From Candidatus Collierbacteria bacterium (GTDB taxonomy: Bacteria; Patescibacteriota; Microgenomatia; UBA1400; JACPES01): DNA of 64,000 nt. Below are positions 1 through 64,000 of this stretch, one piece after another. Under the pieces are notes generated by a model. The model ran no database searches and had not been told where the DNA came from. It worked only from the letters and a program-made list of their open reading frames with translations. Each line of letters starts with the position of its first letter. Positions within the stretch are counted from its first letter, which is position 1. The position numbers were made by a program, and so were the translations under genes. The stretch covers positions 12,779-76,778 of the forward strand of contig JACPES010000002.1 of assembly GCA_016183365.1 (NCBI GenBank). Reading direction: 5' to 3'.

Positions 1-266
1 CTACCCGCGATGGTTGGCTGGATGAAATCGAGATTAATAATGTTGGTTGGGAGTTGAACGACGCTGATCCCGGAGCTGATTTTTTAGGAGTATTGGACAG
101 AGAAATAAGGCCGCAATATTACGCGGTTAATAATTCCGATCCGGCTGATAAATGGTTGCAAAAAATGCGGCAGGGGAGAGAAATTATTGCCTATAGATAT
201 TCTACGTCCAGGATGTTGAAGGAATATGTGGAGAAACTGTACGCCCCGATAATTTCTATGGGCTGA
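1..266 (+). CDS. 3' fragment of an alpha-glucan (glycogen/maltodextrin) phosphorylase family gene; the ORF starts before the window
   Basis: C-terminal motif ...EIIAYRYSTSRMLKEYVEKLY resembles the conserved C-terminus of GT35 glucan phosphorylases. The frame is open from position 1. Confidence 0.45.
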   Translation, partial: TRDGWLDEIEINNVGWELNDADPGADFLGVLDREIRPQYYAVNNSDPADKWLQKMRQGREIIAYRYSTSRMLKEYVEKLYAPIISMG

Positions 267-320
267 TTATGTCATGATACATACAAAGTATTCTTTAAGC
301 AGTATGACTATATCTATGTA

Positions 321-533
321 CTATGAAGGAGTGCTGGGGTTGATGCCAAGAAGCCACAGAACTGATTCTTTTCGATAGCGGCGATCGCCGCGGGAATTGA
401 TCCTGATAGCCGGAAGTTTGCCTCTTTTTCCCCACCGTTTGATAGTTAAAGTTGAGACTCTTAACAGTTGAGCTACTTCTTTAACTGTTAGCAGATCAGG
501 CAAATTTTTAAGGTCTAAATTCTTGTCAGCCAT
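321..533 (-). CDS. excisionase-family helix-turn-helix DNA-binding protein
   Basis: 70 aa; LTVKEVAQLLRVSTLTIKRWGKRGKLPAIRI is a typical HTH_17/excisionase-type HTH. It lies next to an IS200-like transposase. Confidence 0.55.
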   Translation of the reverse strand: MADKNLDLKNLPDLLTVKEVAQLLRVSTLTIKRWGKRGKLPAIRINSRGDRRYRKESVLWLLGINPSTPS

Positions 534-632
534 CAGATATAATATAGCTTACTGATAGTCAAGCTGTCAAGCAGCAAACAAGTATATCAATGAGTTCAAT
601 AAGGAGACTCCTTTTTGGAATAGTTTGATAGC

Positions 633-1355
633 TTAAGTATCTTCGTTGTCGATCGCCAGCGGCGCGGAAATTAAAGTTGTTTCTAGTTCAAAATCGTTGT
701 CTCTCAACTCGACAAAACTCTGATAAGATGAAAATCCGGATTGAGAAAAATTTGACAGGATAATTTCCGTTTTAACCCAATCCTGTTTAATCTTTCCCAA
801 ATAGACAAGGTAAGAAGATGGCTGTGAAGTTATTTGATCATATAAGGATTCTCCCTTAAGGATACTCCCTGAAACCGGGTTTAAATGAATATATCTTGAT
901 ACATGCAATAATTGGGCATCTGATTCAATTAACACCGCCTTATATGATGACTGAAACAAAGTTCCCACGCGTCCATGCCGTTTATTGAAATACATGGTGT
1001 ACCTAGTCATCAACGATCTCATCATTAATTCCATTCCTTGGATATCTTTCTGTTTAATAAGAAAATGAAAATGGTTCGACATCAGACAATAGGCGATTAG
1101 GAAAACCCGGTCAGAGAAATTATTCAGTCTCAACTTCTTTTTGGCTATTTCTTTGTCTTTAGCCGATGAGGAAATGTCAGCCACTATTTTCAAAAGTTTT
1201 TCATGATCGCAAGGCAATAAATATTCTTTAAGATAGGTCAAAAAGACAGAGTAATCCTGTTTATCTTTAAAGATTTTTCTTTTATTCACTCCACGGTTAT
1301 ACACATGATAGTAACAATCCTCGCCGTAGATCTTAAGCGAATTTTTTCCCGGCAT
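633..1355 (-). CDS. IS200-like Y1 tyrosine transposase (REP-associated, RAYT-like)
   Basis: YHVYNRGVNKRKIF ... NHFHFLI ... GTLFQSSYKAVLIESDAQLLHVSRYIHLNPV are hallmark HuH/Y1 motifs. Paralog of the ORF at 4862-5560. Confidence 0.8.
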   Translation of the reverse strand: MPGKNSLKIYGEDCYYHVYNRGVNKRKIFKDKQDYSVFLTYLKEYLLPCDHEKLLKIVADISSSAKDKEIAKKKLRLNNFSDRVFLIAYCLMSNHFHFLIKQKDIQGMELMMRSLMTRYTMYFNKRHGRVGTLFQSSYKAVLIESDAQLLHVSRYIHLNPVSGSILKGESLYDQITSQPSSYLVYLGKIKQDWVKTEIILSNFSQSGFSSYQSFVELRDNDFELETTLISAPLAIDNEDT

Positions 1356-1374
1356 ATTATCACACTATCACAAA

Positions 1375-1432
1375 AAGGAGTCTCCTTCAAGGATCTAAGG
1401 AGTCTCCTTCAAGGATCCTTCAAGGATCTTCC
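1375..1432. repeat. short tandem/palindromic element (ggagtctccttcaaggatc units) between the transposase and rplL
   Basis: aggagtctccttcaaggatctaaggagtctccttcaaggatccttcaaggatcttcc; related copies at 26452-26480 and 39749-39786, and a half copy at 601-616. Confidence 0.6.
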
Positions 1433-1437
1433 GTCAC

Positions 1438-1469
1438 GGTTTTTTTGTTTTAAAATAAAACTTGAAGTT
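1438..1469 (-). terminator. putative rho-independent terminator downstream of rplL
   Basis: Palindrome aaaacttgaagtttt followed by a T-run on the minus-strand reading, immediately 3' of rplL. Confidence 0.4.
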
Positions 1470-1844
1470 TTATTTCAATTCCACAGTAGCTCCTGCAGCT
1501 TCGAGCTTTTTCTTAGCTTCTTCAGCTACGTCCTTTTTAACATTCTCGAGTAACACCGCGTTGCCTTTTTCAGTCAAGTCTTTGGCTTCTTTTAAGCCCA
1601 AATCCGGTTTGATTTCCCGGACTGCCTTAATAACGCCGATTTTGTTGGCTCCCGCAGCCTTCAGAATGACCGTGAATTCGGTCTTCTCTTCAACGGGTGC
1701 AGCGGCAGCCGCCGGAGCAGCAACCATAGCCATAGGAGCGGCGGAAACGCCGAATTTTTCCTCTAAAGCCTTAACCAATTCTGAAACTTCCAGGACTGTT
1801 AATTTTTCAATTTCGTCAACGATTTTTTGCAATTTTTCTGTCAT
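1470..1844 (-). CDS. rplL: 50S ribosomal protein L7/L12
   Basis: 124 aa; [33 protein letters not shown], an Ala/Pro hinge, and a C-terminal ...[40 protein letters not shown]. Confidence 0.9.
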
Positions 1845-1858
1845 CTAAAATCACCCCC

Positions 1859-2440
1859 TTAATTTTTATTTTTTCCAATCACATCCAACGCGTACACTAA
1901 TTTTTGAATATTTCCATTCAGCGTCCTGACCAGTTCATAAGCCGGCCCCTGCATCTGTTGCATAAGTTTTATCAAAAGATCTGTTTTACTCGGAAGTTTG
2001 GCCAATTCCATTACCTGTTCAACCGATAGGGGAGAATTGCCCAATAGTCCGCCTTTAATTACCGGTTTTTCATTGATTTTGGAAAATTCAGCCAAAACTT
2101 TAATCGGCAGAACTTCATCCTGATAGGCGAATAAAACGGCTGTCGGTCCCTGAAGAAATTCTGAATTCTGAATACTGAATACTGAATGTATTGTTGACTG
2201 TTTTTCTGATTCATCATTCGGAATTCGGTATTCAGTATTCGGTATTTTCTCTCCGAACGCCAGCGAGAGCAACGTATTCTTGGCGATTACCAATTCGCCC
2301 CCGGTCGAGATTACCCTTTCCCTCAATTGGGATTGGCCCAAAGCGTTTAATCCGGAATTGTCGGTAAACACGACGGATTTAGCTTTCGCGACCCGATCCT
2401 TTAAATCGGCTAATTGTTGAATATTGCGTTTAGATGGCAT
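1859..2440 (-). CDS. rplJ: 50S ribosomal protein L10, carrying an in-frame palindromic insertion
   Basis: The N-terminal KRNIQQLADLKDRVAKAKSVVFTDNSGLN is L10-like and the gene sits immediately upstream of rplL. The insertion spans 2155-2248. Confidence 0.8.
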   Translation of the reverse strand: MPSKRNIQQLADLKDRVAKAKSVVFTDNSGLNALGQSQLRERVISTGGELVIAKNTLLSLAFGEKIPNTEYRIPNDESEKQSTIHSVFSIQNSEFLQGPTAVLFAYQDEVLPIKVLAEFSKINEKPVIKGGLLGNSPLSVEQVMELAKLPSKTDLLIKLMQQMQGPAYELVRTLNGNIQKLVYALDVIGKNKN

Positions 2441-2697
2441 ACGATAAATAAATGGTTACAATGGTCAAAAAATTATAACCATTTTAGCCATTAGCGAGTG
2501 CTTTCGACGAGCGACAACCATTCAGCCATTTATTTTATTGCTTTTGTATTCCTACCGTCAGTCTTACCCAAGAGGTAGCGCTCACGGTCTTTGGAACTTA
2601 AAGAAAGTATATCACACTTTGATTTCTACTTTCACCCCCGGTTCCCCGCCAAAAACTCGTTTAACTCGCATTTAGGCGGGTAGGCATAGTGGCGCAG
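2441..2697 (-). promoter_or_regulatory. rplJ leader region, a possible L10 autoregulatory leader
   Basis: A 257-nt untranslated spacer between rplA and rplJ that contains hairpins. This position corresponds to the L10 leader in bacteria. Confidence 0.3.
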
Positions 2698-3030
2698 TTA
2701 TTTAATGTCTTCAATGTTTACTTTAATTCCGGGTCCCATAGTGGCACAAACAACCGTTTTGGTGATTTTAACCGAGGCGCCAACGGCGGTGAGAATTTCC
2801 GTCAGTTTCTCCGACAGAATTTCCGGTTTTTCCGATTGTTTGCCTAACACGGCATGCAAAAGCGGGGTTTTGCGTTCGGATTGAAATTTTCCGAATTTAC
2901 CGGGTTTATTTAATACCAAATGCAGCTCAATCTTGCCGTCGAATTTATTTGTGGCGGTTTGTTGAGCCAGCGTAATGGCTTCGAGAGGAGGATAGAGTTT
3001 GGCGCGGTCAACAGTAATTTGTTGGTTCAT
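2698..3030 (-). CDS. rplA: 50S ribosomal protein L1, minimal form that appears to lack domain II
   Basis: 110 aa. The N-terminus (DRAKLYPPLEAITLAQQTATNKFDGKIELHLVLN) matches the L1 N-terminus. The C-terminus (PLLHAVLGK...LTEILTAV...KTVVCATMGPGIKV) matches the L1 C-terminus. The roughly 100 aa middle domain is absent. Confidence 0.6.
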   Translation of the reverse strand: MNQQITVDRAKLYPPLEAITLAQQTATNKFDGKIELHLVLNKPGKFGKFQSERKTPLLHAVLGKQSEKPEILSEKLTEILTAVGASVKITKTVVCATMGPGIKVNIEDIK

Positions 3031-3039
3031 TATAAGATT

Positions 3040-3200
3040 AATCCGGTTATCAGTTTTCGGTTGTCAGTTATCGGTTCTAAGTTTGTCTTGCGAAGCAAGA
3101 TCCTGCTTTGCAGGACCGGTTTTCGGTTTGCCGGCCTTGAAACCGATAAACTGAAAACCGATTAACCTGAAACTGAAAACCAAAAAACAGAAAACTGATA
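3040..3200. repeat. palindromic element in the rplK-rplA spacer
   Basis: atcagttttcggttgtcagttatcggtt ... aaccgataaactgaaaaccgattaacctgaaactgaaaacc are inverted arms around cttgcgaagcaagatcctgctttgcagg. Confidence 0.5.
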
Positions 3201-3204
3201 ACAG

Positions 3205-3627
3205 TTATACTATCTTCACCCCCATACTTCTTGCCGTCCCCATTACCGTCTTCATTGCGGAATCCAAGTTTTTAGTATTCATATCCTGCATCTTAAGCTT
3301 GGTGATTTCTTCCAGTTGAGATTTAGTCAGAGTTCCGACGGTTTCTTTGCCAGCGATTTTAGCTCCGATTTTTATTTTTAAAGCCTGTTTGATCATTTCG
3401 GAAACCGGCGGCAGTTTGGTGACGAAATCAAACGACCGGTCTTCATAGATCGTGATTACCGCCGGAATAATCTGGCCTTTTTTATCTTTGGTTTTTTCAT
3501 TATATGTCTGACAGAATTGCATGATGTTGACTCCGTGCTGGCCCAAAGAGGGGCCGACCGGGGGAGCGGGATTGGCCGCGCCGGCGGGGAGATTTAGTTT
3601 TAGGATTACTTTTATTTTCTTAGCCAT
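3205..3627 (-). CDS. rplK: 50S ribosomal protein L11
   Basis: MAKKIKVILKLNLPAGAANPAPPVGPSLGQHGVNIMQFCQTYN is the canonical L11 N-terminus. Confidence 0.9.
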   Translation of the reverse strand: MAKKIKVILKLNLPAGAANPAPPVGPSLGQHGVNIMQFCQTYNEKTKDKKGQIIPAVITIYEDRSFDFVTKLPPVSEMIKQALKIKIGAKIAGKETVGTLTKSQLEEITKLKMQDMNTKNLDSAMKTVMGTARSMGVKIV

Positions 3628-3631
3628 AGTT

Positions 3632-3778
3632 AGAAATTTTCAATTTTCAATTCTCAATTTTCAATGAATTTTCAATTTCACAATTTACAATTACGTTTGA
3701 AAATTTAGTCATTTATTCAATGTAAATTGATTGAAAATTTAAAATTGTAAATTGTAAATTCTAGATCTTCGCTCGATT
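3632..3778. repeat. AT-rich palindromic repeat, family B (caatttacaat / attgtaaattgtaaatt arms)
   Basis: Shares ttttcaattctcaatttacaat ... ttgaaaatt ... aaattgtaaattgtaaatt with 30655-30812. Confidence 0.6.
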
Positions 3779-3780
3779 TC

Positions 3781-4413
3781 TCATATCTTCGCTACTTGTA
3801 GGAAATCAAGCTCGACCGGTGTTTCCCGGCCAAAAATCGAAACCAAGATTTTGACTTTACCCTTGGTTTCGTCGATGTCGGAAATACTCCCCAAAAATTC
3901 GGCAAACGGACCTTCGATGACTTTAACCGCTTCACCGACGGTAAAGCTGGCCTTAAAGCTCGGGGCGGCTTGGGCGGAATATTTTTTAATCGTGTCAACT
4001 TCGGTTTGGGGGATCGGAGTCGGATTCTTGCCAATGCCGACAAAGCCGGTGATACCCCGGGTATTTCTGACCGCCGCCCAGGATTCGTCGTCCATAATCA
4101 TCCGGATTAAAAGATATCCGGGGAATAATTTTTCCTTGTACTGGATTTTTTTGCCGCGGAAGATTTTAATTTTATCCTGGACCGGAACCATGACTTCGTG
4201 AACTTTGGTTTCTAATTTCAGGCCGTTAATCCTGATTCCCAGCTGTTGGGCGACTTTTTCTTCGTGGCCGGAATAGGTGTGGGCGACGTACCATTTAGCC
4301 GATGGATCGCGCTCCTCCAGAATAACCACGTGGTACAAGGCGTCCTCGGCCTTTTTGGCCTCGGTTTTAATTTGATCTTCGGCGGATGGTTGGGTAATCG
4401 ATTGATCGGACAT
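3781..4413 (-). CDS. nusG: transcription termination/antitermination factor NusG
   Basis: NGN domain (YVAHTYSGHEEKV) and C-terminal KOW (GEAVKVIEGPFAEFLGSISDIDETKGKVKILVSIFGRETPVELDF). The ORF extends to 4494, but that extension lies inside a MITE copy, so the start at Met 4413 is preferred. Confidence 0.8.
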   Translation of the reverse strand: MSDQSITQPSAEDQIKTEAKKAEDALYHVVILEERDPSAKWYVAHTYSGHEEKVAQQLGIRINGLKLETKVHEVMVPVQDKIKIFRGKKIQYKEKLFPGYLLIRMIMDDESWAAVRNTRGITGFVGIGKNPTPIPQTEVDTIKKYSAQAAPSFKASFTVGEAVKVIEGPFAEFLGSISDIDETKGKVKILVSIFGRETPVELDFLQVAKI

Positions 4414-4420
4414 ACTTAAA

Positions 4421-4565
4421 TTAGATTTTTTGAAGATAGATTTTTTTGAAATTTTAGATCTTGATATATTTGATTTCTTGAATTCTTGATTCAAGATATC
4501 AAGTTATCAATAATTCAAAATCAAAGATTTCCACCTTCCATCTTCAAGATATCGATTTTTATTGA
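4421..4565. mobile_element. MITE-like palindromic repeat, family A, copy 1 (cttgaagat ... atcttcaagat termini)
   Basis: Terminal inverted repeats and an internal ttgatttcttgaattcttgattcaagatatcaag. Four more copies at 6703-6852, 12329-12472, 30468-30622 and 36915-37050. Confidence 0.7.
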
Positions 4566-4570
4566 ACCTC

Positions 4571-4756
4571 TTATTTTACCAGAAAAGTCAGCAAATAGGT
4601 AAACAACCAGTCCAAGGCGCCGATATAAATGCCGACAATGGCGGATGCGGCCACCACAATTACCGTTAACCTGACGGTTTTTTCCCGGCTGGGCCAGTCG
4701 ACTTTTTTCAATTCCTCCCGGACTTCGCCAATAAATTTAAGCGGTGTCATATCCAA
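4571..4756 (-). CDS. secE: preprotein translocase subunit SecE
   Basis: 61 aa with a single C-terminal TM helix (VRLTVIVVAASAIVGIYIGALDW), immediately upstream of nusG. Confidence 0.75.
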   Translation of the reverse strand: MDMTPLKFIGEVREELKKVDWPSREKTVRLTVIVVAASAIVGIYIGALDWLFTYLLTFLVK

Positions 4757-4810
4757 CGAAAAGTATAGCAGAAATCTGTTTACTGTTGTTGATTATTTCT
4801 TAATTGATAT

Positions 4811-4858
4811 ATCAATCAATTGAAGGTCTGACCTTCAATGTAGCCATATATCAATCAC
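4811..4858. repeat. REP-like palindromic element (attgaaggtctgaccttcaat + gtagccatatatcaatca)
   Basis: Perfect palindrome ttgaaggtctgaccttcaa. Copies at 5633-5690, 11104-11146 and, in frame inside mrdA, at 34126-34164. Two copies flank the transposase gene at 4862-5560. Confidence 0.75.
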
Positions 4859-4861
4859 TAT

Positions 4862-5560
4862 TTATTCAAGCCGGAGTTTTTTGGTCAATAGTTCGCTTCT
4901 CGGCAGGCAGATCCCAAGCTTGGTATACTCCCAAAATTCATTTTTGTTATTCAGAAGCGACATGACTGGTTCGGTATTTATCCATGGTTCGGGATGGTTT
5001 AAATATGATGACAGGCTACTCCACTGATATTTAGGCAAGTTTTGTTCATTCCATCTAGAAAATTCGCCATTGGCGGGGTTTACGTGAACATAGCGAACGG
5101 CTTGAAGTAATTGTTCATCATGAATAATGGCAACGGATTTGTATTTAGATTCAAATAGTCGTCCTTTGCGTTTTTCGACTTTATTGAAGTACATGGTAAA
5201 GGCTGTTCCCAGTCTTTGCATAAATTTAGCTATGGCAGTTTTCTTATCTTCAGATTCTCCCAAAACTAAATGGAAATGATTATTCATCAATATTAAGGCT
5301 ACAATATCCAAAATCGGAGGCCCGAATTCTTCCTCGGCTTTGCCAATCTTTTCCGGCGTAATTTTATCTCGTTTTAGCCAATCATCAAGTACCGCGATAG
5401 AAGGGGATTTTAACAATCTGGACAGTCTCAAAGTGGTAATAAACCGCCGGCGGTGGTTATCGTTCAGGAAAATCACTCGTTTATCAACTCCGCGATTATA
5501 AACATGAGAAAAGAACCTAACCGGAGTCATCGGAGTCATAATCAATATAACAATATCCAA
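4862..5560 (-). CDS. IS200-like Y1 tyrosine transposase (RAYT-like) flanked by REP copies
   Basis: HVYNRGVDKRVIF ... NNHFHLVL ... GRLFESKYKSVAIIHDEQLLQAVRYVHVNP. Paralog of 633-1355. Confidence 0.8.
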   Translation of the reverse strand: MDIVILIMTPMTPVRFFSHVYNRGVDKRVIFLNDNHRRRFITTLRLSRLLKSPSIAVLDDWLKRDKITPEKIGKAEEEFGPPILDIVALILMNNHFHLVLGESEDKKTAIAKFMQRLGTAFTMYFNKVEKRKGRLFESKYKSVAIIHDEQLLQAVRYVHVNPANGEFSRWNEQNLPKYQWSSLSSYLNHPEPWINTEPVMSLLNNKNEFWEYTKLGICLPRSELLTKKLRLE

Positions 5561-5632
5561 AATATAAACTTTTTACAACCCCATCGAGATATCCATTGTT
5601 GCGACCGTCCCCGCTACTAAAAAGGGTCTATA

Positions 5633-5690
5633 TATCAATTAATTGAAGGTCTGACCTTCAATGTAGCCATGTATCAATGATTATTATTTA
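5633..5690. repeat. REP-like palindromic element, second copy flanking the RAYT gene
   Basis: atcaattaattgaaggtctgaccttcaatgtagccatgtatcaatga. Confidence 0.75.
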
Positions 5691-5749
5691 GATTTAAATT
5701 TAGCCTTGAGCGAGGACTATTAGAGGGTGGCGTATTATTTTTTTACCGC

Positions 5750-6700
5750 TTGCTTGACAATCAGTTGACAGCCAGACTATCATATCCTTTACAAATGCCA
5801 AAACGGTACATCCAAAAAATTCGCAAGGCGGTCATACCGGCGGCCGGCTTTGGGACCCGGTTTCTACCCCAGACCAAGGCCATGCCCAAAGAGATGCTCC
5901 CGATCGTCGACAAGCCGGTAATTCAATACATCGTCGAGGAATTAGTTGACGCCGGCATTCGCGACATCATCATGGTTACCGGCTATCACAAGCGTTCGAT
6001 TGAAGATCATTTTGACACTCCTTCGACTGAATTAGTCAATCTTTTAAAACAAGGCGGGGAAAAGAAGCGGCCGCTTTTAGAGGAAGTGGAGCGGATTTCC
6101 AACCTGGCAAATTTTGTGTTCGTTAGGCAAAAAGGTCCCTATGGCAACGGGACTCCGCTTTTGAATGTTAGGCATTTAATCGGCAAAGAACCGTTCATTT
6201 ATATGTGGAGCGATGACTTTATCGCAGCTTCTCCATCCCGAACTAAACAGCTTTTGAAAGTCTATAAACAATACGGTTGTTCCGTTCTGTCGTCTATCAG
6301 GGCCGAAAAAGACGAAGATTACGATCGCTACGGTTTCGGCGGCGGCAAGTGGCTTCAGGAGGGAGTAATGGACCTGGCTTCTATCATTGAAAAACCGGGC
6401 AAAAAAAATGCCCCCTCGGACTTAGCTAACGTTTCCGGCTTTGTTTTCACTCCTGACATTTTCAATTACCTTGATGAAGTTATGGAAAATCTTGAAGCCG
6501 GACAGGAATTTTATTACAACGATGCCCTCAAACTGATGCTCAAAGACGGCAAAAGAATCCTGGCCGTCGAAATCAAAGGCGGAAAATACTACGATACCGG
6601 CAATAAATTGGAATATATGAAGACGGTGGTGGAGTTTGGATTGAAACACAAGGATATTAATGGACAATTTAAGGAATACCTCAAATCTTTAGCACTATAG
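5750..6700 (+). CDS. galU: UTP--glucose-1-phosphate uridylyltransferase
   Basis: KAVIPAAGFGTRFLPQTKAMPKEMLPIVDKPVIQYIVEE is the GalU signature. An alternative start is at 5795. Confidence 0.85.
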   Translation: MLDNQLTARLSYPLQMPKRYIQKIRKAVIPAAGFGTRFLPQTKAMPKEMLPIVDKPVIQYIVEELVDAGIRDIIMVTGYHKRSIEDHFDTPSTELVNLLKQGGEKKRPLLEEVERISNLANFVFVRQKGPYGNGTPLLNVRHLIGKEPFIYMWSDDFIAASPSRTKQLLKVYKQYGCSVLSSIRAEKDEDYDRYGFGGGKWLQEGVMDLASIIEKPGKKNAPSDLANVSGFVFTPDIFNYLDEVMENLEAGQEFYYNDALKLMLKDGKRILAVEIKGGKYYDTGNKLEYMKTVVEFGLKHKDINGQFKEYLKSLAL

Positions 6701-6702
6701 AA

Positions 6703-6852
6703 TTTATATTAGATATTTTGAGGATAGAAGATAAAAACTCTTGATTTTGAAATCTTGATTTCTTGATAACTTGATCAAATATTCAAAACATCCAGCATAT
6801 CAAGATCAAGAATCTCAAGAATATCTACTTTCAAGACATCTATATTTCTCCC
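6703..6852. mobile_element. MITE-like repeat, family A, copy 2
   Basis: ttgaggatagaag ... cttgatttcttgataacttgatcaaatattcaa ... atctactttcaagacatctat. Confidence 0.65.
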
Positions 6853-6877
6853 TCTTGACACTCGTGTATAATAAAAC

Positions 6878-7150
6878 CCAGCCCTACCAAAAGCGGTCTG
6901 GCAGGAAAGTTTTTTCCTACACAACTCTTTTGTCAAGGGTCCCGACCAAAAATCGGGATTCTCGACCCCGACCTAAAGTCGAGGGTCGGAAAGTCCAAGT
7001 GTTCGATACCCGTGGGTATCGGGCCAGGACACCCACCTATCAACAGCGGGGAAGAGTTTTCTGCATCAAGCGCTTTACTGGTAGGGTTTTTGTTGCTTCA
7101 GGAAGTTTAGATTATAATAGTTTCAACCGTTTCGTTCATCAGAAAAAATT
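6878..7150 (+). ncRNA. possible structured noncoding RNA or long leader upstream of tRNA-Thr; identity unknown
   Basis: An extended -10 (tgtataat at 6865-6872) is followed by about 270 nt that lack a convincing ORF and are rich in GC hairpins (cccgacc...ggtcgg; a GGAAAGTCC motif). Confidence 0.2.
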
Positions 7151-7151
7151 T

Positions 7152-7222
7152 GCCCTTCTAGCTCAACGGCAGAGCAACTGTTTTGTAAACAGTAGATCGG
7201 AGTCCGACTCTCCGGGAGGGCT
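7152..7222 (+). tRNA. tRNA-Thr (anticodon TGT)
   Basis: Hand fold: acceptor GCCCTTC/GGAGGGC; D arm GCTC-AACGGCA-GAGC; anticodon stem ACTGT/ACAGT with loop TTTGTAA; T arm CGGAG-TCCGACT-CTCCG. Confidence 0.75.
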
Positions 7223-7416
7223 CAATAAATATCGATATTTTAAAATATCGACACCGAGACAGTTAAAGGATCAAGAGATGTCAATACTTTTAAGTGATAG
7301 CATCGAAGTATTGATGTTTGAATTCTTAAGTTGAGAAAAGTCCGGGCTGGGATTTTTCTTAATCCTCAAGTTAAAAAAGCTTGATATACTATCAATGGGT
7401 TTTACTTGAAGTTTTT

Positions 7417-7501
7417 GCTGGGGTGGCGGAGCGGACAATCGCACCAGACTGTAAATCTGGCGCCTCACGGCTACCCAGGTTCGAATCCTGGCCCCAGCAC
7501 C
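7417..7501 (+). tRNA. tRNA-Tyr (anticodon GTA), type II with a long variable arm
   Basis: Acceptor GCTGGGG/CCCCAGC; anticodon stem CCAGA/TCTGG with loop CTGTAAA; T arm CCAGG-TTCGAAT-CCTGG; long variable arm. Confidence 0.85.
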
Positions 7502-7823
7502 TAAGAACTAATTTTTCTAACACTAGAGCTCTGGCCGCGGTCAGGGCCAGCGTTTCGATTTCCTCGGCGTCGGCGAAAGATGTCGGAATATGAGTGCGGT
7601 CAAAGATGATGTCTTTTTTATGGCCGGATGCGGGATGGAAAGTTCTGTTGACATGAAGGGTGTTTGGCCCTAAGGCCTCCATTGTAATTTGTCCGGCTCC
7701 AAACCCGAATTCTATGCCGTCATGACCGCCGCCATCGGCGATCCGTTTGGCAACGGCGAATAAATCAGCGTAGGCTTTTTCGATATCCGGTCCGGTTGAC
7801 GCCATTTGACCGATAGTATACAC
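7502..7823 (-). pseudogene. truncated ORF of unknown function running into tRNA-Tyr on the opposite strand
   Basis: The predicted ORF 7392-7823 has a C-terminal third that is simply the reverse complement of tRNA-Tyr. The N-terminal 100 aa (GGGHDGIEFGFGAGQITMEALGP) may be a gene remnant. Confidence 0.25.
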
Positions 7824-7874
7824 CTGCTGGTTCGGGCTTGTCGGATTAATCAGAGAATGGTATCATTTCGCCAA

Positions 7875-8534
7875 ATGAACAGAAGACTTTTTATTTTGGG
7901 ATTGGTGTTTGTGGGATTGCTGGCTTTCCCAAAATTTGCTGTGGCTTCGGAGGGAACAGCTTTATTGACTTCGGTAGATAACGACTCCCGGTGCTTTTTG
8001 GCTTCAGTCTTGGTGGATGAAGGGGATTATCAAGTGGTTATGACTTGCCGGAATTTAACTACTCCCCCCGACGCCAACCGACTGTTTTATCTGGCTTGGG
8101 CGCGGCGTAAGGGCGCGGCAGAAGGACAGCAGGCTAAAACAGGGGGCTTAAAATTAGGCAAAGGAGTCTATTTCTCTTTAGGAGATATATCCGGCGGCAA
8201 ATTGAACGCCAGGGCCAGAGAAGCCTTTGAAGAAATATTGGTGACCGCGGAAGCTGATTCCGGTGTCAGCCAGCCCAGTTTAAGCGCTTTAGTTGTTTCC
8301 GGGCCGATGAGGGAGATTGATTTCGGAGATTCCGGTCAAAGCAATCTAAAATTTTTGCCGACCTCGACTATTGTCAAGGTGACATTAGCTCCAACTCCTG
8401 GTAAAATCGTCCCGTCTGTCGCTCAAAAGAGCGTAGCAGGAACAGCCGCCAGAGTATTTTTTACGATACTGGCGATTATTGTAGTCGGGGCGGTAGTCAT
8501 CTCAATTATTCAACGTCGCAGCGCCAGTAGATAG
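7875..8534 (+). CDS. secreted or membrane-anchored hypothetical protein
   Basis: Signal peptide MNRRLFILGLVFVGLLAFPKFAVA and a C-terminal TM anchor (FFTILAIIVVGAVVISII). The ORF could start as early as 7806. Confidence 0.5.
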   Translation: MNRRLFILGLVFVGLLAFPKFAVASEGTALLTSVDNDSRCFLASVLVDEGDYQVVMTCRNLTTPPDANRLFYLAWARRKGAAEGQQAKTGGLKLGKGVYFSLGDISGGKLNARAREAFEEILVTAEADSGVSQPSLSALVVSGPMREIDFGDSGQSNLKFLPTSTIVKVTLAPTPGKIVPSVAQKSVAGTAARVFFTILAIIVVGAVVISIIQRRSASR

Positions 8535-8597
8535 AATAGGGGAAAAGAGTAAGAAGTATGGAGTAAGCAAAAAGTCAGATTTCTTGACTCCCATCAG

Positions 8598-8670
8598 AGC
8601 CGAGACCGGGAATCGAACCCGGGGCCTCATTCTTACCATGAATGCGCTCTGCCAACTGAGCTATCTCGGC
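8598..8670 (-). tRNA. tRNA-Thr (anticodon GGT)
   Basis: The reverse complement reads GCCGAGATAGCTCAGTTGGCAGAGCGCATTCATGGTAAGAATGAGGCCCCGGGTTCGATTCCCGGTCTCGGCT, giving a cloverleaf with anticodon loop ATGGTAA. Confidence 0.8.
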
Positions 8671-8868
8671 GTCATCGGAAAATTTTATCACACATCTTCT
8701 CCTTTTACTCTTTACTCTATACTTTTTACTCTATACTTTATACTCTAAATAATATATGTTAAGTTTCTTTACACCCTGTCTCATCTTTATTCCAGAGAGG
8801 AAATTTTTGGGTTAAGATCTCAATTATCAAGAGCGGCAACGTCAGTTTTATTAAATTTTGCTGAAGGG

Positions 8869-9060
8869 ATGATGTCTCTTTCTGATAAAGAAAGAAGAAG
8901 ATTCCTGCAAATTTGTATCAATTCAATAGGAGAAATTGTGGCTATCGGGGATTTGTCTTTAGACTTGAATTTTTTTACGGGTATCCAACATCAAGAAATT
9001 TTGGTAAAATCAGAAGATATAATTAAAAGGTTGTATGGTCTAAGGAGAAAGTATGTTTAA
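8869..9060 (+). CDS. small hypothetical protein
   Basis: 63-aa ORF only. Confidence 0.2.
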   Translation: MMSLSDKERRRFLQICINSIGEIVAIGDLSLDLNFFTGIQHQEILVKSEDIIKRLYGLRRKYV

Positions 9061-9096
9061 GTTTCTTACTCTTTACTCTATACTTTTTACCCCTAT

Positions 9097-9270
9097 ATGG
9101 CAAAAAAAGGTCCAAGACAAATTTTAGGATTAAAATGTTCGGTTTGCGGGAAGTTCGGTTATATCTCCGAGAAGAATAAAACCAACACTCCCAAAAAGCT
9201 GGCCATAAAGAAGTTCTGCAAGCGGTGTAGAAAACATATCATCCACAAAGAGACCTCAAGGTTAAAGTAA
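9097..9270 (+). CDS. rpmG: 50S ribosomal protein L33
   Basis: The translation MAKKGPRQILGLKCSVCGKFGYISEKNKTNTPKKLAIKKFCKRCRKHIIHKETSRLK has the four-Cys zinc ribbon typical of L33. It is under 60 aa, so it is absent from the ORF track. Confidence 0.8.
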   Translation: MAKKGPRQILGLKCSVCGKFGYISEKNKTNTPKKLAIKKFCKRCRKHIIHKETSRLK

Positions 9271-9317
9271 ATTTTCACCCCACGAGTTTTTCAGTCATTC
9301 TCGTCCCCGTGTGTCCT

Positions 9318-9378
9318 TCTCGCGCAGACGGGAATCTATTTAAATAGATTCCTGGTCAAGCCAGGAATGACAAAGTAC
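9318..9378. repeat. palindromic repeat, family C (gggaatctatttaaatagattcc ... ggaatgacaaagtacg)
   Basis: Related copies at 40556-40621 and, diverged, at 16543-16655. All three end 10-25 nt before a plus-strand ATG. Confidence 0.55.
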
Positions 9379-9857
9379 GAAACTTGTGATTTCTTGAAAA
9401 ACAACATTCATTAGCCAAACAATCAACAGAATTGAGAAGTTAATGATGACGCTTAGCGTCAAGGCTTCGGAAAGCGAAGAAATTATAATTAATAACGGTG
9501 AATCCGTGGTTAATGCCATATTAACGCCGGAAAAATAAAAACCGATTCCGGTTATAATTCCCAAAATTATAAGAGGTAGGGTGTGTTTGATATCTACCCA
9601 ACTTGGAAATAGAGAATTTGCAACCGTAAAAAATAAATATAGCTTGAATAAATCTGAAATCTGAAAATTCGAGTGTGGATGAAATCCACACGAGCGGTCC
9701 TAACCCGCTGTCTGCCCCCAAACCTGCCGACCAATCTTCCCAGCTCCGCCGTCATTTTCTGCCGTGTCAGGTACAAAAGTCTCAATCCCGCCAAGCTTAA
9801 TCCAATTTCTTTCACCATCAAAGAATACAGCAAAGTTAAGGAAAAGTTTTACCCACT

Positions 9858-9974
9858 TTATTCCAAGATAGCGAAAACCATGACCGTGAGACTATGGATG
9901 AAGCGATACAGATAGCCGCGGAGCGCACAGTGCGGAACAAAAAACCATGTGAATTGGCGCATGGTTTTTTTATA
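9858..9974. repeat. about 118-bp direct repeat, copy 1 (gene 3' end fragment plus terminator-like hairpin)
   Basis: Nearly identical to 11149-11266. It ends in aaaaaaccatgtgaattggcgcatggttttttt. Confidence 0.7.
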
Positions 9975-10229
9975 TTTTCCTACAGGTAAAGAGCAAAATC
10001 AACCACCTTGAACAGAATCGCAGTTTCCTCCATTTTCGCTAAACCATAATATCCGACTAGCAATGGTTCTTCGATTTTGCATACCCGTCTGGCTTTGCCT
10101 GAAGAGTCGACTTCAGTTCTAAACTGAAATAATCCTGTTCTCGTTTCAGCCATATAGTGAATATTTTATCCAGTATCCTGACAAAGTTTTTCTATCTTGA
10201 CGATTCGGTTTTCTATCAGTTATTATAAA

Positions 10230-10261
10230 TTCCAATTAATTAATCAATTAATTAATTGGAA
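10230..10261. promoter_or_regulatory. 32-nt near-perfect palindrome immediately upstream of the TrpR/YerC-like gene; putative operator
   Basis: ttccaattaattaatcaattaattaattggaa, 7 nt before the ATG. A second copy lies at 10748-10779 just after the stop, and a third variant lies inside the CDS at 52004-52034. Confidence 0.45.
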
Positions 10262-10267
10262 TAAATT

Positions 10268-10720
10268 ATGGCCAGGGTGTCTCTGCGTTGGCTTCAGCCG
10301 GAAGTAGAGGATAAAATTTACCAGCTTTTAGTTGAATGTGTGGCTTCGTGCCGTGATCAAAACGCCGCCGGCAATTTCATCGATGTTCTTTTGACTAAAA
10401 CTGAAAAATTGATGATTGGCAAGCGGATTGCAATCGCCCTGATGCTGATTAAAAACCATATTCCGTCGGAAATAGACGAAAAACTTAAAGTTTCGCAGAC
10501 GACTGTTTATACGGTTAAAACTTGGCTTGATGAGAAAGGTAAAGAATATCGGCAGTTGCTTAAAGAAATTGCCGATCGGGATGAAAGCCAACAAAGGAAA
10601 TATCAAGATTTGCGCCAAGAAGCCGCAGGCGGTTTCCTACCTCCGCGGCCGGGGACAAACTGGAAGGAATTCAAACGCAGCCAATGGCAAAAAGCCAAAT
10701 CCGCCAAAGTTCCATTTTAG
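10268..10720 (+). CDS. TrpR/YerC-YecD-like HTH DNA-binding protein
   Basis: FIDVLLTKTEKLMIGKRIAIALMLIKNHIPSEIDEKLKVSQTTVYTVKTW resembles the Trp-repressor-like YerC/YecD family. Confidence 0.5.
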   Translation: MARVSLRWLQPEVEDKIYQLLVECVASCRDQNAAGNFIDVLLTKTEKLMIGKRIAIALMLIKNHIPSEIDEKLKVSQTTVYTVKTWLDEKGKEYRQLLKEIADRDESQQRKYQDLRQEAAGGFLPPRPGTNWKEFKRSQWQKAKSAKVPF

Positions 10721-10747
10721 TTATTCTATTATTTTTTTCTTTATAAA

Positions 10748-10779
10748 TTCCAATTAATTAATCAATTAATTAATTGGAA
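10748..10779. promoter_or_regulatory. second copy of the 32-nt palindrome, downstream of the TrpR-like gene
   Basis: Sequence identical to 10230-10261. Confidence 0.45.
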
Positions 10780-10933
10780 TAAACGAGTGAGAGATTTTTT
10801 AAGATTTCTTAATAGAAACCTGTATAATTCTTAAAAGTGAGAGCAGAGTAAAAATAGGGCTGTAGTGAAATGGCCCGCCCGCAAAAGCTGTCGCTTTAGC
10901 GATTGCAGGCAGGCATCACGAGGTCTAAATTCT

Positions 10934-11007
10934 AGGGCTGTGATGAAATGGTATCATGGGGGTCTCCAAAACCCCTCTTTCAGGTTCGAATCCTGACAGC
11001 CCTGCCC
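10934..11007 (+). tRNA. tRNA-Trp (anticodon CCA)
   Basis: Acceptor AGGGCTG/CAGCCCT; D stem ATGA/TCAT; anticodon stem GGGGT/ACCCC with loop CTCCAAA; T arm TCAGG-TTCGAAT-CCTGA. Confidence 0.8.
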
Positions 11008-11103
11008 AGGTACCATACGATACCTGGTGGCGAGTGCAGAATTGTACCTGCTAAGGCACCATTCGGAGCCTGGCTTCGCCAGAAGCAAAAGCAGAATGTG
11101 CCG

Positions 11104-11146
11104 CCAATTGAAGGTCTGACCTTCAATATAGCTTCATATCAAGTAA
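11104..11146. repeat. REP-like palindromic element, copy 3
   Basis: ccaattgaaggtctgaccttcaatatagcttcatatcaagtaa. Confidence 0.7.
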
Positions 11147-11148
11147 TT

Positions 11149-11266
11149 TTATTCCAAGATAGCGAAAACCATGACCGTGAGGCCATGGATGAAGCGATAC
11201 AGATAGCCGCGGAGCGCACAGTGCGGAGCAAAAAACCATGTGAGTTGGCGCATGGTTTTTTTATAG
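11149..11266. repeat. about 118-bp direct repeat, copy 2
   Basis: See 9858-9974. Confidence 0.7.
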
Positions 11267-11293
11267 AGTAATTTCTACTGGGCTAAAACAATT

Positions 11294-11650
11294 TTGGGAT
11301 ACCCGTGGGATTTGACGACTTGGTGTAGACTAATGAGTAGAATGTCAGCTGAAGATCAGCTTAATGTACCACCGATTGTGCAGGAGATAGCGGGAGATGA
11401 TCCGACTCGTTTAGGGATTGTGGTTCATGCCTATCAATCTCTCTGGGATATGACCGTCTGCGGAAGAAATGGTGAATTGAGAACAGGATTTATTCAATGG
11501 CTAAATAACCCAAACCATTCTTGGTTAGAGGCGGAACCCATGATCGGAGAACGAACACCGCTGGCAAGATTGCGGGTGAGTATTGAGAGAGAAAAACAAA
11601 ATCTTCTGGCCAAAGGCCTAAACCCCTGTCCGGATTTCAGCTTAAATTAA
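11294..11650 (+). CDS. hypothetical protein
   Basis: 118-aa ORF with no recognisable motif. Confidence 0.35.
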   Translation: MGYPWDLTTWCRLMSRMSAEDQLNVPPIVQEIAGDDPTRLGIVVHAYQSLWDMTVCGRNGELRTGFIQWLNNPNHSWLEAEPMIGERTPLARLRVSIEREKQNLLAKGLNPCPDFSLN

Positions 11651-11725
11651 TCTTGTAAAATATCGAATACTTTGTCTGGGTCTTGACAGACGGGACCAGA
11701 ACATGATACAACTTACAAACTTCTT

Positions 11726-12328
11726 ATGAAGCGAAGCGTTTTATTAATTTCCCTGACGGTCTCGTTTCTAACTCTGCTAACTGCTCTGCCGGTTTTGGCC
11801 CAAGAGGCGACTCCGACTTCTGCCGCCCGCCGCGATCGGATTGAAAACCGGGTAGGGGAGCGGCAGTCTAATATGGAAAAGCGTAAAGCCGAAATCCAAG
11901 CCAAGCGGACCGAAAAACAACAACAAATCGTGGCCCTGATGAAAGAGAAGTTGTCCGCCGTCATCGACCGCCTCAATAATGCCGCCGGCCGCCTGCGCGA
12001 GCACGTGGGTAAATTAAGAAACCGGGCCGCGGAAGCAGCTAAAAATCTGGGAGCGGATACGTCTAAAGTTGAAACCGCTTTGAAAGAAACCGAAAGGCAT
12101 ATCGGCTTGGCAGAAACCGCGATTGCCGATCTCAAATCCAAGATATCCGGGCTGGAATCTACCAGTACTCCTAAAGATGTGGCCCAGACTTTTAGAACTG
12201 GTGTTCAGGGAATTAAAGTTCATTTTGAAGACGCCAGAAAAAATTTAGTTAACGCAGTCAAGGCATTGAAAGACGCGGCCAAAGAGGTCCGTCCAATCAG
12301 GCCGGCAGAACCGACAGGAGGAGAATAA
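11726..12328 (+). CDS. secreted coiled-coil hypothetical protein
   Basis: Signal peptide MKRSVLLISLTVSFLTLLTALPVLAQE followed by long charged helical repeats. Locally higher GC. Confidence 0.5.
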   Translation: MKRSVLLISLTVSFLTLLTALPVLAQEATPTSAARRDRIENRVGERQSNMEKRKAEIQAKRTEKQQQIVALMKEKLSAVIDRLNNAAGRLREHVGKLRNRAAEAAKNLGADTSKVETALKETERHIGLAETAIADLKSKISGLESTSTPKDVAQTFRTGVQGIKVHFEDARKNLVNAVKALKDAAKEVRPIRPAEPTGGE

Positions 12329-12472
12329 ATAGATATTTTGAAGATGAAAAATAGAGGTTCTTGATCTCGAATTCTTGACGATTTGATCACTTGATCAAAT
12401 ATTCAAGAAATCAAGAATATCAAGATCAAAAATTTCAAGAACATCTATCTTCAAGAAATCTATGATGAAAGA
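12329..12472. mobile_element. MITE-like repeat, family A, copy 3
   Basis: atagatattttgaagatg ... cttgatcacttgatcaaatattcaag ... catctatcttcaagaaatctat. Confidence 0.65.
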
Positions 12473-12490
12473 CAGGAAACTGGAACTAAA

Positions 12491-12754
12491 ATGAAAAATC
12501 TCAACAGAATCGCAATTTTAGCCGTTGCCGGAGTTTTTCTCTCCGCTTGTTCTTTAACCAATCCCGGAGCTTGGAAATCATCAGGAACGCAGGAGACAAC
12601 CAAGACAGCGGTATCTCCGACAGCAGCTCCGACTCAAACTATGGAAGAATTGGGGAATGAAACCGAGAAAGTTTTGGGGGAAGAATTGGATTCTGATTTC
12701 AAATCGATCGACGCCGACCTCAAACAGCTTGACGAAGAGTTGAAGAGCTACTAG
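12491..12754 (+). CDS. small lipoprotein
   Basis: Signal peptide with lipobox LSAC (MKNLNRIAILAVAGVFLSAC). Confidence 0.5.
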   Translation: MKNLNRIAILAVAGVFLSACSLTNPGAWKSSGTQETTKTAVSPTAAPTQTMEELGNETEKVLGEELDSDFKSIDADLKQLDEELKSY

Positions 12755-13325
12755 ATAAAGATTCGAAATCCAAAAGCACGAAAAACCTCCCGGAGAATTT
12801 TCAAAGATATCTTGCAATTGTTCCCGGACCAAAACCCAGGAGAAATTTATTCGGTTTTTTAGACGAGACAGGGAGTATACATAACCCACAAGACGTTTTT
12901 GGCGTTGGGCTTATTTCCATGATAAGCTTGAGCGCGCTTAGACGATCGTGAAAAACAAATCAAGGAAAAAATAAAAAAAACGACAAGAAGAAATGCGCTC
13001 TTTGGCATTTGCAGAGTTGAATCATATCCAGTTTCAGAAATACAGCTAGTCGATGTCCTCCTTGGTTCGGTCGCTTTTGCTTATAAGATTAAATTAGGCT
13101 TAATAAAACCATCCAGTCTAAACTAAACATCGATCTTTTATCGCAACAAGTAAATTCAAAAATAAGAAACGGAATCGAGTTTACCATAGAAGAGTTTTTT
13201 AAAAAGAAAGATGGCGCAGTGGACTCGATAGTCAACTAGGACCAGTCCACGCTCTCCATCTGTTGGTATGGTAGCAAAATTGTTTTTCAAAGTCAACCGT
13301 CAAATTTCGTGCTTAGAATTAATTT

Positions 13326-13958
13326 CTATATCAGTTTTCCGCCCCCGAGAAGAAGTTGCAGAAGAAATTGAATCACCGGCCCGGTCAGATAGAAAATCGG
13401 GGCGGTTCCTCCCCAAGGCAGAATCATCATAATCAATAGAATAGTTCCGAATTGAGCCTGGATTTGTTCCAATTCACGGGCTAAAGACAGGGGCAGAATT
13501 CCGGCTAAAATCTTGCCTCCGTCCAAAGGATGAATCGGGACGAAGTTGAAAACTGCGAGGACTACTGAAATGATTATAAATGGTTGGATTGTTAAGATGG
13601 TTAGGAGATTGTTGGGCAAAAAGCGCAACAGAATTGCCGCCGCCGCCGCCGTCAATAAATTTGAAGCCGGACCGGCGATGGAGATCAGCATCGTATCCCG
13701 TCTCGGATTTCTTAAATTAAACTGGTCGAATTGGACTGGTTTTCCCCAGCCAAAGCGGAATAGTATCAGCATCAAAGTTCCGATCGGGTCAAGATGGGCG
13801 AGGGGATTAAGCGTTAATCGTCCCTGAAGCCGGGGAGTCGGGTCGCCAAGGCGATCGGCGGCCAGAGCGTGGGCAAATTCATGGATCGAGATAGCCGCCA
13901 CAATCGCCAAAAGCGACGTCAAAAACGATAATGGAGAACTGATAAGATTTTCAATCAT
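13326..13958 (-). CDS. M50-family zinc metalloprotease (site-2-protease-like)
   Basis: HEFAHAL zinc motif, a polytopic membrane protein, and a C-terminal NFVPIHPLDGGKIL motif. Confidence 0.75.
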   Translation of the reverse strand: MIENLISSPLSFLTSLLAIVAAISIHEFAHALAADRLGDPTPRLQGRLTLNPLAHLDPIGTLMLILFRFGWGKPVQFDQFNLRNPRRDTMLISIAGPASNLLTAAAAAILLRFLPNNLLTILTIQPFIIISVVLAVFNFVPIHPLDGGKILAGILPLSLARELEQIQAQFGTILLIMMILPWGGTAPIFYLTGPVIQFLLQLLLGGGKLI

Positions 13959-14049
13959 TTTAGCCTTCTAGCCTTTTAATCCTTTTAACCTTTTTAACCT
14001 TTCTAGCCATTTTAGCCATTTTAACCATTTTTTATGTTATCATATCCCC

Positions 14050-14310
14050 ATGTCTTTAACTTGCGATAATTGCGGCAAAGGCAGGCAACGGGGCCACCGC
14101 GTTTCCCACGCCAAAAACCGCTCAATCCATTTTTTTAAGCCCAACTTGCACCGCCACCGAGTACTAGAGAAGGGGATTGCCGTCATCCGCGTCCTTTGCT
14201 CCCATTGCCTGAAAAAGCTAAAAAGACCAACAAATAGGGAAATCGTAAAGGCTAGACCTTTACGAAGATATCAATATGAGTTCGTCCGAACACTGCAAAA
14301 ACTGCGATAA
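14050..14310 (+). CDS. rpmB: 50S ribosomal protein L28
   Basis: CDNCGKGRQRGHRVSHAKNRSIHFFKPNLHRHRV matches the L28 consensus (C..C...VSHA.N...R.F.PNL). The C-terminus is longer than usual. Confidence 0.7.
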   Translation: MSLTCDNCGKGRQRGHRVSHAKNRSIHFFKPNLHRHRVLEKGIAVIRVLCSHCLKKLKRPTNREIVKARPLRRYQYEFVRTLQKLR

Positions 14311-14575
14311 CGATCATAATTTGTTGACAGCCAAGACTGCAGACGCTTACTTTTTCTGTCTCGCCGGAATCGGCGAGGCATGGTTTAAAGATTTAGGCCC
14401 TAGCTGTTTGGCCTGTGCTTTGTTGGCTGAAACCGGACACTATCGCCCCATTAATTACTTAGAACTGCGGAGGAAATTTCCTCTCCTGGCCGCGACCACC
14501 GCCACCGGCAACAGCAGTGAAACTTCCTCTCCTGCCCTTAACGAAGGCTGCAACGGCTTCATCTGGTCGAAATAA
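14276..14575 (+). CDS. Cys-rich hypothetical ORF (uncertain)
   Basis: 99-aa ORF that overlaps the rpmB 3' end in another frame. Confidence 0.2.
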   Translation: MSSSEHCKNCDNDHNLLTAKTADAYFFCLAGIGEAWFKDLGPSCLACALLAETGHYRPINYLELRRKFPLLAATTATGNSSETSSPALNEGCNGFIWSK

Positions 14576-14622
14576 TCTTACTTGTTAATTTATTGCGATA
14601 TTTGTGATACCATCGTTTCGTC

Positions 14623-15522
14623 ATGCCCGAATCAGTCCCTGATAAAGAATCTACTCCCAGTCCCTACATTTCTCCGGAAGAAGACAAAGACAACGCCGGC
14701 CGGCTAAAGCCTGATGTGGCATATCAAGTTCACCATGACATTCGCCAAGAAGCCAAACGACAAGGTTTAGAAGTTAAGCCCGATGATTCCCCGGAAGAAA
14801 AGGAACGCAAAAACCAAGCGCTCAAACAACTCTTTGAAGAAAGGAGCGACAGCGATTTATCCGACTATCAGGCCACTCAAATCGTCGATCTCGAAGAAAA
14901 AGCTAGCCGAGACTCGTTGACAGGACTGCTGAATAGACGGGAATTTGGGAGGTTATTTAGCGAGCTCCTTCAACAATCAAATGAATCCGATCAGCCGATT
15001 CTTTTTTTGATGATTGACCTGGATCATTTCAAAAAAATGAACGATACTTACGGTCATCGGGTTGGCGACCAAGCTCTCCAATACTTGGCTCGGACATTGA
15101 CGCAGTCCGTCGAGATCGGCGACTTGGTTGCTCGCTGGGGCGGCGAAGAATTTACTATCGCCGTCAAACCTAAAAGCGGTCAGATCCTTGATCTAGACAA
15201 ATTATTCATTATCGCCGAGCGTATTCGGGGAAAAACTATTGATTTACTATCTAGAGATAAATATCAACTTACGCTTGGGGCCCCGGAAGAAACACTTCCC
15301 GACAAGATTACTTTAAGCGTCGGCGCCACTCTTACCAAGTCGGGAGATACCCTGGAGACCGTTTGTCAGCGGGCGGATGAAAATTTGTATATAGCTAAAA
15401 AGTCTGGCCGCAACCAATTATTCGGCGATAACGGCAAAATCATTTTGACTCCGTCCCCGGGCGGCCCGCCAGAAACGCTCCCGCGAAGCGGGATTTCGCC
15501 GACTCAACTTCCTGTGAGCTGA
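14623..15522 (+). CDS. GGDEF-domain protein, putative diguanylate cyclase
   Basis: LTGLLNRREF ... DLDHFKKMNDTYGHRVGD ... RWGGEEF (GGEEF active-site motif). Confidence 0.8.
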   Translation: MPESVPDKESTPSPYISPEEDKDNAGRLKPDVAYQVHHDIRQEAKRQGLEVKPDDSPEEKERKNQALKQLFEERSDSDLSDYQATQIVDLEEKASRDSLTGLLNRREFGRLFSELLQQSNESDQPILFLMIDLDHFKKMNDTYGHRVGDQALQYLARTLTQSVEIGDLVARWGGEEFTIAVKPKSGQILDLDKLFIIAERIRGKTIDLLSRDKYQLTLGAPEETLPDKITLSVGATLTKSGDTLETVCQRADENLYIAKKSGRNQLFGDNGKIILTPSPGGPPETLPRSGISPTQLPVS

Positions 15523-15530
15523 AGAAAGAT

Positions 15531-16484
15531 TTATGCCAGTTTTGTGTTAGGATGTCCGGCTAAGAATTGCTTCCAGGACACTGAATTTTTGCCTGGGAGC
15601 TGGACTTCGTCGATGACAAAAGAATGTTGAATGTTGAATGTTGCCCGCCCTCGGCCGAGCCGAGGCGAGGCCGGGGAATGTTGAATAAAGGAAAGATGGG
15701 TTTTTTTGATTGTAATTTCTGATTGTTTCCATTCGTCATTCTTCATTCGCCATTTAACATTGCTTTTTGCGCCGGGCCACGGCGTTACCGCCCTAATAAA
15801 TCTTTCTATCTCAACCGGTGATTTTTCCCAGTCAATCCGACCGGAGTCTTTGGTAAGTCTATGGGTGTAGGGAGTCGGAGATTTTAGCGGCTGCTTAACT
15901 TTATTTAATTGTCCGTTTTCTATCTTTTTTAGCGTTTCGACAATTAATTTACCACCGAGTATTCCTAGTTTTTTTGTGAGCGTTTCGCGGGTGTCAGATC
16001 TTATAATAGTTTTTGCTTGTCCCAACACCGGCCCCCGGTCTATTGCTTCAGTCATTTTCATAATGCTCACTCCGGTTTCTTTGTCACCTGCAGCTATTGC
16101 TTCAAAAACCGGAGATGCTCCGCGCCAGCGGGGTAAAAGCGAGGCGTGAACGTTAAGACAGCCGTATTTTGGCCACTTCAAAACTTCGGCCGGCAAAAAC
16201 GGCGGGCCGAAAGACGCCAAAACGATGGCGTCGGGTCGCGCAAGGCTGAAAGCGCAAGGCTGAAAGCTGAAGGCGGACGTAAGAGAATTGATGGATATGT
16301 CTTTAGGCTGTTTCGCTGGAATGATCTGAATTTTCTTTCGTCTTTCGTCCTTCATCCTTCGTCCTTTATCAATTGCTGCTTCACCCTTGGTGACAACAAT
16401 TGGTACTTCGTGCCCCGCCTTCAATAACGCCTCCAACACCGGCGGGGAAAACCACGGATCCGAGCCAAAGAAAATAATATTCAT
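15531..16484 (-). CDS. fmt: methionyl-tRNA formyltransferase with two in-frame insertions
   Basis: MNIIFFGSDPWFSPPVLEALLKAGHEVPIVVT ... LNVHASLLPRWRGASP ... IDRGPVL. Upstream codons back to 16571 lie in a repeat and were not used. Confidence 0.8.
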   Translation of the reverse strand: MNIIFFGSDPWFSPPVLEALLKAGHEVPIVVTKGEAAIDKGRRMKDERRKKIQIIPAKQPKDISINSLTSAFSFQPCAFSLARPDAIVLASFGPPFLPAEVLKWPKYGCLNVHASLLPRWRGASPVFEAIAAGDKETGVSIMKMTEAIDRGPVLGQAKTIIRSDTRETLTKKLGILGGKLIVETLKKIENGQLNKVKQPLKSPTPYTHRLTKDSGRIDWEKSPVEIERFIRAVTPWPGAKSNVKWRMKNDEWKQSEITIKKTHLSFIQHSPASPRLGRGRATFNIQHSFVIDEVQLPGKNSVSWKQFLAGHPNTKLA

Positions 16485-16542
16485 AATTTGAATTATAGTA
16501 TAAGATATGGATTTAACAGTTGTCATTGTCCCGGTTCCGCCG

Positions 16543-16655
16543 AGGATCCCGCTTAGCGGGACGAGAAACATTACTTGGCGGGCGACGCGGCAATCTATAT
16601 CAAACAGATTCCCACGCCCCGATCAAATCGGGACTCGGAATGACAAAAAGTACGG
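16543..16655. repeat. diverged copy of the family C palindromic repeat upstream of the PIN-domain gene
   Basis: gtcccgcttagcgggac ... aatctatatcaaacagattcc ... ccccgatcaaatcgggg ... cggaatgacaaaaagtacgg. Confidence 0.4.
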
Positions 16656-16661
16656 ATTATT

Positions 16662-17426
16662 ATGAAAACTCCAGCTGAAAGGAAAGAAACAGCCAGGCAA
16701 TTTCTAAAGGAACATACCGGTTCCGGTCAAAGAATAAAGACGCGGGCATTTTATGACGATGATCAGGATGAAATAATTCCCCAGCACGGCCGTAGGGGTA
16801 AAAAGACGGTTCATATAGAACTAAGGCAGGAAAAGTTAAAACATTCTACAACTTTTACCCGCCATTTGGTTGATGATGCTGAAAAAGAGTTTTCTTTCGG
16901 CAACTGGAGAAATGGTGTCGGCACCAGATCGGTGGGAAATCCTTTGGTACCGTTGGTGGTTGTTGACACCAGCGTTATCGTTCGGGCAATTGGAACAAAT
17001 CAGATGAAAGACTGTCGAAAGATTGTTGATTTAGTCACGGACGAGAAAATCAGGCCATGCGTCATTCACTCTTTGGTTCAAGAATATCGGTGGGTCATCG
17101 ACCGCGAGAGTCTTCCCGGTGGTATCCGATTTGACGAGCAAAGCCATCAACTGTTGGATGAATTCCTCGCCCGCTGTCTTGTTTTGTTTGGCTGGCCGGA
17201 AACCTTCCCGGCTACGATTGAAGCAGATCCATCGGATGATATTTTGTTAATCGCTCAAGCCCTGGCCCAAGAGCAACAGGGGAAGCCTTGCGCCATAGTA
17301 TCTCGCGATAACCACGTTCTTGGCCTCCGCAACGCTTCGGAATTAGATATCATACATCCGATCATATATCTTGCCCGACTGGTCACCGATCTTCCCCAAT
17401 CTCTTTTGTCACCCGATAACGATTAA
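16662..17426 (+). CDS. PIN-domain protein (putative nuclease) with an unknown N-terminal domain
   Basis: LVVVDTSVIV ... CAIVSRDNHVL are PIN-like acidic motifs. Confidence 0.5.
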   Translation: MKTPAERKETARQFLKEHTGSGQRIKTRAFYDDDQDEIIPQHGRRGKKTVHIELRQEKLKHSTTFTRHLVDDAEKEFSFGNWRNGVGTRSVGNPLVPLVVVDTSVIVRAIGTNQMKDCRKIVDLVTDEKIRPCVIHSLVQEYRWVIDRESLPGGIRFDEQSHQLLDEFLARCLVLFGWPETFPATIEADPSDDILLIAQALAQEQQGKPCAIVSRDNHVLGLRNASELDIIHPIIYLARLVTDLPQSLLSPDND

Positions 17427-17532
17427 GGATATTCCGTTGTCGGCCGGCAGATAGTCGTCACCAAATCGCCGAATCCTTCTCTTCTTTAGGCGAATGCCAG
17501 TCCGACGACCATGACAATGCACCTAGCCTTGA

Positions 17533-18405
17533 TCACTCAATATCCAAATTCGGGAGGAGATGGGGGGCGTTATTACATGCCCAATCCTTTTGCGCCGGCG
17601 TCATGTCATTCCACCGATCGCGAACCGCGTATTCCGCGCTTCTTAAGTAATAGCCGGAACTTGTCACTACTGTATTTTTTCCGGCAATGACGTGCTCAAC
17701 AAATCCAGCCGGTTCAGTTGTTTTGTATGAGACTGTATCTGGAGGGAGGGAAGCCGCCTGCGCATGGCAATAATCAACGCTCTGTCTGATTTCGGCGGTG
17801 TAATCACCATGGACCGGAGCTTGCCGCACTGCCCGGTCGACGGTTGTGTCGATAGCCCGGTTGACCACCTGCGTCTCGATCTGTCTAGCCAGGGGAATAT
17901 TCGTTAGCGGTTGTTTATCTGTTATTAACCCCAGCGTTGCCAGAGCCTTCATGAAAAACCAGGGTTGAGGCATTTCAGTCTCGGATTGCGCATAAGCCAA
18001 AGCCGCTTCCTTTGGCAATTGAGCATCAGGTAAAGTATTAATTTCGGTTCTCGCGACAGGTGGTGAATCAGATCGGGGGTGGGTATTTGCCGCAATCGCG
18101 CGGACAGTGGCGGTTGGGAATCCGGCTGGACTGGTGGTTGCTTGAATTTCTACGCGAGCTGTGTCACCGATGGCCAAACCCATTGCTTGCCTCACATCGG
18201 TATAAACACGGTGGCGGGCGAAATGTTCCAAATCAGCCGCTTTATCGAGTAGATGTCTGGCTACATTCCCAGGAGCAGTTGCAGCCGCGGACCGGTAAGC
18301 ATTGGCTCTATCAATGAGGCCGGATATTTGCCTGGCTGCTGTTTGGCTGATGTCTGTCGGGTAGGTTCCAAAAGCGATTTTTTGGTCAACGTTGCCTCTT
18401 GCCAT
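17533..18405 (-). CDS. hypothetical protein (last gene of the GC-rich block)
   Basis: 290 aa with no recognisable domain. About 53% GC against roughly 40% in the flanks. Confidence 0.5.
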   Translation of the reverse strand: MARGNVDQKIAFGTYPTDISQTAARQISGLIDRANAYRSAAATAPGNVARHLLDKAADLEHFARHRVYTDVRQAMGLAIGDTARVEIQATTSPAGFPTATVRAIAANTHPRSDSPPVARTEINTLPDAQLPKEAALAYAQSETEMPQPWFFMKALATLGLITDKQPLTNIPLARQIETQVVNRAIDTTVDRAVRQAPVHGDYTAEIRQSVDYCHAQAASLPPDTVSYKTTEPAGFVEHVIAGKNTVVTSSGYYLRSAEYAVRDRWNDMTPAQKDWACNNAPHLLPNLDIE

Positions 18406-18407
18406 AA

Positions 18408-19277
18408 TTAATCCTCAAAGGTAAACGTTATTCCGCCGGATACGGAAACTTCGCTTGAGACAAAGGTTGATGAGGCGGCAACGACCCCTGGACCTGGCCC
18501 GCCGATAACACCAACGCCGTGTTGATAGATATGAATTGTTGGCGGAGATCCATCAAAGCTAACTCCAGCTCCGAGGTGTTGGACAGCTTGGGCGCGAGCA
18601 GTAATTTTTGGGTGAACGCCGGCGGTAATTTTCTGACCCATTAACTCGGTTTGTATTCGGCCCAGCAGATCGCCGAAAGATTGAGCGAATGTCTCCAGCA
18701 TGCGATCGGCGGCTTGCAGACCGGTTTGCAAATTAACGGCCATTTGTGTTTGAACCGCCGCGTCCAAAACAGACATGTTTGGGGTAATCCTGCTGGTTAT
18801 TGCAGCGAATGCATCTTGAAGTCGCGCTGATTCCGCCGGTTCCTGGACATCCGGGTACGGCTGGTCATGTTTGATAATAGCACCGGGAGTGACAGACGTA
18901 GGCGGAGCCGGGAAAGATCGACGAACAATGGCTTTTAGCGCCAGATCGCCGCCGCCGCTTTGGTAAGCATTGGTTAGCATTAGCATGGTTTCTGGTGTCC
19001 ACCTTTTGGTGTAATCGCCAGTGGTTTTGTCTCCGAATTGCCATAAGTCTGCTTCGGGAGAATGAGCGCCGATGCCGTCTCTAACTAAGAGGGAAACGGC
19101 ATGCAAGCGCTCCAAGACCTCTTTCTGACCTGGAGCTAAATCTCCATAATGAAGCGCGGCGTAAATTTCACGATGAATTTGATCATCGGGATTGAATAGC
19201 CTGTGAGTAATAGCATTGCCACGGCCGACAGCACCATCAGTCATTCCTCTGGTAAACTCACTAATATTAATGGTCAT
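18408..19277 (-). CDS. hypothetical protein (GC-rich block)
   Basis: 289 aa with a Gly-rich C-terminus. A 2-nt spacer separates it from the downstream gene. Confidence 0.5.
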   Translation of the reverse strand: MTINISEFTRGMTDGAVGRGNAITHRLFNPDDQIHREIYAALHYGDLAPGQKEVLERLHAVSLLVRDGIGAHSPEADLWQFGDKTTGDYTKRWTPETMLMLTNAYQSGGGDLALKAIVRRSFPAPPTSVTPGAIIKHDQPYPDVQEPAESARLQDAFAAITSRITPNMSVLDAAVQTQMAVNLQTGLQAADRMLETFAQSFGDLLGRIQTELMGQKITAGVHPKITARAQAVQHLGAGVSFDGSPPTIHIYQHGVGVIGGPGPGVVAASSTFVSSEVSVSGGITFTFED

Positions 19278-19382
19278 AACAGTGCTTTATTGTATCCAAA
19301 TTTAACTTATCAGTCAACCCCCCGCGGTATAATTTTATCGCCTTAACCGACATTAATTGTCAACATAGTTTTGCTGGATGAG

Positions 19383-20414
19383 CTAAGTGGTGGAGCTTAT
19401 TTGCCTTTTGCCCCGTCGAGTAAAGCGACTGAAGATAACCGTGGGAATGGTTCCTGCCAATAAGCCCATAAATCCTCCGGTAAGAGTATTTTGCCAAAAA
19501 GTTTCAGTAGTAATAGGATAACCATGTTGGAGGGAGAAATAGGCGTAAAGCAGTGCTCCGGCAGGAGTGGCGATCGCAACCGGGATAGCTGCATCCGGCA
19601 AAACTTCAGCTCCCCAACCAATGGCAGAATGGGGTAGAGAAATAACTACCCCTATAATTCTGGCCAGAACACTCCCCGAAGTATTAATGGCAGAGCCGAC
19701 GCCCCTATCTACCAATTCAGCCATACTGACCAAAGTCTGTTCTCCTATTGCCTCTGTCAACTTAATAGCTTCAACTAGAGCCACTCGAGGAAACACCATC
19801 GTTCTCCTGCCGGAATTTTCTACCTTGGCAACAAAGAGATTAGTCTCGGCTTGCATAGCAGGCAGTTCGGCGATGGCAATTTCTTTTCTGGCCTGCATGG
19901 CCGTAACGCCAGCGCACACGGTGCGTTTAATTCCGTCAGCCACTAGATCAAAGAGCTGATCTTGAGGCATACCTTCGGGGATTTGGATCACCCCTTGTTT
20001 TTTTAGGCCATCAGCCAATTGAGCGAAGGCGTCAAACCTGGCTAAAGTTACTGTCGTGGCGCGAGCGATTCTAGCGGGAGCGTCCTTGCCTCGAATATCT
20101 TCAAGAATCCGATAGAACAAAGCAGCTGCTATCTGCTCACCGCCTTCGACGCCCCCGAAAGCTCCACCCACAATAGTTGTCAGCGCTGACCCAAGGAGAG
20201 ACTCTGCTTGAAGAAAGATTTGGGAATATGAAGGTCTAATATTATCCGGTTCCAGAGTTTCCGTCAATAATTTTCTGCCTGGACTCATCGCGTCTCCGAC
20301 ACCGATTCCAGTTGTTGGTCCGGTTCGACCTTCTTGTTCGAAGAACATAAGCCTTGTTGATTTAACCCAAAACTCCGCTAAATCTAGCGGAGTTGATGCA
20401 CTAGTTGTTTCCAA
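19383..20414 (-). CDS. hypothetical membrane protein, paralog of 21103-22251
   Basis: It has a TTIVGGAFGGVEGG motif, matching TTAVGGAIGGYKGG in the paralog, and C-terminal TM helices. Confidence 0.55.
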   Translation of the reverse strand: METTSASTPLDLAEFWVKSTRLMFFEQEGRTGPTTGIGVGDAMSPGRKLLTETLEPDNIRPSYSQIFLQAESLLGSALTTIVGGAFGGVEGGEQIAAALFYRILEDIRGKDAPARIARATTVTLARFDAFAQLADGLKKQGVIQIPEGMPQDQLFDLVADGIKRTVCAGVTAMQARKEIAIAELPAMQAETNLFVAKVENSGRRTMVFPRVALVEAIKLTEAIGEQTLVSMAELVDRGVGSAINTSGSVLARIIGVVISLPHSAIGWGAEVLPDAAIPVAIATPAGALLYAYFSLQHGYPITTETFWQNTLTGGFMGLLAGTIPTVIFSRFTRRGKRQISSTT

Positions 20415-20426
20415 ATCTAGTTTGGA

Positions 20427-21083
20427 TTACTCCAGTGTATCATTTAGTAATCTCTCTTTCTCGTTAATGCCGATCATCCAGGCAAAACCGCCAATGGCAT
20501 AAATGGCATCAACCGCCAATCTTGCCGTCCCCAGGCCGATTAAGGCATCACAGACGATTAAACCTGGTCCGCCAAAACCCGCAGCCATCCTCGCGCCCTC
20601 TCTTACTGCCTGAACCCAGGGGTTAACCCTCTCAATGCGATGAGGAGCAAATTGAGCCTCCACATTTGCCTCTACCTGTCTTGCGACTAATTCCTCAATC
20701 GTCTCACCTTCCTCCAATCGAAGTTTGCCAGTTGCTTTCAACCCTGCTATTTTCTTTATGACTTCAGGTTCTACTCCTTGCTGGATCTGTTGACGCAATT
20801 GCGCATTCTTAGCCCTAACGGTTCTGTCATACCACTTGGAGCGTGTTAAACCAAAACTCTGTACAGCACCGCCTCCAAAGGCCAAAAATTCAATCAAAGC
20901 CGCCGGAACCCATTCGGCTAGATCAGTACTTAACGTAATCCCGGAGGCAACACCTGGTGCGGCCTCCGCATTTTTAGCGATCAGTGCCACAGCTAATCCG
21001 AAGAGTACTCCCCAGGCAGGAGTGGGAAGGCGAGACCCTCTCTCTTTGGCAGCGACAAACATTTTTTCTATATTTTCATTCAT
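20427..21083 (-). CDS. hypothetical membrane protein (GC-rich block)
   Basis: N-terminal TM helix (PAWGVLFGLAVALIA), an AFGGGAVQSFG motif and a hydrophobic C-terminus. Confidence 0.5.
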   Translation of the reverse strand: MNENIEKMFVAAKERGSRLPTPAWGVLFGLAVALIAKNAEAAPGVASGITLSTDLAEWVPAALIEFLAFGGGAVQSFGLTRSKWYDRTVRAKNAQLRQQIQQGVEPEVIKKIAGLKATGKLRLEEGETIEELVARQVEANVEAQFAPHRIERVNPWVQAVREGARMAAGFGGPGLIVCDALIGLGTARLAVDAIYAIGGFAWMIGINEKERLLNDTLE

Positions 21084-21102
21084 TTTTTCCTCCTTTGATT
21101 AA

Positions 21103-22251
21103 TTACTTTGTCTCTTCCGCATGATCAACGAGTCTAACTTCGCCTTCAACAATTTCCGGTTCATTTGCTTCAGAATTCTCTGTGAACCGTTTCCCATCGA
21201 AATAGGAAGAATTTCTCCGCCGATCCAACCAGGCAACAGCGGTTCCTATTGGAACGGCTATCATCAGACCAAGTACGCCAGAGAATCCTACAGTGAGTAA
21301 CTTTTCTCCAAGAGTGGCTGCGGGAATCAGACTGCCCGCGGCAATTAAAACGGAGGTGCCTACTGGAAAAAGCGCGAAGGCCGCCATCCCGGCGGCAGCT
21401 CCCGGAGTAATTTCTTCGGTGACTTCTTTAATGCCATCGGCAATTCCTTTGAACGGCCCAACGATTAAAGCGGCGGTTGTCCTTCCGGGAATTTCTGCTC
21501 CTACGGCCAAGGTTTGAGCCAGAGCCTCCATCATTCCCGGACCGATTTCCTTAGCTAATTGAACGGGAAGGCGACCAAAGATTTCAACAGCTGCTCCGAC
21601 AAAGGGTGCTACCGTTAATCTTCCTGCGGCTTCTGCCTGCAAAACCATGGTTTTTAACTCAATATCCAGAGCTTCCTGTTCAACTTTGGCCAGCCTTTTT
21701 TCTCCCCCGGCTTCTTGTTCCCGCAGGGTAGTAACAGCGTTCATGAAGCGGGCGGCCACGACGACGGCTTCTCCGGGAGCAGTTTCTTTTTCAAAAACGC
21801 CGAGCCGTTTTAGCTGTGTAATGAGCTCCATTGCTGATTGGGCGTTAAGTAGGGTATCACCCCATTCATAGACAGTTCGCCAGAGTTCGGCTCGGCCTCG
21901 GGTTTCAGTTAGGCCCATCTCTATTTCCTCCACGGTGCGCATCAGCCCGCCTTTATATCCGCCTATTGCCCCGCCAACTGCAGTTGTGGGCAAACTGGCC
22001 AAACCAGCGGCCACTTGCTGGACAAATTCTAAGGGATTAGTGCCAATTCTTTCGGTTAAGGCGTCAACAGCGGTTTTAACTGGAGTCGGGACAACTTCTC
22101 TTTGATTGACTAGGGAGATGGGGCCGTCTCCGATTAGTGGTGGTAAATCATGACGTTTTAGTTCTTCGAAGTCAACTTGGACAGAACTAACGACTACTGT
22201 CGATTCTGCTGGAACTGGTAATCCTGGTGATTTCTCTGGACTTAGACCCAT
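21103..22251 (-). CDS. hypothetical membrane protein, paralog of 19383-20414 (first gene of the block)
   Basis: 382 aa; soluble N-terminal domain with a Gly-rich motif and C-terminal TM helices. Confidence 0.55.
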   Translation of the reverse strand: MGLSPEKSPGLPVPAESTVVVSSVQVDFEELKRHDLPPLIGDGPISLVNQREVVPTPVKTAVDALTERIGTNPLEFVQQVAAGLASLPTTAVGGAIGGYKGGLMRTVEEIEMGLTETRGRAELWRTVYEWGDTLLNAQSAMELITQLKRLGVFEKETAPGEAVVVAARFMNAVTTLREQEAGGEKRLAKVEQEALDIELKTMVLQAEAAGRLTVAPFVGAAVEIFGRLPVQLAKEIGPGMMEALAQTLAVGAEIPGRTTAALIVGPFKGIADGIKEVTEEITPGAAAGMAAFALFPVGTSVLIAAGSLIPAATLGEKLLTVGFSGVLGLMIAVPIGTAVAWLDRRRNSSYFDGKRFTENSEANEPEIVEGEVRLVDHAEETK

Positions 22252-22472
22252 TTTAATCTTAATCTGGACAGGAAAATATTTGGGAAGAAAAATTTGTTAA
22301 GCTGATAATATCATTTCTCATTGTTATGTCAAGTTTCAGGTTATAATCGCCTTATGCCAGCCGGATTTAATTTAGCAAAGACCACAATTCTTCCAAACCT
22401 TAGCCAAATTCTAGCGGTCAATGGTTCTGATGGGGTGCCGGTTTCTAATCAGGCGGAACCTAATTAAAAACG

Positions 22473-22508
22473 TCAATACTTAAAAGCGATAGCTTTCAAG
22501 TATTGACA
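22473..22508. promoter_or_regulatory. palindromic putative operator gtcaatactt-N16-aagtattgac in the divergent promoter region
   Basis: gtcaatacttaaaagcgatagctttcaagtattgac. Related sites at 23368-23403 and 29292-29327 share the gcgatagc core. Confidence 0.45.
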
Positions 22509-22539
22509 TAATGATAAATTATCTGTACCATTTTTTTAA

Positions 22540-23388
22540 ATGGGAAGAGCTAAAGAAACCGCTCGGGTAATTTCTAAACTAACCGGCGAAATCGCCGTTA
22601 CAGCTCTGGATTTGGTAGTGCTTGCCGCAGCTGCCGCCGGCGGTTTCTTTTTATACGGCCCTAGTGGAAAAGATCTATATGTTGATTATAAAACCAAAAA
22701 AGCCCTGGCCGCAGCCGATCGTTTTTTTACCAAATGGAATCAATCTAATTTTCGTCGCGCGGTCGGTCGGGCAGCCGGGGAGGGGTTGATAAAACGGATT
22801 GCAGGTGGTTACGAGCTAACAGAAACCGGCCAGGAAAAATTAAGAGAATTGCTCCCGAATTACAAAAAACAGCGCCCCTGGGATGGCCGTTTATGGTTGA
22901 TAACTTATGATATTCCCGAAGATACAAAGGAGAAAAGAGAAAAATTTAGAAAATTCTTGAAAGAAATTGGTTGCCGCATGGTTCAGAAATCTGTCTGGCT
23001 GTCGCTGAAGGATCCTCATATCTGGTTAGTCGTCAGAATAAATTCTCTCCGTCTTCAGGGGAGGGTGATTATCTCCTGTTTGGGCAAAGATGGGAGTTTA
23101 GGAGATGAAGGGGTTACCAAAATGGTTTCTCGGATATTTGACCTGAAGAAAATAAATAGAGAGTATCGACGCTGGGTAAAACATGCTTTGGTAACTGATA
23201 AAGCAGGCATTTTCCATCACGGCTTGCGTTTTTTGGCGATTTTAAGAGACGACTCCGTGGTTCCCAAGGAATTGTTGCCTGTCGATTGGATGGGGGAGCA
23301 AGCTCTGAAAATATTTGAAGATAAATTCAAACCTCAAATGGGTCTGATAGGAAACTATTTGGTTAACGTCAATACTTCAAAGCGATAG
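22540..23388 (+). CDS. PaaX-family-like transcriptional regulator with an N-terminal membrane anchor
   Basis: RPWDGRLWLITYDIPEDTKEKREKFRKFLKEIGCRMVQKSVWLS matches the PaaX C-terminal signature (W.G.W....IPE...R......L...G......SVW.S). Preceded by a winged-helix-like region, with a TM helix at residues 20-42. Confidence 0.5.
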   Translation: MGRAKETARVISKLTGEIAVTALDLVVLAAAAAGGFFLYGPSGKDLYVDYKTKKALAAADRFFTKWNQSNFRRAVGRAAGEGLIKRIAGGYELTETGQEKLRELLPNYKKQRPWDGRLWLITYDIPEDTKEKREKFRKFLKEIGCRMVQKSVWLSLKDPHIWLVVRINSLRLQGRVIISCLGKDGSLGDEGVTKMVSRIFDLKKINREYRRWVKHALVTDKAGIFHHGLRFLAILRDDSVVPKELLPVDWMGEQALKIFEDKFKPQMGLIGNYLVNVNTSKR

Positions 23389-23403
23389 CAACAGAGTATT
23401 GAC
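23368..23403. promoter_or_regulatory. second copy of the gtcaatactt ... agtattgac palindrome, just past the regulator's stop codon
   Basis: gtcaatacttcaaagcgatagcaacagagtattgac. Confidence 0.4.
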
Positions 23404-23671
23404 TACTAATGTAAAAAATCAATATAAGTCAATCAAATATAAGTCAATCAAAATTTAGGGATAGAATTTTGTTATCTCTTCGGCCAGTTAGGCGGATGTG
23501 TCTTAACAACAGCTATCGATAAAAAGATTTATGTGAGTTACTCTGTCAAAGAAGTAGTTGACCAAATAGATCGACTCCAACACGAACTGGTTCGTGAAGC
23601 GATGAAGATAATGGGAATAAAGTCGGGAGAGGTGTGGATATTTAGGTTGGTTTGACCGGTCAAGATGACAT

Positions 23672-24961
23672 TTACTGCGGGCACTGGTAATTGGAAGGTT
23701 GACAGGTTGCGTTGCAGCATTTGCTGCTTTGGCATTGGGAGTTGGAACTACAACTTTGTCCATTGGGTTTTCTAGTTGGGGTGGGAGTGGGCGTGGGCAG
23801 CGGGTTTCCGCAACAGTAACCCCCGGAAGGGACACAAGTCCCCGAGGCGGTATATTTTCCCAACTGGTAGCAACTGACTCCGTAATAACACTGCCCTGTA
23901 CAAGTTGAAGCCGGAGTGGGAGTGGAAGTAGGTCTCGGTGTGGGAGTGGAAGTAGGACGAGGAGTAGGTGTGGGAGTAGGCTTTTTGGTCGGTGTGGGAG
24001 TAGGCTTTTTGGTGGGTGTGGGAGTGGAAGTAGGTCTCGGTGTGGGAGTAGGGGTGGGTGTGCCAATGGTAAATCTATTACTTGCTGAAACAGGGACTAA
24101 TTGACTATCTTGCGTGAAAGAATTGGAGGCATAAACACTCCAGTAATATTCGTGACCACGGATGAGATCGAACACATTACACTCGATTGCTTCTTCAGCG
24201 GGGGGGTTGGAGTAAAATCTTTGTTCGCATGTAGTTCTGGTTGTGCCGCTGGTTACGTCATACAACTGATAATAATGGCTAACAGGCCTATAACAATTGT
24301 GCCAGATAATTCGTGAATTAAGATGTACATCTTGCACGTCAGGGGGAAATTTGGTGTAGTTCGGCGGGTAATCAAGGATAATTTCCGGTTTCTGTCCTGG
24401 ACAGGCGTTAACACTGAAATTTCTGGTTTCAGAAAGTAATTCCAGGTAGGTTCTACTACTGGCTTTCACTTGCCACGAGTATTCGTTGCCCCAAGAAACC
24501 GGTACTGAACACTCAAATTCCCAAACTGATTTTCCAAACTCGTATGATTCACAGGATGGGATGGTAGTACCGGTGGTTAAGTTGGAAAAGACGATATAGT
24601 ATCTTGTCTCTTCCGAGCACTCCTTAATATCAAAAGATCCGGTAAGTTTAACCATACTTGTATCATCGGGAAAAGAGAAATTATCTGCCGGGGTAGAGAG
24701 AGTAATTTCAGGGAAGTCTCCAGTACAGAGCGGTATAGCTGGTATTGGCATAATTGATTTGGAGGCCAAGGAATAGATTCTTTGGGTATTTTGAAAAAGA
24801 AATATTCCTATTACCAGACCAATTGCCAGACCAACACCGAGTCGAAACAGGACAGTTAGATTTCGAGAATCGAGATTTTTTTTGAGTTTTTTGAGATTAT
24901 TTTGAAATTGCTTCATTAGCATCAGTATTATTAGTGTTTCACTTGGCGACATGAATGTCAA
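23672..24961 (-). CDS. cell-surface protein: signal anchor, beta-rich domains, Pro/Thr linker and a Cys-rich C-terminal module
   Basis: N-terminal TM helix ([22 protein letters not shown]), a [23 protein letters not shown]... linker, and a C-terminal cluster of about 18 Cys. Confidence 0.55.
23905..24062. repeat. tandem repeats that encode the Pro/Thr-rich linker
   Basis: Repeated ggtgtgggagtggaagtaggtctc units. Confidence 0.6.
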
Positions 24962-25025
24962 GGGGTTGACCCTCGGATGCTTGACGGCGCGATAAGAAGT
25001 TTGGGTGAATTGTATCTAAATTTTC

Positions 25026-25772
25026 CTAGATTCCTTCCAAAGCGATCAGGTCGTGGTTATTTTGTTGGTACAGCTGATGGCCTTCACCCAGCGTGTGGTC
25101 AACAAACAACACGCCGTTGAGATGGTCGATTTCGTGTTGAAAGACGCGGGCCGATAAATCCGTCAAAGTAAAGTTTGACTTTACTTTACTTGAGATATCA
25201 GCTATTGAGGCGGAGTAAATGTCTGGATCGGTAAGGTCTTTTTCGGATAATACAACGGCCCGGGCGGTGATAGTCGGCCAGCGGAGCACCGGGCCGAAGT
25301 AACGGGGAATCGACAGGCAGCCCTCAAGAAACGGTTTCCCATCTTCGGTCAGCTCATCACCCAAGGTCTTTTCTAGGCTATGATCGGTGATTTCGGGGTT
25401 AAGATAGAAGTGGAGCTGGGGCCTGGCAGTTTTCGCTCGCTGGATTTTTCGGTTGGTGGCAGCTCCACTGCTTCGGCCTCGAACTTCACCCAGTGCGGCC
25501 CACTTTGCCGGAGCTCCAGCGAGGCGAGTCTGCCACGCGACCTCGGACGCGCTCGCTTTTAAGTTGAGGTCTTCTGGTAGCAGGGTGGCGAATACCCGCA
25601 GCGGTTTCCCGACTTGAATTGCCGATAATCCCACTCCTTGCGGGTCGTGCTGGCTCTTGAGGGTTTGGCCTAAATCGATCAGAAAATCGATAAATTCCGC
25701 GTCAATTTTTCCTACCGGTTCGCTTTTGCGCCGCAAAATTTCCGTCTCCTCCGGCACAGTCAAAATTCTCAT
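25026..25772 (-). CDS. def: peptide deformylase with a roughly 70-aa GC-rich in-frame insertion
   Basis: GVGLSAIQVG, EGCLSIP and QHEIDHLNG motifs are present. 248 aa against a typical length of about 170. The insertion maps to about 25370-25580. Confidence 0.8.
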   Translation of the reverse strand: MRILTVPEETEILRRKSEPVGKIDAEFIDFLIDLGQTLKSQHDPQGVGLSAIQVGKPLRVFATLLPEDLNLKASASEVAWQTRLAGAPAKWAALGEVRGRSSGAATNRKIQRAKTARPQLHFYLNPEITDHSLEKTLGDELTEDGKPFLEGCLSIPRYFGPVLRWPTITARAVVLSEKDLTDPDIYSASIADISSKVKSNFTLTDLSARVFQHEIDHLNGVLFVDHTLGEGHQLYQQNNHDLIALEGI

Positions 25773-25860
25773 AGACGAATTATATGCTAACAGCCTGTTT
25801 CAAGCCTATTTCTATCCTAGTGCAAAATATCAGATACTTTACACTTGAAGAGTCATAAAT

Positions 25861-28032
25861 TCAATATTCGGAATTCAGTATTTTTATCGCTTCCGCGTAA
25901 TCCGGTTTCAATTCCAAGGCTTGGCGGTAAAGATTTTCGGCCTTGGATTTATCGTTCAATTCTCCATACATCCGGCCTAATAAATAGTATCCCCGGGGGT
26001 CGGTGGGGGATAAATCAACGGCTTTTTGAGCCAGTTTCAAGGCTTCATCAGTCAGATTTGGATCAATCTCCTTCATCAAAAATTCCATCTGGGTTTGAGT
26101 CCTGATAAAAGTCAAATTATATTTTGATTGGGCGGAAACGACTTTAAAATTTTTTACGGCTTCATTTTTTATCTCAACGGCGCGGGTTTCATTGTTGTTG
26201 GCCCAAGCCGAAATTGCGGCTACAGCCAATGATTCTGCCAGTTCGTTACGGAAAACCGGTTCATTGGGGGCTAAATTAACCGCTTGAGAGAGTGGTTCTA
26301 AGGCTTCCGGAATATATCCGGCTGAATAATATTGTCGGCCGAGATTGTATTTAAGATCAGCCTGAAACCGATTAAATATTCCGGAAATTACCCCAAAAGT
26401 AATAATGGCTATGATTGTTAGTAAAAAATACTTCCACCATAGCAATTTTATAAAGGAGTCTCCTTTAAGGATCTTCCCTTCTGTCGTGAAGACAACTGTC
26501 AAGCTCATAAATAAATATCTATAAGTCTCGGTGGTAACTGTGGAGAAACCGAAAAAGTTGACGGTTTCAACCCCGAGCAGGGCCGCCAGAATTGCGACAA
26601 GAACGTCATTGCGAGGAGTCCCGCCTTTGGCGGGACGACGTGGCAATCCCGATGGGATCGCCACGCTTCGCCCGTCAGACTGGCTTGCTCGCGATGACCT
26701 AACTATCCAAACTCCAAACCATCCCAACAACAGTAAATGTGTCCCTAATCCAAACAATCCCGTATTCGCCGCCAAATTCAGCCATTCATTATGAGCCTTG
26801 TTATATAAAAAATTCCATTCCGAGGTTTGGTTTGCTTCTTTGTGCCGGACTTGCCAGTAGGTCAGGCCGAAAGTCTCCGGTCCGGTTCCAAAAATTGGAT
26901 TCCTCTTGGCAATTTCCCAAGCTCCGTTCCAAACTATGCGGCGGATATCTCCGGATTCGGTGCCGCCTAGCTCCGACTTGCGGAGATTAATTGCTAATTG
27001 TTGATTGCTAATTACTGATTGTTCAGATTGATTTTTTACCAGCTGAATTGTTTTGAAAAACCAATCTCTGGCGGGATTATTAGTGATGAAAACCAAAATC
27101 AAGATGATTGAATGAATAAAAACAAAGGATTTGAGATTTTTGCTTTTTGCTTTTTGTTTATTGTTTATTGCGAACACGGTGAGCCAAAACACAACATCCA
27201 TTACTGCAAAACCAAGAAGTCCCGAGCGGGATTTTGTGAAGAGGAGGGCAGTAAAAAAAACAAAAAACAAAAAACAAAAAACAATCATATTTTTATTACC
27301 GTTCTTTGCTTTTTGCTCTTTGCTTTTTGTCATGAGCATCCATGTAAGCGGGATGATCATGACGAGGAACCCCGCTAGCCAGTTCGGCTGTCCCTGGGTA
27401 GAAAAAACTCGGGTTGCGACGTCCTGAATCCAGAAATCGCGGTCAATCCCGAAATGTTGAAAGATGGCGTAAAGGCTGACGATAGTGGCGGAAGAGAGAA
27501 TAGCAAATATCGGAACACTCGGAATACTCCGAAAACCAGAAAAATCAGAGAATCGGAGATTCAGAGAGCCCGAAGCTCCGGTCTTCTGATTATCAGATTT
27601 TCTGACCTTTCGGCTCTCCGAGTTTTCCGAGTTTTCCGAAATATTCGCCACAAATGCGTAATACAGCACCGTATAGCTAATCGTGCTCACAAGCCCTCCG
27701 TTAAATCTTCCGTACCAGCCAAACCACGAAATATGATGATCTATACTATATATAGTACTGACAACCTGTGACAGTAAAAATAGCAGAATGGGAATATCCA
27801 GCGGGGTCCAGCGCAAAATAATCCGGCCCGCCAAAATCATTCTTATTGTCCAGACGGCTATTATCAGTGTAGTCATTAAATACACAAACAGCATTTTGGG
27901 AAATTCAAACACTTCGCTGCTTGGAATCCAAAAGATTAAGGGCAAAAAGAAAAATAAAGTTATAAACAGGGCGCGAATGGTTAGTTGCAGGGTTCTATCA
28001 AGCCGGATAAACATTAAGTTTGATTTTAGCAA
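25861..28032 (-). CDS. O-antigen ligase/Wzy-like polytopic membrane protein with C-terminal TPR repeats
   Basis: Many TM helices, a Wzy_C-like region (NGAWEIAKRNPIFGTGPETFG) and C-terminal TPR repeats (GYYLLGRMYGELNDKSKAENLYRQALELKP). It carries several inserted repeat elements. Confidence 0.55.
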   Translation of the reverse strand: MLKSNLMFIRLDRTLQLTIRALFITLFFFLPLIFWIPSSEVFEFPKMLFVYLMTTLIIAVWTIRMILAGRIILRWTPLDIPILLFLLSQVVSTIYSIDHHISWFGWYGRFNGGLVSTISYTVLYYAFVANISENSENSESRKVRKSDNQKTGASGSLNLRFSDFSGFRSIPSVPIFAILSSATIVSLYAIFQHFGIDRDFWIQDVATRVFSTQGQPNWLAGFLVMIIPLTWMLMTKSKEQKAKNGNKNMIVFCFLFFVFFTALLFTKSRSGLLGFAVMDVVFWLTVFAINNKQKAKSKNLKSFVFIHSIILILVFITNNPARDWFFKTIQLVKNQSEQSVISNQQLAINLRKSELGGTESGDIRRIVWNGAWEIAKRNPIFGTGPETFGLTYWQVRHKEANQTSEWNFLYNKAHNEWLNLAANTGLFGLGTHLLLLGWFGVWIVRSSRASQSDGRSVAIPSGLPRRPAKGGTPRNDVLVAILAALLGVETVNFFGFSTVTTETYRYLFMSLTVVFTTEGKILKGDSFIKLLWWKYFLLTIIAIITFGVISGIFNRFQADLKYNLGRQYYSAGYIPEALEPLSQAVNLAPNEPVFRNELAESLAVAAISAWANNNETRAVEIKNEAVKNFKVVSAQSKYNLTFIRTQTQMEFLMKEIDPNLTDEALKLAQKAVDLSPTDPRGYYLLGRMYGELNDKSKAENLYRQALELKPDYAEAIKILNSEY

Positions 28033-28102
28033 GTCTCCTCGAAGGATTGTAAAGTATCTGATAGTTTACAAGTTTACTAGTTGAAAAGATGGGTTTGAGG
28101 GG

Positions 28103-29173
28103 TTAAATCACTACATCATGGGGAAGGCTTTCTTTCCATCCGGCCGGAGTGACGCGGATAAATTGGGCGTTGGCCTGAAGTTCCCGAAGATTTTTGGCTC
28201 CGCAGTAGCTTAAGCCGGAGCGCAGCCCGCCCAGATAACGTTCTATCACTTTCTCTACCGGCCCGCGACAGGGGATCAGAGCTTCTACGCCTTCGACTCT
28301 TGACCATTGATCGGCTATACTTTTGCCGTTACTTCCGCCTAATTTAAGACGGTGATTGGTAGCTCCCATAGTGGAGGAACCGCGGAAATGCTTGTATTTC
28401 TGCCCATTCCGGATCACGATTCCCCCCGGGGTTTCGTCACAGCCGGCAAAAATATTTCCTCCCATGATAGCGGTGGCCCCCGCTGCCAATGCTTTGACGG
28501 CATCGCCGGGTTGTTTAATACCGCCATCAGCCACCAATCCGATTTTCCGGCGGCGGAATTTTGCAATTGCGGCGGCGGCAGATTGAATGGCAGTAAGCTG
28601 CGGAACTCCGGCTCCGGCAATAATTCTGGTGGTGCAAGCCGACCCGGGCCCAACTCCGACTTTGATGGCGTCAGCCCCGGCCGCAATCAAAAATTCGGCT
28701 CCGGCGGCGGTGGCAATATTACCGGCTAAGATAGGAATTTTAGGAAATCTCTTTTTGACGGTTGTGACGGCTGCGGCGACAAACAGTGAGTGGCCGTGAG
28801 CCGCGTCAACCACTATCAAATCGGCTCCGGCAGCGATCACAGCTTGAACTCGTTCTATTAATCCGTTGGAAATGCCTACGGCGGCGGCTACCGGCAAACG
28901 ACCAGGTTTAGCTGATTTTACCCGGGCGACTTCGGCGGCCTCATTTTCCGGGGACTGAAATTGATGAATGACCCCCATTCCTCCCAATTTGGCCAAGACT
29001 GTGGCCATTTGAAAACCAGTGACAGTATCCATATTAGCGGACAAAAATGGAGCCGGCAGTTGCAGGGCCGGGGTAATCCAGCCGGTGGTATCGGCTTCGG
29101 ATCGGGACCGCAAGGGTGTCAGTTTCGGCACCAGCAAAACATCGTCATATGATAAACCCAGGGGAATATCCAC
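28103..29173 (-). CDS. IMP dehydrogenase / GMP reductase family protein without CBS domains
   Basis: [17 protein letters not shown] ... SANMDTVTG ... [11 protein letters not shown] is TIM-barrel IMPDH-like. Confidence 0.7.
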
Positions 29174-29291
29174 AAACAGAAAATATAGCGACTTATCACC
29201 CGGATGTCAACTAGAAGTTTGGTCAGAATGACTCCGGCCGGTTTCCGCGAATCTCAAACCCACAATATTAATGAAGTTTAATTAATTGAAT

Positions 29292-29327
29292 GTCAATACT
29301 TCATTGCTATAGCATTAAAGTATTGAC
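29292..29327. promoter_or_regulatory. third copy of the gtcaatact ... agtattgac palindrome, upstream of mreB
   Basis: gtcaatacttcattgctatagcattaaagtattgac. Confidence 0.4.
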
Positions 29328-29375
29328 AGTTATTGGTTTGTCCTTCTTGTCAATTTGTGTCAAGATAAATTTTAT

Positions 29376-29403
29376 GAATTCAATTATTTAAATAATTGAA
29401 GTA
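29376..29403. terminator. perfect palindrome ttcaattatttaaataattgaa just 3' of mreB; possible bidirectional terminator or binding site
   Basis: Identical palindromes at 34794-34817 and 53617-53640, each just 3' of a gene end. Confidence 0.4.
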
Positions 29404-29408
29404 TTTAT

Positions 29409-30464
29409 TTACCTCAACCCGCCAACTACCTTTACCCGGTTTAATAATTCCGGATTTTCCAGGACGACGGCGCAGCCGCGGACGACTGTTTCCATGGGAT
29501 TTTCCGCTAGCCACACCGGCATTTTTATCTGATCGGCTAGCAATTTTGTCAGCCCCTTGAGTTGCGATCCGCCCCCGGTCATAATTAAACCATGTTTAAT
29601 CAGGTCGCTAATTAATTCCGGCGGGGTTTCTTCAATGGTTTCGCTAACGGCGTAAACTATCTGATTGACAACTTGCGATAAGGCTTCCCTGACTTCATTG
29701 GAAGAAAATTTAACCGATTTTGGCAATCCGGTTTCCAGGTCGCGGCCGCGAGCGACGAAGACCAAATTCTTTTCTTCTTTGTCAATCGGAGCCGCAGAGC
29801 CTATCTTAATTTTCATTTCTTCAGCGGTATTTTCTCCGATAATGAGGCCATATTTTGATCGTGAAAAACCGACCAGTGAGTCGGTCATTTCTTCTCCGGC
29901 CACCCGTAAAGATTTATTAACGACTATTCCTCCTAAAGAAATAACAGCTATTTCAGTGGTGCCGCCGCCGATATCGACGATAATATGTCCGGAAGCTTCG
30001 GTTACCGGAATTTTGGATCCGATAGCCGAAGCCATAGGTTCTTCCACCAAAAAAGCCTCTCGGGCTCCGGCGCTTAAAGCGGCTTGCTGGACTGCCCGGC
30101 GTTCAACCTCGGTTACTCCGGACGGAATTCCGACCGCGACTCTGGGGCGGGGGATTTTAGGAAACCAAGACGAGCCGGTATGGATAACTTTTATCCAGTG
30201 TTTCAGCATGGCGGCGGTAGCGTCAAAATCAGCGATTACTCCGCCCCGGAGGGGTTTGATGGCTTCGATCGTCGCCGGAGTTTTTCCCAGCATTTTTTTG
30301 GCCTCTTCGCCGACAGCTAGGACAGCTTTGCCTTTTTTGGCCCGGGCGACCACCGAGGGCTGGCGAATGACGATCCCTTTGCCGCGGACATGGATCAAGG
30401 TGTTGGCGGTTCCCAAATCGATGCCGACGTCGTGGGTGATGAGACCTAATAACTTACTAATCAT
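29409..30464 (-). CDS. mreB: rod-shape-determining protein MreB
   Basis: IGIDLGTANTLIHVRGKGIV ... actin-like ATPase motifs. Confidence 0.9.
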   Translation of the reverse strand: MISKLLGLITHDVGIDLGTANTLIHVRGKGIVIRQPSVVARAKKGKAVLAVGEEAKKMLGKTPATIEAIKPLRGGVIADFDATAAMLKHWIKVIHTGSSWFPKIPRPRVAVGIPSGVTEVERRAVQQAALSAGAREAFLVEEPMASAIGSKIPVTEASGHIIVDIGGGTTEIAVISLGGIVVNKSLRVAGEEMTDSLVGFSRSKYGLIIGENTAEEMKIKIGSAAPIDKEEKNLVFVARGRDLETGLPKSVKFSSNEVREALSQVVNQIVYAVSETIEETPPELISDLIKHGLIMTGGGSQLKGLTKLLADQIKMPVWLAENPMETVVRGCAVVLENPELLNRVKVVGGLR

Positions 30465-30467
30465 AGT

Positions 30468-30622
30468 TACATTTAGATTTCTTGAAGATGGATGTCCTCG
30501 AGGTTCTTGAATTTGACGCCTTGATTTTTTGATTACTTGATCAATTAGTCAAATTATCAAGAATTCAAGATCAAGAATATCCACTTTCCATCTTCAAGAT
30601 ATCTAGTTTGAATTCTATCAAA
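30468..30622. mobile_element. MITE-like repeat, family A, copy 4
   Basis: tagatttcttgaagatgg ... cttgattttttgattacttgatcaat ... ccatcttcaagatatctag. Confidence 0.65.
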
Positions 30623-30654
30623 GATGATAGATTTATCCTACTAGCATTTTTGTC

Positions 30655-30812
30655 CTATTTATGTAATATTGTGAGATAGAGAATAATTTTCAATTCTCAA
30701 TTTACAATAAATTTACAATGAATCAATACTTAAATTTTCAAACGTTTGAAAATTAAAATATTGAAAATTCAATGAAAATTGTAAATTGTAAATTAATTCC
30801 AAACTGATATTA
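30655..30812. repeat. AT-rich palindromic repeat, family B, copy 2
   Basis: ttttcaattctcaatttacaat ... ttgaaaatt ... aaattgtaaattgtaaatt. Confidence 0.6.
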
Positions 30813-30818
30813 ATAAAG

Positions 30819-31469
30819 GTGAAAATCAAACCGACCCGGAACCAGATATGCATTGCCAAACTCATTTCCCGTGTATTTGATCCGGTATGGTTAATTCCAG
30901 GGATGTTGGCTACGGCCGCCGGTTGGAGTTTAATTAACGATTTAAGGTGGCGATTTATAGTTATATTACTTTTAATTGATGGGTTAATCCCTTTTATATA
31001 TTTTGTTCACCTTCTGTCAACGAAGGAGATTTCGGATTGGGATACTACTAAGCGAGAGCAAAGAGTCAAGCTATATGGGTTTACTTTGGTGGCTCACTCA
31101 ATCGGGGCCATTTTGGCGTTGTTATTGGGAAAGATCGTTCTGGCCAAAATTTTATTTTTATTTTTGATATTGGCAGCGGTTTTTACTTTGATAACTTTCA
31201 GGTGGAAGATTTCGATTCACACCGGAGTCTCGGCCGCGACGGTGATTTTTTTGACATTGATTTCTAGTTCACAATGGCTATGGTCATTTTTGATAGTGGC
31301 CTTAATAGCCTGGGCAAGAATTGTGATGAAAAAACATACTTTTTGGCAAGTTATAATCGGGGCCGGATTAGCCGCAGGAATTGTGGCGTTGGGATTTTAT
31401 TTATTGGAAATTAACTCTGAATCAGCTATAAATTCCAGCCGGATTTGCATATTGGGAAAATGGTGCTAA
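30819..31469 (+). CDS. hypothetical polytopic membrane protein
   Basis: 216 aa with about five TM helices. Confidence 0.4.
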   Translation: MKIKPTRNQICIAKLISRVFDPVWLIPGMLATAAGWSLINDLRWRFIVILLLIDGLIPFIYFVHLLSTKEISDWDTTKREQRVKLYGFTLVAHSIGAILALLLGKIVLAKILFLFLILAAVFTLITFRWKISIHTGVSAATVIFLTLISSSQWLWSFLIVALIAWARIVMKKHTFWQVIIGAGLAAGIVALGFYLLEINSESAINSSRICILGKWC

Positions 31470-31473
31470 TTCT

Positions 31474-32262
31474 ATGCAGTTATCAAAAATATTGTTTGTT
31501 TTCACCGTCGGCTTATTTGTTAGTTTAAGCCTAATGCTTTTTGATTCTTTTGGAAAACTATCCTGGTTAAGGGGGGGAATAGAAACTTTAGCCGGGCCGG
31601 AATTGAAAACAGCCCTCTTGATTTCCGGAAAGTACAATTCGTTGAGACAGGCTGTCCGGAGCGCCTTGGGAAAAAACCAAGAGTCTAAAAATATTCTGAA
31701 TAAATTGGCGGGATTAGAGGAGAACTCGCTTGAGATCGAAAAATTGCGCCAGGAAAATGAAAGTTTGCGGAAAATTTTGGGAGCGGAAAAAATATCCGGG
31801 CTAAAATTAGAGCCGGCGGAAATTTTATCTTTCAGCAGCCAATCTTTAATAGTTAAAAAAAGCTTGGTAATTCCGGGTCAGGCTGCGGTCAGCCCTGAAA
31901 TGGCCATTTTAGGAATTGCGGGAAATTCGGGGAAATGGAATTCCAGCGTTAAATTATTAACCGATCAATCGGTTAAAATTTCAGTTAAAATTTTATTGCC
32001 TGATCAGACTCCGGCAGTCGGAGAGGCCATCGGGGAATTCGGTGGCCGGATTGTTTTGGAAAAAGTATTGACTTCGGTGGAATTACAAGGGGGCCGGCCG
32101 GTGTTCACCAGCGGAACCGACGGATTGCCGCCCGACCTTTTAGTCGGTTGGGTCGGCGACGAGATTCGCAAGGCGGAATCGGCGGTTTATCAAAAAGCCT
32201 ATATTCAACCTGCTGTCGATTTTGCCGGCCTTAACACTATTTTTTTCATATCAAATGAATAA
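31474..32262 (+). CDS. mreC: rod-shape-determining protein MreC
   Basis: N-terminal TM helix, a coiled coil (LRQENESLRKIL) and a beta-rich C-terminus. Lies upstream of mreD and mrdA. Confidence 0.65.
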   Translation: MQLSKILFVFTVGLFVSLSLMLFDSFGKLSWLRGGIETLAGPELKTALLISGKYNSLRQAVRSALGKNQESKNILNKLAGLEENSLEIEKLRQENESLRKILGAEKISGLKLEPAEILSFSSQSLIVKKSLVIPGQAAVSPEMAILGIAGNSGKWNSSVKLLTDQSVKISVKILLPDQTPAVGEAIGEFGGRIVLEKVLTSVELQGGRPVFTSGTDGLPPDLLVGWVGDEIRKAESAVYQKAYIQPAVDFAGLNTIFFISNE

Positions 32263-32686
32263 TATTTTTTTGTTGGCGCTGACTTTTATAATCTCCGGGG
32301 CAGAACCATTTTTGGGATCATTTAGTCTGGCTGCCATTTGGGCGGCGGCGCTGGGAGTAAAAAAACAGGATATTCTCGGGGCATTGTTGACATTTATATT
32401 AGGTTTGGTTCGGGATATACTATTGATTAATAGATTGGGACAATCGTCAATTATTTTATTGGCAGTTTGGACTTTAGCCGGAATAATATCTTCCAAATTG
32501 TCAAAAAATTTATTTTCAGTTGCAGTCTCGGCCTTTGGTGGATATTTAATCTTAAGTTTAGTAGAAATAGGGACGATCAATATTTGGGGGACGTTAATTA
32601 CGGTTATAATATCAATATTAATTGTTGAAATTTGGACGCTGAAAGATTCCCGCGAATCGGGAATTAAAGTCAGATTGTCTTCATGA
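32222..32686 (+). CDS. mreD: rod-shape-determining protein MreD (putative)
   Basis: Small polytopic membrane protein between mreC and mrdA. Confidence 0.5.
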   Translation: MPALTLFFSYQMNNIFLLALTFIISGAEPFLGSFSLAAIWAAALGVKKQDILGALLTFILGLVRDILLINRLGQSSIILLAVWTLAGIISSKLSKNLFSVAVSAFGGYLILSLVEIGTINIWGTLITVIISILIVEIWTLKDSRESGIKVRLSS

Positions 32687-34446
32687 AGTTTGGACCGTTG
32701 GAATTATCAATCGCTGATAGAAAACAAAATTTTTTGCCGCTGGGAATAATGGTCGTAATTATGATGTCCGCAGTGGGTATAATTTTGGCCAGACTGACGG
32801 AATTGACGGTTTTTCGCGGAGGAGAATTAAGGCGCCGGGCGGACGAAAACAGGATTTTGGTTAGGGTGGTCCCGGCTCCCCGGGGAATAATTTTTGATAA
32901 AAATGGAAAGGCATTGACTCGGAATACTCCGGATGGCAGAGCCTATCCATTTGACCGGAATTTTTCTCACTTGACCGGATATATCGGCGAAGCTTCAGAG
33001 GAAGAAATTAAAAGCGATTCATCTCTAAACCCTGGTAATATTTTAGGAAAAACCGGATTGGAAAAGCAATACGATAAGGAGTTGCGCGGAATCGATGGAG
33101 CTGAATTGATTGAAGTGGATGCAAATGGCAATTTACTTGAGGTTTTAGAGGATCAATTACCACAGGCGGGAAAAGATATTTATACTTATTTAGATGTGGA
33201 TTTACAAGTTGCCATGACTGAAAATTTAGGGGGAAGAAAAGGGGCGGCTGTGGCAATTGATCCGGTGGATGGCTCAGTTTTGGGATTGGTTTCCAGTCCG
33301 TCGTATGACCCGAATATATTTCAGAAAACTCTGAATACAATCATTCCGGAAAACTCAGAAAACTCGGATGGCCGGAAAGTCGGAATGTCAGAAAATCAGA
33401 AAGTCGGACCCTCTGGTTCTCCGAGTTCTCCGAGTGTTCTGGACTTATTGAATGACACCGTCAATATGCCATTATTTAACCGCGCCATTTCCGGCGAATA
33501 TCCGCCGGGATCTATTTTTAAATTGGTGACGGCGGCAGCGGGATTGTCAGAAAATAAAATTAACCGCCAAACTTTAGTTAGGGATACCGGTGAGATCAGA
33601 GTCGGAGACTTTAGATTCGGCAATTGGTATTTTGATCAGTATGGAAAAACCGAAGGCGAAATCGGAGTGGTCAGGGCTTTAACCAGAAGCAACGATATTT
33701 TTTTCTATAAAGTCGGGGAATGGTTGGGGCCGGATCTATTAGCAGGATGGGCTAAAAAAATGAAACTGGGTAAAAAAACAGGTATTGATTTATCCGGAGA
33801 AGCCGATGGTTTGGTTCCTGACCCTAAATGGAGGGAAAAGGCTACAGGTGAAAGATGGTTCTTGGGAAATACTTATCATATGGCCATCGGTCAGGGTGAT
33901 GTTCAATTGACTCCATTGCAGGCGGCGGTGATGACCAGTACGGTGATTACCGGCAAACGCTGTACGCCGCGGATTAAACAATTAACAATCAGCAATCAGC
34001 AATCAGCAATTTCTTGTGAAGATACAGGAGTTTCTAAAAGTAACCGCAATTTAATTCTTGAAGGAATGGTGGGATCCTGCAGTCCGGGCGGGGTGACCTT
34101 TCCGTTTTTCCCTTGGAATCAATCCATTGAAGGTCAGACCTTCAATGAAGCCATACATCAATCAAACGGTATGAGCGGTTATCCGGCTGTGGCGTGTAAA
34201 ACTGGCACGGCCCAGCATGGTGGAAAACAGACTAAACCGCACGCGTGGATTGTAGTCGCTGCCCCAATTATTGAAAGCCAACCATCAGTAAAATCAGCAA
34301 TTAGCAATTCTTCTTATCAACTCGATTTAGACTCTCCCAAACGAATAATTTTAGTCGTTCTTGTCGAAGATGCCGGCGAGGGCTCCTACGAAGCCGCTCC
34401 TGTGGCCAAAAAGATTTTGGAAAAATGGTTTGAAACCAATAAATAA
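32683..34446 (+). CDS. mrdA: penicillin-binding protein 2 (peptidoglycan transpeptidase) with three in-frame repeat insertions
   Basis: AAVAIDPVDGSVLGLVSSPSYDPN ... SIFKLVTAAAGL (SxxK) ... KTGTAQ. Insertions at 33347-33440, 33978-34012 and 34126-34164. Confidence 0.85.
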   Translation: MKFGPLELSIADRKQNFLPLGIMVVIMMSAVGIILARLTELTVFRGGELRRRADENRILVRVVPAPRGIIFDKNGKALTRNTPDGRAYPFDRNFSHLTGYIGEASEEEIKSDSSLNPGNILGKTGLEKQYDKELRGIDGAELIEVDANGNLLEVLEDQLPQAGKDIYTYLDVDLQVAMTENLGGRKGAAVAIDPVDGSVLGLVSSPSYDPNIFQKTLNTIIPENSENSDGRKVGMSENQKVGPSGSPSSPSVLDLLNDTVNMPLFNRAISGEYPPGSIFKLVTAAAGLSENKINRQTLVRDTGEIRVGDFRFGNWYFDQYGKTEGEIGVVRALTRSNDIFFYKVGEWLGPDLLAGWAKKMKLGKKTGIDLSGEADGLVPDPKWREKATGERWFLGNTYHMAIGQGDVQLTPLQAAVMTSTVITGKRCTPRIKQLTISNQQSAISCEDTGVSKSNRNLILEGMVGSCSPGGVTFPFFPWNQSIEGQTFNEAIHQSNGMSGYPAVACKTGTAQHGGKQTKPHAWIVVAAPIIESQPSVKSAISNSSYQLDLDSPKRIILVVLVEDAGEGSYEAAPVAKKILEKWFETNK

Positions 34447-34484
34447 TCGTGTTAAACTATCATAATTAATATTACAACAGCAGT

Positions 34485-34682
34485 ATGTCAGAAGCCGAAA
34501 ATTTTAATGTCGAAGCCAATAGGTTAAACTTTCTGAAAGAGTTAAGAGAGAGAGTTGATAGCGCTCTTGCTAATCGAAAGAAGACAAAATTTGTTTCTGG
34601 TGGAAGAACAGATATCGGTTCAGCATCCAAATCCGGTCAGCTCAGGTTCCACAAAAATAATTATCCCCTTCGCGACCACTAA
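34485..34682 (+). CDS. small hypothetical protein
   Basis: 65-aa ORF. Confidence 0.2.
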   Translation: MSEAENFNVEANRLNFLKELRERVDSALANRKKTKFVSGGRTDIGSASKSGQLRFHKNNYPLRDH

Positions 34683-34922
34683 CCAGAATAGCGAAATCCG
34701 CGTTTCCACCGAGAACTATATAGATTCCGAGTAATCGCTGTAAATCTTAGAAGAAAATAGGGGAAGCCATTGCCTTCTGGCGGAAAAGCTTTACTTCAAT
34801 TATTTAAATAATTGAAGTGTTTTTCTGGAAGTGCCAACGTCCCGACTTCTCCAATTAACTCTGATCTTAAGATGACTCTCTTGGTGATGCCTTCCTAGGC
34901 GAAGCGATATGATCTGGTAATT

Positions 34923-35363
34923 TTAGAATTTTTGAATAATTCCCCTTGAAAAAACTGATTCAAAATCATCATCAAAACTGGCAAAATACTTGATATGGTT
35001 GACTTTCATGGTCAGTAAATGAAAGGCGTCGCGGCATTTTAATTTGAATTTTTTCATATAAGCCGGAATCCTCAACAAAGAAACCGGCTTGATTGGGGAA
35101 TTTACAATTTCCATCAACGGAATCCGAAAGACCCTTTTCAATATCCGGGAAATTTTTGCCTCCGGAGCAACGACGTGATTTAAATTTAAATCTCTCAAGA
35201 TAATATGAACCATTTCATTCAACACTAGAGGGGAAACGCAAATCGTCATTTTTTGCGTCATCGCCTTAACAACTATTTCAACAGCTGACTGGTGAAATTG
35301 ATGAAGTTCTTCAAAAAAAGCAATCAAGACATTGGAATCGAGGTAGCACTTATTATTCCCCAT
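34923..35363 (-). CDS. vapC: PIN-domain toxin (VapC-like)
   Basis: YLDSNVLIAF and downstream acidic residues. It overlaps the antitoxin ORF by a few codons. Confidence 0.65.
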   Translation of the reverse strand: MGNNKCYLDSNVLIAFFEELHQFHQSAVEIVVKAMTQKMTICVSPLVLNEMVHIILRDLNLNHVVAPEAKISRILKRVFRIPLMEIVNSPIKPVSLLRIPAYMKKFKLKCRDAFHLLTMKVNHIKYFASFDDDFESVFSRGIIQKF

Positions 35364-35628
35364 AAATGTCCCGATCGTAAATTTTATTCATTTGAGCAGG
35401 TGACAAATTTGAGCTGATTTTTATTCCGCCGGCTAACTTTTTAACTAAGCTCAAATTCCTGGCAGTCATTTTGGCTCCGGCATCGGCAGTTCTATCAATG
35501 GTAATTAAAATTCCATTTTTCACTTTCTTAACTTTAGTTCTAATCCCGCTGGCCACATTAAGTCTTGCCGGCAGGGTTATTACCGTACTGGTTCCCAGAG
35601 TAAAAGTCGAAGCCCGATAAATTTCCAT
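35353..35628 (-). CDS. vapB: AbrB/SpoVT-fold antitoxin (VapB-like)
   Basis: MEIYRASTFTLGTSTVITLPARL swapped-hairpin motif. The ORF could extend to 35649. Confidence 0.55.
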   Translation of the reverse strand: MEIYRASTFTLGTSTVITLPARLNVASGIRTKVKKVKNGILITIDRTADAGAKMTARNLSLVKKLAGGIKISSNLSPAQMNKIYDRDIYGE

Positions 35629-35720
35629 ATATACGATTATACTTGACAATATATATTTGTCAACGGTGGGAATGCTAAAGAGATTCCTGATAGAATTGTT
35701 AGGAGTTTCATCTATACATT

Positions 35721-36917
35721 ATGACTATCGATGATCTGAAGAAAAAAATCAAGAAGTTAGGGTTAGAGATTGACGGGGATAACGGCCGGGTGCTGATTGA
35801 GTGGAAGAAGGTTCCGTTTGTCGAGGCCGATCGGCCTTATTGGGCGGGGTTATCCTCAATAGACGGAGTCGGCCCGAATACTTTGCCGCTTCTGGTTTCG
35901 TGTTTTGGATCGGCTGAAAAGGTGTTGTCGGCGGATAAGCAATTATTGCAACAGGCGGGGTTGCCCGAGAGGGTTGCCGGAAGTATTATCGGATTTTCCG
36001 GCCGCAGAAATATTAGCCTTTGGTTTGATAAAGCTTTGCGCCCCGAACCCGATATTAATTTATCTTTTATGGTGCCTAAAGATGAGGAATTTCCGGAGAG
36101 GTTAATGACGATGACCGGAGCCCCAAGCCATTTGTGGGTTTGGGGTGATAAAAAAATACTAAATCAGAAGCGGATAGTGGCGGTGGTGGGCACCAGAAAA
36201 ATTACCCCATATGGCCGGAGGGTGACTGAAGATTTAGCCGAGGCGCTGGCGATCCGTGAAATGACGGTGGTTTCCGGCTTAATGTACGGAGTGGATGAAA
36301 CAGCTCAAAGAGCGGCGCTGAAAAATAGAGGGAAAGTAATCGGGGTTTGGGCCGGAGGGTTAACCCGGAAATCTTTTGGCAGCCGGTCCCGGTTGGCTTA
36401 CGAAATAGTTTCAAATAAAGGCGCGGTAGTCTCGGAATTTTCATTCGATAGATATCCGTTTAAAGGCACATTTCCTGCTCGGAATCGGATCGTTTCCGGG
36501 TTGGCCGCCGGAGTGGTGATTACTGAAGCGGCGGTAAAATCCGGCAGTTTAATTACCGCAGATTGCGCTTTGGATCAGGGAAAGCCGGTGGGAGCGGTTC
36601 CCGGGCCGATAACCAGCCGATTGTCGGAAGGCACCAACGAATTATTGAAAAACGGAGCCGCGCCTATCACCAATGTTGTCGATATTCTTGAGATGTGCGG
36701 TTTTACCTCTAAGGATCTTGGCGCGCCGATCAGTTATCTGTCCAAAAATGAAACAGAAAAACGGATTCTCGAGTTTCTGTCAGATCAAAATATGACGATT
36801 GATGATTTAGTCAGGATGTCATCAACGCCTATTTCTGAAGTTTCCGAAACTTTAACCTCATTGGAGTTGTCCGGAGCGGTCGGACAAGTAGGAGAAGAGT
36901 GGAGGAAAATATTCTAG
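35721..36917 (+). CDS. dprA: DNA-processing protein DprA (Smf)
   Basis: VVGTRKITPYGRRVTEDLAEALA ... VVSGLMYGVDETAQRAAL Rossmann-like DprA core. Confidence 0.85.
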   Translation: MTIDDLKKKIKKLGLEIDGDNGRVLIEWKKVPFVEADRPYWAGLSSIDGVGPNTLPLLVSCFGSAEKVLSADKQLLQQAGLPERVAGSIIGFSGRRNISLWFDKALRPEPDINLSFMVPKDEEFPERLMTMTGAPSHLWVWGDKKILNQKRIVAVVGTRKITPYGRRVTEDLAEALAIREMTVVSGLMYGVDETAQRAALKNRGKVIGVWAGGLTRKSFGSRSRLAYEIVSNKGAVVSEFSFDRYPFKGTFPARNRIVSGLAAGVVITEAAVKSGSLITADCALDQGKPVGAVPGPITSRLSEGTNELLKNGAAPITNVVDILEMCGFTSKDLGAPISYLSKNETEKRILEFLSDQNMTIDDLVRMSSTPISEVSETLTSLELSGAVGQVGEEWRKIF

Positions 36918-37050
36918 AGATCTTGAAGATGGAAAATGGACATTCTCGAGATTGAATTTTTGATGTTTTGAAATTTTGATCAAGATATCTAAGGCATCAA
37001 GATATCAAATTCAAGGGTATCAAGGATGTCTATCCTCAAGAAATCTATTA
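36915..37050. mobile_element. MITE-like repeat, family A, copy 5
   Basis: tagagatcttgaagatgg ... ttgatcaagatatc ... ctatcctcaagaaatctat. Confidence 0.65.
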
Positions 37051-37066
37051 TGTTATTCTTCACATT

Positions 37067-39139
37067 ATGAAACTCGTTCTCGTTGAGTCTCCCACCAAAG
37101 CCCGGACGCTAACTAAATTTTTAGGCGTAGATTTTAGAGTTGAAGCCACGATGGGCCATTTGCGGGATTTGCCTAAAAATAAAATCGGTTTTTCGGTTGA
37201 ATCCGAAGATGGCAAAACTAAATTTTTGCCCGAGTATGAGGTGGCGGCGGAGAAAAAATCCAAAGTTGGGGATTTAATAACGGCCGCCCGCGGGGTAGAA
37301 GGGATTATTTTGGCGACTGATCCTGATCGGGAGGGAGAGGCGATTGCCTGGCATGTTGCCGCCCTCTTGGACGGCGAAAAGACGAAGGAATTTTCCCGGG
37401 TGGTTTTTCATCAAATTACTAAGGACGCGATTCTGAAAGCAATGAAGCATCCGCGGAAATTGGATATGCATTTAGTTGACGCCCAACAGGCCAGAAGGGT
37501 TTTGGACAGGATGGTGGGCTATCAATTGTCGCCGTTATTGTGGAGAAAAATCCGTCGCGGACTATCGGCCGGCCGGGTCCAAAGCGTGGCAGTTAGGATG
37601 GTGGTAGAGCGGGAAAGAGAAATTGAAGTTTTTGTGCCGGTTGAATTTTGGGAAGTATTCGTAAAAGTACAAGAAAGTACAAGAAGGTACAAAAATGTAC
37701 AAGAAGGCGAATTTGTTGTGAAGTTGATTGAGGTTGATGGAAACAAGGGAGATTTATCGAAGAAAGAACAAGTTGATCCGATTGTTGATGATTTGGAAAA
37801 AGCTGAATACCAAGTTGAAAAAGTTGACAAAACCGAAGTCAAAAAACGTTCTCTGGCACCGTTTACCACCAGTACTTTACAGCAGGCGGCATCTAGGTTA
37901 TTCCGCTGGAGCGGCAAAAAAACCATGAATATCGCTCAAAGATTATATGAGCATGGTTTTATCACATATCACCGTACCGATTCGACTAATTTGGCTAAAG
38001 AAGCGGTGGAGATCGTCCGTCAATTAATTATTGCCAAATTCGGCCTGGAATATTTGCCGCCCGAATCAAGAATTTTTAAAACCAAAAACACTTTGGCCCA
38101 AGAAGCCCATGAGGCCATCAGGCCGACCAATCCTGACGATTTTTATACTCCTCATAAATTGGAACAGGAAGTCGGGTTTATCGCCAAAGACGCCTTTCGC
38201 CTTTATCAATTGATATGGAAAAAATTTGTCGCCAGTCAAATGGCCGATCAGGTTTATGACCAAACTACTATTAAAGTTATAGCTCAAGGAGTCAAAAAAT
38301 ATGGCCTGAAGGCGGTGGGAATGGTGGAAAAGTTTGAGGGATGGAAGAAGTTATACCAGTCGTCAGTTTTCGGTAATCGGTTGTCGGTTATGGGCCAGTC
38401 GGTCAATCGGTTAACCGGTCAACTGACAACCGATCAACAATTACCCCAAGTCTCCGTCGGCGATTCACTCCAACTTATTAAAATAGACCCGCAACAAAAT
38501 TTTACCCAACCCCCTGGCCGGTTTACCGAGGCGATGTTAATTAAATTATTGGAAGAAAAGGGAATCGGCCGGCCATCAACTTACGCTCCGATTGTCAGTA
38601 CGATTCAAGACAGGGGGTATGTGGAAAAAATGGAAGGAAGATTTCATCCTCTGCCGGTGGGGTTGGTGGTAAATGATTTTTTGGTGGAACATTTTCCGGC
38701 GATTGTGGATTATGATTTTACTAAAAATTTGGAGGAGGATTTCGATAAAATAGCCGAAAATAAAAGAGGCTGGAATGATGTTTTGGGAGAGTTTTATTAT
38801 CCGTTTACGGAAAGATTGAAAAAGGTTGAAACAGACGCGGAACGCAAAAAAATTCCGGCAGTGGAAACCGGAGAAGCTTGTCTGAAATGCGGCGAAGGTC
38901 GGCAGGTAATCAGAACCGGAAAATTCGGAAAGTTTTTATCCTGCTCGCGGTTTCCGAAATGTGATTGGAAAAATAAATACGTGGAAAAATCCGGAGTTAA
39001 ATGCCCGTTATGCCATAACGGCGACGTAATAGTCAAGAAAACAAAAAAGGGCCGCCATTTTTTCGGCTGCTCCAATTATCCCGATTGTAAATTCGCCAGC
39101 TGGCGAAAGCCGGATGGAAAGGCCGGAAGTGAGAAATGA
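37067..39139 (+). CDS. topA: DNA topoisomerase I
   Basis: MKLVLVESPTKARTL ... TOPRIM ... YHRTDS active-site region ... C-terminal CxxC zinc ribbons. Confidence 0.9.
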   Translation: MKLVLVESPTKARTLTKFLGVDFRVEATMGHLRDLPKNKIGFSVESEDGKTKFLPEYEVAAEKKSKVGDLITAARGVEGIILATDPDREGEAIAWHVAALLDGEKTKEFSRVVFHQITKDAILKAMKHPRKLDMHLVDAQQARRVLDRMVGYQLSPLLWRKIRRGLSAGRVQSVAVRMVVEREREIEVFVPVEFWEVFVKVQESTRRYKNVQEGEFVVKLIEVDGNKGDLSKKEQVDPIVDDLEKAEYQVEKVDKTEVKKRSLAPFTTSTLQQAASRLFRWSGKKTMNIAQRLYEHGFITYHRTDSTNLAKEAVEIVRQLIIAKFGLEYLPPESRIFKTKNTLAQEAHEAIRPTNPDDFYTPHKLEQEVGFIAKDAFRLYQLIWKKFVASQMADQVYDQTTIKVIAQGVKKYGLKAVGMVEKFEGWKKLYQSSVFGNRLSVMGQSVNRLTGQLTTDQQLPQVSVGDSLQLIKIDPQQNFTQPPGRFTEAMLIKLLEEKGIGRPSTYAPIVSTIQDRGYVEKMEGRFHPLPVGLVVNDFLVEHFPAIVDYDFTKNLEEDFDKIAENKRGWNDVLGEFYYPFTERLKKVETDAERKKIPAVETGEACLKCGEGRQVIRTGKFGKFLSCSRFPKCDWKNKYVEKSGVKCPLCHNGDVIVKKTKKGRHFFGCSNYPDCKFASWRKPDGKAGSEK

Positions 39140-39232
39140 GAAATGTGAAGCTGGATAATGAAACGGAATATTTTGAAGTGAGATTTAGATAATCAAACCT
39201 CACATTTCGCACTTCGCATTTCTTATTTTTAG
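39112..39232 (+). terminator. rho-independent terminator after topA
   Basis: gaaatgagaaatgtgaagc ... cctcacatttcgcacttcgcatttcttattttt is a long hairpin followed by a T tract. Confidence 0.5.
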
Positions 39233-39235
39233 TAT

Positions 39236-39961
39236 ATGTTTAAGCGTTTATTTGGAGGACACCGGAACAAAGTTTACAAAACTAACGGATTTGTGAAGGT
39301 CATATGGAAAGATGGTTTTAGAAGACAAAACCAAATCCGCGAGGGGGTTAGCTTAGAAAATTTTGTGGCGACTCATATAGATATTAAAGCCCGGATGTTA
39401 GTTGACAAGTCTAAGCCGGTTGAAGAAGAAGACGGGGGATTGGTAACCTATTTTCATTACGCCGAAGGCGAGATCCGCTATCCATGGAATTTGGATGAAA
39501 TTGCTTCGGCGGCGAAATTGCTTACTAGGTTTCATCAGCATTTAAAGGCCTGGCCTTCGCCGCGGGGGCCAGGCCTTATCAGACAACTCCATCTGGATTT
39601 TGCCCGCGGCAACGTACTATTTCAGCCCGGATCCTCGAACGCTATCGGCGTCATCGACTTCGAAACCACAGCCATTGGTCCGGTTGAACAAGATCTCGGC
39701 CGCACCCTAAGCTTTATTTTAGTTGATTCGCCCATTAATTTAAATAGGGAAGATCCTTTAAGGAGTATCCTTCAAGGATCTTCCTTTTTTGAGAGATGGA
39801 ACACCTTATTGACAAATTACTCTCTGACATTTAGAAAAGACAAGGTGATAAACTGGACCTTGCGGTACTTGACCGACGAAGACTACGGGAGTTTAAACTA
39901 CATAAGAGATAAAGCAATTTCATGGCTGCATGACAGTGTTGTTAACAATTTAACAATTTAG
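39236..39961 (+). CDS. phosphotransferase (APH/choline-kinase-like) family protein
   Basis: HLDFARGNVLF ... GVIDFETTAIGPVEQDL is the Brenner kinase motif. Contains the ggagtatccttcaaggatc repeat in frame. Confidence 0.45.
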   Translation: MFKRLFGGHRNKVYKTNGFVKVIWKDGFRRQNQIREGVSLENFVATHIDIKARMLVDKSKPVEEEDGGLVTYFHYAEGEIRYPWNLDEIASAAKLLTRFHQHLKAWPSPRGPGLIRQLHLDFARGNVLFQPGSSNAIGVIDFETTAIGPVEQDLGRTLSFILVDSPINLNREDPLRSILQGSSFFERWNTLLTNYSLTFRKDKVINWTLRYLTDEDYGSLNYIRDKAISWLHDSVVNNLTI

Positions 39962-39979
39962 CAATTTAACAATTGATTT

Positions 39980-40546
39980 ATGCCAAACCATTTTCAAGAA
40001 AAAATCGCCGATAAAATCGTTAAATTTGACGATCTTTCCGCTCTAGCCAAAAAACTTCGCCCCAAGAGAGTCGTTTTTACCGCCGGCGGGTTTGATTTGA
40101 TTCACGTCGGCCACACCCGGTATTTGGCTGAATCTAAGGCCAAGGGCGATATTTTGGTAGTCGGCGTTTCCAGCAACGCCGAGATTAAATTACTCAAAGG
40201 CCACGACCGGCCAATTGTGGATGAATCCGCCCGGGTGGAAATGATCGCCTCGCTGATGGTAGTTGATTTTGTGTTTATCATGCCGCCGCTAAACGCCGTA
40301 GTTTCATCAATTGTCACGCTGTGCCCCAAGGTGTTGGTCGTCCCCGACGACGACTGGAATACCGGGTACAAAGATAGTCCCGAGGCTTTAGCTATGGACA
40401 AATGCGGCGGAGAAGTGGTGATGATTCCTCGTCAAGGGCCGTACATCAGTTCTTCCGGGATGATCGAAAAAGCCGCGGCGGTGATGATCAGGACTAATTT
40501 CCAGAGATTTTTTACTCCGGAGATGATGAAGGAGCTTAAAGGGTAA
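39980..40546 (+). CDS. cytidylyltransferase-like nucleotidyltransferase (RfaE domain II / TagD-like)
   Basis: VVFTAGGFDLIHVGHTRYLAESKAKGDILVVGVSSN carries an HxGH-type motif. Confidence 0.65.
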   Translation: MPNHFQEKIADKIVKFDDLSALAKKLRPKRVVFTAGGFDLIHVGHTRYLAESKAKGDILVVGVSSNAEIKLLKGHDRPIVDESARVEMIASLMVVDFVFIMPPLNAVVSSIVTLCPKVLVVPDDDWNTGYKDSPEALAMDKCGGEVVMIPRQGPYISSSGMIEKAAAVMIRTNFQRFFTPEMMKELKG

Positions 40547-40555
40547 TAAAAATCC

Positions 40556-40621
40556 ATGTCATTCCCGCGAAAGCGGGAATCTATTTAAATAGATTCTGGA
40601 TCAAGTCCGGAATGACAGTGA
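40556..40621. repeat. palindromic repeat, family C, best-preserved copy
   Basis: atgtcattcccgcgaaagcgggaatctatttaaatagattctggatcaagtccggaatgacagtg. Confidence 0.6.
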
Positions 40622-40625
40622 AATT

Positions 40626-41087
40626 ATGAAATCTGAAATTGTTAAAGATCCTCGCACCGCTCGTACAAGCACCGACTACTGGTATGAAGAAGCGTGGAAA
40701 AATGCAGGTAAATGCGTCTTTTGCGACCTGAAGGATAAATATATTATTGCTGAAAAAGATAATGTTGTTCTCACGGTTAATCTATACCAATATCTTGACG
40801 GTCATCTGATGGTTATTCCCCGCCGTCATATCGAAAGTCTGGCGGAAACTAATCAAACAGAATGGCAAGCAATATTTTATTTATTGAATTTAGGAGTGAA
40901 AAGGCTTCATGACCAATTAAAGATTAATGATATATATATTTTAGACAGGCCGTTGTCAGGTTTTAAAACGGGTAAAACTGTGGCTCATAGCCATTTTCAT
41001 ATCATTCCTTATAAACCGGAATTGGTGAGTTGGCACTATCAGGAAGTGACTATCCATCCGGAAGATTTGGCGAGAAAATTACGATAA
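40626..41087 (+). CDS. HIT-family (histidine triad) protein
   Basis: VAHSHFHIIP is an HxHxHxx motif. Confidence 0.7.
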   Translation: MKSEIVKDPRTARTSTDYWYEEAWKNAGKCVFCDLKDKYIIAEKDNVVLTVNLYQYLDGHLMVIPRRHIESLAETNQTEWQAIFYLLNLGVKRLHDQLKINDIYILDRPLSGFKTGKTVAHSHFHIIPYKPELVSWHYQEVTIHPEDLARKLR

Positions 41088-41158
41088 ACAATGTTAATAA
41101 AAGTCTACGATCGTAAGAAAGTATTAACATTTGTTTTGTTGTGAAGTTAGTTTAGAAT

Positions 41159-41668
41159 ATGACAGATATTGAATTAATGCGCCGGGCGGCCGAAATTGCC
41201 GGAAATACCAAATGCTGGATCGGAATCGGATGCGTGATTGCTAAAGACGGACAGATTATTTCAGAGGCTTGGAATGAAACGTTGAAAGGGGAGGAATACT
41301 GTCTGAAATTTCGAAATCGTGAAGTCAAAAAAGGCCCGCTCCCGCTCGGCGAGGCCGGGCCTTATCAAAACAGAGGCTGCGTTCGCCATGATCTAGGACT
41401 TTCACAAGGAAAAGAAATCGAAAAAGCTTGTTCCGTCCATGCCGAAGTTAACGTTATCTCCAAAGCCGCTCGGCAGGGTATTAAAGTCGAAGGCGCCACA
41501 ATGTTTGTAACTAGTTTTCCCTGTTTAATTTGCATGCGTTCCATTATCCCCGCCGGGATAAAAAAAGTAATATATATGAATGATTTTTATAAGCCGCACC
41601 ATTTAGAATTATTTAAAAAAAACAGAGTTGAAGTTAAACAAATTCCTGAAAATATAGTTTGGAAATAG
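41159..41668 (+). CDS. dCMP / deoxycytidylate deaminase
   Basis: CSVHAEVNVI ... SFPCLICMRSI are the zinc-binding HAE and PCxxC motifs. Confidence 0.8.
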   Translation: MTDIELMRRAAEIAGNTKCWIGIGCVIAKDGQIISEAWNETLKGEEYCLKFRNREVKKGPLPLGEAGPYQNRGCVRHDLGLSQGKEIEKACSVHAEVNVISKAARQGIKVEGATMFVTSFPCLICMRSIIPAGIKKVIYMNDFYKPHHLELFKKNRVEVKQIPENIVWK

Positions 41669-41671
41669 ATT

Positions 41672-41750
41672 TTGTTATTTTGTTATCTTGTTATCTTGTT
41701 ACGAATCAAGATAGCAAGCTAGCAAGATAGCAAGCTAGCGATTATTCTTG
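41672..41750. repeat. long palindromic hairpin between the dCMP deaminase and thyA-like genes
   Basis: ttgttatcttgttatcttgttacgaatcaagatagcaagctagcaagatagcaa. Confidence 0.5.
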
Positions 41751-43325
41751 AACTGGCCAAAGTATTTTAAAGATCGCCTCATCGTCGGCAACCCCGACTC
41801 CGACTCTGCCATTGCCACTCTGTGGACGCCAATGAACGTGGTGGCGAAAATGGCGGATGCTTCAAAAATATCGATCATCGGCCAACTGTATACTAAAAGG
41901 GGAATAAATTATTTGTTAAGGAATATTTTTCTAAACCCGAGGATCAAACGAATTCTTTTGACAGGAGCAGACTTGATGGGAAGCGGCGAGACATTGTTAA
42001 ATATGGCCTCAAAAGGTGTAACCTTGCATGGCAAAGTTACACCTTATCAGATGGATTGGCTGGATGAAAATATTTCTATTGATGGGATGAAAACCTTTAT
42101 TAATAATGTCGAAATCGTAGATCAAATCGGGACAGTTTCGCCGGAGAAAGTATCCGTTTTCGTCGATGAAAGTAGCATTGGGAAAAAATGGTCAAAACCG
42201 ATTGAATTTCCCGAACCGGAAGCGAGCGGGAGCGGGGGATTGCCGAGCGAGGAAACTGTCTTTACGGTCCGGGGCCAAAAAGTTTGGCAAACTTGGATCA
42301 GATTGTTGCGGGAAGTAACGCGGTTTGGGCGGCCCAGCCCAATGATCCATCATTACGGAGCCGAGAGAATTTCTGAAATATTTAATCTGACGGCTGTAGT
42401 TTATAACGAGAATTCTGACATTCCTGATTTGCCGATGTGGCTGCCTTATACTAATGACGACATTAAAAAATATGCGGCCGGATTTTTATCGGCTTCACGA
42501 GGCGATGAAGCTTATACTTACGGTGAACGGATTAAGGCGTATCCGTTAGAACTTTATCAAAAGGAATGGTTAAATGATTCGAATCATTTAACCACCTCTG
42601 ACAGTAAAGGGTTTGTCCGATCGTTAACAAAAACGATAACGGATAAGGGGCTAAATCAACAGGAATTGCTTGCTAAAAAACTCAAGAGCTTTCCGGAAAA
42701 TAAGGGCGCGATTGCAATTCTATGGGAGCCGATTATAGATAATTTTGGATTGAGGGAGATTTGGCGGACGCCGTGCTTGGTTTTAGTCCAGGCCGTAATC
42801 CGCGACAAGAAATTATTTTTAACGGCCTATTTCCGCAGCAACGATATGTACGGAGGCTGGTTTCTGAACGCCTTTGGATTGTTGGCATTTCAAAAAGAAC
42901 TGGCCGGAATGATAGGTCCTGATATTAAGTCAGGGCCGTTAACAACTATTTCTCATTCAGCCCATATTTACGAATCCAGTTGGCAGTTGGCGGAGAAATT
43001 AATCCACGATCATTGGATTGACGTGTCTTGCGAATGGGATCCGAGAGGAAACCTTAATGTCGAAACCGACGGCAAGTTTATTGTCGTCAAACATCTATCT
43101 CCGGACGGGATCTTTCTGGATGAATGCCGCCAAAACGGGATGGATGAAAAGGCCGCCAAAAGATTATGTTTTACGCTGGAATCGGCCGGATTATTTTCTA
43201 CCATCGGAAACGCCATGTATGCCGCCCGTCAAATCGAACGGGCCGAAACGGCGATAAAGTTGGGAATAAAATTTACTTCAGACGAATCCTTGGAACTTGG
43301 TAAATCCAAAAAGGTTACACCTTAA
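41748..43325 (+). CDS. thymidylate synthase-like protein (ThyA-family C-terminal domain) with a long N-terminal extension
   Basis: WRTPCLVLVQAVIRDKKLFLTAYFRSNDMYGGWFLNAFGLLAFQKELAGMIG resembles the ThyA catalytic Cys / RSxD region. 525 aa. Confidence 0.5.
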   Translation: MNWPKYFKDRLIVGNPDSDSAIATLWTPMNVVAKMADASKISIIGQLYTKRGINYLLRNIFLNPRIKRILLTGADLMGSGETLLNMASKGVTLHGKVTPYQMDWLDENISIDGMKTFINNVEIVDQIGTVSPEKVSVFVDESSIGKKWSKPIEFPEPEASGSGGLPSEETVFTVRGQKVWQTWIRLLREVTRFGRPSPMIHHYGAERISEIFNLTAVVYNENSDIPDLPMWLPYTNDDIKKYAAGFLSASRGDEAYTYGERIKAYPLELYQKEWLNDSNHLTTSDSKGFVRSLTKTITDKGLNQQELLAKKLKSFPENKGAIAILWEPIIDNFGLREIWRTPCLVLVQAVIRDKKLFLTAYFRSNDMYGGWFLNAFGLLAFQKELAGMIGPDIKSGPLTTISHSAHIYESSWQLAEKLIHDHWIDVSCEWDPRGNLNVETDGKFIVVKHLSPDGIFLDECRQNGMDEKAAKRLCFTLESAGLFSTIGNAMYAARQIERAETAIKLGIKFTSDESLELGKSKKVTP

Positions 43326-43341
43326 AAGATGTAACCTTTTT

Positions 43342-44004
43342 ATGACAATGAAAATTCCGGATTGGATATCAACAATCAAATTTTTGTGTTTTGACCTTGA
43401 TGGAACGCTGTTTCAAAACGTCGAAACAGCTTGGAATGCGATTCAGGAGCAAATTTATAAAACCGTAATGAGGCAGAGGAATTTATCTTTAACCGAATCT
43501 GAAAATTACGTCCGCCAAAGGTATGAAGCCTTGGGGAGTTCCACCAAAGTTTTGAATGAGTTAGGGGTAGACGGTGAAGAGTTTTTTGTCAAGGCTTTCA
43601 AAAAGATAGAACTAAATAAGTTAGTTTCTAAAGATGAGAAAATCGCGCGTTTGATATCAAATCTTAAGAAAAAATATAAAATCGGAATGATCAGTAATAC
43701 CCATCGGTCTATCGCCAAGAAAAAACTAAAGGCGATAGGATTGTCGTTGAAAACATTCAATCCGCTAATTACGACTTATGAATTAAATACTTATAAGCCG
43801 GATCCAGGGCCATTTTTAAAAGCATTGGAAATGGTCGGAATGTCTCCCGAAAAATCCGTGTATATTGGCGACAGCGTTGAAAATGATATTCTTGGGGCTA
43901 AGGGGGTGGGGATGAGGACGATTTTGGTGTGGAGCAAAAGTCCGGAAGCTGACTTGTCATTGCCAACAATCTATGACCTAAAAAAGATATTCTTAAGTCA
44001 ATAA
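43342..44004 (+). CDS. HAD-superfamily hydrolase (subfamily IA)
   Basis: LCFDLDGTLF (motif I) ... ISNT ... YIGDSVENDILGAKGVGM. The ORF could start at 43297, which would overlap the upstream gene. Confidence 0.7.
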   Translation: MTMKIPDWISTIKFLCFDLDGTLFQNVETAWNAIQEQIYKTVMRQRNLSLTESENYVRQRYEALGSSTKVLNELGVDGEEFFVKAFKKIELNKLVSKDEKIARLISNLKKKYKIGMISNTHRSIAKKKLKAIGLSLKTFNPLITTYELNTYKPDPGPFLKALEMVGMSPEKSVYIGDSVENDILGAKGVGMRTILVWSKSPEADLSLPTIYDLKKIFLSQ

Positions 44005-44024
44005 AGGCCTGGCCTTATAACAAC

Positions 44025-44234
44025 ATGACAATCACGATTTGCGGTTCCATCAAATTCATGAATGAAATGATTTCTGCTCAAAAGATGCTGAAAAAGGCTG
44101 GCCATAAAATATTTATGTCGGTCAAGGCCCCCGGGGTTGACTATTTTGTTTTGCCCACTACCGTCGCAAAAAAATTTATTTCCTCAAACTGCAATAGACC
44201 TTTGGATTATTTGACTGAGGACTTTTTAAGGTAG
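44025..44234 (+). CDS. small hypothetical protein
   Basis: 69-aa ORF. Confidence 0.2.
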   Translation: MTITICGSIKFMNEMISAQKMLKKAGHKIFMSVKAPGVDYFVLPTTVAKKFISSNCNRPLDYLTEDFLR

Positions 44235-44314
44235 AAAACATAACATCGCCAAACGCCACAAACATCGTCAGTTTGCCGCCTACAAATCTTATCTTGACGA
44301 AGTCCGTCTCAACA

Positions 44315-44578
44315 TTACCCCAACATCGCGGTGGAAATTCTCTCGATAAAAGTTGCCACCGCCTCTTTGCTGTAAGCGATTTCCAGTGCGGTTAAATGTG
44401 AAGTTAACCAGTCGTGTTGGGCTTTCAGGTCTTGAGGGTCAAATAATCTTAAATGCCCCCCCAGTTTTTTCGCCGCCAGATAAGAGTCTTCAACTCTAGC
44501 CGCAGGAATTTCGGCGTATGATTCAAGGTATCCCGCGCCGATCGTACTTTCACCGGCGGCAGAGTCGTTGAGTCCCAT
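44315..44578 (-). CDS. hypothetical protein
   Basis: 87-aa ORF starting 2 nt after the ndk-like stop. Confidence 0.3.
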   Translation of the reverse strand: MGLNDSAAGESTIGAGYLESYAEIPAARVEDSYLAAKKLGGHLRLFDPQDLKAQHDWLTSHLTALEIAYSKEAVATFIERISTAMLG

Positions 44579-44580
44579 AA

Positions 44581-45285
44581 CTATCGATCTCCCCCCAACA
44601 CCAAAAGCTCTCCAACAATTGATCTAAACGCCTCGATTTCCCTCATGGCGTCAATTGGAGTATCGCTTCTATGTATCAAATTATTTGGCAGCATGGAATC
44701 TCTAGCATGCCGGCCTCGGATTGAATCCGGTCTAGCTTGGCTGGGGCGCGTCGCTCCCACGATTTCTTTCAGCCACTCGACCGCGCCGCCCGCCGACCGC
44801 GAAGCCAACATCATTGTTACCGGATCGGAGGTAATAAAACGCAGATAGCCTTCGGCCACCGATTCGCCGGCAACCTCGCTTGGGATTTGCGATAAGCGGG
44901 CAATGGTTTCTTCGCCGTAGAATCTTTTGGTTTGGCTTTCATCTAATAACGTGTGAAATTGAAGCGGAACTTTTTCCAATCCAATAGCATCAATGATCGC
45001 CAGCGCCGCTTCATCGTCAGTGTCCGGCAAACCGATTCCTTCATTAGTTCTGGGCTTAATCATTCCCAGAGTCATTTCGTTATCATTTACAAGTTGGCCT
45101 AAAACAGCCGCCGCCAACAGCCCGTCTAAACTTTCCAGCCGTTCAATATCTTCCGGAACAAAAACTTTTTCGTCCCCTCGTAATTTCTCAACCGTAAGTT
45201 TTGCCGCCGCCCTGCTGGAAAAGCCGGTTGGAGGTTCATAACCTCTTAAAGCGTCCAGAAATTTTTCTTTTTCCGATTTATCCAT
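44581..45285 (-). CDS. ndk: nucleoside-diphosphate-kinase-like protein with N- and C-terminal extensions
   Basis: TLGMIKPRT ... NLIHRSDTPIDAMREIEAF resembles the NDK catalytic region (NIIHGSDS...EIALWF). Confidence 0.5.
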   Translation of the reverse strand: MDKSEKEKFLDALRGYEPPTGFSSRAAAKLTVEKLRGDEKVFVPEDIERLESLDGLLAAAVLGQLVNDNEMTLGMIKPRTNEGIGLPDTDDEAALAIIDAIGLEKVPLQFHTLLDESQTKRFYGEETIARLSQIPSEVAGESVAEGYLRFITSDPVTMMLASRSAGGAVEWLKEIVGATRPSQARPDSIRGRHARDSMLPNNLIHRSDTPIDAMREIEAFRSIVGELLVLGGDR

Positions 45286-45450
45286 AAATAATCGGGCAGA
45301 TTTCGTTTCGCATGTTGATTATACCCGATTAACAAAATGAACATCAGTGTATATTTGTTCTGTCTGTCTCGGGAATCGAATTTAAGAGTCGCATTACTTT
45401 TGAAAAAGTATTACTTGACAAAAAAATCATTCATATGATAAAGTAAGAAT

Positions 45451-45699
45451 ATGTTTTATCCGACTACAATTACCTCAAAGTGGCAAATGACTATTCCCAA
45501 GCAGGTGCGAAAAACTCTTGGACTCAAAAGGCAGGGAAGAGTGGTTATTGGCGTGGAGCCAATCAAAAAAACATTTACCATTCATCAGCCGCCGTCAATC
45601 TTTGATCTTGCGGGGACATTCACGCCAAAGGACAAAAGAAAGATTATCAACGCGGTGAAAATTCGAGACTACATGGAGACGCACTATGAGCGTACCTAA
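45451..45699 (+). CDS. vapB: AbrB/MazE-fold antitoxin (VapB-like)
   Basis: ITSKWQMTIPKQVRKTLGL. Overlaps the downstream PIN gene by 14 nt. Confidence 0.6.
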   Translation: MFYPTTITSKWQMTIPKQVRKTLGLKRQGRVVIGVEPIKKTFTIHQPPSIFDLAGTFTPKDKRKIINAVKIRDYMETHYERT

Positions 45700-46126
45700 C
45701 CGAAGATGGATGGTTTTAATTGATACCAATATATTTCTTCGGATTTTCGTTAAGGAAAATGAACGCATGTTTCGAGAGTGCGGAGAAATTCTCAAATTGG
45801 CTACTCGTGGAGCAATTGCGGCGTACACAAATACGATTGTCCTTACGGAAATTCAGTTCGTTCTCACGACAATCTATCACTACCCGCGAGATAGAATTAA
45901 AGAAGCATTGGAATCCGTTCTTTCCGTCCCTGGCTTAAAGATCACTGATGATACCGATGCCCGTTTGGCAACAGACGCGTATGGGAAAACAAATATTAAA
46001 TTCGCCGATTGCCTGCTTGCTTCATCGAAACTGATTCAAGAGAAAAAAGCAGCGATTGTCTCTTACGACCGCGACTTTGATAAGTTGGGCGTTCGCCGCC
46101 TTGAACCCAAAGATGTAGTAAAATAA
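45686..46126 (+). CDS. vapC: PIN-domain toxin (VapC-like)
   Basis: VLIDTNIFL ... TNTIVLTEI ... DCLLA. Confidence 0.65.
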   Translation: MSVPNRRWMVLIDTNIFLRIFVKENERMFRECGEILKLATRGAIAAYTNTIVLTEIQFVLTTIYHYPRDRIKEALESVLSVPGLKITDDTDARLATDAYGKTNIKFADCLLASSKLIQEKKAAIVSYDRDFDKLGVRRLEPKDVVK

Positions 46127-46134
46127 CCTCTTAT

Positions 46135-47367
46135 ATGACGATTCCTCAACTTATCGCATTGGAGAAAAAGCGCCAGCGGGAGACGCTGATGATGATCCCG
46201 TCGGAGAATTACACGTATTCGGAAGTTAGACGGGCAATTGGATCGGTGCTGATGCATAAATATTCGGAAGGATATGCCCACCGCAGATATTATCAGGGTA
46301 ACGAAATCATTGATAAGATCGAAGATCTAGCGGTTGAGAACGCTAAAAAATTGTTTAGAGTTCCATACGCCAATGTTCAGCCGTACTCCGGATCTCCGGC
46401 TAACGCCGCGGTGTATTTTGCCCTGCTTAATTCCGGGGATAAAATCATGGGGTTAAAACTTTCCGGTGGCGGGCATTTGACTCATGGACATCCCAACATC
46501 ACTTTTTCCGGAAAATATTTTCAGTCTGTTCAATATGACGTCGAGCCGGATGGACGGATTGATTATGATAAATTAGAACGTTTGGTTAAAATTGAAAACC
46601 CCAAATTGATAGTGGCCGGAACCACCGCCTATCCGCGAATTTTAGACTGGAAAAAATTTGCCAAAATAGCCGATAGCGTAGGTGCGATTTTAATGGCGGA
46701 TATTGCTCACATTGCAGGTTTGGTGGCAGGCGGAGTCCATCCATCTCCGGTTCCCTATGTTCACGTTGCGACTACAACCACTCATAAGACTTTAAGAGGC
46801 CCGCGCGGAGCAATGATATTGGTTACTAAAAAAGGTTTGAAGTTGGATGAAAAAATGGGAGAGAAAATTGATAAGGCGGTTTTCCCCGGATTGCAGGGCG
46901 GGCCGCACAACAATACCACCGCCGGAATCGCCATTGCTTTGGAGAAAGCCTCTCAAAAATCATTTGTTCAATACGGAAAAGCGATTGTTTCCAATGCGAA
47001 AGTGTTAGCCGAAGAGTTAATCAAGCGCGGATTTAAACTCGCCACCGGGGGCACCGATAATCATCTTATGGTTGCCGATGCCCGACCGTTTGGCATCGAT
47101 GGCAAAACGTTGGCTATCGCTCTTGAAAAAGCGGGAATTATCGTCAACGCTAATACCATCCCTCATGATCCCAATCCTCCATACCGCCCCAGCGGTATCC
47201 GTCTTGGAACTCCGGCGGTAACGACTAGAGGAATGAAGGAAAGGGAAATGAAACAAATCGCGGTTTTGATTTCTACTGTGGCAGAAAAGGTTGGCGACCC
47301 TAAAATTATTTCTCAGGTTAATAAAAAAGTTAAAGATTTGTGCAAAAAATTTCCTGTTGAGGAATAA
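46135..47367 (+). CDS. glyA: serine hydroxymethyltransferase
   Basis: SENYTYSEVRRAIGSVLMHKYSEGY ... VATTTTHKTLRGPRG, including the PLP-binding lysine region. Confidence 0.9.
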   Translation: MTIPQLIALEKKRQRETLMMIPSENYTYSEVRRAIGSVLMHKYSEGYAHRRYYQGNEIIDKIEDLAVENAKKLFRVPYANVQPYSGSPANAAVYFALLNSGDKIMGLKLSGGGHLTHGHPNITFSGKYFQSVQYDVEPDGRIDYDKLERLVKIENPKLIVAGTTAYPRILDWKKFAKIADSVGAILMADIAHIAGLVAGGVHPSPVPYVHVATTTTHKTLRGPRGAMILVTKKGLKLDEKMGEKIDKAVFPGLQGGPHNNTTAGIAIALEKASQKSFVQYGKAIVSNAKVLAEELIKRGFKLATGGTDNHLMVADARPFGIDGKTLAIALEKAGIIVNANTIPHDPNPPYRPSGIRLGTPAVTTRGMKEREMKQIAVLISTVAEKVGDPKIISQVNKKVKDLCKKFPVEE

Positions 47368-47371
47368 TTTT

Positions 47372-47599
47372 ATGGACAATGTGGAGCGCAAGGAAAGCGC
47401 GTTTATTTCTTCGGATCAACCGTTAATGTCTGCAGCAAGCTTGGAAGCTTCAGAAGACCCAGTTGGTTTAATTGCGATTAATGTCTATAAAAGAATGACT
47501 GATGATCAATTAAGGAAATTAGCGCGAATTGTTGGGAATCAAAATAGACAAATCCCGCCAGATCTCCAGATCATTTTACTTGGGAGGGGAATATCATAA
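47372..47599 (+). CDS. small hypothetical protein
   Basis: 75-aa ORF between glyA and folD. A longer in-frame extension would overlap glyA. Confidence 0.25.
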   Translation: MDNVERKESAFISSDQPLMSAASLEASEDPVGLIAINVYKRMTDDQLRKLARIVGNQNRQIPPDLQIILLGRGIS

Positions 47600-48496
47600 A
47601 TGATTATCGATGGGAAAAAATTAGCGGCCGAAAGAGAAAAGAAACTAGCGGGAGAAGTTAGCTTGCTTACGAAAAAAATCGGCCGTCGGCCAAAACTTCT
47701 GGCGGTGGAATTAGCCGATGATGAGGGGAGCAGGTTGTATCTTAAATTAAAGCGAAAAGCGGCAGAAAGGTTGGGAATAGAATTTGAAGTTATAAAAAGG
47801 CCAGGCCTTTCCGGGAAAGGCCTGGCCTTTTTGACTGGTTTTGATATAGATGGGGTGTTTGTTCAGCATCCCAGGGGTTATGACAAACAAAAATGGCAGG
47901 AATTGGTCGATCAAATCCCGCCGGAAAAAGATGTTGATTGTTTGACCAGTGAAAATCTTCAATTGATTAAAGACGGCAAGCCAAGATTTTTGCCGGCTAC
48001 CGTTAAGGCTGTTGGCTACGTCATTCTGAGCGTAGTGAAGGATCCCGTCGGGCCTAATCCTAAATGGGATTCTTCAGTCGTTTCACTCCTTCAGAATGAC
48101 GGGTTATTAAGGCATTTCCTTCTCAACAAGCACGTCGTCATTCTCGGTCGCAGTCCGATTCTTGGTTTACCCCTCTTCTGGTGGTTCAATAGTTTTGGCG
48201 GGAAAGTGACTCTGTTGCATTCGCAAACAAAAAACAAAAAACAAAAAACAAAAAACTCCGATATTCTTATTTCTTCCGTCGGCAAACCCGGAATTATCAT
48301 CGGCAAAATGGTGAAAGAGGGAGCGATTGTCGTTGATTGCGGTTCGCCTTCGGGCGACGTAGCCTTCGGCGAAGTCGCCCCCAAAGCTTCTGCCATCACC
48401 CCGGTCCCCGGCGGCGTCGGCCCCTTAACCGTGGTAAGTTTGATGGAAAATGTGGTAAAATCGGCAAAAGACACATATGCCAAAAAAAGACGATAA
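47600..48496 (+). CDS. folD: bifunctional methylene-THF dehydrogenase/cyclohydrolase FolD with three in-frame repeat insertions
   Basis: MIIDGKKLAAEREKKLAGEV ... LLAVELADDEGSRLYLKLKRKAAERLGIEFEV ... C-terminal GGVGPLTVVSLMENV. Confidence 0.8.
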   Translation: MIIDGKKLAAEREKKLAGEVSLLTKKIGRRPKLLAVELADDEGSRLYLKLKRKAAERLGIEFEVIKRPGLSGKGLAFLTGFDIDGVFVQHPRGYDKQKWQELVDQIPPEKDVDCLTSENLQLIKDGKPRFLPATVKAVGYVILSVVKDPVGPNPKWDSSVVSLLQNDGLLRHFLLNKHVVILGRSPILGLPLFWWFNSFGGKVTLLHSQTKNKKQKTKNSDILISSVGKPGIIIGKMVKEGAIVVDCGSPSGDVAFGEVAPKASAITPVPGGVGPLTVVSLMENVVKSAKDTYAKKRR

Positions 48497-49235
48497 ACCC
48501 TTGATTGGTGTTTCTTTAGAAGAATTGCTGGAAGCCGGATGCCATTTTGGCCATCAGGCTCGCCGCTGGCATCCTAAAATGGCTCCGTATATTTGGGGCA
48601 AAAAAGACGGAATCCATATTTTCGATCTGGATAAAACCAGACAAGCCATATTCGAAGCAATAGATATGGTCAAAAAAATAGCCGCGGAAGGGAAATTAAT
48701 TATTTTTGTCGGAACTAAAAAACAAGCCTCGCAGATTATTACAGAAGAAGCAATTAGAGCCGGAATGCCGTTTGTGGCCAAACGTTGGTTGGGCGGAACT
48801 TTAACCAACTGGAAGCAGCTTAAATTGAGCGTTAATAAATTAATAGATCTTAAGATAAAACGCGAAGCGAAAGAATTGGATAAATACACCAAGAAGGAAA
48901 GAGTTTTAATCGACAAACAGATTGAAAGGCTGGAAAAATTTGTCGGCGGTCTGCAGCAATTGACAATTTTGCCGGCTGCCATATTTGTAGTTGATATCAG
49001 AAGAGAAGACGCGGCGGTTAGAGAAGCCCATATATTGAAAATTCCGGTGATAGCTATTGTCGACTCCAATTGCGACCCGGAAATGATAACTAAAGTAATT
49101 CCCGGAAATGATGATGCCATTGGGACGATTAGATTAATCACTTCCAAAATTACCGATGCGGTGTTGGAGGGGAAAAAACAAAGAGCAAAAAACAATGAAC
49201 AAGAAACAAGAAACAATGAACATAAAACAAATTAA
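48477..49235 (+). CDS. rpsB: 30S ribosomal protein S2
   Basis: LEAGCHFGHQARRWHPKMAPYIWGKKDGIHIFDLDKT. Confidence 0.9.
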   Translation: MPKKDDKPLIGVSLEELLEAGCHFGHQARRWHPKMAPYIWGKKDGIHIFDLDKTRQAIFEAIDMVKKIAAEGKLIIFVGTKKQASQIITEEAIRAGMPFVAKRWLGGTLTNWKQLKLSVNKLIDLKIKREAKELDKYTKKERVLIDKQIERLEKFVGGLQQLTILPAAIFVVDIRREDAAVREAHILKIPVIAIVDSNCDPEMITKVIPGNDDAIGTIRLITSKITDAVLEGKKQRAKNNEQETRNNEHKTN

Positions 49236-49662
49236 AACTCTTCGTGAGCAAACCGGTGTAGGCGTGATGGACGCCAGAAAAGCTTTGGAGGAAAGTCATG
49301 GGGATATAAAAAGAGCCGGAGAGTGGCTTAAAAAAAATGCCGTCGCCAAAGCGCTTAAAAAAGCAGATAGGGTTACCGGCGACGGAGCGATTTTTTCCTA
49401 TATCCACCAAACCGGGAAAATTGCCTCATTGATAAAGTTGGCCTGCGAAACTGATTTTGTGGCCAAAACAGACGATTTTCAGAAGTTAGGCAAAGAACTG
49501 GCGATGCAGGTAGCCTCGATGAATCCGAAAGATATTGCTGGTCTTTATTGTCAAGATTGGATCAGGGATAATAAAAAAAATATTAAGCAATTAATTGATG
49601 AAGTGATTACTAGGTTGGGAGAGAATATTAAAATACTAGAGATTGCGAGAATGAAAATTTAA
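49216..49662 (+). CDS. tsf: elongation factor Ts (short form)
   Basis: MNIKQIKTLREQTGVGVMDARKALEESHGDIKRAGEWL. The start is ambiguous, lying at 49156, 49195 or 49216, within an A5C-type repeat shared with the rpsB 3' end. Confidence 0.75.
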   Translation: MNIKQIKTLREQTGVGVMDARKALEESHGDIKRAGEWLKKNAVAKALKKADRVTGDGAIFSYIHQTGKIASLIKLACETDFVAKTDDFQKLGKELAMQVASMNPKDIAGLYCQDWIRDNKKNIKQLIDEVITRLGENIKILEIARMKI

Positions 49663-49744
49663 AAGGTTACAGGCTGAAAGGTTAAGAGGCTGAACAAATT
49701 CGTTTTTTAACCTGTTAACCTTCTAACCTTTTGACCTATCTTTT

Positions 49745-50305
49745 ATGTTATCAACCTTTCAACAGATAGACTCTTCTTTCTCCGGCGTTCTTGAAGTGGT
49801 GCGCGATGATTTATCTACCGTCAAGACCGGCCGGGCCAAACCGGACTTGGTCGCTAATATTTTGATTCCGGTCCAAAGCTATGGGTCGATTCTTAAATTA
49901 CTAGAATTAGCCAATATATTAGCCCCGGATTCGCAAACATTATTAATTTCTCCATGGGACAAAAACGTTATAGAAGATATTTCCCGCGGAATTTCCAAAA
50001 GTGAACTTAATTTAAATCCGGTGATTGATGGCGAGACAGTTAGGATTTCGATTCCGACATTAACCCAAGAACGGCGGATTGAATTAACTAAAATGGTGGA
50101 TAAAAAAGTTGAAGCCGGAAAAATTTTATTGAGGGAAGAAAGGCAGAAAATAAAAAAGGAAATAGATTCTGAAAAGGGCGGAGCCGGAGTTTCGGAAGAT
50201 GATATTTTTAAAGCAATTGAGGAATTGGATAAGAAAACAAAAGAGTGGGAATTAAAAATTGACGATCTGGGCAAAGCCAAAAAAGCCGAGTTGCTGGCGG
50301 TTTAA
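49745..50305 (+). CDS. frr: ribosome recycling factor
   Basis: 186 aa; VKTGRAKPDLVANILI ... LNLNPVIDGETVRISIP. Confidence 0.85.
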   Translation: MLSTFQQIDSSFSGVLEVVRDDLSTVKTGRAKPDLVANILIPVQSYGSILKLLELANILAPDSQTLLISPWDKNVIEDISRGISKSELNLNPVIDGETVRISIPTLTQERRIELTKMVDKKVEAGKILLREERQKIKKEIDSEKGGAGVSEDDIFKAIEELDKKTKEWELKIDDLGKAKKAELLAV

Positions 50306-50311
50306 ATTTTT

Positions 50312-51364
50312 TTAAAGAGACCTTGATAATTTTCTGATATTTTCAATTCCCCAGTTTATCCAGTATTTCCAAGACAATGGCAAATCGTGAGCCGGAAAAT
50401 AAGAAAATTGTCCGCCTCCGAAGCCGCGTTTAAAAAGCGATGGTCCGGCAAAACGGTGTGCCGGCTGGTACATCGCGAAGCGGTGAGTCCGCCAGCAGGC
50501 GGATAATTTATCGTCCTCAACATCTCCCCACAAATTATAAGTTTTCATCCCTAGTTTTTTGGCTTCCTGAATTATCGCCCATTGGATCGCGTAGGCCGCC
50601 GGAGTTTTTCTGGCTTCATCACCGGAGGCAGCGTAATGATAAACTGCCTCTTTGCGGCAGAAGATTGCAATTGCCATCGATAAAATTCTTGATAAGGCCT
50701 GGCCTTCCCGGGGAAGGCCAGGCCTTTTAACATAAAAAAATTTCACCGCGTTCTCGTTTTTAAACGCTTTGAACTGTTCCGAGAGAAACTTTCTTGAAAA
50801 CGGCACAAAACCTTCTCGTTTTGCCGTCTTTGTCTGAAGCCTAATGAAATCATCTATTAAACTTTCGTCTTGCGATTTTTCGACTATTATTCCCATCTTC
50901 CCTGCTTTCTTAATCTCATATCTGGTTGATTTCCGCATTTGTCTTAAAAGTTCATCATCGGATAGAGATAAATCCAGAATTCTGGTTAATTGGGCGTGAA
51001 GATGCATCGGGGCGGGACGGAATCCGTTTTGTTTGATAACAGAGGCCAGGGCGTCGGAGTTCCCGGCTTGGGGGCGGATTCTGACGAAAGAACATTTTTC
51101 TTTTAAGGCTATTTCTTTCATCAGCGAAACCGCTTGTTTCCATTGAGAAGAAGAAAAATAATCTTTTAATAATGGTCCGCCCGGAACTGTTAAATACCGG
51201 CCTCTTTTAGCCGGTTCAACGATGATCTGAAACATGCCTTGATCAAAACTGATTCTATAAACAGGGTGATTTAATTTTAAGTGAAATTCTCCCCAGGCCC
51301 AAGATTGCAGAAAGTTGGCTTCCGGGAATTTATCGAGATTATTCTCCCAATCTTGTTTAGTCAT
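50312..51364 (-). CDS. FemAB-family (FemX-like aminoacyltransferase) protein
   Basis: Two GNAT-like halves with a FemAB-like YHYAASGDEARKTPAAYAIQWAIIQEAKKLGMKTYNLWG region. Lies next to cell-wall genes. Confidence 0.55.
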   Translation of the reverse strand: MTKQDWENNLDKFPEANFLQSWAWGEFHLKLNHPVYRISFDQGMFQIIVEPAKRGRYLTVPGGPLLKDYFSSSQWKQAVSLMKEIALKEKCSFVRIRPQAGNSDALASVIKQNGFRPAPMHLHAQLTRILDLSLSDDELLRQMRKSTRYEIKKAGKMGIIVEKSQDESLIDDFIRLQTKTAKREGFVPFSRKFLSEQFKAFKNENAVKFFYVKRPGLPREGQALSRILSMAIAIFCRKEAVYHYAASGDEARKTPAAYAIQWAIIQEAKKLGMKTYNLWGDVEDDKLSACWRTHRFAMYQPAHRFAGPSLFKRGFGGGQFSYFPAHDLPLSWKYWINWGIENIRKLSRSL

Positions 51365-51376
51365 ATATATATCAAA

Positions 51377-52732
51377 CTATTGTAAAAAGGCCAGGCCTTT
51401 ATGATACTTTATGATATAGTTTGTTCTTTTTGAGTACTTGTTAATCAATTCAGCCAAAATTTTTGCTTTATTCTGATCGATATTTATATGTGTCGGCAGA
51501 TTTAAAATATGCAGGCTTAAATTTTCGGCGTTGCGACAAGAGCCAAGTCGGTATTTGACTCGAGAATTATCAACCCACTTGGGAGATACAGGCGCGTCAT
51601 ACCAGTGATCCATAAGATAAAAACCGTGTTTGGTCAATTTTTTTTCCAATTCATCGCGGTTGCCTACCCAAACCGGGTAGCGTAAATTAGAACCATTTTT
51701 AATATCAAGAGCAATTATCAACTTGAGCCTTTTATAAATAACATGATCATAAATTAAGGCAATATTCCGGCGGTGGACAATAATTTTCTCTAACTTGCTT
51801 AGTTGGTTTAGGATCAATGCGGCCAGAGCGTTTGGCAGGGAAGTGAGTTTGTCAGGCGCGTCTAGAGAAGAGGGGAGAAGGTCTAATTCTTTGCCGACAA
51901 AATGGATTATTTTTCCCAATCCAATATTGTAAGTTTGCCGTATCGTCGAAGTCAGCAGGGGATAGAAAAGACTTTTTGTAATATTAATTTTACTCCAATT
52001 AATTAATTGATTAATTGATTGGAATGATTGGCGATGAGATTTGAGTGATGAAATTAATGCCCCTCCGGAGACGCCGTCGATAACTTTGTCTTGGGAGAAG
52101 GAAAGAATGATGGCGTCGGGACAAATGGGATGATTAAGAGTGTTAAGAGTGTTAGGATGGTGAAGTAGATTATTGTCATCATAACCATCGTAATCATCTA
52201 ACCATCTAGCTTCAGCGCCGAGCGCGTGGGCGAGGTCTTGGATGACAATAATCTTGTGATTCCGGCACCAGTTTACGATTTGATCGTTTTCCCGGTTGAG
52301 ATATCCCAAGGTATGTTGGAGAATAAGGGCTTTAGTTTTGGGAGAAACTGATTTTTTTATTTGCGCCAAGGATGGATTGAGATTTTTGGGACCGACATCA
52401 ACGTAAATTGGAATAGCCCCTAAATCCAAAATCGGTTGAACCACGGCCACACAGGTAAAAGCTTGGACAATGACTTCGTCACCCTGTCCGATTTTAAGAA
52501 TTTTCAGGGCTTCATAAATTGCCTGCCTGCCTTTTAGAAACAACCGTATGCTGACATCATTGTTTCGCCCCGCCTCGGCGGGACGAAACTTCACAAACTT
52601 CGCAAGCAGTGTTTGCTCAAGCAAACTTGTTTCTTTACCCTTTAGCCATTTCCACGGTTGGAAAAGAAGTTTGATGGCTAAAGTTAGATCCGCGGACGAG
52701 TAGTTTGATCCCAGAGAGTTGGTGATAATCAC
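51377..52732 (-). CDS. DegT/DnrJ/EryC1/StrS-family PLP-dependent aminotransferase with in-frame palindromic insertions
   Basis: GDEVIVQAFTCVAVVQPILDLGAIPIYVDV resembles the DegT family (fold type I). Insertions near 52004-52034 and 52540-52620. Confidence 0.7.
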   Translation of the reverse strand: MIITNSLGSNYSSADLTLAIKLLFQPWKWLKGKETSLLEQTLLAKFVKFRPAEAGRNNDVSIRLFLKGRQAIYEALKILKIGQGDEVIVQAFTCVAVVQPILDLGAIPIYVDVGPKNLNPSLAQIKKSVSPKTKALILQHTLGYLNRENDQIVNWCRNHKIIVIQDLAHALGAEARWLDDYDGYDDNNLLHHPNTLNTLNHPICPDAIILSFSQDKVIDGVSGGALISSLKSHRQSFQSINQLINWSKINITKSLFYPLLTSTIRQTYNIGLGKIIHFVGKELDLLPSSLDAPDKLTSLPNALAALILNQLSKLEKIIVHRRNIALIYDHVIYKRLKLIIALDIKNGSNLRYPVWVGNRDELEKKLTKHGFYLMDHWYDAPVSPKWVDNSRVKYRLGSCRNAENLSLHILNLPTHINIDQNKAKILAELINKYSKRTNYIIKYHKGLAFLQ

Positions 52733-52766
52733 CCTGATATCATAACCAATTGGTACAATTGATTCT

Positions 52767-53597
52767 ATGAAACTGCTTAGGATGAATCTGGAGTTATCCG
52801 ATCTGGGGACTAAAACCCATGTTTGGTTCCCATTGCCTCAACGGACGAGTGGGGAACCGCAGGAATGGTTGAGCTCGACAGATTTTAAGATCATAACCGA
52901 CAAAAAATTTAATAATCGATCGGCGTATTTTCTAACTTCTTTTTCCGAATTAAAAGTATCGGCGGCATTTCCACTGATATCGTTTCAAAACTCATTTTCG
53001 TCATTGCGAGGCGCTAGTCGTCGTGGCAATCTATCTTCAAATTCCATGGTTCAGTCAGATCATCCCGCAATAAAAAATATAGCCCATTCTTTAGTTTTAG
53101 GTCAGACAAGTACGGATGACAAGGCTAAAAAATGTTTTGATTGGGTGGTGAGATATTTGGAATACGCCAATCCCATCAGGGGGCTTTACTCGTCGGTTCA
53201 GGCTTTAACCGATAGGAAGGTGGATTGCGGCGGATTTTCCACTCTATTAACGGCTTTACTCCGGGCCGCAAAGATTCCGTCAAGATGCGTTTTCGGAGGG
53301 GCTGTAAAATCAAAATTTGGATACCACGCTTGGGTGGAATTCTTTGATCAACAGAAACATTCCTGGATTCCATGCGATCCGTCGGTTGCCAATTTAGGGA
53401 AACGGACAAAACTTGACGCCGGTTTTGGATTTATAAACGATGAAAGAACGGTGTTTTCCGTAGGAGAGGATCTGAATTTGGTAGGGGACGATATTGAGTG
53501 GAATGTTCCGTTACTTCAATTACCGGTGATAGTATCACTCGACAAAAACGGCCCCCCCCAAAAGTTTATTGAGAAGTTAGCCTGGAATTTTAGCTAA
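52767..53597 (+). CDS. transglutaminase-like cysteine-protease-fold protein
   Basis: Cys-His-Asp triad context: VDCGGFSTLLTALLRAAKIPSR ... HAWVEFF ... WIPCDPS. Confidence 0.55.
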   Translation: MKLLRMNLELSDLGTKTHVWFPLPQRTSGEPQEWLSSTDFKIITDKKFNNRSAYFLTSFSELKVSAAFPLISFQNSFSSLRGASRRGNLSSNSMVQSDHPAIKNIAHSLVLGQTSTDDKAKKCFDWVVRYLEYANPIRGLYSSVQALTDRKVDCGGFSTLLTALLRAAKIPSRCVFGGAVKSKFGYHAWVEFFDQQKHSWIPCDPSVANLGKRTKLDAGFGFINDERTVFSVGEDLNLVGDDIEWNVPLLQLPVIVSLDKNGPPQKFIEKLAWNFS

Positions 53598-53622
53598 TCT
53601 ATTAACCCGAGAAAAACTTCAA

Positions 53623-55062
53623 TTATTTAAATAATTGAAGTTTTTGAAATGCTAGGCGTTTTTTATCCCAGAATTTTCCGCGGCGGCAGAGATTAGAGAT
53701 ATCCGATTTGTTTTCTAGCAGCGTCTCGACCACGATCTCTAAAAAAATCGTGTTTTGAGATCCCTTGACTAAGATTATTTCTCCGCCGGAGATAAATTCG
53801 TGCTTCTCAATTATGGAGATTTGTCTGGCAGAGCCGGATCTCGCTCCGCGAGACGATCCTGCCAATAAAAACTTGGCCGCTTCTCCGGCAGTCAAAAACC
53901 ATTCGACCGGCAGTTTCGACTGTTTGATTATCGGTAGAGCGTATTGTTTCATCAATGGTCCGACGAGGACTATTTTATCCGCGGTTTTCACCGCTACCTC
54001 AGCTATTTTTTCGTGTTCTATTTTAGCCTGCGAACCCAGTTCGCGCATGTCCCCCAAAACCGCGATTTTGGTTTTATTTCCTCCAATATTTTGAAGCATT
54101 TTCAGACTGCCGATTACCGTTTCCCGCGAGGCGTTATAAGAAGAATCAATGATGGCGGTATTTTTAATTCCCGGAAAAATCCAACCGCGCCCCGATGGTA
54201 GTTTGAATCCTGCCGAGATTTTTTCGGCTATGGCTTGAGGATCTTGACCCAAACAAATTCCGGTGGCGAAAGCCGCCGATAAAGTGAATCCGTAAAATTC
54301 CGGCAAAATCATATTTTTTAATGAAATTTGATATTCCCGTTGTTTAAATGAAAGTAATACCTCTGTTTGAGAAAGCGAAGGAATAACGTTTAAAATTTTA
54401 ACATCGGCTGCCGGCGATTTTCCAAAGGTTAAAGTTCTTGCTCCAGCTGATTTCGGTTTCAGTGAATTTATTTCCGGTTGATCGGCGTTTAAAATAGCCC
54501 ATTGCAAATTTTGATTTTCGGTTATAAGTTTTCCCTTCTCTGCGGCGATGGACTCTATTAAGGTCAGACATTTCCGTACGACCAGGTCTGACCTTTCAAA
54601 CTGTTCTGTATGTACCGGCAAAACGTTTAAAATTACAGCTATATCCGGTTTTAAGATTGTCAGCAAATAGCCCATGTTTTTGGGCGAAGTCGGTTCGTCG
54701 ATGCCCATTTCGACGAGATAACAATCGAAAGAATTGCTAATTGCTGATTGCTGATTGTTAATTGTTTTAATAGCTTGAATTGGCGCCAATGCGAGGATGC
54801 GTAGCCAGTCAAAAATAGGATGAACCGACTCGCCGAAATGAAGGCCGAGAATGTCGGCCGGAATGCCGGATTCGGAATTGGCTTTTTCGGCAACTTTAAG
54901 ATTTTTAAATTTTAGTTTTAATACCGGCGCGATTGCGTCTATGGCGCTGGATTTTCCGGCCGAACCGGTGATTCCGACAATAAAAGGATTGCTTTTCTTA
55001 AGCGCAAACAAGGCCCAAAATCTAAGCCACCATAAAATCGGCCAACGAAAAATGCGTTTCAT
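53623..55062 (-). CDS. murF: Mur ligase family protein (MurF-like UDP-MurNAc-peptide D-Ala-D-Ala ligase)
   Basis: IVGITGSAGKSS P-loop ... NSESGIPADILGL. Carries an in-frame NQQSAIS repeat insertion. Confidence 0.65.
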   Translation of the reverse strand: MKRIFRWPILWWLRFWALFALKKSNPFIVGITGSAGKSSAIDAIAPVLKLKFKNLKVAEKANSESGIPADILGLHFGESVHPIFDWLRILALAPIQAIKTINNQQSAISNSFDCYLVEMGIDEPTSPKNMGYLLTILKPDIAVILNVLPVHTEQFERSDLVVRKCLTLIESIAAEKGKLITENQNLQWAILNADQPEINSLKPKSAGARTLTFGKSPAADVKILNVIPSLSQTEVLLSFKQREYQISLKNMILPEFYGFTLSAAFATGICLGQDPQAIAEKISAGFKLPSGRGWIFPGIKNTAIIDSSYNASRETVIGSLKMLQNIGGNKTKIAVLGDMRELGSQAKIEHEKIAEVAVKTADKIVLVGPLMKQYALPIIKQSKLPVEWFLTAGEAAKFLLAGSSRGARSGSARQISIIEKHEFISGGEIILVKGSQNTIFLEIVVETLLENKSDISNLCRRGKFWDKKRLAFQKLQLFK

Positions 55063-55152
55063 TGAATTTTATTATAGCTTGTTTAAAGGCCCGGCCTCGC
55101 TGCGGCAAGACCGGGCCTTATTAAGATCGCTTCGAATGTTACAATCAACAAA

Positions 55153-56274
55153 GTGTTGACTGTTTTGTTTTTTTTAATTCTGCTTTCGGTTCTGGTTTTA
55201 GTCCATGAACTGGGGCATTTTATCGCCGCCAAGAAATTGGGAGTAGTGGCGGAAGAGTTTGGTTTGGGTTTGCCGCCCAAAGTCAGGCGGCTTTTTGTCT
55301 GGCAGGGGACGGAATTTACCCTCAACTGGCTGCCGCTGGGTGGGTTTGTGAAGATGAGAGGGGAAGATCGGGAAATAAAAGACAATGAGCAAAAAACAAT
55401 GAGCAAAGAACAAAAAGCAAAAAACAAAGAGCAAGGATTTTTCTTTGCGCAACCGCCATGGAAGCGGGCGGTGATTTTGGTGGCCGGGGTATTTATGAAC
55501 TTGGTTTTGGGAGTGGCGGCATTTACCTCGGTTTATACCGTCTTGGGAATTCCGGAAGAAAGAGACGTGGTGGTTATCGACGGAGTGGCGCCAAATAGCC
55601 CGGCGGAGCGGGCACAACTAAATCAAAACGATGTTGTGAACGAGTTCAAAGTTCAAAGTTCAAAGTTCAAAGTTAACGACACCAAGCAATTCATAGAATT
55701 AATTAATCAGCATCGAGGGGAGGAAGTCACGCTCATTATTAAGCGTGGACAAGAGGAAAAAGAAATTGTTGTTACTCCGCGACTTGAATCCGAAACTCCA
55801 GAAGGCGAGGGAGCGCTGGGGGTGGCGATTTCCAATATCCAGTTTATCCACTATCCCCGGTGGCAGATGCCGTTTAGGGCGTCCGTGACTGGGTTTAAGG
55901 AAGCTTTGGCATGGGGACGGAATATTATCGGGGGTTTGGGGAAAATGGTTTTCGATCTGGCGACTCACGGCAAAGTCCCGAATGATTTGGCCGGGCCGGT
56001 GGGAATCGCCAAAATTACCGGCGAAGTGGCCAAGAGAGGTTGGATTCCGCTTTTCCAATTGGCCGGAATTTTATCAATCAATTTAGCGGTGGTTAATATC
56101 CTGCCGATTCCGGCTCTGGACGGCGGCAGGTTGCTGTTTTTAGGGATCGAAAAACTGAGAGGAAAGCCGATGGATCCGAAGAAAGAACGTTTGGCCCATC
56201 TGATCGGCTATACATTGCTAATCTCTCTTTTAATTTTGATTACCATCAAAGATTTAATCGGCGGAGTCGGATAA
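55153..56274 (+). CDS. rseP: RIP metalloprotease RseP (site-2 protease with PDZ domain)
   Basis: HELGHFIAAKKLGV ... PDZ region ... NLAVVNILPIPALDGGRLLF. Confidence 0.8.
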   Translation: MLTVLFFLILLSVLVLVHELGHFIAAKKLGVVAEEFGLGLPPKVRRLFVWQGTEFTLNWLPLGGFVKMRGEDREIKDNEQKTMSKEQKAKNKEQGFFFAQPPWKRAVILVAGVFMNLVLGVAAFTSVYTVLGIPEERDVVVIDGVAPNSPAERAQLNQNDVVNEFKVQSSKFKVNDTKQFIELINQHRGEEVTLIIKRGQEEKEIVVTPRLESETPEGEGALGVAISNIQFIHYPRWQMPFRASVTGFKEALAWGRNIIGGLGKMVFDLATHGKVPNDLAGPVGIAKITGEVAKRGWIPLFQLAGILSINLAVVNILPIPALDGGRLLFLGIEKLRGKPMDPKKERLAHLIGYTLLISLLILITIKDLIGGVG

Positions 56275-56488
56275 AAAAGGAATACCCATCTTTTCGATCG
56301 AAATCTTTTGCAGTCAGCATCATGGTGTTTATTATTCAACCATTGACGATGATGTTTATCAATGTCCGGTTTGCTCCCGAATACCGCTCGAAGAGCGGCT
56401 GGTCGGCGGGCAGGCGGGGGTCGGAAAAGACGGATTAAGCGAAACGATGATGAATAAATCCGGTAGGGGATTTATCTGTAGTTTGAAT

Positions 56489-56785
56489 TTATGGTTGAAG
56501 AGTCAGATGTTTGCCGCCGGGATGAATTTCTTCCAAAGGCATAATCCGTTTTTCCAGATCGGCTAAATCGGAATGAGACGGTGTCAAAGTTAATTCCTGT
56601 TCAATCTTTTCCATTTTCCCCATGAGTTTATCCATACTGACATAGAATTCGTCTTTGGTCGGCAGGAACTTGATTTTTTCATCCAGTCTTTCTTCCAGTT
56701 CGTCTAGTCTGAAATTGAATTCAGACTTAGTCACAAAATGTTCTGAAAGAAGGTCAATATCTTTTTTGGTCAACGCCATAAGCAT
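56489..56785 (-). CDS. small coiled-coil hypothetical protein
   Basis: 98-aa ORF flanked by 21-nt direct repeats (56452-56473 and 56925-56945). Confidence 0.3.
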   Translation of the reverse strand: MLMALTKKDIDLLSEHFVTKSEFNFRLDELEERLDEKIKFLPTKDEFYVSMDKLMGKMEKIEQELTLTPSHSDLADLEKRIMPLEEIHPGGKHLTLQP

Positions 56786-56844
56786 ATCTAATCACTTTAA
56801 ATCTTCAATTGTCAAGGTGCGAAATATTTGTCACTCGGATCGAT

Positions 56845-56913
56845 ACATCTCCCTGACACATCGCCTTAGACGGGAGAAGTGATATGATTTGAGGTAGTTT
56901 TCCGCTTAAGGCG
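56845..56913 (+). promoter_or_regulatory. conserved roughly 68-nt upstream element, copy 1 (hairpin tctccc ... gggaga plus gtgatatgatttgaggtag)
   Basis: Aligns with 62319-62384 upstream of the radical SAM gene. The stem shows a compensatory change (tctccc/gggaga in one copy, ctccc/gggag in the other). Confidence 0.4.
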
Positions 56914-56962
56914 GAGACTATGGGGAATAAATCCGGCAGGGGATTAGAATGGAAGGAAGAAA

Positions 56963-57682
56963 TTGAATATTCACGAGGTTATCAATGAATCCAAGCCCGA
57001 AGAATTATCAACTCCGGAACTGCGGTGGAAATCTCTCCAACGGGCATTTATCGCCCTACGCGATATTCCGTACAGTTGCCGTAAATCTTCAGGTCGGGTA
57101 CGGAAACTCGATGAATATCTTGAGAATTTTCTCGCCCAAGAAAGATGTACCTGCGCTCAAAAACACCTTCTGCTAGGATTGGTGGCTGAATCTCTCGGCT
57201 TGCGTGTCCAATATTTATCGTATCAATTCTACTGGCAAAATCTTCAGGTCGAATACCCGACTGAACTTCGCGCGCTCCTGAAAGAAATGCCCGCCCAAAT
57301 ACATACCGCGCTATCTGTATCGTTGGACAACGATGATCAGGGTAAATATTATGTAGCCGATTGCACTTGGGATCAACCGTTAGAATCAACCGGTTTTCCC
57401 GTAAACAGCCCTGGTGACGCGCCGCATGATTGCGACTTAGGAGTTATTCCTCATACGTTGCCGGTTTTACATCATTCAGCGATAGACCAATGGACATATC
57501 TTCGGGAATTAAAATCAGCTATGCCGCCAAATAAATCCGTTCCTTTGTTTTACGACAAGTTTGACGAGTGGTTAGTTTCATTAAGATCGGAATTCACCTC
57601 TTGCGACCGACAAAATAATAATAATTCTCCCAAGATTGATTGCCCTTCATTGACTGCAGTTGCTCAATTTGGAAATTACTAA
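56963..57682 (+). CDS. hypothetical protein, possibly a transglutaminase-like Cys/His/Asp fold
   Basis: RCTCAQKHLLLGLVAESLGL ... HTALSV ... YYVADCTWDQ. Confidence 0.3.
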   Translation: MNIHEVINESKPEELSTPELRWKSLQRAFIALRDIPYSCRKSSGRVRKLDEYLENFLAQERCTCAQKHLLLGLVAESLGLRVQYLSYQFYWQNLQVEYPTELRALLKEMPAQIHTALSVSLDNDDQGKYYVADCTWDQPLESTGFPVNSPGDAPHDCDLGVIPHTLPVLHHSAIDQWTYLRELKSAMPPNKSVPLFYDKFDEWLVSLRSEFTSCDRQNNNNSPKIDCPSLTAVAQFGNY

Positions 57683-58253
57683 AAAATCTTATCAGCCGCT
57701 GTTTTGTAAAAGAGTAATGTATCACTCCTTTTTCTTTACCTTCTCTTGGAATATAGGTGTAAGGCGCAATAATTTCGACCGGTAATGTGTTATAGGTAGC
57801 CATACCGATTCTCACTTTCCGGCCGAATATTTTCTGGACAGAAATGACAACGTATCCATTCGGTTTAAGAACTCGATAAATTTCATTGATAACCGAACAA
57901 ATTTCGCTATCTGTCCCATGATTTAACACTCGTAGACAAACAACACCGTCAAAAAAAGAGCTTTTAAACGGCAGTTTCCGCTTCATTGAGCCAACTGTAA
58001 AATTTATATTTACATTCGCATCTTTGGCATTTTTGGACGCTAATTTGATCGCCTTCGGCGAAATATCCAAACCCGATACGCGGTATCCGCATTTGGCTAA
58101 ATCAATAGCATGTAATCCAACTCCGCATCCCAAATCTAATACTTTCACTCCGGCGGCTCTTTTTAACTTTTTCTTTAGCAATGTCAGCGGAGCAATCGGA
58201 CTGACGAAAGCGTTTTTTTCTTGGCTATAAAGCTGGTTCCATTGATGTTTCAT
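57594..58253 (-). CDS. class I SAM-dependent methyltransferase
   Basis: VLDLGCGVGLHAIDLAKCGYRVSGLDIS is motif I. Confidence 0.75.
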   Translation of the reverse strand: MKHQWNQLYSQEKNAFVSPIAPLTLLKKKLKRAAGVKVLDLGCGVGLHAIDLAKCGYRVSGLDISPKAIKLASKNAKDANVNINFTVGSMKRKLPFKSSFFDGVVCLRVLNHGTDSEICSVINEIYRVLKPNGYVVISVQKIFGRKVRIGMATYNTLPVEIIAPYTYIPREGKEKGVIHYSFTKQRLIRFFSNFQIEQLQSMKGNQSWENYYYFVGRKR

Positions 58254-58456
58254 TTTTTTACTGCCAACATATCAATTCTTCTCTCGAATGGCGAATTTAT
58301 GGTGTTGACAAAAAATCCTGCTTCTCGTAAAGAACTCTGAAGCTCATATGTTGTCGGGAAGTACCAATGGCGGCCATCCATGAACGCATATCCGCGAGCG
58401 AAATCTAATTTATATTTCAAAAAATGTTTGAACAGGTTTTTGTGGCTCAAGTCCAA
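58250..58456 (-). CDS. small hypothetical protein
   Basis: 68-aa ORF. Confidence 0.2.
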   Translation of the reverse strand: MDLSHKNLFKHFLKYKLDFARGYAFMDGRHWYFPTTYELQSSLREAGFFVNTINSPFERRIDMLAVKK

Positions 58457-59921
58457 CTTCTTCTATAATTTCTGTATTTATCGGTAATCTCTCAAGTGAT
58501 CGTGGTTCAACTTTTACTGCTCCCGATCCATAAGATTTTCCAACTAATTGGAGATTCGAGATAGTTTCAGGGAGTTGTAAAATTGTCCATAACTTTTCTA
58601 TATCATCTTTTTCAGTAGATATTGGATAAATACAAAGAAATCCAGTAAGCGGAACAACATTTGCTTCATTTTTTATAAACCGTGCATTACGTCTTCCAAG
58701 ATAAGCAAATAGAAAACATGGCACTTCCCGCACTTCCATTTTATACCAAGGTTGTCTAGTTGAAATTAACGCCCGTTTAGATAGGCCAAGCTTTTCACCT
58801 TTTTTAATGTATTTTCTGACCGATTCAGGCATATCTTCCCACCTAACTCCATTTGGAAAAAAAAGTAGAGTCGGACGACCTTTTTCCCTGAGTTTTTTTA
58901 ATGTTTCTTGAGTAATAACTGCTTCATCAGCGTCTCTCGTTCTTCCAATTGCCGGTAAAAAGAAATGATCGGGAATTTTTAATTCTCTCGCTTGATCTCC
59001 AGTCAGGAAGAAGAATTCATTAGCTCCCGTAGCAATCCCGCGCATTACACGAGCAAAATCTGATAGAGTATATTTAAAATCATGGTCTTCTCTTGGCACT
59101 CTGGAAAGCCCGGACGATAAAGCTTCCGATAAACCTCGATCATAAATATCTAGGTCTTCATAATTTTCTCCAGTGAGATTATTTTTAACAAAATTAAACA
59201 ACCCTTTGCTTTGTGGTATTAGACATTTAACCCATTTTAATTTATCTTTCGGCGGTTTGTTTTCTAACAAAAAAATTACAGCGTTTGTATCAACACCAGG
59301 AAAGGGTGTAGCCTTGGGGTCAAAAGTAATTACCCCATCAATGCAAAATTTACTTGCAATCCAATTCCAAAGTTTTTTCGAAAAAACTCCTTCGCAAGTA
59401 TCGGCAGGCATGATAAAAGCAAGACGCCCGCCCCTATCAAGTAAACTCAACGCTTGTATTAAAAAGTAAATATGCAATCCTGCACGACCGTCAAGTGTAT
59501 CGCCAAGATTGAGTAAACTTATTTTACGAAAATGATTTTTCTGTTCTTGTGAAAGACGATGATGTCGAATATATGGCGGATTTGCCACAATAGCCCTAAA
59601 TAACTTTTTGGGAGGGTTTAGAATAAAGTCTCGCACCTCTAATTCAGCGTTATCATCGAAAATACCTTCCTGCCTCGCTACCGAGATAATTTCGGGATCA
59701 ATATCTGTACCCCAAAATTTTTTATTGGGTGCAATTTTTTTTAAAGCAACATAAAATGCTCCTTTGCCAACCCCAGGATCAAAAACAACATCAGCAATTT
59801 CTGATACATAAGCAACCATTGCTTCTGCTACCCAATTAGGAGTCCAAAATTGACCTTTATTGCGCAACTTTTCGCGTTCGCTCCATTGCTTCGGCAATTT
59901 TTGATGAGTTATTGTTTTCAT
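58410..59921 (-). CDS. DNA N6-adenine methyltransferase (gamma-class, TaqI/Eco57I-like)
   Basis: FWTPNWVAEAMVAY ... VFDPGVGKGAF (SAM-binding motif) ... IVANPPY (motif IV). Confidence 0.7.
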   Translation of the reverse strand: MKTITHQKLPKQWSEREKLRNKGQFWTPNWVAEAMVAYVSEIADVVFDPGVGKGAFYVALKKIAPNKKFWGTDIDPEIISVARQEGIFDDNAELEVRDFILNPPKKLFRAIVANPPYIRHHRLSQEQKNHFRKISLLNLGDTLDGRAGLHIYFLIQALSLLDRGGRLAFIMPADTCEGVFSKKLWNWIASKFCIDGVITFDPKATPFPGVDTNAVIFLLENKPPKDKLKWVKCLIPQSKGLFNFVKNNLTGENYEDLDIYDRGLSEALSSGLSRVPREDHDFKYTLSDFARVMRGIATGANEFFFLTGDQARELKIPDHFFLPAIGRTRDADEAVITQETLKKLREKGRPTLLFFPNGVRWEDMPESVRKYIKKGEKLGLSKRALISTRQPWYKMEVREVPCFLFAYLGRRNARFIKNEANVVPLTGFLCIYPISTEKDDIEKLWTILQLPETISNLQLVGKSYGSGAVKVEPRSLERLPINTEIIEEVGLEPQKPVQTFFEI

Positions 59922-60861
59922 AGGGAGTCTAACACCTCAATTGCTTCTTTTCGGAGTTCTAACTTTCCACCATCAAATTTTACATATGGCAAAATATGTC
60001 CGTTTTTATCTTCAATATATGCCGATACAAGCGACGGTTCTTCCGTCGCATCGCCAAGCGGGTATGCGTATCGGTAGTATATTTTATAAATTGCCTTTTT
60101 GGTTGTGGCTCCACCCGGTGCTTGAAATGTTTGAATTGTAGGCCCAATTAAACCCCTAGAGAAAAGGCTCTCAGCTTCATCTAACGAAATTCCAAAAGCT
60201 TGATCATAAAAAACATGCCAAATATGGATTTTGATACCGCTTTGTTTTTGCCATTGTTTTAGTGGTTCACGATCTTCTTCTTTTATTATGATGGTTGGTA
60301 AGACGGCCGCTTTTTTAAGACCCAATTTCCCACTAAGCCGCTTTTGTGGGGATAATTCAGTGTTGTAATCTGGCATTTTTTGGATTTCCATAAACTATTT
60401 TCTGATTCAACCGCAACCACAGCTTTTTCGAGAAGTAGTTTTAATTTTTCTTCGACTAAAAAGGGGAGTTCTTGAACACCACCTATAGTTTCCAAAAATT
60501 TATTTATTATAGCTTCATCTGATTTTTTGAAAACAAGTATATCTGGTCTTTTAATATTGCCTAAGCCTGCTTCTTCTAGTCTCTCAAAATATAATTCAAA
60601 AGCCCGTACATCATCCGTGGGAGCAGTACTACTTGGTCCATAAGGAATCGCATAATATTTTCCGCTCTTGTTCACGGCTTCAATTAAACGATTTTCACTC
60701 CAAACTCCTTGAGACCAACGCATTAAAAAGTCGCTTCCACGAAGACGGCGAGGGTTCAATAAGAAATCAGCCCAAGGCAAAAGCGGAAAGTCTCGTAATT
60801 CGAGGGCAATGTTTTCTTTTGAGACGCTTAAAACTTTTTCAAATGGATGCATCTCGTTCAT
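59918..60861 (-). pseudogene. two overlapping ORFs (60286-60861 and 59918-60391) next to the methyltransferase; possibly a frameshifted restriction endonuclease
   Basis: The two frames overlap by 106 nt and lie directly upstream of, and co-directional with, the methyltransferase. No nuclease motif was identified. Confidence 0.25.
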
Positions 60862-60918
60862 AAAGATTATTTACATTATAAATCATAAGTTCATTTTTTT
60901 AAGCCATTTTCTGAAGCA

Positions 60919-61638
60919 TTGTCGGAGAAGATACTTTATATTCCCGCCTATAATATAAATAAAAAGATGTATGTCGGACAACCGCTCTCTGTTCGTGATC
61001 GTACCATTTTTCCATGCGCAATACAGTATAATGTCTTAGTGATTAAAGCAATCATTTTTGATATTGGCGGAGTGGTAACTTACAACATCGGCGGTTATAT
61101 CAGGAACGATATTATTAAAGCCCTCGGTGTTACGAAGGATCAGTATGAAGGAACCTGCCATATTTTGGTACCGCTTTTAAGTACCGGCAAAATTACCGAA
61201 GAAGAATTTTGGCAAAGATTTAGAACTATAACCAAAACCACCAAAGTACCTCCGGAAAACTTGTGGTCAAGAGAGTTTTCAAAAAGACGAAAATTAAGAA
61301 AAGATGTTGTTCAAATAATTAAAGAGTTGAAAAAGAACGGTATTAAGTTAGCGGCTTTATCGAATGTTATTCGTTCTCATTCGCAAGTTAATGATGAAAA
61401 AGGTATCTATAGACTTTTTGATGTACGAATTCTTTCTTACGAAGTTGGCCTTAAGAAACCGGACCCGCAAATTTACATGCTTACTCTTAAGAAGCTTGGC
61501 GCAAATCCGGAAGAAACAGTCTTTATCGATAATAAGCTGCAAAACGTAAAAGTCGCCGGAAACCTAGGGTTTAACGGAATTTACTATAAAAGTCCAGGGC
61601 AATTGAGAAAAAGCCTCGAAAGACATAAACTTATTTGA
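60919..61638 (+). CDS. HAD-superfamily hydrolase
   Basis: IKAIIFDIGGVVT (motif I) ... LSNV ... FIDNKLQNVKVAGNLGF. Confidence 0.7.
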   Translation: MSEKILYIPAYNINKKMYVGQPLSVRDRTIFPCAIQYNVLVIKAIIFDIGGVVTYNIGGYIRNDIIKALGVTKDQYEGTCHILVPLLSTGKITEEEFWQRFRTITKTTKVPPENLWSREFSKRRKLRKDVVQIIKELKKNGIKLAALSNVIRSHSQVNDEKGIYRLFDVRILSYEVGLKKPDPQIYMLTLKKLGANPEETVFIDNKLQNVKVAGNLGFNGIYYKSPGQLRKSLERHKLI

Positions 61639-61661
61639 TATGGAAAAAAGGACGGCGAATT

Positions 61662-62285
61662 TCAAGGCAAGAAATGGTTGGTTTGGCTTAAGTGGTCGGT
61701 AAACGCAAGCGCTGATAACTTTAATTTTCCTATTTCGTCTTTTTCTAAAATCGTGATTGAGCAGTCTTTAATATTCTCGTCTAAAGAAGATGAAAACCCA
61801 GGCATGTGAAGGTTTAAATAAGAGTCATCGAAAACATTCCGTAAAAAGTCGGCGATTATTCCTCCGTGGCTAACCAGGACAATATGTTCCGACGGATGTA
61901 AATCCAATGATCCAATAAATGATTCCAGACGCCGACCGGCTTGGAAAGAAGAGTCTCCAATCGGCGGCTGCCAATTTCGTTTCATTGAAGACTTTTTCAA
62001 CATCTCCAAAAATTCTGCGAAAGATTGCTTTGGATCATCTCCCCAGTTAACGCGTTCCCTCAACAATGGGGTTGGTGAAACCGGAATTTTAAAAAACTTC
62101 CCAATTTCCGCCGCGGTTTGTTTTGTCCGTTCTAGGGGACTGGAAAACACGGCTTTGACCGGGAATTGTGATAGGTATTTTGCCGTTAGCTTGGCCTGTT
62201 TTACCTCTTTAAGACTAAGAGGGGGGTCGCCCGGCATTTTCTGCTTTTCTCCGTGGCGGACTAAATAAAAGTATTTCATAAACAA
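61662..62285 (-). CDS. histidine phosphatase family protein (phosphoglycerate-mutase-like)
   Basis: LVRHGEK catalytic RHG motif ... VLVSHGG. Confidence 0.75.
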   Translation of the reverse strand: MFMKYFYLVRHGEKQKMPGDPPLSLKEVKQAKLTAKYLSQFPVKAVFSSPLERTKQTAAEIGKFFKIPVSPTPLLRERVNWGDDPKQSFAEFLEMLKKSSMKRNWQPPIGDSSFQAGRRLESFIGSLDLHPSEHIVLVSHGGIIADFLRNVFDDSYLNLHMPGFSSSLDENIKDCSITILEKDEIGKLKLSALAFTDHLSQTNHFLP

Positions 62286-62318
62286 ATTGTAGCAAACTCA
62301 TTCGTCCGGAAGTTCCCC

Positions 62319-62384
62319 TACACCTCCCTGACATTGCTTTCGAGAGGGGGAGTGATATAATGTGAGGTAGATTTACGGCTTGGA
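62319..62384 (+). promoter_or_regulatory. conserved upstream element, copy 2, immediately 5' of the radical SAM/SPASM gene
   Basis: tacacctccctgacattgctttcgagagggggagtgatataatgtgaggtagatttacggcttgg. Confidence 0.4.
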
Positions 62385-62395
62385 AATATTATAGT

Positions 62396-63544
62396 ATGCC
62401 TTCAAAATCTGAAAGACAACAGGAAACACCTTTTCCTATAACAACTAACAGAGCAGATGCCTCGTGGATTGAACGACCGGCAGTTGGCCCCGGCGGAAAA
62501 CTCTTTTATCACCTGAAAGACGGGAAACGGCATTGGGCCGATAATCTTCCGCAAATAACGGAACCGGTATTTTCTTCTGACTCCTTTCAAATTACTGCTC
62601 CACTGAAAGTTTATTTTGACTTTACATATCGATGTAATTTAGAGTGCCGTCATTGTATTACCGAGTCTTCGCCGTTAGTTGATATATCCACGGAACTTTC
62701 CACTCCGCGGATTCTTGAACTTACTTCTGAACTCGCAAATATTGGGGTATTAGAAATCGCTGCTGCCGGAGGTGAGCCATTCATGCATCCAGATTGGAAA
62801 GACATCTTTAAACAAGTCAAGTCGGTGGGAATGAACCTGATAATAACTACTAATGGCACATTGTTGACACCCCTGAAAGCAAAAGAACTTAAACAGATTG
62901 ATCCAATGGAAGCACGAGTAAGCCTTGAAGGAGGACCATCATTTCACGATAAAGTTAGAGGAAACGGCGCATACTCTCGAGCGATGAGGGGATTAGGGAA
63001 TCTGGTGGAAACTGGAATTAAATCTACCGCTAGACTTACACTCTGTCGCGGTGCCAATGAAGAGCTTCCGGTTTTATTTGCAGATTTGACTAAAATCGGT
63101 GTTCAAACTGTTAAAGTTGCGGTGGTTAAAAAAGCGGGAAGAGCAGCGGTGGAGTCATTCGGTGAGTTATGGGATTACGTTCCCGACGCAGAGGCGGCAA
63201 TGTGGTTGCTGTCGCTTGGGAAGAAGCACGACCTTGAAGTGCAACTTTCCGCTGATGATTTTCCGGTGTCGGATCAAGACGCCAATGACCCGAAGTTACG
63301 ATGTCCGGAACGCAGCAATTGCGGCGCCGGATTTGAAAGCTGTTATATCTCGCCCAACGGCGAAGTTCTTGGTTGCGTCACCATGCCGGATTTAGCATTT
63401 GGCCTTTTGCATTCGGAGTCTTTTTTGTCGGTTTGGCAGGGAAAACTGGCCGAAAGTTATCGCCGGCTGGCCGAAGCCGCGAGCGGGCGCAGGTTATGCG
63501 ATTCTTTGTGTAATCCAAATGATAAACTACGCGGGGAAAAATAA
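62396..63544 (+). CDS. radical SAM enzyme with a C-terminal SPASM-like Cys-rich domain
   Basis: FDFTYRCNLECRHC (CxxxCxxC) ... C-terminal CPERSNCGAGFESCYISPNGEVLGC ... CDSLC. Confidence 0.8.
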   Translation: MPSKSERQQETPFPITTNRADASWIERPAVGPGGKLFYHLKDGKRHWADNLPQITEPVFSSDSFQITAPLKVYFDFTYRCNLECRHCITESSPLVDISTELSTPRILELTSELANIGVLEIAAAGGEPFMHPDWKDIFKQVKSVGMNLIITTNGTLLTPLKAKELKQIDPMEARVSLEGGPSFHDKVRGNGAYSRAMRGLGNLVETGIKSTARLTLCRGANEELPVLFADLTKIGVQTVKVAVVKKAGRAAVESFGELWDYVPDAEAAMWLLSLGKKHDLEVQLSADDFPVSDQDANDPKLRCPERSNCGAGFESCYISPNGEVLGCVTMPDLAFGLLHSESFLSVWQGKLAESYRRLAEAASGRRLCDSLCNPNDKLRGEK

Positions 63545-63570
63545 AAGCTCGAGACTTTACTAAAACTAAT

Positions 63571-64000
63571 ATGACAGAAAAATGGCAACGAAAAGCAAGA
63601 AAAACAGTTTTAGAATCACCTTGGATACGGGTGCACGAAGACGAGTACGTTCTCCCGGATGGACAAAAAATACCACACTACTACATTTGGGAAAACAGCG
63701 ACTCAGCATTATGTGTTTGTAAAGTCGGGGAAGATAATGTCTTATTAACTCGTCAATACCGTCCGGGTATCGAGAAATTTACTGTCTGTCACCCCGGCGG
63801 ACGCTTGGAGTCGTCAGATGCTTCTCCGGTTTCGGGAGCATTAAGAGAATTACTTGAAGAGACTGGGTACACTCCGCAGAAAATTACTCCTCTAGGGAGG
63901 TTTGGTCAGATTCCGGCAATCACTCCCAACAGGGTTCATATTTTTCTCGTCCAATGCGAACCTTCGTCGAACCAGTCAGCCCCGGAACCGTCGGAGAAAA
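63571..64000 (+). CDS. NUDIX hydrolase; the 3' end lies beyond the window
   Basis: Manual translation gives MTEKWQRKARKTVLESPWIRVHEDEYVLPDGQK ... GGRLESSDASPVSGALRELLEETGY (Nudix box). No stop codon is reached before 64000. Confidence 0.65.
   Translation, partial: MTEKWQRKARKTVLESPWIRVHEDEYVLPDGQKIPHYYIWENSDSALCVCKVGEDNVLLTRQYRPGIEKFTVCHPGGRLESSDASPVSGALRELLEETGYTPQKITPLGRFGQIPAITPNRVHIFLVQCEPSSNQSAPEPSEK

Follow-up and report, generated by a model that had tools for sequence, protein, structure and literature searches.

The Rickettsia palindromic elements (RPEs) are palindromes of about 100-150 bp that lie in frame within unrelated, often essential genes, are translated, are compatible with the fold of the host protein and fall into several families (PMC10969869). 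Intragenic MITEs can also yield in-frame fusions (PMC10969869), and the REPIN concept provides a further point of reference (PMC3116915). Heptanucleotide SSRs, such as the cyanobacterial STRR, the GGGAATC repeats of Xanthomonas and the TAACTGA repeats of Beggiatoaceae, are over-represented and sometimes occur as inverted stem-loop pairs (PMC4692102, PMC4679880). Intragenic repeats are expected at periods that are a multiple of three, and heptamer SSRs are overwhelmingly intergenic (PMC4679880); a bias towards heptamer slippage is recognised in bacteria, with its cause unexplained (PMC4692102, PMC4679880). Our literature searches turned up no account of palindromes or heptamer repeats inserted into CPR genes, and the main text of a survey of CPR ribosomal proteins mentions neither uL10 nor repeats.

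Our study describes a palindrome inside rplJ, the gene for ribosomal protein L10 (uL10), in a 64-kb stretch of DNA (the window; GC 43%) from an uncultivated groundwater bacterium of Candidatus Collierbacteria. We consider it moderately probable that this feature belongs to a dispersed family of heptamer-repeat palindromes that are translated and are either selfish or neutral. The likeness to RPEs drawn in the preliminary description is apt as a functional analogy, which extends to the predicted disordered loop, the intact fold, the family in unrelated genes and the constraint at the nucleotide level. Like RPEs, the rplJ element is a palindrome (100-126 nt) that sits in frame in an open 193-aa ORF, has insert-free orthologues and leaves the host fold intact in the model. 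Its arms would place it in a family with members in rplJ, fmt and an FNR-like gene, judged from a handful of sampled copies whose unit types also arise in unrelated taxa. Unlike RPEs, it has a CPR host and not a Rickettsia, and its arms are 7-nt tandem arrays around a variable centre, whereas RPEs have one conserved consensus along the element; the arms in fmt can flank native coding sequence, and single-arm arrays also occur. Comparison with RPEs by description suggests, on taxonomic grounds, that membership of the RPE family is unlikely.

The window resembles genomes with heptamer SSRs in that tandem 7-nt units are present in three or more copies and period 7 is over-represented (15 arrays against 0.1 expected from Markov shuffles, by our own criteria). 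However, these arrays are not predominantly intergenic, as 10 of the 15 lie in housekeeping ORFs, where translation uses every frame of the repeat; palindromic pairing is common among them, and arms are conserved across deep divergence. With REPINs the rplJ element shares its form, a dispersed, hairpin-forming inverted pair of about 100 nt, and RAYT-like Y1 genes lie within 4 kb. REPs lie outside genes, on either side of their RAYT gene; the elements considered here are intragenic, and the RAYT-like genes have other palindromes beside them. MITEs, which are small and non-coding in origin (PMC10969869), likewise have conserved inverted repeats at their ends and a variable interior. The element differs from them in that its inverted repeats are internally tandem-repetitive; no cognate autonomous IS was found in the window, and no target-site duplication was evident at the rplJ sites compared, whose boundaries are blurred.

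The palindrome and its host gene

Homologues of L10 and Fmt assign the window to Candidatus Collierbacteria (Microgenomates, CPR). The rplJ product matches the Ribosomal_L10 family of Pfam (PF00466, E = 2e-14) and the NCBIfam L10 equivalog (127 bits against a cutoff of 85), and the gene lies in the order nusG-rplK-miniL1-rplJ-rplL, which is kept in relatives. The preliminary description had placed an inverted repeat within the rplJ frame and had it translated without a stop, lengthening L10 to 193 aa; our analysis bears out both the position of the repeat and its open frame. The inverted arms at 2164-2187 and 2223-2246 comprise 24 nt and are 88% complementary, and their pairing extends to 50 nt (2139-2188 with 2215-2264, 74% complementary), which gives 126 nt overall. 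The frame runs through the element without a stop, the peptide NTEYRIPNDESEKQSTIHSVFSIQNSEF forming L10 residues 67-94, and translation is continuous (...GEKIPNTEYRIPNDESEKQSTIHSVFSIQNSEFLQGPTAV...); tryptic peptides predicted from the insert include IPNDESEK and QSTIHSVFSIQNSEFLQGPTAVLFAYQDEVLPIK.

Tandem Repeats Finder resolves both arms into 7-nt tandem arrays (2157-2187, AATACTG x4.4; 2216-2246, ATTCGGT x4.4), the core arrays spanning 2157-2246 (Table 1). Read along the coding strand, the units follow one another in the order ACC GAATACT GAATACC GAATTCC GAATGAT GAATCAG, a spacer of 17 nt, and CATTCAG TATTCAG TATTCAG AATTCAG AATT. In consensus form the element consists of inverted (GAATACY)4-5 and (RGWATTC)4 arrays with a variable centre, which together make an imperfect palindrome of about 100 nt. 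Since a heptamer cannot be divided into whole codons, translation of each array passes through all three frames. The window holds 14 matches to the pattern GAATNNNGAATNNNGAAT, where 1.2 would be expected. The heptanucleotide make-up of the palindrome, and the abundance of similar features in the window, had escaped the preliminary description.

The segment folds beyond chance on both strands, with a free energy of -24.2 kcal/mol as sense RNA (z = -4.1) and -35.3 kcal/mol as antisense (z = -5.9); in neither orientation did any of 200 shuffles fold as well.

Table 1. Positions in the window of the rplJ element, its host gene and related arrays.
Feature	Position	Strand	Remarks
rplJ (uL10) CDS, host gene of the palindrome	1859..2440	-	193 aa ORF; Pfam and NCBIfam matches; conserved gene order
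rplJ element, outer stem extension, downstream side on coding strand	2139..2156	-	50-nt inverted-repeat arms, 74% complementary
rplJ element, 3' arm (coding strand), CATTCAG TATTCAG TATTCAG AATTCAG AATT	2157..2187	-	encodes HSVFSIQNSEF; TRF 4.4 copies; inverted repeats
rplJ element, variable centre/loop with degenerate units GATGAAT, CAGAAAA	2188..2215	-	encodes DESEKQSTI; not conserved in arm-sharing relatives
rplJ element, 5' arm (coding strand), ACC GAATACT GAATACC GAATTCC GAAT, ~4.4 heptamers	2216..2246	-	encodes PNTEYRIPN; TRF period 7
rplJ element, outer stem extension, upstream side on coding strand	2247..2264	-	same 50-nt inverted repeat as 2139..2156
Intergenic heptamer-repeat palindrome, rplK/nusG	3635..3760	.	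homologous to 30685-30794 (112 nt, 81% identity)
Type II sister element in fmt, (GAATGAN)x3-4 and (CATTCAA)x4 around native beta-strand	15622..15755	-	units as in rplJ of L001 and L169
Second in-frame heptamer hairpin in fmt, (GGACGAA)x4 ... (TTCAGCC)x4	16238..16366	-	
A-rich/T-rich heptamer arrays, inverted, inside Wzy/TPR gene	27128..27329	-	
In-frame palindromic element in Wzy/TPR gene (Wzy-B)	27507..27642	-	homologous to PBP2 element
In-frame palindromic element in PBP2 (PBP2-A)	33335..33453	+	same family as 27507-27642
(CAATCAG)n array in PBP2 (PBP2-B)	33976..34011	+	97% identical over 36 nt to murF-like array
(CAATCAG)n array in murF-like gene	54732..54767	-	
Two in-frame heptamer arrays in rseP	55377-55434 and 55643-55674	+	

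The L10 loop in related genomes

In an alignment of 48 L10 homologues, the loop that holds the insert varies in length and joins the AKNTLLxLA helix to the GPTAV strand. The insert adds about 23-26 residues to this one loop of the L10 N-terminal domain. The preliminary description had taken the segment for an insertion, and comparison with orthologues shows it to be lineage-specific: the L10 proteins of close Collierbacteria (166-168 aa, ~70% identity) lack it and read IQTENNELMTGP at the site. The distance from AKNTL to GPTA, measured at 166 loci, is 49 aa in the window L10; insert-free Collierbacteria have 23 aa there, and most bacteria have 26-30 aa. The loop of the nearest insert-free relatives is 26 aa shorter than that of the window L10. 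Against L10 of Thermus thermophilus (4v63_BJ), residues 65-92 of the query stand in place of 5 residues. The metagenome scan and exact-protein look-ups were more productive than the scan of genome contigs with the L10 alignment, which contributed one close Collierbacteria species representative only. The AlphaFold2 model, built from an alignment, retains the fold of L10, with a helix at 55-63 and a strand at 101-105, and gives the insert residues 65-89 a pLDDT below 50, which points to a disordered loop.

An artefact of assembly or amplification, for example an inverted chimera, was one of the readings weighed; metagenome contigs can be chimeric, as the related contig L166 appears to be. The identical element is present in an independent metagenome assembly (L172, ENA ERZ28563641; element 100% identical, gene 97% identical), and the assembly artefact that the preliminary description had allowed for is thereby ruled out. 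Related elements stand at the same L10 site in at least eight other assemblies (JGI, ENA, NCBI and Logan), with the frame always kept and stops avoided, and we give the artefact a negligible probability.

On an L10 tree built without the loop, the states of the loop are scattered patchily. There are four of these: a short ENNEL loop, an ENNE duplication, a single G-rich array, and a hairpin of one of two types, described below as type I and type II. The insertion site in L10 has been reused across Microgenomates. The copy number of the units is the same in the window and in L172, and copy number and length vary between clades. A target-site duplication was not evident when filled sites (the window and L001) were set against the empty site of L004, where the boundaries are blurred by divergence of the loop, and none of the compared rplJ loci offered a clean empty site with sharp element boundaries. 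An apparent presence/absence polymorphism between L166 and L088, whose flanks are 99.7-100% identical and whose loops differ, was discarded, as L166 is probably chimeric and carries a foreign rplL 5' end.

Element families and nucleotide-level constraint

In the array count of the window, periods 6 and 9 are essentially absent. The ten period-7 arrays inside open ORFs are distributed over rplJ, fmt, the Wzy/TPR gene and rseP (two each), PBP2 and the murF-like gene (one each); arrays with other periods, or under the threshold, lie in topA, folD and the 3' end of rpsB. The folD array presumably overwrites native sequence and leaves the length unchanged, E. coli FolD being taken as the standard of comparison. 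Inverted pairing of arrays is frequent and is seen in fmt, Wzy and PBP2 and at the intergenic positions 3635-3760, 30685-30794 and 41669-41739. Within the first fmt element, a GC-rich palindrome of 33 nt is nested at 15643-15675. Related contigs are likewise rich in period-7 arrays: those of close Collierbacteria have 2.7 per 10 kb, and a more distant group reaches 12 per 10 kb. The other 1.17 Mb of loci have 0.7 per 10 kb. The strand that folds better is the antisense strand for rplJ and fmt (via G-U pairs) and the sense strand for the Wzy elements, with no difference for PBP2-A; a strand-specific functional RNA or ssDNA was dropped from consideration, since this asymmetry is inconsistent among the four.

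Two families of element can be recognised at the rplJ site. The type I family, with the arms of the window element (GAATACY/RGWATTC), is also present in rplJ of L005, L088, L172 and L168, in the last case despite flanking rplJ DNA that is only 59-64% identical to the window, and it occurs in an unrelated FNR-like NAD-binding gene of L173 (P0300); the copies of type I sampled are few. The elements of the window, L005, L168 and L173 agree in their arms and vary in the centre, and the 3' arm is conserved in L005, L088, L168 and L173. The FNR-like element of L173 and the rplJ element of L168 share an alternation of AGAATTC and AGTATTC units together with a terminal TGCTTCT, and their centres differ. 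The type II family, (GAATGAC)n ... (CATTCAA)n, stands at this rplJ site in L001 and in L169, the L10 of the latter being 52% identical in amino acids to the window protein; it is also found in fmt, in both the window and L170, and as a single arm in a glycosyltransferase of a distant Microgenomates genome. A further pair in the window, Wzy-B and PBP2-A, aligns over about 105 nt with 77% column identity, the centre included.

Arrays of (GAATACT)n and (CATTCAA)n also occur in unrelated organisms, among them prlF of Shigella and viral contigs of 24-66% GC, and identity of units is therefore no proof of common descent on its own. The viral (GAATACT)n arrays, in seven contigs of unrelated GC context, are non-coding and unpaired and have stops in every frame, and scans of viral contigs yielded no type II hairpin. 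A search of protein databases with a synthetic type I and type II peptide was swamped by short ORFs that cover heptamer arrays of no relation, as in Shigella prlF and Verrucomicrobia, among others; the L10 and fmt proteins were not returned, and the one informative match was the FNR-like P0300.

Comparison of the rplJ insert between the window and L168 gives identities of 84/75/72% at codon positions 1/2/3, against 61/75/46% in the flanks, and identity at position 3 is higher in the insert than in the flank for three distant rplJ pairs (p = 0.011, 0.007 and 0.036). The differences between orthologous rplJ inserts are mostly non-synonymous. The arms in fmt show the same behaviour, with identity at 18 of 21 third positions against 125 of 285 in the rest of the gene (p = 0.0002), and the native beta-strand that they enclose diverges like the remainder of fmt. 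Because the arms are equally conserved at the three codon positions, and more so than their host genes, while the spacers are not, these comparisons place the constraint on the nucleic acid and not on the protein; it is as DNA or RNA that the arms are maintained or restored. Selection on the insert at the peptide level appears unlikely from the same alignments. Recent transfer of the entire segment is excluded, as the spacer between the arms has diverged. RNAalifold predicts 21 pairs in which the GAAT/ATTC cores are invariant, with one position at which the two types differ, A-U in one and G-C in the other; double changes are confined to 2 of the 21 pairs, and covariation is thus too weak for a claim of selected structure.

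The rplJ inserts have lengths of 18, 20, 22, 23 or 26 codons, and the frame is kept in every allele. Stops are avoided by variation of the units: type I elements have GAA TAC CGA where GAA TAC TGA would be expected, in every lineage examined, and type II elements use GAATTAA or GAATTAC, so that GAA TTA replaces GAA TGA in both lineages. In the 5' arm of the window element the variant is the second unit, GAATACC, which stands at the single place where a T would give TGA in frame. From the frame kept in all alleles and the stop-avoiding units we infer that the insert is translated as part of L10, in which it would be without function at the protein level.

Origin and consequences of the elements

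On our best reading, these observations reflect a family of heptamer-repeat palindromes that is dispersed in Collierbacteria and other Microgenomates and behaves as an element at the DNA level. Its arms would be maintained or renewed at the nucleotide level irrespective of codon position, and its members would come to lie in unrelated genes and in intergenic DNA alike. Survival within essential genes would depend on a length that is a multiple of three, on unit variants that remove stops, and on the placement of the peptide in a permissive surface loop. We propose that the elements may arise and spread through replication slippage at the 7-nt periodicity, combined with hairpin-mediated template switching or ectopic copying; alternatively, they may spread by transposition through some further activity. 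The mobility of the element is suggested by sequence comparison: families common to unrelated genes, and arm conservation beyond that of the host genes, favour copying between loci or sequence-specific maintenance. The fmt arms around a native, conserved beta-strand, together with the presumed length-neutral array in folD, fit in-situ generation better than cut-and-paste.

A purely local origin, the main rival to this reading, would do without movement between loci. The L10 loop would be prone to slippage at 7 nt, native seeds would expand, and quasi-palindrome template switching would make or correct the inverted arm; the similar units elsewhere would be convergent, viable stop-free heptamers being few and some heptamers expanding recurrently. 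Such an origin accords with the single G-rich arrays and the duplications of native sequence (ENNE to ENNEQKTENNE) at the same L10 site, with the many Microgenomates L10 loops of normal length that are heptamer-derived (for example LPTxNYxLPT, L127 4162-4192), with the expansion of the same heptamers in Shigella prlF and unrelated viral contigs, and with the fmt arms that flank native sequence and the folD array, if this is as neutral in length as we take it to be from E. coli FolD. The excess of heptamer SSRs in many bacteria has likewise been ascribed to polymerase slippage (PMC4692102, PMC4679880). However, neutral arrays should drift, whereas the arms are conserved far above the synonymous sites of their hosts over deep divergence and the spacers are not. 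At unrelated loci, moreover, the composites Wzy-B and PBP2-A share both the order of unit types and the centre, the type I elements of L168 and L173 share their unit alternation and a terminal motif outside the repeat, and the PBP2-B and murF-like arrays differ by one base over 36 nt; we hold a local origin to be possible but rather unlikely. It is unlikely, too, that an active sequence-specific system creates, copies or homogenises the heptamer-arm palindromes, with the RAYT-like Y1 (HUH) transposase beside rplL as its candidate enzyme and with elements that would be REPIN-like and translated in loops of essential genes. The recognition needs of such an enzyme would account for arm conservation beyond the host genes, and two RAYT-like Y1 transposase homologues do lie at 633..1355 and 4862..5560, at most 4 kb from rplJ. 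Nothing links these genes to the elements: they score below the cutoff of family NF047646 (43 against 80 bits), they are bordered by AAGGAGTCTCCTTCAAGGATCT repeats and a palindrome with 40-nt arms and not by GAAT heptamers, and one of them is syntenic in L004, a relative without the insert and without arrays in 12.8 kb. Within the 64-kb window, no autonomous IS with ends matching the rplJ element was found, all transposase-like genes there being of the Y1/RAYT-like kind.

The constraint on the arms could also reflect a functional nucleic-acid element, in which selection would act on the hairpin or its periodic GAAT motifs, either for the structure formed by the RNA or DNA or for an array that binds protein, with possible roles in the control of rplJ-rplL translation or mRNA stability or in binding a repeat-recognising protein. 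Arm conservation that is independent of codon position, the invariant GAAT/ATTC cores with their one compensatory A-U to G-C switch, and the significant folding z-scores are what such an element would show. Yet close relatives manage without the insert, elements of this class also lie between genes and within many genes of unrelated function, the strand that folds better does not follow transcription consistently (antisense in rplJ and fmt, sense in Wzy), and few of the predicted pairs carry double changes. An Rfam scan of the entire window found 4 tRNAs only and detected neither an L10 leader nor any family at the hairpin, and a promoter and terminator scan of 1400-3200 made no call there; a functional element is on these grounds quite improbable. 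We regard as more improbable still an adaptive extension of the protein, in which the 23-26 extra residues would functionally extend the base of the L7/L12 stalk, in a lineage-specific way, within a reduced CPR ribosome. Lineage-specific regions are common in CPR ribosomal proteins (PMC9297842), and the reuse of the L10 site across Microgenomates would be in keeping with this view. Against it, orthologous inserts differ mainly by non-synonymous changes while their synonymous positions are conserved, disorder is predicted for the insert, its presence, absence and type vary between close relatives, and the same peptides are found in unrelated proteins.

The rplJ palindrome is the visible part of a lineage-wide phenomenon. 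The conservation of the arms at the nucleotide level offers a concrete handle on the mechanism responsible and on why 7-nt repeats are special (PMC4692102). If the reading of these features as a dispersed family of selfish or neutral, translated palindromes is correct, they would confound the alignment of marker genes, phylogenomics and annotation in CPR, for which ribosomal proteins of the L10 type are standard markers, and they would allow the loops of conserved proteins to vary rapidly. It would also mean that the small genomes of CPR bacteria tolerate pervasive repeat DNA within core genes such as rplJ, fmt, PBP2, murF-like, rseP and folD, and that the "selfish DNA in protein-coding genes" known from Rickettsia has a second, independent and structurally distinct counterpart in another lineage with reduced genomes.

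Other occupants of the L10 loop

The length-variable loop of L10, between the AKNTL helix and the GPTAV strand, which holds the rplJ element in the window, is occupied by different insertions in other Microgenomates. Daviesbacteria-type contigs (L032/L136-L140 and L110-L115) have L10 loops of 57 aa and 53 aa, with inserts of other sequence that are GC-richer, and the loop in L012 contains a heptamer hairpin, CTACNGA/CAGTAGA. For the common loop motif LPTxNYxLPT, too, the coding DNA consists of (ACTACCA)n arrays, as at 4162-4192 of L127, from a distant Microgenomates genome.

An alternative loop allele in contig L166 was considered as a same-strain polymorphism; this was rejected, since the contig carries a foreign rplL 5' end. 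Comparison with the related contig L088 places this segment, which has its own ribosome-binding site, at 1306-1409, and the rest of L166 is 99.7-100% identical to L088; L166 is probably an assembly chimera.

Neighbours of rplJ

Two stretches of L1, residues ~14-78 and ~163-225, are covered by the alignment of the mini-uL1 ORF. As a single stretch, the ORF best matches an isolated construct of L1 domain I (2oum_A). In relatives, the equivalent position holds ORFs of 105-122 aa. The deletion exceeds those described, as published internal deletions in Microgenomates uL1 are of only 20-40 aa (PMC9297842). No match to the Rfam L10-leader was found in the 257-nt stretch upstream of rplJ (window 2441-2697). 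This stretch is long enough to accommodate a regulatory leader.

Both RAYT-like homologues score 43 bits against NF047646, for which the cutoff is 80, and both are flanked by palindromes that differ in kind from the rplJ element. The one directly after rplL, at 633-1355, keeps its synteny in three related loci (L001, L004 and L168) and so behaves as a resident gene would, not a mobile one.

Coordinates of genes, palindromes and heptamer arrays in the window and in related contigs
Feature	Position	Strand	Details
IS200/RAYT-like Y1 transposase homologue	window 633-1355	-	Pfam Y1_Tnp; NF047646
Palindrome flanking RAYT-like genes	window 1375-1428		AAGGAGTCTCCTTCAAGGATCT x2
Mini-uL1 ORF, 110 aa	window 2698-3030	-	between rplK and rplJ; domain I only
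Palindrome flanking RAYT-like genes	window 4789-4869		40-nt arms
IS200/RAYT-like Y1 transposase homologue	window 4862-5560	-	Pfam Y1_Tnp; NF047646
GC-rich palindrome, 33 nt	window 15643-15675		CCCGGCCTCGCCTCGGCTCGGCCGAGGGCGGGC; inside 3' heptamer arm of fmt element
(AAACAAA)n array in folD	window 48225-48256		encodes TKNKKQKTKN
Type II single arm (GAATGAC)3, in frame	L127 7362-7388		GT4-like glycosyltransferase, distant Microgenomates genome
(GGAGTAA)17 array, 122 nt	L171 20523-20644		deposited Collierbacteria MAG GCA_016219325.1
Type I hairpin, in frame	L173 255-375		FNR-like NAD_binding_1 gene

Heptamer arrays and inserts beyond rplJ

The fmt gene carries a type II sister element. The 33-nt palindrome within its heptamer arm is translated as PASPRLGRGRA and is missing from the relative L170, whose arm is otherwise identical to that of the window; another recurrent insert, GETSxERSRR, occupies a different site in several fmt homologues. 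At the site matching the folD array, E. coli FolD reads TKNLRHHVEN; the array has overwritten native sequence, with the length unchanged. Its A-rich unit is found again in a Wzy-like gene, in rseP and at the 3' end of rpsB.

The window and L001 contain 2.3-2.7 period-7 arrays per 10 kb, whereas none were found in L004 (12.8 kb) and L003 (19.7 kb), both from the insert-free Collierbacteria species; the counts, though small, hint that the process behind the arrays operates in only some lineages. On the minus strand, the frame that contains the long GGAGTAA array runs for 192 codons without a stop.

In the prlF antitoxin genes of Shigella sonnei and E. coli, (CATTCAA)n is read as (HSTFNIQ)n and reaches about 10 copies; arrays of this unit with the same translation are also found in many unrelated metagenome ORFs (protein matches P0241-P0272). 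Thus, one heptamer expands recurrently in distant taxa.

Follow-up and report, generated by a model that had tools for sequence, protein, structure and literature searches.

The rplA gene of a Collierbacteria organism, from the candidate phyla radiation (CPR), encodes a minimal form of ribosomal protein uL1. L1 is the protein component of the mobile L1 stalk, the part of the ribosome that escorts deacylated tRNA on its way out. In the 64-kb stretch of DNA that we analyzed (hereafter the window), its place is taken by an open reading frame (ORF) for a protein of only 110 residues, which we call short L1. We consider it likely that this is the genuine and only uL1 of the organism, cut by an internal deletion to the RNA-binding domain I, and that it probably still binds helices H76-H77 of 23S rRNA. 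Sequence comparison, profile-profile alignment, predicted fold, synteny and conservation agree with the initial annotation, which had proposed an L1 reduced to one domain. The precedent for such a minimal uL1 is an engineered domain I of Thermus thermophilus L1; a natural one is undescribed in the literature that we searched.

Gene position, homology and predicted fold

The ORF runs from ATG to TAA, and its start is the first start codon past an in-frame stop. It lies on the minus strand in the order secE-nusG-rplK-ORF-rplJ-rplL (Table 1). Both the ORF calls and the Pfam matches of the neighbors bear out the earlier proposal that this is the L1 position between rplK and rplJ. In E. coli the same slot is occupied by the 234-aa rplA. 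An identical protein is deposited in NCBI as 'hypothetical protein HYU89_00225 [Candidatus Collierbacteria bacterium]'.

Table 1. Features of the rplA region, in positions of the window
Feature	Position	Strand	Basis or remark
rplA, uL1 reduced to domain I	2698..3030	-	110 aa + stop; ORF, two-half L1 match, hhalign, AlphaFold2, dN/dS
rplA codons 1-48, N-terminal half of domain I	2887..3030	-	aligned with E. coli L1 10-56
rplA codons 49-110 + stop, C-terminal half of domain I	2698..2886	-	aligned with E. coli 163-230
Junction of codons 48/49, site of missing E. coli 57-162	nt 2886/2887	-	alignment
Phe30 of short L1 (= E. coli Phe38)	2941-2943	-	alignment
Thr97-Met98-Gly99 of short L1 (= T217-M218-G219)	2734-2742	-	alignment
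rplK-rplA spacer, 174 nt, not coding for L1	3031..3204	-	no domain II signal in any frame
rplK (uL11), upstream neighbor	3205..3627	-	Pfam Ribosomal_L11_N + Ribosomal_L11
rplJ (uL10), downstream neighbor	1859..2440	-	Pfam Ribosomal_L10
rplL (bL12)	1470..1844	-	Pfam Ribosomal_L12_N + Ribosomal_L12
nusG	3781..4494	-	Pfam NusG + KOW
secE	4571-4756	-	strong Pfam match
rplA-rplJ spacer with extended -10-like box and leader-like RNA	2441..2697	-	motif conserved in 8 loci

Judged by sequence comparison, the similarity of the short L1 to L1 is far above chance. Its termini had been matched with the two ends of L1, and the alignments bear this out half by half: residues 6-42 correspond to L1 ~14-50 and residues 49-105 to L1 ~160-225, and the C-terminus ends in ...KTVVCATMGPGIKV, as first described. 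The family model TIGR01169 is also matched in two stretches (residues 6-41 on model positions 12-47, and residues 53-105 on the C-terminal end of the model). The score is 36.5 bits, which misses the curated threshold of 216.3, and Pfam PF00687 (Ribosomal_L1) gives no match to the short L1 at E <= 1. The protein falls below the curated cutoffs because half of the family model is missing. A phmmer search of PDB sequences returned L1 chains only, matched in two pieces (E 9e-7), except that the engineered 137-aa T. thermophilus domain I is matched continuously, query residues 7-105 on chain residues 14-134. Profile-profile alignment, which had been suggested as a check, gave a probability of 99.9% and an E-value of 2e-32 when the profile of 39 homologues was compared by hhalign with that of 16 full-length L1 proteins; the alignment contains a single long gap, spanning the hairpin and domain II. 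An HMM of full-length CPR L1, run on all six frames of the window, matched this ORF alone (model positions 3-45 and 131-189 of 190, E 4e-26).

Structure prediction, another of the suggested checks, points the same way. The AlphaFold2 model (39-sequence alignment, mean pLDDT 90, pTM 0.79) consists of a single alpha/beta domain with helix 15-24, strands 33-40 and 57-64, helix 69-84 and strands 89-96 and 101-104. The top Foldseek matches in PDB are 2OUM, 2OV7 and 2VPL, all representing the isolated first domain of T. thermophilus L1 (E 1e-8, probability 1.00, TMq 0.77), and the next ones are L1 domain I in many ribosome structures. According to the model, the domain I fold is formed by the N- and C-terminal segments alone.

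The E. coli L1 residues without a counterpart in the short L1 are 2-9, 57-162 (106 aa), 201-207 and 231-234. The largest of these segments comprises a beta-hairpin (57-70, ...VRG..LPHGTG, also given as ...NVRG..LPHGTG) and all of domain II. The initial annotation had put the loss at a middle domain of roughly 100 aa; domain II is indeed absent, but the loss is wider and extends to the domain I beta-hairpin, the 8-residue N-terminal tail and the 201-207 loop. Because these three elements are also missing, the short L1 has 110 residues and not the 137 of the engineered Thermus domain I (1-67 joined to 159-228; 2OUM, 2OV7, 2VPL; PMC2175363). Both proteins join N- and C-terminal segments without domain II, and both keep the T-M-G and Phe recognition residues. 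Unlike the engineered construct, the window protein is natural and conserved, and its RNA binding is a prediction. With canonical bacterial uL1 (PF00687, TIGR01169 rplA_bact, ~230 aa) it shares gene position, domain I and the RNA-binding motif; it differs in lacking the two-domain architecture, in which domain II is inserted in domain I, in scoring under the curated thresholds and in being 'hypothetical' in NCBI.

The N-terminal half of domain I retains helix 15-24, strand 33-40 and a conserved turn, GKFGK. The beta-sheet face is also kept, and a conserved basic E-R/K-K segment (residues 52-54) is found at the position of Arg165/Lys168. In the 39 homologues, F30, G32, I34, H37, G44 and G47 are invariant, while T97-M98-G99 is invariant or nearly so, with M98 and G99 among the invariant positions. 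Phe37/38 and the Thr217-Met218-Gly219 triad are what we take to be the RNA-recognition module of L1 domain I; PDB entries include rRNA complexes of the T217, M218 and G219 mutants of Thermus L1.

Conservation and integrity of the gene

The length of L1 in relatives, which the initial annotation had recommended checking, is uniform. In a large protein database the short L1 is represented by 57 clusters with 57-100% identity, all of them 74-131 aa long (54/57 at 103-131 aa) and drawn from NCBI, JGI, ENA and Logan assemblies. The order nusG-rplK-short L1-rplJ-rplL is identical in more than 10 independent contigs from these four sources; the scan of genome contigs, with very specific peptide patterns, contributed one locus and the metagenome scan 11. 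The reading frame is intact in every relative. Pairwise dN/dS values against relatives are 0.05-0.21 for rplA, compared with 0.04-0.12 for L11 (rplK) and 0.12-0.28 for L10 (rplJ); synonymous sites are saturated relative to the more distant clade. Taken together, conservation, gene order and low dN/dS describe an intact, conserved gene under purifying selection.

We also built an HMM of domain II from 78 CPR L1 proteins; it found nothing in any frame of the entire 64-kb window, six frames searched (best E 2.3). Therefore, neither the spacer nor any other frame encodes the missing domain. The upstream spacer had been described as 174 nt long and unable to encode domain II; the length is exact (3031-3204), and the absence of HMM signal in any frame confirms the rest. 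The same search, together with the uniform length of the homologues, rules out a frameshift or a split gene. A frameshift or a collapsed region that removed the middle of a normal rplA might be suspected, given that errors are plain to see in one related contig (L004), where the L11 and L10 genes are broken. However, such an error would have to have produced the same size range in 57 of 57 clusters from four assembly sources and the same gene order in all the independent contigs, with no domain II remnant in any frame of the window, a dN/dS typical of selection and a confidently predicted single-domain fold. The artefact reading is effectively refuted, and frameshift, assembly gap and pseudogene can be set aside.

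A different concern is that the ORF may be an extra copy, while another L1 of full length, or domain II as a gene of its own, lies elsewhere. Our search for another L1 covered the 64 kb of the window, in which there is no second L1 and no domain II. In addition, no Collierbacteria-named protein occurs among the 120 best relatives of full-length Microgenomates L1, and the short gene sits in the canonical rplA slot in all relatives. We regard a paralogue as very unlikely and the short L1 as most likely the uL1 of this organism.

NCBI taxonomy places Collierbacteria within the Microgenomates group of Patescibacteria. Microgenomates have reportedly lost helix 78, bL9 and Der while keeping rplA, and their uL1 has an N-terminal extension and internal deletions of 20-40 aa (PMC9297842, PMC12641178). 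Neither of these two papers describes a loss of the whole domain II, and we found no report of one in the literature searched. The CPR bacteria reported to lack L1 are a Parcubacteria/Paceibacteria subgroup in which helix 78 is kept (Brown et al. 2015, as cited in PMC9297842). Both lines have a reduced L1 stalk, but in one the gene is gone and helix 78 kept, whereas in Collierbacteria a minimal gene is kept and helix 78 is reported lost.

This setting does not favor the initial idea that a single-domain L1 is an intermediate toward L1 loss, as the L1-less lineages are elsewhere in CPR and the short L1 is under purifying selection. It might still be argued that the gene is a pseudogene in progress, heading for the complete loss known from L1-less Parcubacteria: some CPR lineages are entirely without rplA, and Microgenomates have reportedly lost the stalk partners H78 and bL9. 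Such decay is highly improbable, however, for a gene under purifying selection comparable to that on L10, with invariant RNA-binding residues, an undisrupted frame in all relatives and a family conserved over lineages with saturated synonymous sites. Purifying selection across such divergences therefore indicates a stable end state on a parallel route and not a decaying intermediate. Within the stalk reduction seen in Microgenomates, the short L1 represents a stable and minimal form.

Spacers and flanking elements of the operon

The rplK-rplA spacer contains a long hairpin (~3046-3202) of short repeat units, with inverted repeats I10 and I14 and an RNA fold of -65 kcal/mol (z = -7.6). In relatives, the corresponding spacers measure from -4 to 174 nt and have the same hairpin build with different sequence. 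We considered an L1-binding mRNA mimic in the 174-nt spacer, but it is unsupported, as it is the build and not the sequence that relatives share. Long imperfect hairpins of ~6-7 nt tandem units are also present at 3635-3760 (nusG-rplK spacer), 2139-2264, 27140-27284, 39126-39222 and 4789-4869, and the 'CAGTTATCAGTTTTCGG' hairpin type of the window recurs upstream of rplJ in a distant locus, L001 (~4580-4660). In the nusG-rplK spacer, too, relatives have hairpins built alike but unrelated in sequence. The tandem-unit hairpins suggest a recurrent or mobile element family. The hairpin at 2139-2264 (50-nt arms) lies in frame inside rplJ, on the minus strand, and encodes an insert of ~26 aa that is absent from E. 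coli L10 and reads …IPNTEYRIPN…HSVFSIQNSEF…. Both arm-encoded peptide motifs are kept in L005, L011, L012 and L016 and are lacking or different in L007, L014 and L001.

Upstream of rplJ, an extended -10-like box, TGTGATATACT, is found at 2607-2618 on the minus strand. The leader that comes next (~2549-2596; …AAGACCGUGAG…GUAAGACUGACGG…) is conserved in 8/8 loci examined and has a small consensus structure with one compensatory pair. It may be an L10(L12)n autoregulatory leader. Rfam, at both gathering and permissive thresholds, gave no ribosomal leader in the operon and only spurious hairpin matches to microRNA precursors. The box and the leader together mark rplA as the last gene of an rplKA unit. 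The rplA-rplJ spacer of the relatives L005 (4343-4810), L007 and L011 harbors a gene of ~155 aa on the opposite strand. The window has instead, at 2620-2697, only a conserved stretch of ~70 nt just past the L1 stop codon, shared with L007, which may be either a remnant of the end of that gene or a terminator region.

Two further observations concern reading frames. In L001 (4308-4457), and also in L014 and L016 but not in the window, a conserved basic ORF of 49 aa, MSSHNKPADVQRKVEYFRQLRNRTFQLKKPQFNLPKFVTTPRRPGMRGK, overlaps the end of the short L1 in the +1 frame; these loci belong to the clade with 60-63% L1 identity, and the ORF has no match in Pfam. The ribosomal operon of the window is flanked by two mutually similar ORFs on the minus strand, 633-1355 (240 aa) and 4862-5560 (232 aa), which carry the motif ...NHFHFLIK/NHFHLVL.... 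At corresponding positions in L005 and L024, ORFs match Pfam Y1_Tnp, and the flanking ORFs may be relatives of IS200/REP-associated-type tyrosine transposases.

Domain II loss in CPR bacteria and the probable role of the short L1

A profile search of 1.84 billion representative sequences returned 456 proteins at E <= 0.001, and we classified the best 150 of them by parsing local domains. Classification by hmmalign was abandoned because it mis-assigned the N-terminal halves of short proteins. Among the best 150, a domain-II-sized insert is present in 89 (median 86 extra residues) and a short insert of 21-55 aa in 10. The two halves of domain I are adjacent, without domain II, in 40; these proteins have a median length of 190 aa and an N-terminal extension with a median of 78 aa. 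The remaining 11 are fragments. Proteins of the Collierbacteria type are minimal, having neither domain II nor extension, and similar to them are a 133-aa Berkelbacteria protein and a 133-aa protein labeled 'Parcubacteria'.

For three other domain-II-less types we inspected the contigs, and all lie directly upstream of rplJ-rplL. Domain-II-less uL1 proteins of other CPR lineages (such as P0059/P0210 of 190-194 aa, P0063 of 215 aa and the Berkelbacteria P0154 of 133 aa) resemble the Collierbacteria form in the adjacent halves of domain I and in having rplJ-rplL next door. Unlike it, most have an N-terminal extension of 40-120 aa, and some keep the LPH hairpin. Full-length Microgenomates-type uL1 (~260-280 aa; Tsurumaki et al. 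2022, PMC9297842) has an N-terminal extension of 40-130 aa and internal deletions of 20-40 aa. It comes from the same superphylum as the window protein and from the lineage of helix 78/bL9 loss, and its domain I is related (KTEKKAPLxH motif); however, it keeps a domain II of ~82 residues, whereas the window protein has neither domain II nor extension.

Whether domain II was lost once or repeatedly was judged from the identities of neighboring genes. The 190-194-aa type shares 57-63% identity with full-length Microgenomates L1 of ~270 aa. Its neighbors are also closer to those of an organism with full-length L1 than to those of Collierbacteria (71% versus 64-67% for L11, and 70% versus 52-55% for NusG), which points to several independent deletions. 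A neighbor-joining tree, built from 108 columns of domain I, implies 26 state changes and is too crude to count losses. As far as these identities go, the losses in related bacteria appear to be several and independent. Our tentative count, which may or may not prove correct, is that domain II was deleted at least three or four times in CPR: in Collierbacteria, in at least two other Microgenomates lines and in Berkelbacteria.

Ribosome incorporation, RNA binding and the functional consequences of the short L1 are what we infer from better known L1 proteins. In the Thermus 70S ribosome with E-site tRNA, L1 relies mainly on domain I to contact H76 and H77, H78 is held by two residues of the N-terminal tail, Lys6 and Arg8, and the Arg53-Ser55 loop touches the tRNA T-loop; Arg165 and Lys168 lie near the tRNA elbow, while domain II contributes Arg130 and Arg135, which make contact with A2169, H77 and the tRNA elbow, including G19 of the tRNA (PMC3602588). 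The N-terminal tail, the Arg53-Ser55 loop and domain II are lost from the short L1. The protein would remain the stalk protein and clamp the H76-H77 junction through the conserved surface of domain I, formed by Phe30, Glu35, His37 and Thr97-Met98-Gly99. With the short L1 as a small clamp, most of the work of the stalk would fall to its rRNA platform, and so would most of the contact with the tRNA elbow. Such an arrangement agrees with reports that Microgenomates have lost helix 78, bL9 and Der. The 64-kb window contains no rRNA gene.

Regulation may be affected as well. Tishchenko et al. (2007) removed residues 68-158 from Thermus L1 and found that the isolated domain I keeps its structure and binds specific 23S rRNA and mRNA fragments. 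Compared with intact L1, its affinity for mRNA is similar and that for rRNA much lower, and feedback regulation depends on the additional contacts with rRNA that domain II provides (PMC2175363). It is domain II that normally makes L1 bind rRNA more strongly than mRNA, so in the organism studied here the classical L1 feedback loop has probably been weakened or lost. The apparently loose coupling of rplK and rplA (174-nt spacer, stable hairpin) is in line with a weakened loop. The weaker rRNA binding of isolated domain I also means that stable association of the short L1 with the ribosome is not guaranteed. The protein could accordingly have been kept as a translational repressor or RNA chaperone, with the stalk working without a protein: isolated domain I binds mRNA like intact L1 and rRNA much more weakly, L1 proteins are reported to have RNA chaperone activity (PMC1920258), and the gene is flanked by long structured spacers. 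We consider such a role unlikely, since the ribosomal operon position is kept and the spacers contain no conserved L1-site mimic, their sequences being wholly different between relatives. Moreover, the conserved residues recognize a motif shared by rRNA and mRNA, which makes rRNA binding the simplest expectation. The reading of the short L1 as a stalk protein is preferred.

A natural L1 with domain I alone means that evolution has repeated, throughout a lineage and probably several times, the truncation that proved domain I sufficient for specific RNA recognition. It provides a natural test case for the part played by domain II in translocation, E-site release and autoregulation, and it adds a further step to the shrinkage of CPR ribosomes, beside the loss of helix 78, bL9 and Der. 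Surveys of rplA presence or absence may misreport such genes, which fall under Pfam and TIGRFAM thresholds and are deposited as 'hypothetical protein'. If the multiple losses are true, surveys with curated HMMs would miscount these genomes. Furthermore, a simplified stalk would be able to do without protein contacts to the tRNA elbow, and these organisms would have lost the gap between rRNA and mRNA affinity on which classical L1 autoregulation is based.

What the first reader, a model, noticed from the sequence alone, without database searches (positions are those of the whole stretch)
10230..10779. TrpR/YerC-like regulator gene bracketed by identical 32-nt palindromes, with a variant of the palindrome in frame inside the DegT aminotransferase gene
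ttccaattaattaatcaattaattaattggaa occurs 7 nt upstream of the ATG and again just after the stop of ORF 10268-10720, which suggests autoregulatory operators. A near-identical palindrome at 52004-52034 lies inside the DegT-family gene and encodes SINQLINWS. The palindrome is therefore either an operator that also occurs inside a CDS or another mobile palindromic family that has captured this small HTH gene.
Basis: partly seen in the sequence, partly recalled or inferred. Interest (0 to 1): 0.55.

Follow-up and report, generated by a model that had tools for sequence, protein, structure and literature searches.

The report
TrpR-like regulator bracketed by its operators
A small Trp-repressor-type DNA-binding protein gene in an uncultured Collierbacteria genome sits between two copies of a perfect palindrome that changes together with the gene across related lineages, so the palindrome is most likely the protein's own binding site; matching palindromes also sit in frame inside conserved enzyme genes.

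Summary
An exact 43-nt repeat (32-nt palindrome core) lies at 10223-10265 and 10741-10783 around ORF 10268-10720. A third copy with 2 mismatches lies at 51993-52024 inside the DegT gene, about 10 nt from the coordinates given.

The ORF encodes a 150-aa protein. It passes Pfam Trp_repressor and is predicted to have the TrpR fold, but it fails the NCBIfam TrpR and YerC/YecD cut-offs.

In 10 orthologous loci (55-92% identity) a perfect palindrome always lies between a sigma70-like promoter and the ATG. In 8 of them the same lineage-specific palindrome recurs downstream. The sequences differ between lineages but keep an 18-bp core, YRAT-N10-ATYR, which matches TrpR operator geometry. Partial synteny argues for evolution in place.

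DegT and ThyA-like homologues carry exact translations of these lineage-specific palindromes in hypervariable loops. The same loops also hold other palindromic repeat types.

Best reading: an autoregulated TrpR-family repressor with paired cognate operators, plus a small set of dispersed sites related by copying. Whether the extra copies are regulatory or selfish is unresolved. The window also holds two RAYT-like genes bracketed by their own repeats. I class it as a new variant of a known kind.

The parts
10197..10226 (+). sigma70-like promoter TTGACG-18 nt-TATTAT; its -10 hexamer ends 3 nt before the palindrome
   Evidence: Equivalent TTGAC-17/18-TAnnnT promoters directly precede the palindrome in L001, L004, L005, L025 and L027.
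10223..10265 (+). upstream copy of the 43-nt repeat (32-nt palindrome core 10230-10261). Proposed operator covering the transcription start and the 5' UTR. Its right arm carries the only SD-like GGA.
   Evidence: As RNA it folds at -16.4 kcal/mol, z=-5.3.
10268..10720 (+). gene for a 150-aa TrpR-family helix-turn-helix protein: TrpR fold in residues ~10-100, then a conserved C-terminal helical extension ending in NW...PF
   Evidence: Pfam PF01371, 38.9 bits. AF2 pLDDT 85.8. Foldseek to E. coli TrpR: TM 0.75-0.80, rmsd 2.1 A. Family of 445 clusters at E<=1e-10.
10741..10783 (+). downstream copy of the 43-nt repeat (core 10748-10779), 100% identical to the upstream copy. Proposed second operator at the gene end. 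It has no T-run, so it is not a canonical intrinsic terminator.
   Evidence: Cognate downstream palindromes are present in L001, L004, L005, L025, L026, L028 and L029, and after the next gene in L006.
51989..52025 (-). third copy (core 51993-52024; 35 of 37 positions match, including the asymmetric centre CA and the 3' TAAA), in frame in a hypervariable loop of the DegT gene, read as FQSINQLINWS
   Evidence: (I10/I11)
51377..52732 (-). DegT/DnrJ/EryC1 aminotransferase gene, first gene of a DegT-FemAB pair; 100% identical to NCBI MBI2309370.1 (Candidatus Collierbacteria bacterium)
29379..29400 (.). short-form palindrome TTCAATTATTTAAATAATTGAA (CAATTA-N6-TAATTG). The same core lies upstream of the TrpR-like gene in orthologue L027. 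Candidate additional site between the mreB 3' end and the IMPDH gene.
   Evidence: (D15)
34793..34818 (.). short-form palindrome ACTTCAATTATTTAAATAATTGAAGT, identical to the L027 operator 26-mer, between convergent PBP2 and PIN genes
53612..53645 (.). short-form palindrome with flanking A5/T5 runs (AAAAACTTCAATTATTTAAATAATTGAAGTTTTT) between convergent transglutaminase-like and Mur-ligase genes. It looks like a bidirectional terminator.
42567..42594 (+). palindrome of the same architectural class (TGGTTAAATGATTCGAATCATTTAACCA), in frame (WLNDSNHLTT) in a variable region of a ThyA/MtrA-like fusion gene

Best explanation
ORF 10268-10720 encodes a divergent TrpR-family helix-turn-helix protein, presumably a dimer, that binds the palindrome. 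The recognised core is two 4-6-bp half-sites, YRAT(TA), in an 18-bp frame: CAATT-N8-AATTG. This is the same 5+8+5 layout as the E. coli trp operator. The 32-nt form in this window contains overlapping 18-bp frames offset by 4 and 8 bp.

The upstream copy starts 3 nt after the -10 hexamer and covers the transcription start and the whole 5' UTR. Bound protein would therefore repress its own gene (negative autoregulation). The downstream copy is a second cognate site at the end of the transcription unit. It could help repression by looping to the upstream site, about 500 bp away. It could also act as a protein roadblock or insulator against the next promoter, here that of tRNA-Trp.

Further copies are additional binding sites. 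They comprise the in-frame copy in the DegT loop and probably the three short-form CAATTA-N6-TAATTG palindromes at gene ends. Whether their role is regulatory or architectural is not established. The window copies are related by copying, not by convergence.

Shown here: the sequences, the fold, the promoter-like context, conservation, and covariation across lineages. Inferred: binding, repression, and any role of the downstream and intragenic copies.
For: 1. Family and fold. The protein passes the Pfam Trp_repressor cut-off. A profile of the family hits the PDB YerC/HisR-like structures 3frw, 3g1c and 3kor. The AF2 model (pLDDT 85.8) superposes on E. coli TrpR with TM 0.75-0.80 and rmsd 2.1 A over 92 residues.

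2. Conserved architecture.
- All 10 orthologous loci (55-92% identity) have a perfect palindrome of 22-36 nt just upstream of the ATG.
- In 8 of the 9 loci with enough downstream sequence, the same lineage-specific palindrome recurs downstream.
- These are almost the only long perfect palindromes in those loci.

3. Covariation. The palindromes differ between lineages: CCAATTAATT.., CCAATCATTTAAATGATTGG, TCGATTATTCGAATAATCGA, CAATCTTTCGAAAGATTG, YAATGTTTTAAAACATTR and CAATTATTTAAATAATTG. The upstream and downstream copies change together. All keep YRAT-N10-ATYR.

4. Promoter position. The palindrome begins 0-6 nt after a -10 hexamer that has a TTGAC -35 element 17-18 nt upstream, in the window, L001, L004, L005, L025 and L027. 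In L029 it overlaps the -35 element.

5. Precedent. YerC/HisR and TrpR bind 18-20-bp palindromes, and HisR often autoregulates (PMC9413887).

6. Recognition helix. It reads S76-x-x-T79, with S and T near-invariant and the two middle residues variable across the family. These align with TrpR DNA-contact residues I79/A80. All Q77 proteins have CAATTA half-sites. Non-Q proteins mostly have other half-sites; L006 (L77) also has CAATTA.

7. Symmetry at the DNA level. The centres themselves are palindromic (TTTAAA, TTCGAA, ATTAAT), which fits recognition of double-stranded DNA by a dimer better than an RNA hairpin.

8. Stable locus. L004 and L030 share a downstream RF1 gene although their palindromes differ. 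L029 and L006 share the upstream gene. The window and L001 share both neighbours. The gene's GC content (44.8%) is close to that of the window (43.5%).

9. Low copy number. There are 3 copies in 64 kb, no extra copies in about 25 kb of orthologous loci, and none in related DNA from the GTDB, JGI or IMG/VR scans.
Against: There are no binding or expression data.

- The palindromes are perfect over 26-36 bp, including positions a TrpR-type dimer would not be expected to read. Real operators are usually imperfect.
- The three window copies share asymmetric features (centre CA, 3' TAAA). This indicates copy-and-paste or gene conversion rather than selection for binding.
- The window holds at least three palindrome types of this class: the long type, CAATTATTTAAATAATTG x3, and AATGATTCGAATCATT x1. 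Only one regulator gene is seen in the 64 kb.
- In the DegT and ThyA-like loops the palindromes share their site with unrelated palindromic repeat types. They also turn over between proteins that are 91% identical. That looks like selfish-element behaviour.
- In the long form the half-sites are 26 bp apart, not 18 bp.
- The covariation between recognition helix and half-site is confounded by phylogeny (11 loci).
Confidence: 0.6

Rival explanations
1. A REPtron-like selfish system. The palindromes would be a small family of non-autonomous, copy-and-paste elements. They would be mobilised by an unknown activity or in trans by the genome's RAYT-like HUH transposases. The TrpR-like gene would be their conserved 'home' or specificity factor, not a conventional gene regulator. 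Copies in the DegT and ThyA-like loops and at gene ends would be tolerated insertions.
For: - The window has two Y1_Tnp (IS200/RAYT-like) genes, 633-1355 and 4862-5560. Each is bracketed by its own palindromic repeat, and these are the next-best 'bracketed' genes after the TrpR-like one. One of those repeats is inserted in frame in PBP2.
- The three long-type copies share an asymmetric centre and 3' flank, which indicates copying.
- In DegT homologues the same loop position holds TrpR-type palindromes or unrelated palindromic repeats (translated as VIPAKAGIY..RFRVKPGMT or RRGNL..DRHAPIVSGLAMT).
- The ThyA-like protein P0301, 91% identical overall, has a different palindrome type about 15 residues away from the one in the window.
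- The 26-mer that is the L027 operator occurs three times in this window at unrelated gene ends.
Against: - The flanked protein has no HUH or Y1 domain or any other recognisable catalytic domain.
- Copy number is low: 3 per 64 kb, and only the two flanking copies in each orthologous locus.
- No REP-type GTAG or CGTC tag is present.
- The locus is syntenic between lineages whose palindromes differ.
- The upstream copy has a fixed position relative to the promoter.
- No relatives were found in viral contigs, PHROGs or PADLOC.
Confidence: 0.22
2. The palindromes act only at the RNA level. A 5' UTR hairpin would sequester the SD-like GGA, and a 3' hairpin would stabilise or terminate the mRNA. No binding by the encoded protein would be involved.
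For: - The upstream copy folds stably as RNA (-16.4 kcal/mol, z=-5.3).
- Its 3' arm holds the only SD-like purines before the ATG in most orthologues.
- The downstream copies lie 1-100 nt after the stop codon.
- The short-form copies at 34793 and 53612 have flanking T-runs, like terminators.
Against: - An RNA hairpin does not need the same sequence at both ends of the gene and inside DegT. It also does not need that sequence to change in parallel at all sites between lineages.
- The loop positions are themselves palindromic and there are no G-U-type asymmetries. This is symmetry at the DNA level.
- The copies that flank the gene have no T-run and are not called as terminators.
- No Rfam family matches.
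Confidence: 0.08
3. A recombination cassette. The two direct copies would be sites for a site-specific recombinase (Xer/pdif-module-like or integron-cassette-like) that excises or inserts the small gene. The copy in DegT would be a solo site.
For: - The flanking repeats are identical 43-nt direct repeats.
- The palindromes have 10/11-6-10/11 layouts reminiscent of tyrosine-recombinase core sites.
- Gene neighbourhoods differ between many orthologues.
Against: - No recombinase gene lies next to the locus in the window or in any orthologous locus.
- The perfectly symmetric central regions give no directionality.
- Partial synteny is kept between lineages with different palindromes.
- The upstream copy is tied to the promoter and the ATG.
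- In L006 the bracket encloses two genes, and in L030 no second copy is seen in the 750 nt of downstream sequence held.
Confidence: 0.05

Closest known systems
HisR (B. subtilis YerC) and other YerC/YecD TrpR-family repressors (PMC9413887)
   Same: Small TrpR-fold HTH protein. It binds palindromic operators of about 20 bp with half-sites around a 6-8-bp spacer. A site in front of its own gene suggests autoregulation. The motif consensus is lineage-specific.
   Different: - This protein scores below the NCBIfam yecD_yerC cut-off (19.8 vs 42.2 bits).
- It is 150 aa, with a conserved ~50-aa C-terminal helical extension (NW...PF) that HisR and TrpR (<110 aa) lack.
- No his or trp genes lie near the sites.
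- The operators are perfect palindromes of 26-36 bp.
- A second copy follows the gene, and further copies lie in frame inside conserved genes.
E. coli Trp repressor (TrpR) and its trp, aroH and trpR operators
   Same: Best structural match (TM 0.75-0.80). The operator frame is 18 bp (5+8+5). TrpR autoregulates at the trpR operator. TrpR dimers can bind in tandem (PDB 1TRR title); from my own knowledge the tandem offset is 8 bp, the same offset as two of the overlapping frames in the 32-nt form here.
   Different: Sequence identity is about 20%. The protein fails the TIGR01321 cut-off (27 vs 67.25 bits). The half-site is YRAT(TA) rather than GNACT. The co-repressor is unknown. The operators flank the gene on both sides.
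REPtrons (RAYT/TnpA-REP genes flanked by their cognate REP palindromes; PMC8266576, PMC3733652, PMC3337134)
   Same: A gene is bracketed by the palindromes that its product is thought to recognise. The palindromes are also dispersed, vary by lineage, are inherited with the gene, and can sit in tolerated positions. Two RAYT-like examples are present in this same window.
   Different: The bracketed gene encodes an HTH protein with no HUH/Y1 catalytic domain. Copy number is low. The palindromes are perfect with zero loop and lack the GTAG or CGTC tag. The upstream copy is fixed at the promoter.
Rickettsia palindromic elements (RPEs) inserted in frame in protein-coding genes (from my own knowledge: Ogata et al. 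2000)
   Same: Palindromic DNA is translated in frame within permissive, variable loops of conserved proteins, as seen here in DegT, the ThyA-like protein and PBP2.
   Different: RPEs are 100-150 bp, present in many copies, and not linked to a cognate DNA-binding protein gene.

Membership tests
Trp repressor family (Pfam PF01371) | Match to the family HMM above the gathering threshold | tested here: met
   38.9 bits vs cut-off 27, residues 19-100 on profile positions 4-86 of 88. All 24 full-length homologues carry a precomputed PF01371 hit; the truncated P0025 does not.
Trp repressor family (Pfam PF01371) | TrpR-like helical fold with a helix-turn-helix | tested here: met
   AF2 pLDDT 85.8. 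The top 40 Foldseek PDB hits are all TrpR or YerC-like structures, TM (target) 0.67-0.80.
Trp repressor family (Pfam PF01371) | Binds a palindromic operator of about 18-20 bp as a dimer | not testable with these tools
   Only indirect evidence: a conserved YRAT-N10-ATYR core in all cognate palindromes, with the same geometry as the TrpR and HisR operators.
TrpR proper (NCBIfam TIGR01321, equivalog) | Score above the equivalog cut-off | tested here: not met
   27 bits vs 67.25
YerC/YecD = HisR (NCBIfam TIGR02531) | Score above the family cut-off | tested here: not met
   19.8 bits vs 42.2
YerC/YecD = HisR (NCBIfam TIGR02531) | Short protein (<110 aa) controlling histidine biosynthesis or uptake genes | tested here: not met
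   The protein is 150 aa with a conserved C-terminal extension. The sites lie at its own gene, in DegT, and at cell-envelope gene ends; no his genes were identified among the genes checked next to the sites.
REPtron (REP + RAYT) | The bracketed gene encodes an HUH/Y1 (IS200-like) transposase | tested here: not met
   No Y1_Tnp hit for ORF 10268-10720. In contrast, ORFs 633-1355 and 4862-5560 do hit Y1_Tnp (the second scores 20.8 bits, below the 23-bit cut-off).
REPtron (REP + RAYT) | Gene flanked by copies of a palindromic repeat that also occurs elsewhere in the genome | tested here: met
   Two flanking copies plus one in DegT
REPtron (REP + RAYT) | High copy number and a GTAG or CGTC tag at one end of the repeat | tested here: not met
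   3 copies in 64 kb and no tag. The whole genome was not available.
Intrinsic (Rho-independent) terminator | G+C-rich stem followed by a T-run | tested here: not met
   Neither flanking copy is called as a terminator; the stem is A+T-only apart from GG/CC and is followed by TAAA. The short-form copies at 34793 and 53612 do have T-runs.
Xer/pdif module or integron cassette | Associated tyrosine recombinase, and an asymmetric core site that gives directionality | tested here: not met
   No recombinase is adjacent in the window or in any of the 10 orthologous loci. The central regions are symmetric.

The most novel reading that the evidence does not exclude
The roughly 148-aa TrpR-like family would be the DNA-binding partner of a previously undescribed class of lineage-specific, perfect 22-36-bp palindromes. 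The family has 445 clusters at 50% identity and appears to come from CPR/Patescibacteria-type metagenomes. The palindromes would propagate by copying through the genome: around the protein's own gene, at gene ends, and in frame into permissive loops of conserved enzymes such as DegT, the ThyA-like protein and others. This would be an HTH-based counterpart of the REP/RAYT symbiosis, or a site-specific chromosome-organising or insulating system, and not an ordinary metabolic repressor.
Probability: 0.22. Interest if true: 0.8.

Novelty: new variant of a known kind. Interest (0 to 1): 0.6.

Why it matters
Almost nothing is known about transcription factors and their sites in Candidate Phyla Radiation bacteria, which cannot be grown alone. 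This work gives a conserved small regulator together with a readable set of cognate sites that change between lineages. That makes a natural specificity series for TrpR-fold proteins: recognition-helix residues 77-78 against half-site sequence. The series can be tested with purified protein and synthetic DNA without culturing the organism.

The two-sided bracketing of the gene, and the presence of the same palindromes in frame in hypervariable loops of conserved enzymes, are unusual for a repressor. If the extra copies are functional, they define a first CPR regulon, with a cell-envelope theme in this window. If they are selfish, they are a new kind of protein-linked palindromic element, and they explain part of the odd loop insertions seen in CPR proteins.

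Tried and rejected
- **Protein-based scan of GTDB genomes with the family alignment.** 134 pattern matches, none confirmed. The clade is not represented there.
- **Palindrome scans of GTDB genomes and JGI metagenomes**. Only the contig already known as L001/L016 is related. All other hits are (TTAA)n microsatellites or unrelated AT-rich palindromes, so there is no genome-wide census.
- **Exact look-ups.** The window's own TrpR-like protein and P0022 are not on record. All 12 contig look-ups were then used on orthologues, so DNA of the DegT and ThyA homologues could not be fetched.
- **IMG/VR scans** for the protein family and for the short-form palindrome: nothing. PHROGs and PADLOC: nothing. 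Rfam: only tRNAs.
- **Back-translation 'palindrome compatibility' scan of DegT homologues**. The background is too high, because ordinary peptides are compatible with up to about 26 nt. I relied instead on exact peptide matches to palindromes seen as DNA.
- **Cluster look-ups to link DegT and TrpR-like homologues to the same samples**. No sample information was returned; only shared contig lengths link some DegT and ThyA-like pairs.
- **Helical phasing of the two operators.** Centre-to-centre distances, worked out by hand from the coordinates, are 487-611 bp with no common phase, so there is no support for phased looping.
- **A link to tRNA-Trp,** which lies downstream in the window and in L001. 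Rejected, because other orthologues have other neighbours.
Full report
**1. Observation**

The 32-mer TTCCAATTAATTAATCAATTAATTAATTGGAA occurs exactly at 10230-10261 and 10748-10779. A copy with 2 mismatches lies at 51993-52024. No such match appeared in 100 dinucleotide-preserving shuffles.

The identity between the two flanking copies extends to 43 nt: 10223-10265 equals 10741-10783, at 100% (family D11). The palindrome has 15-16-nt arms around a CA centre.

It brackets ORF 10268-10720 (150 aa). Six nt separate the palindrome from the ATG, and the downstream copy starts 27 nt after the stop codon. That copy lies in ORF 51377-52732(-), which hits Pfam DegT_DnrJ_EryC1 at E=1e-37, and is read as FQSINQLINWS.

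Among 65 non-overlapping ORFs of at least 100 aa in the window, this gene has the longest repeat shared between its two flanks.

**2. Organism and protein**

The DegT protein is 100% identical to NCBI MBI2309370.1 from Candidatus Collierbacteria bacterium, on a contig of up to 175,921 nt. The window is therefore from a CPR (Microgenomates-group) genome.

- The bracketed protein passes the Pfam Trp_repressor cut-off (38.9 bits vs 27).
- It fails NCBIfam TrpR (27 vs 67.25 bits) and yecD_yerC (19.8 vs 42.2 bits).
- A family profile hits the PDB YerC/HisR-like structures 3frw, 3g1c and 3kor.
- An AlphaFold2 model (pLDDT 85.8) has helices at 11-26, 31-41, 44-61, 66-73 and 77-89, followed by an extension with helices at 92-121 and 132-146.
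- Its 40 best Foldseek matches in the PDB are all TrpR or YerC-like chains. Against E. coli TrpR the TM score is 0.75-0.80 and the rmsd 2.1 A over 92 residues.

An exhaustive profile search finds 445 clusters (at 50% identity) with E<=1e-10. Most are about 148 aa and match end to end. Conserved features are LLTxTEK, KR, LKVS-x-x-T and a C-terminal NW...PF.

This is a sizeable family with a fixed architecture, all from metagenomes. I found no paper on it. It has no PHROGs or PADLOC match and no relatives in IMG/VR. Its GC content (44.8%) is close to that of the window (43.5%).

**3. Orthologous loci**

The word-based search gave 25 homologues at 53-92% identity. I read the DNA of 10 independent orthologous loci.

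Every one has a perfect palindrome of 22-36 nt just upstream of the ATG. Of the 9 loci with enough downstream sequence, 8 have the cognate palindrome downstream as well.

| Locus | Protein identity to window | Upstream palindrome | Downstream palindrome |
|---|---|---|---|
| window, L001 | 100%, 92% | long type (L001 has 1 mismatch in the right arm) | long type |
| L004 | 65% | same long type | short CTCCAATTAATTAATTAATTGGAG |
| L029 | 70% | long ATTTCAATTAATTAATCAGTTAATTAATTGAAAT | short ATTTCAATTAATTAATTAATTGAAAT |
| L006 | 69% | AATTTCAATTAATCAATTGATTGAAATT | TATTTCAATTAATCAATTAATTGAAATA, after the next gene (a methyltransferase) |
| L028 | 68% | TCCAATCATTTAAATGATTGGA | same, 1 nt after the stop codon |
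| L005 | 60% | ATTTCGATTATTCGAATAATCGAAAT | same |
| L030 | 57% | TTCGATTATTCGAATAATCGAA | none seen in 750 nt |
| L025 | 65% | ACATCAATCTTTCGAAAGATTGATGT | AATCTTTCGAAAGATTGAT |
| L026 | 59% | ACTCTAATGTTTTAAAACATTAGAGT | ATTACAATGTTTTAAAACATTGTAAT |
| L027 | 56% | ACTTCAATTATTTAAATAATTGAAGT | contig ends |

These are almost the only perfect palindromes with arms of at least 10 nt (at least 8 nt in L028-L030) in those loci. The one exception is a G+C-rich palindrome at L025 1506-1527. The bracketing is therefore conserved, the sequence is lineage-specific, and the two copies change together.

**4. Common anatomy**

All variants keep an 18-bp core, YRAT-N10-ATYR. It can be read as CAATT-N8-AATTG or as CAATTA-N6-TAATTG. 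This is the 5+8+5 geometry described for the TrpR operator and the 7+6+7 geometry of HisR(YerC) operators (PMC9413887).

The long form in this window puts the outer half-sites 26 bp apart, but it contains three overlapping YAAT-N10-ATTR frames offset by 4 bp. The outer two are offset by 8 bp. From my own knowledge, 8 bp is the tandem-binding offset of TrpR (compare PDB 1TRR, listed). L004 and L029 carry the long form upstream and the short form downstream, so one protein presumably reads both.

In most variants the central six bases are themselves palindromic (TTTAAA, TTCGAA, ATTAAT). An RNA hairpin does not need this, whereas a dimer on double-stranded DNA would fit it.

The recognition helix reads S76-x-x-T79. 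The two middle residues are the variable ones in the family, and they align with TrpR DNA-contact residues I79/A80.

| Residues 77-79 | Loci | Half-site |
|---|---|---|
| QTT / QAT | window, L001, L004, L029, L027 | CAATTA |
| LPT | L006 | CAATTA |
| LTT | L028 | CAATCA |
| LGT | L005, L030 | CGATTA |
| LGT | L025 | CAATCT |
| VAT | L026 | YAATGT |

This is suggestive, but it is confounded by phylogeny.

**5. Promoter context**

In the window, TTGACG-18-TATTAT (10197-10226) ends 3 nt before the palindrome. L001, L004, L005, L025 and L027 show the same arrangement: a TTGAC-type -35 element, 17-18 nt, a -10 hexamer, then the palindrome within 0-6 nt. In L029 the palindrome overlaps the -35 element.

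In nine of the ten orthologues, and in the window, the gene on the upstream side is divergently transcribed. The upstream copy is therefore not a terminator for a preceding gene; only L027 has a co-directional upstream gene. A protein bound there would occlude the transcription start, which is classical negative autoregulation.

The right arm also carries the only SD-like purines. As RNA the element folds at -16.4 kcal/mol (z=-5.3), so a translational contribution cannot be excluded.

The flanking copies have no T-run and are not called as terminators.

**6. Stability of the locus**

- The window and L001 share both neighbours.
- L004 and L030 share a downstream RF1 gene, although their palindromes are of different types.
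- L029 and L006 share the upstream gene.

This argues for vertical inheritance with change of the sites in place, not repeated transposition of a cassette. No recombinase lies next to any of the loci.

**7. The copy inside DegT**

In an alignment of 20 homologues, the palindrome-encoded peptide lies in a hypervariable segment between the conserved GGAL and YP motifs.

At the same place, ending 9 residues before YP in most cases, other homologues carry peptides that are exact translations of the other lineage-specific palindromes. I had found those palindromes independently as DNA next to TrpR-like genes.

| DegT homologue | Loop peptide | Encoding DNA (inferred) | Matching palindrome type |
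|---|---|---|---|
| P0038 | YSNHLNDWS | TCC AAT CAT TTA AAT GAT TGG AGT | L028 type |
| P0030 | DFNYLNNCS | TTC AAT TAT TTA AAT AAT TGT AGT | L027 type; TGA is avoided by one change |
| P0044 | HYNVLKHCS | TAC AAT GTT TTA AAA CAT TGT AGT | L026 downstream type |
| P0033, P0034, P0035, P0151 | LNDSNHL | TTAAATGATTCGAATCATTTAA | window palindrome at 42567-42594 |
| P0043 | LNDLNHL | TTAAATGATTTAAATCATTTAA | single-codon variant of that type |

I could not fetch the DNA of these homologues, so the codons are inferred.

The same loop position in other homologues holds translations of unrelated palindromic repeats: VIPAKAGIY..RFRVKPGMT, which matches the window repeat at 9312-9372 and 40557-40617, and RRGNL..DRHAPIVSGLAMT.

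**8. A second intragenic site**

The palindrome at 42567-42594 lies in frame (WLNDSNHLTT) in a variable region of a ThyA/MtrA-like fusion gene. Its homologues carry NDSNHL, NDLNHL, SNLLKDWS (CCAATCTTTTAAAAGATTGG) or DFNYLNNCS in that region.

Two pairs appear to come from the same contigs, judged by shared contig length and source. DegT P0034 and Thy P0304 are both on a 70,566-nt contig. DegT P0151 and Thy P0308 are both on a 101,715-nt contig. Both pairs carry the same NDSNHL type in both genes, consistent with one type per genome.

Two observations point the other way. P0301, 91% identical to the window protein overall, has DFNYLNNCS about 15 residues further along instead. The window itself has the long type in DegT but the NDSNHL type in the ThyA-like gene. 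So turnover is fast, and one genome can hold several types.

**9. Other palindromes in the window**

The window has 24 perfect palindromes with arms of at least 9 nt, against 0-3 in shuffles.

The L027-type 26-mer occurs three times, at 29379, 34793 and 53612. All three are at gene ends (mreB/IMPDH, PBP2/PIN, transglutaminase-like/Mur ligase), and two have flanking T-runs.

- CAATTA-N6-TAATTG occurs 3 times perfectly and once with 1 mismatch, against 0.44 expected.
- AATNNTTNNAANNATT occurs 5 times, against 0.65 expected.

These are plausible extra sites for the same protein, since it appears to read both long and short forms. This is inference only.

**10. Selfish-element context**

The next two best 'bracketed' genes in the window are Y1_Tnp (IS200/RAYT-like) genes. 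They lie at 633-1355 (39.3 bits) and 4862-5560 (20.8 bits, below the cut-off). Each is flanked by its own palindromic repeat family, which is also dispersed through the window. One copy is inserted in frame in PBP2 as IEGQTFN. REPtron-like systems therefore seem to be present in this genome.

The three long-type copies share the asymmetric centre CA and the 3' TAAA. A symmetric dimer cannot select for these features, so the copies are related by copying or gene conversion.

This keeps alive a reading in which the TrpR-type palindromes are themselves a small, copy-related and partly selfish family.

**11. Verdict**

The protein very probably binds these palindromes. I put this at about 0.85 on comparative grounds. 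It most likely represses its own promoter.

The second, downstream operator is a conserved but unexplained feature. It could act through looping, as a roadblock or insulator, or it could be a by-product of how the sites spread.

The intragenic and gene-end copies are either members of a small regulon or tolerated copies of a palindromic element linked to the protein. The data do not decide between these.

The protein is a member of the TrpR family in the Pfam and fold sense. It is not TrpR proper and not YerC/HisR. The system works like an autoregulated TrpR/HisR-type repressor, with three unusual additions: perfect palindromes of 26-36 bp, two-sided bracketing of the gene, and in-frame copies in protein loops. 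I class it as a new variant of a known kind, interest 0.6.

Noticed in passing
633-1355(-) and 4862-5560(-); repeats at 601-630/1358-1387 and 4807-4862/5630-5685: Two IS200-like Y1 transposase (RAYT-like) genes, each bracketed by its own palindromic repeat family (AAGGAGTCTCCTT...; ATTGAAGGTCTGACCTTCAAT). Both families are also dispersed in the window (843, 26452, 39759; 11095, 34114). This is REPtron-like architecture in a CPR genome.
   Followed up: partly
34114-34169, inside PBP2 ORF 32683-34446: A copy of the ATTGAAGGTCAGACCTTCAAT repeat lies in frame in the penicillin-binding protein gene and is translated as IEGQTFN. In this genome, palindromic repeats are tolerated inside coding sequences.
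   Followed up: partly
42567-42594, in ORF 41748-43325: A perfect 28-nt palindrome, TGGTTAAATGATTCGAATCATTTAACCA, lies in frame (WLNDSNHLTT) in a ThyA/MtrA/pterin-binding fusion gene. Homologues carry other palindrome-encoded peptides in the same variable region. One homologue that is 91% identical has a different palindrome type about 15 residues away.
   Followed up: yes
9857-9974 and 11148-11265: A 118-nt direct repeat (97% identity) ends in a terminator-like hairpin and brackets a larger segment: a divergent ORF, the TrpR-like gene and tRNA-Trp. The first copy appears to truncate ORF 9980-10153 relative to its orthologue in L001.
   Followed up: partly
10858-10874 (and 10913-10918), upstream of tRNA-Trp 10933-11008: A 17-nt fragment identical to the 5' end of the L001 tRNA-Trp gene, interrupted by about 38 nt and continuing with CATCAC, lies just upstream of the intact tRNA-Trp. 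It looks like a remnant of a rearrangement or insertion at the tRNA gene.
   Followed up: no
9312-9372 and 40557-40617: A MITE-like 61-nt element (GTCATTCC...GGGAATCTATTTAAATAGATTCC...GGAATGACA). Its translation (VIPAKAGIY...RFRVKPGMT) appears in frame in loops of DegT homologues from related genomes.
   Followed up: partly
8705-8729 and 9066-9090, around ORF 8869-9060: A small ORF with a weak match to the 23S rRNA intervening-sequence protein family is bracketed by an exact 25-nt direct repeat, TTACTCTTTACTCTATACTTTTTAC. It sits between tRNA-Thr and rpmG.
   Followed up: no
47794-47832, 50694-50726, 39545-39586: A G+C-rich palindrome family (AAGGCCTGGCCTT...AAGGCCAGGCCTT) with A/T-run flanks, resembling bidirectional terminators. 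Its translation (KKARPFLKRPGLF) appears at C-termini and in loops of DegT homologues.
   Followed up: no
23892-24082: A tandem 12/24-nt repeat array (GTGGGAGTGGAAGTAGG...) lies inside overlapping minus-strand ORFs 23503-24066 and 23672-24961. It probably encodes a low-complexity repeat protein segment.
   Followed up: no
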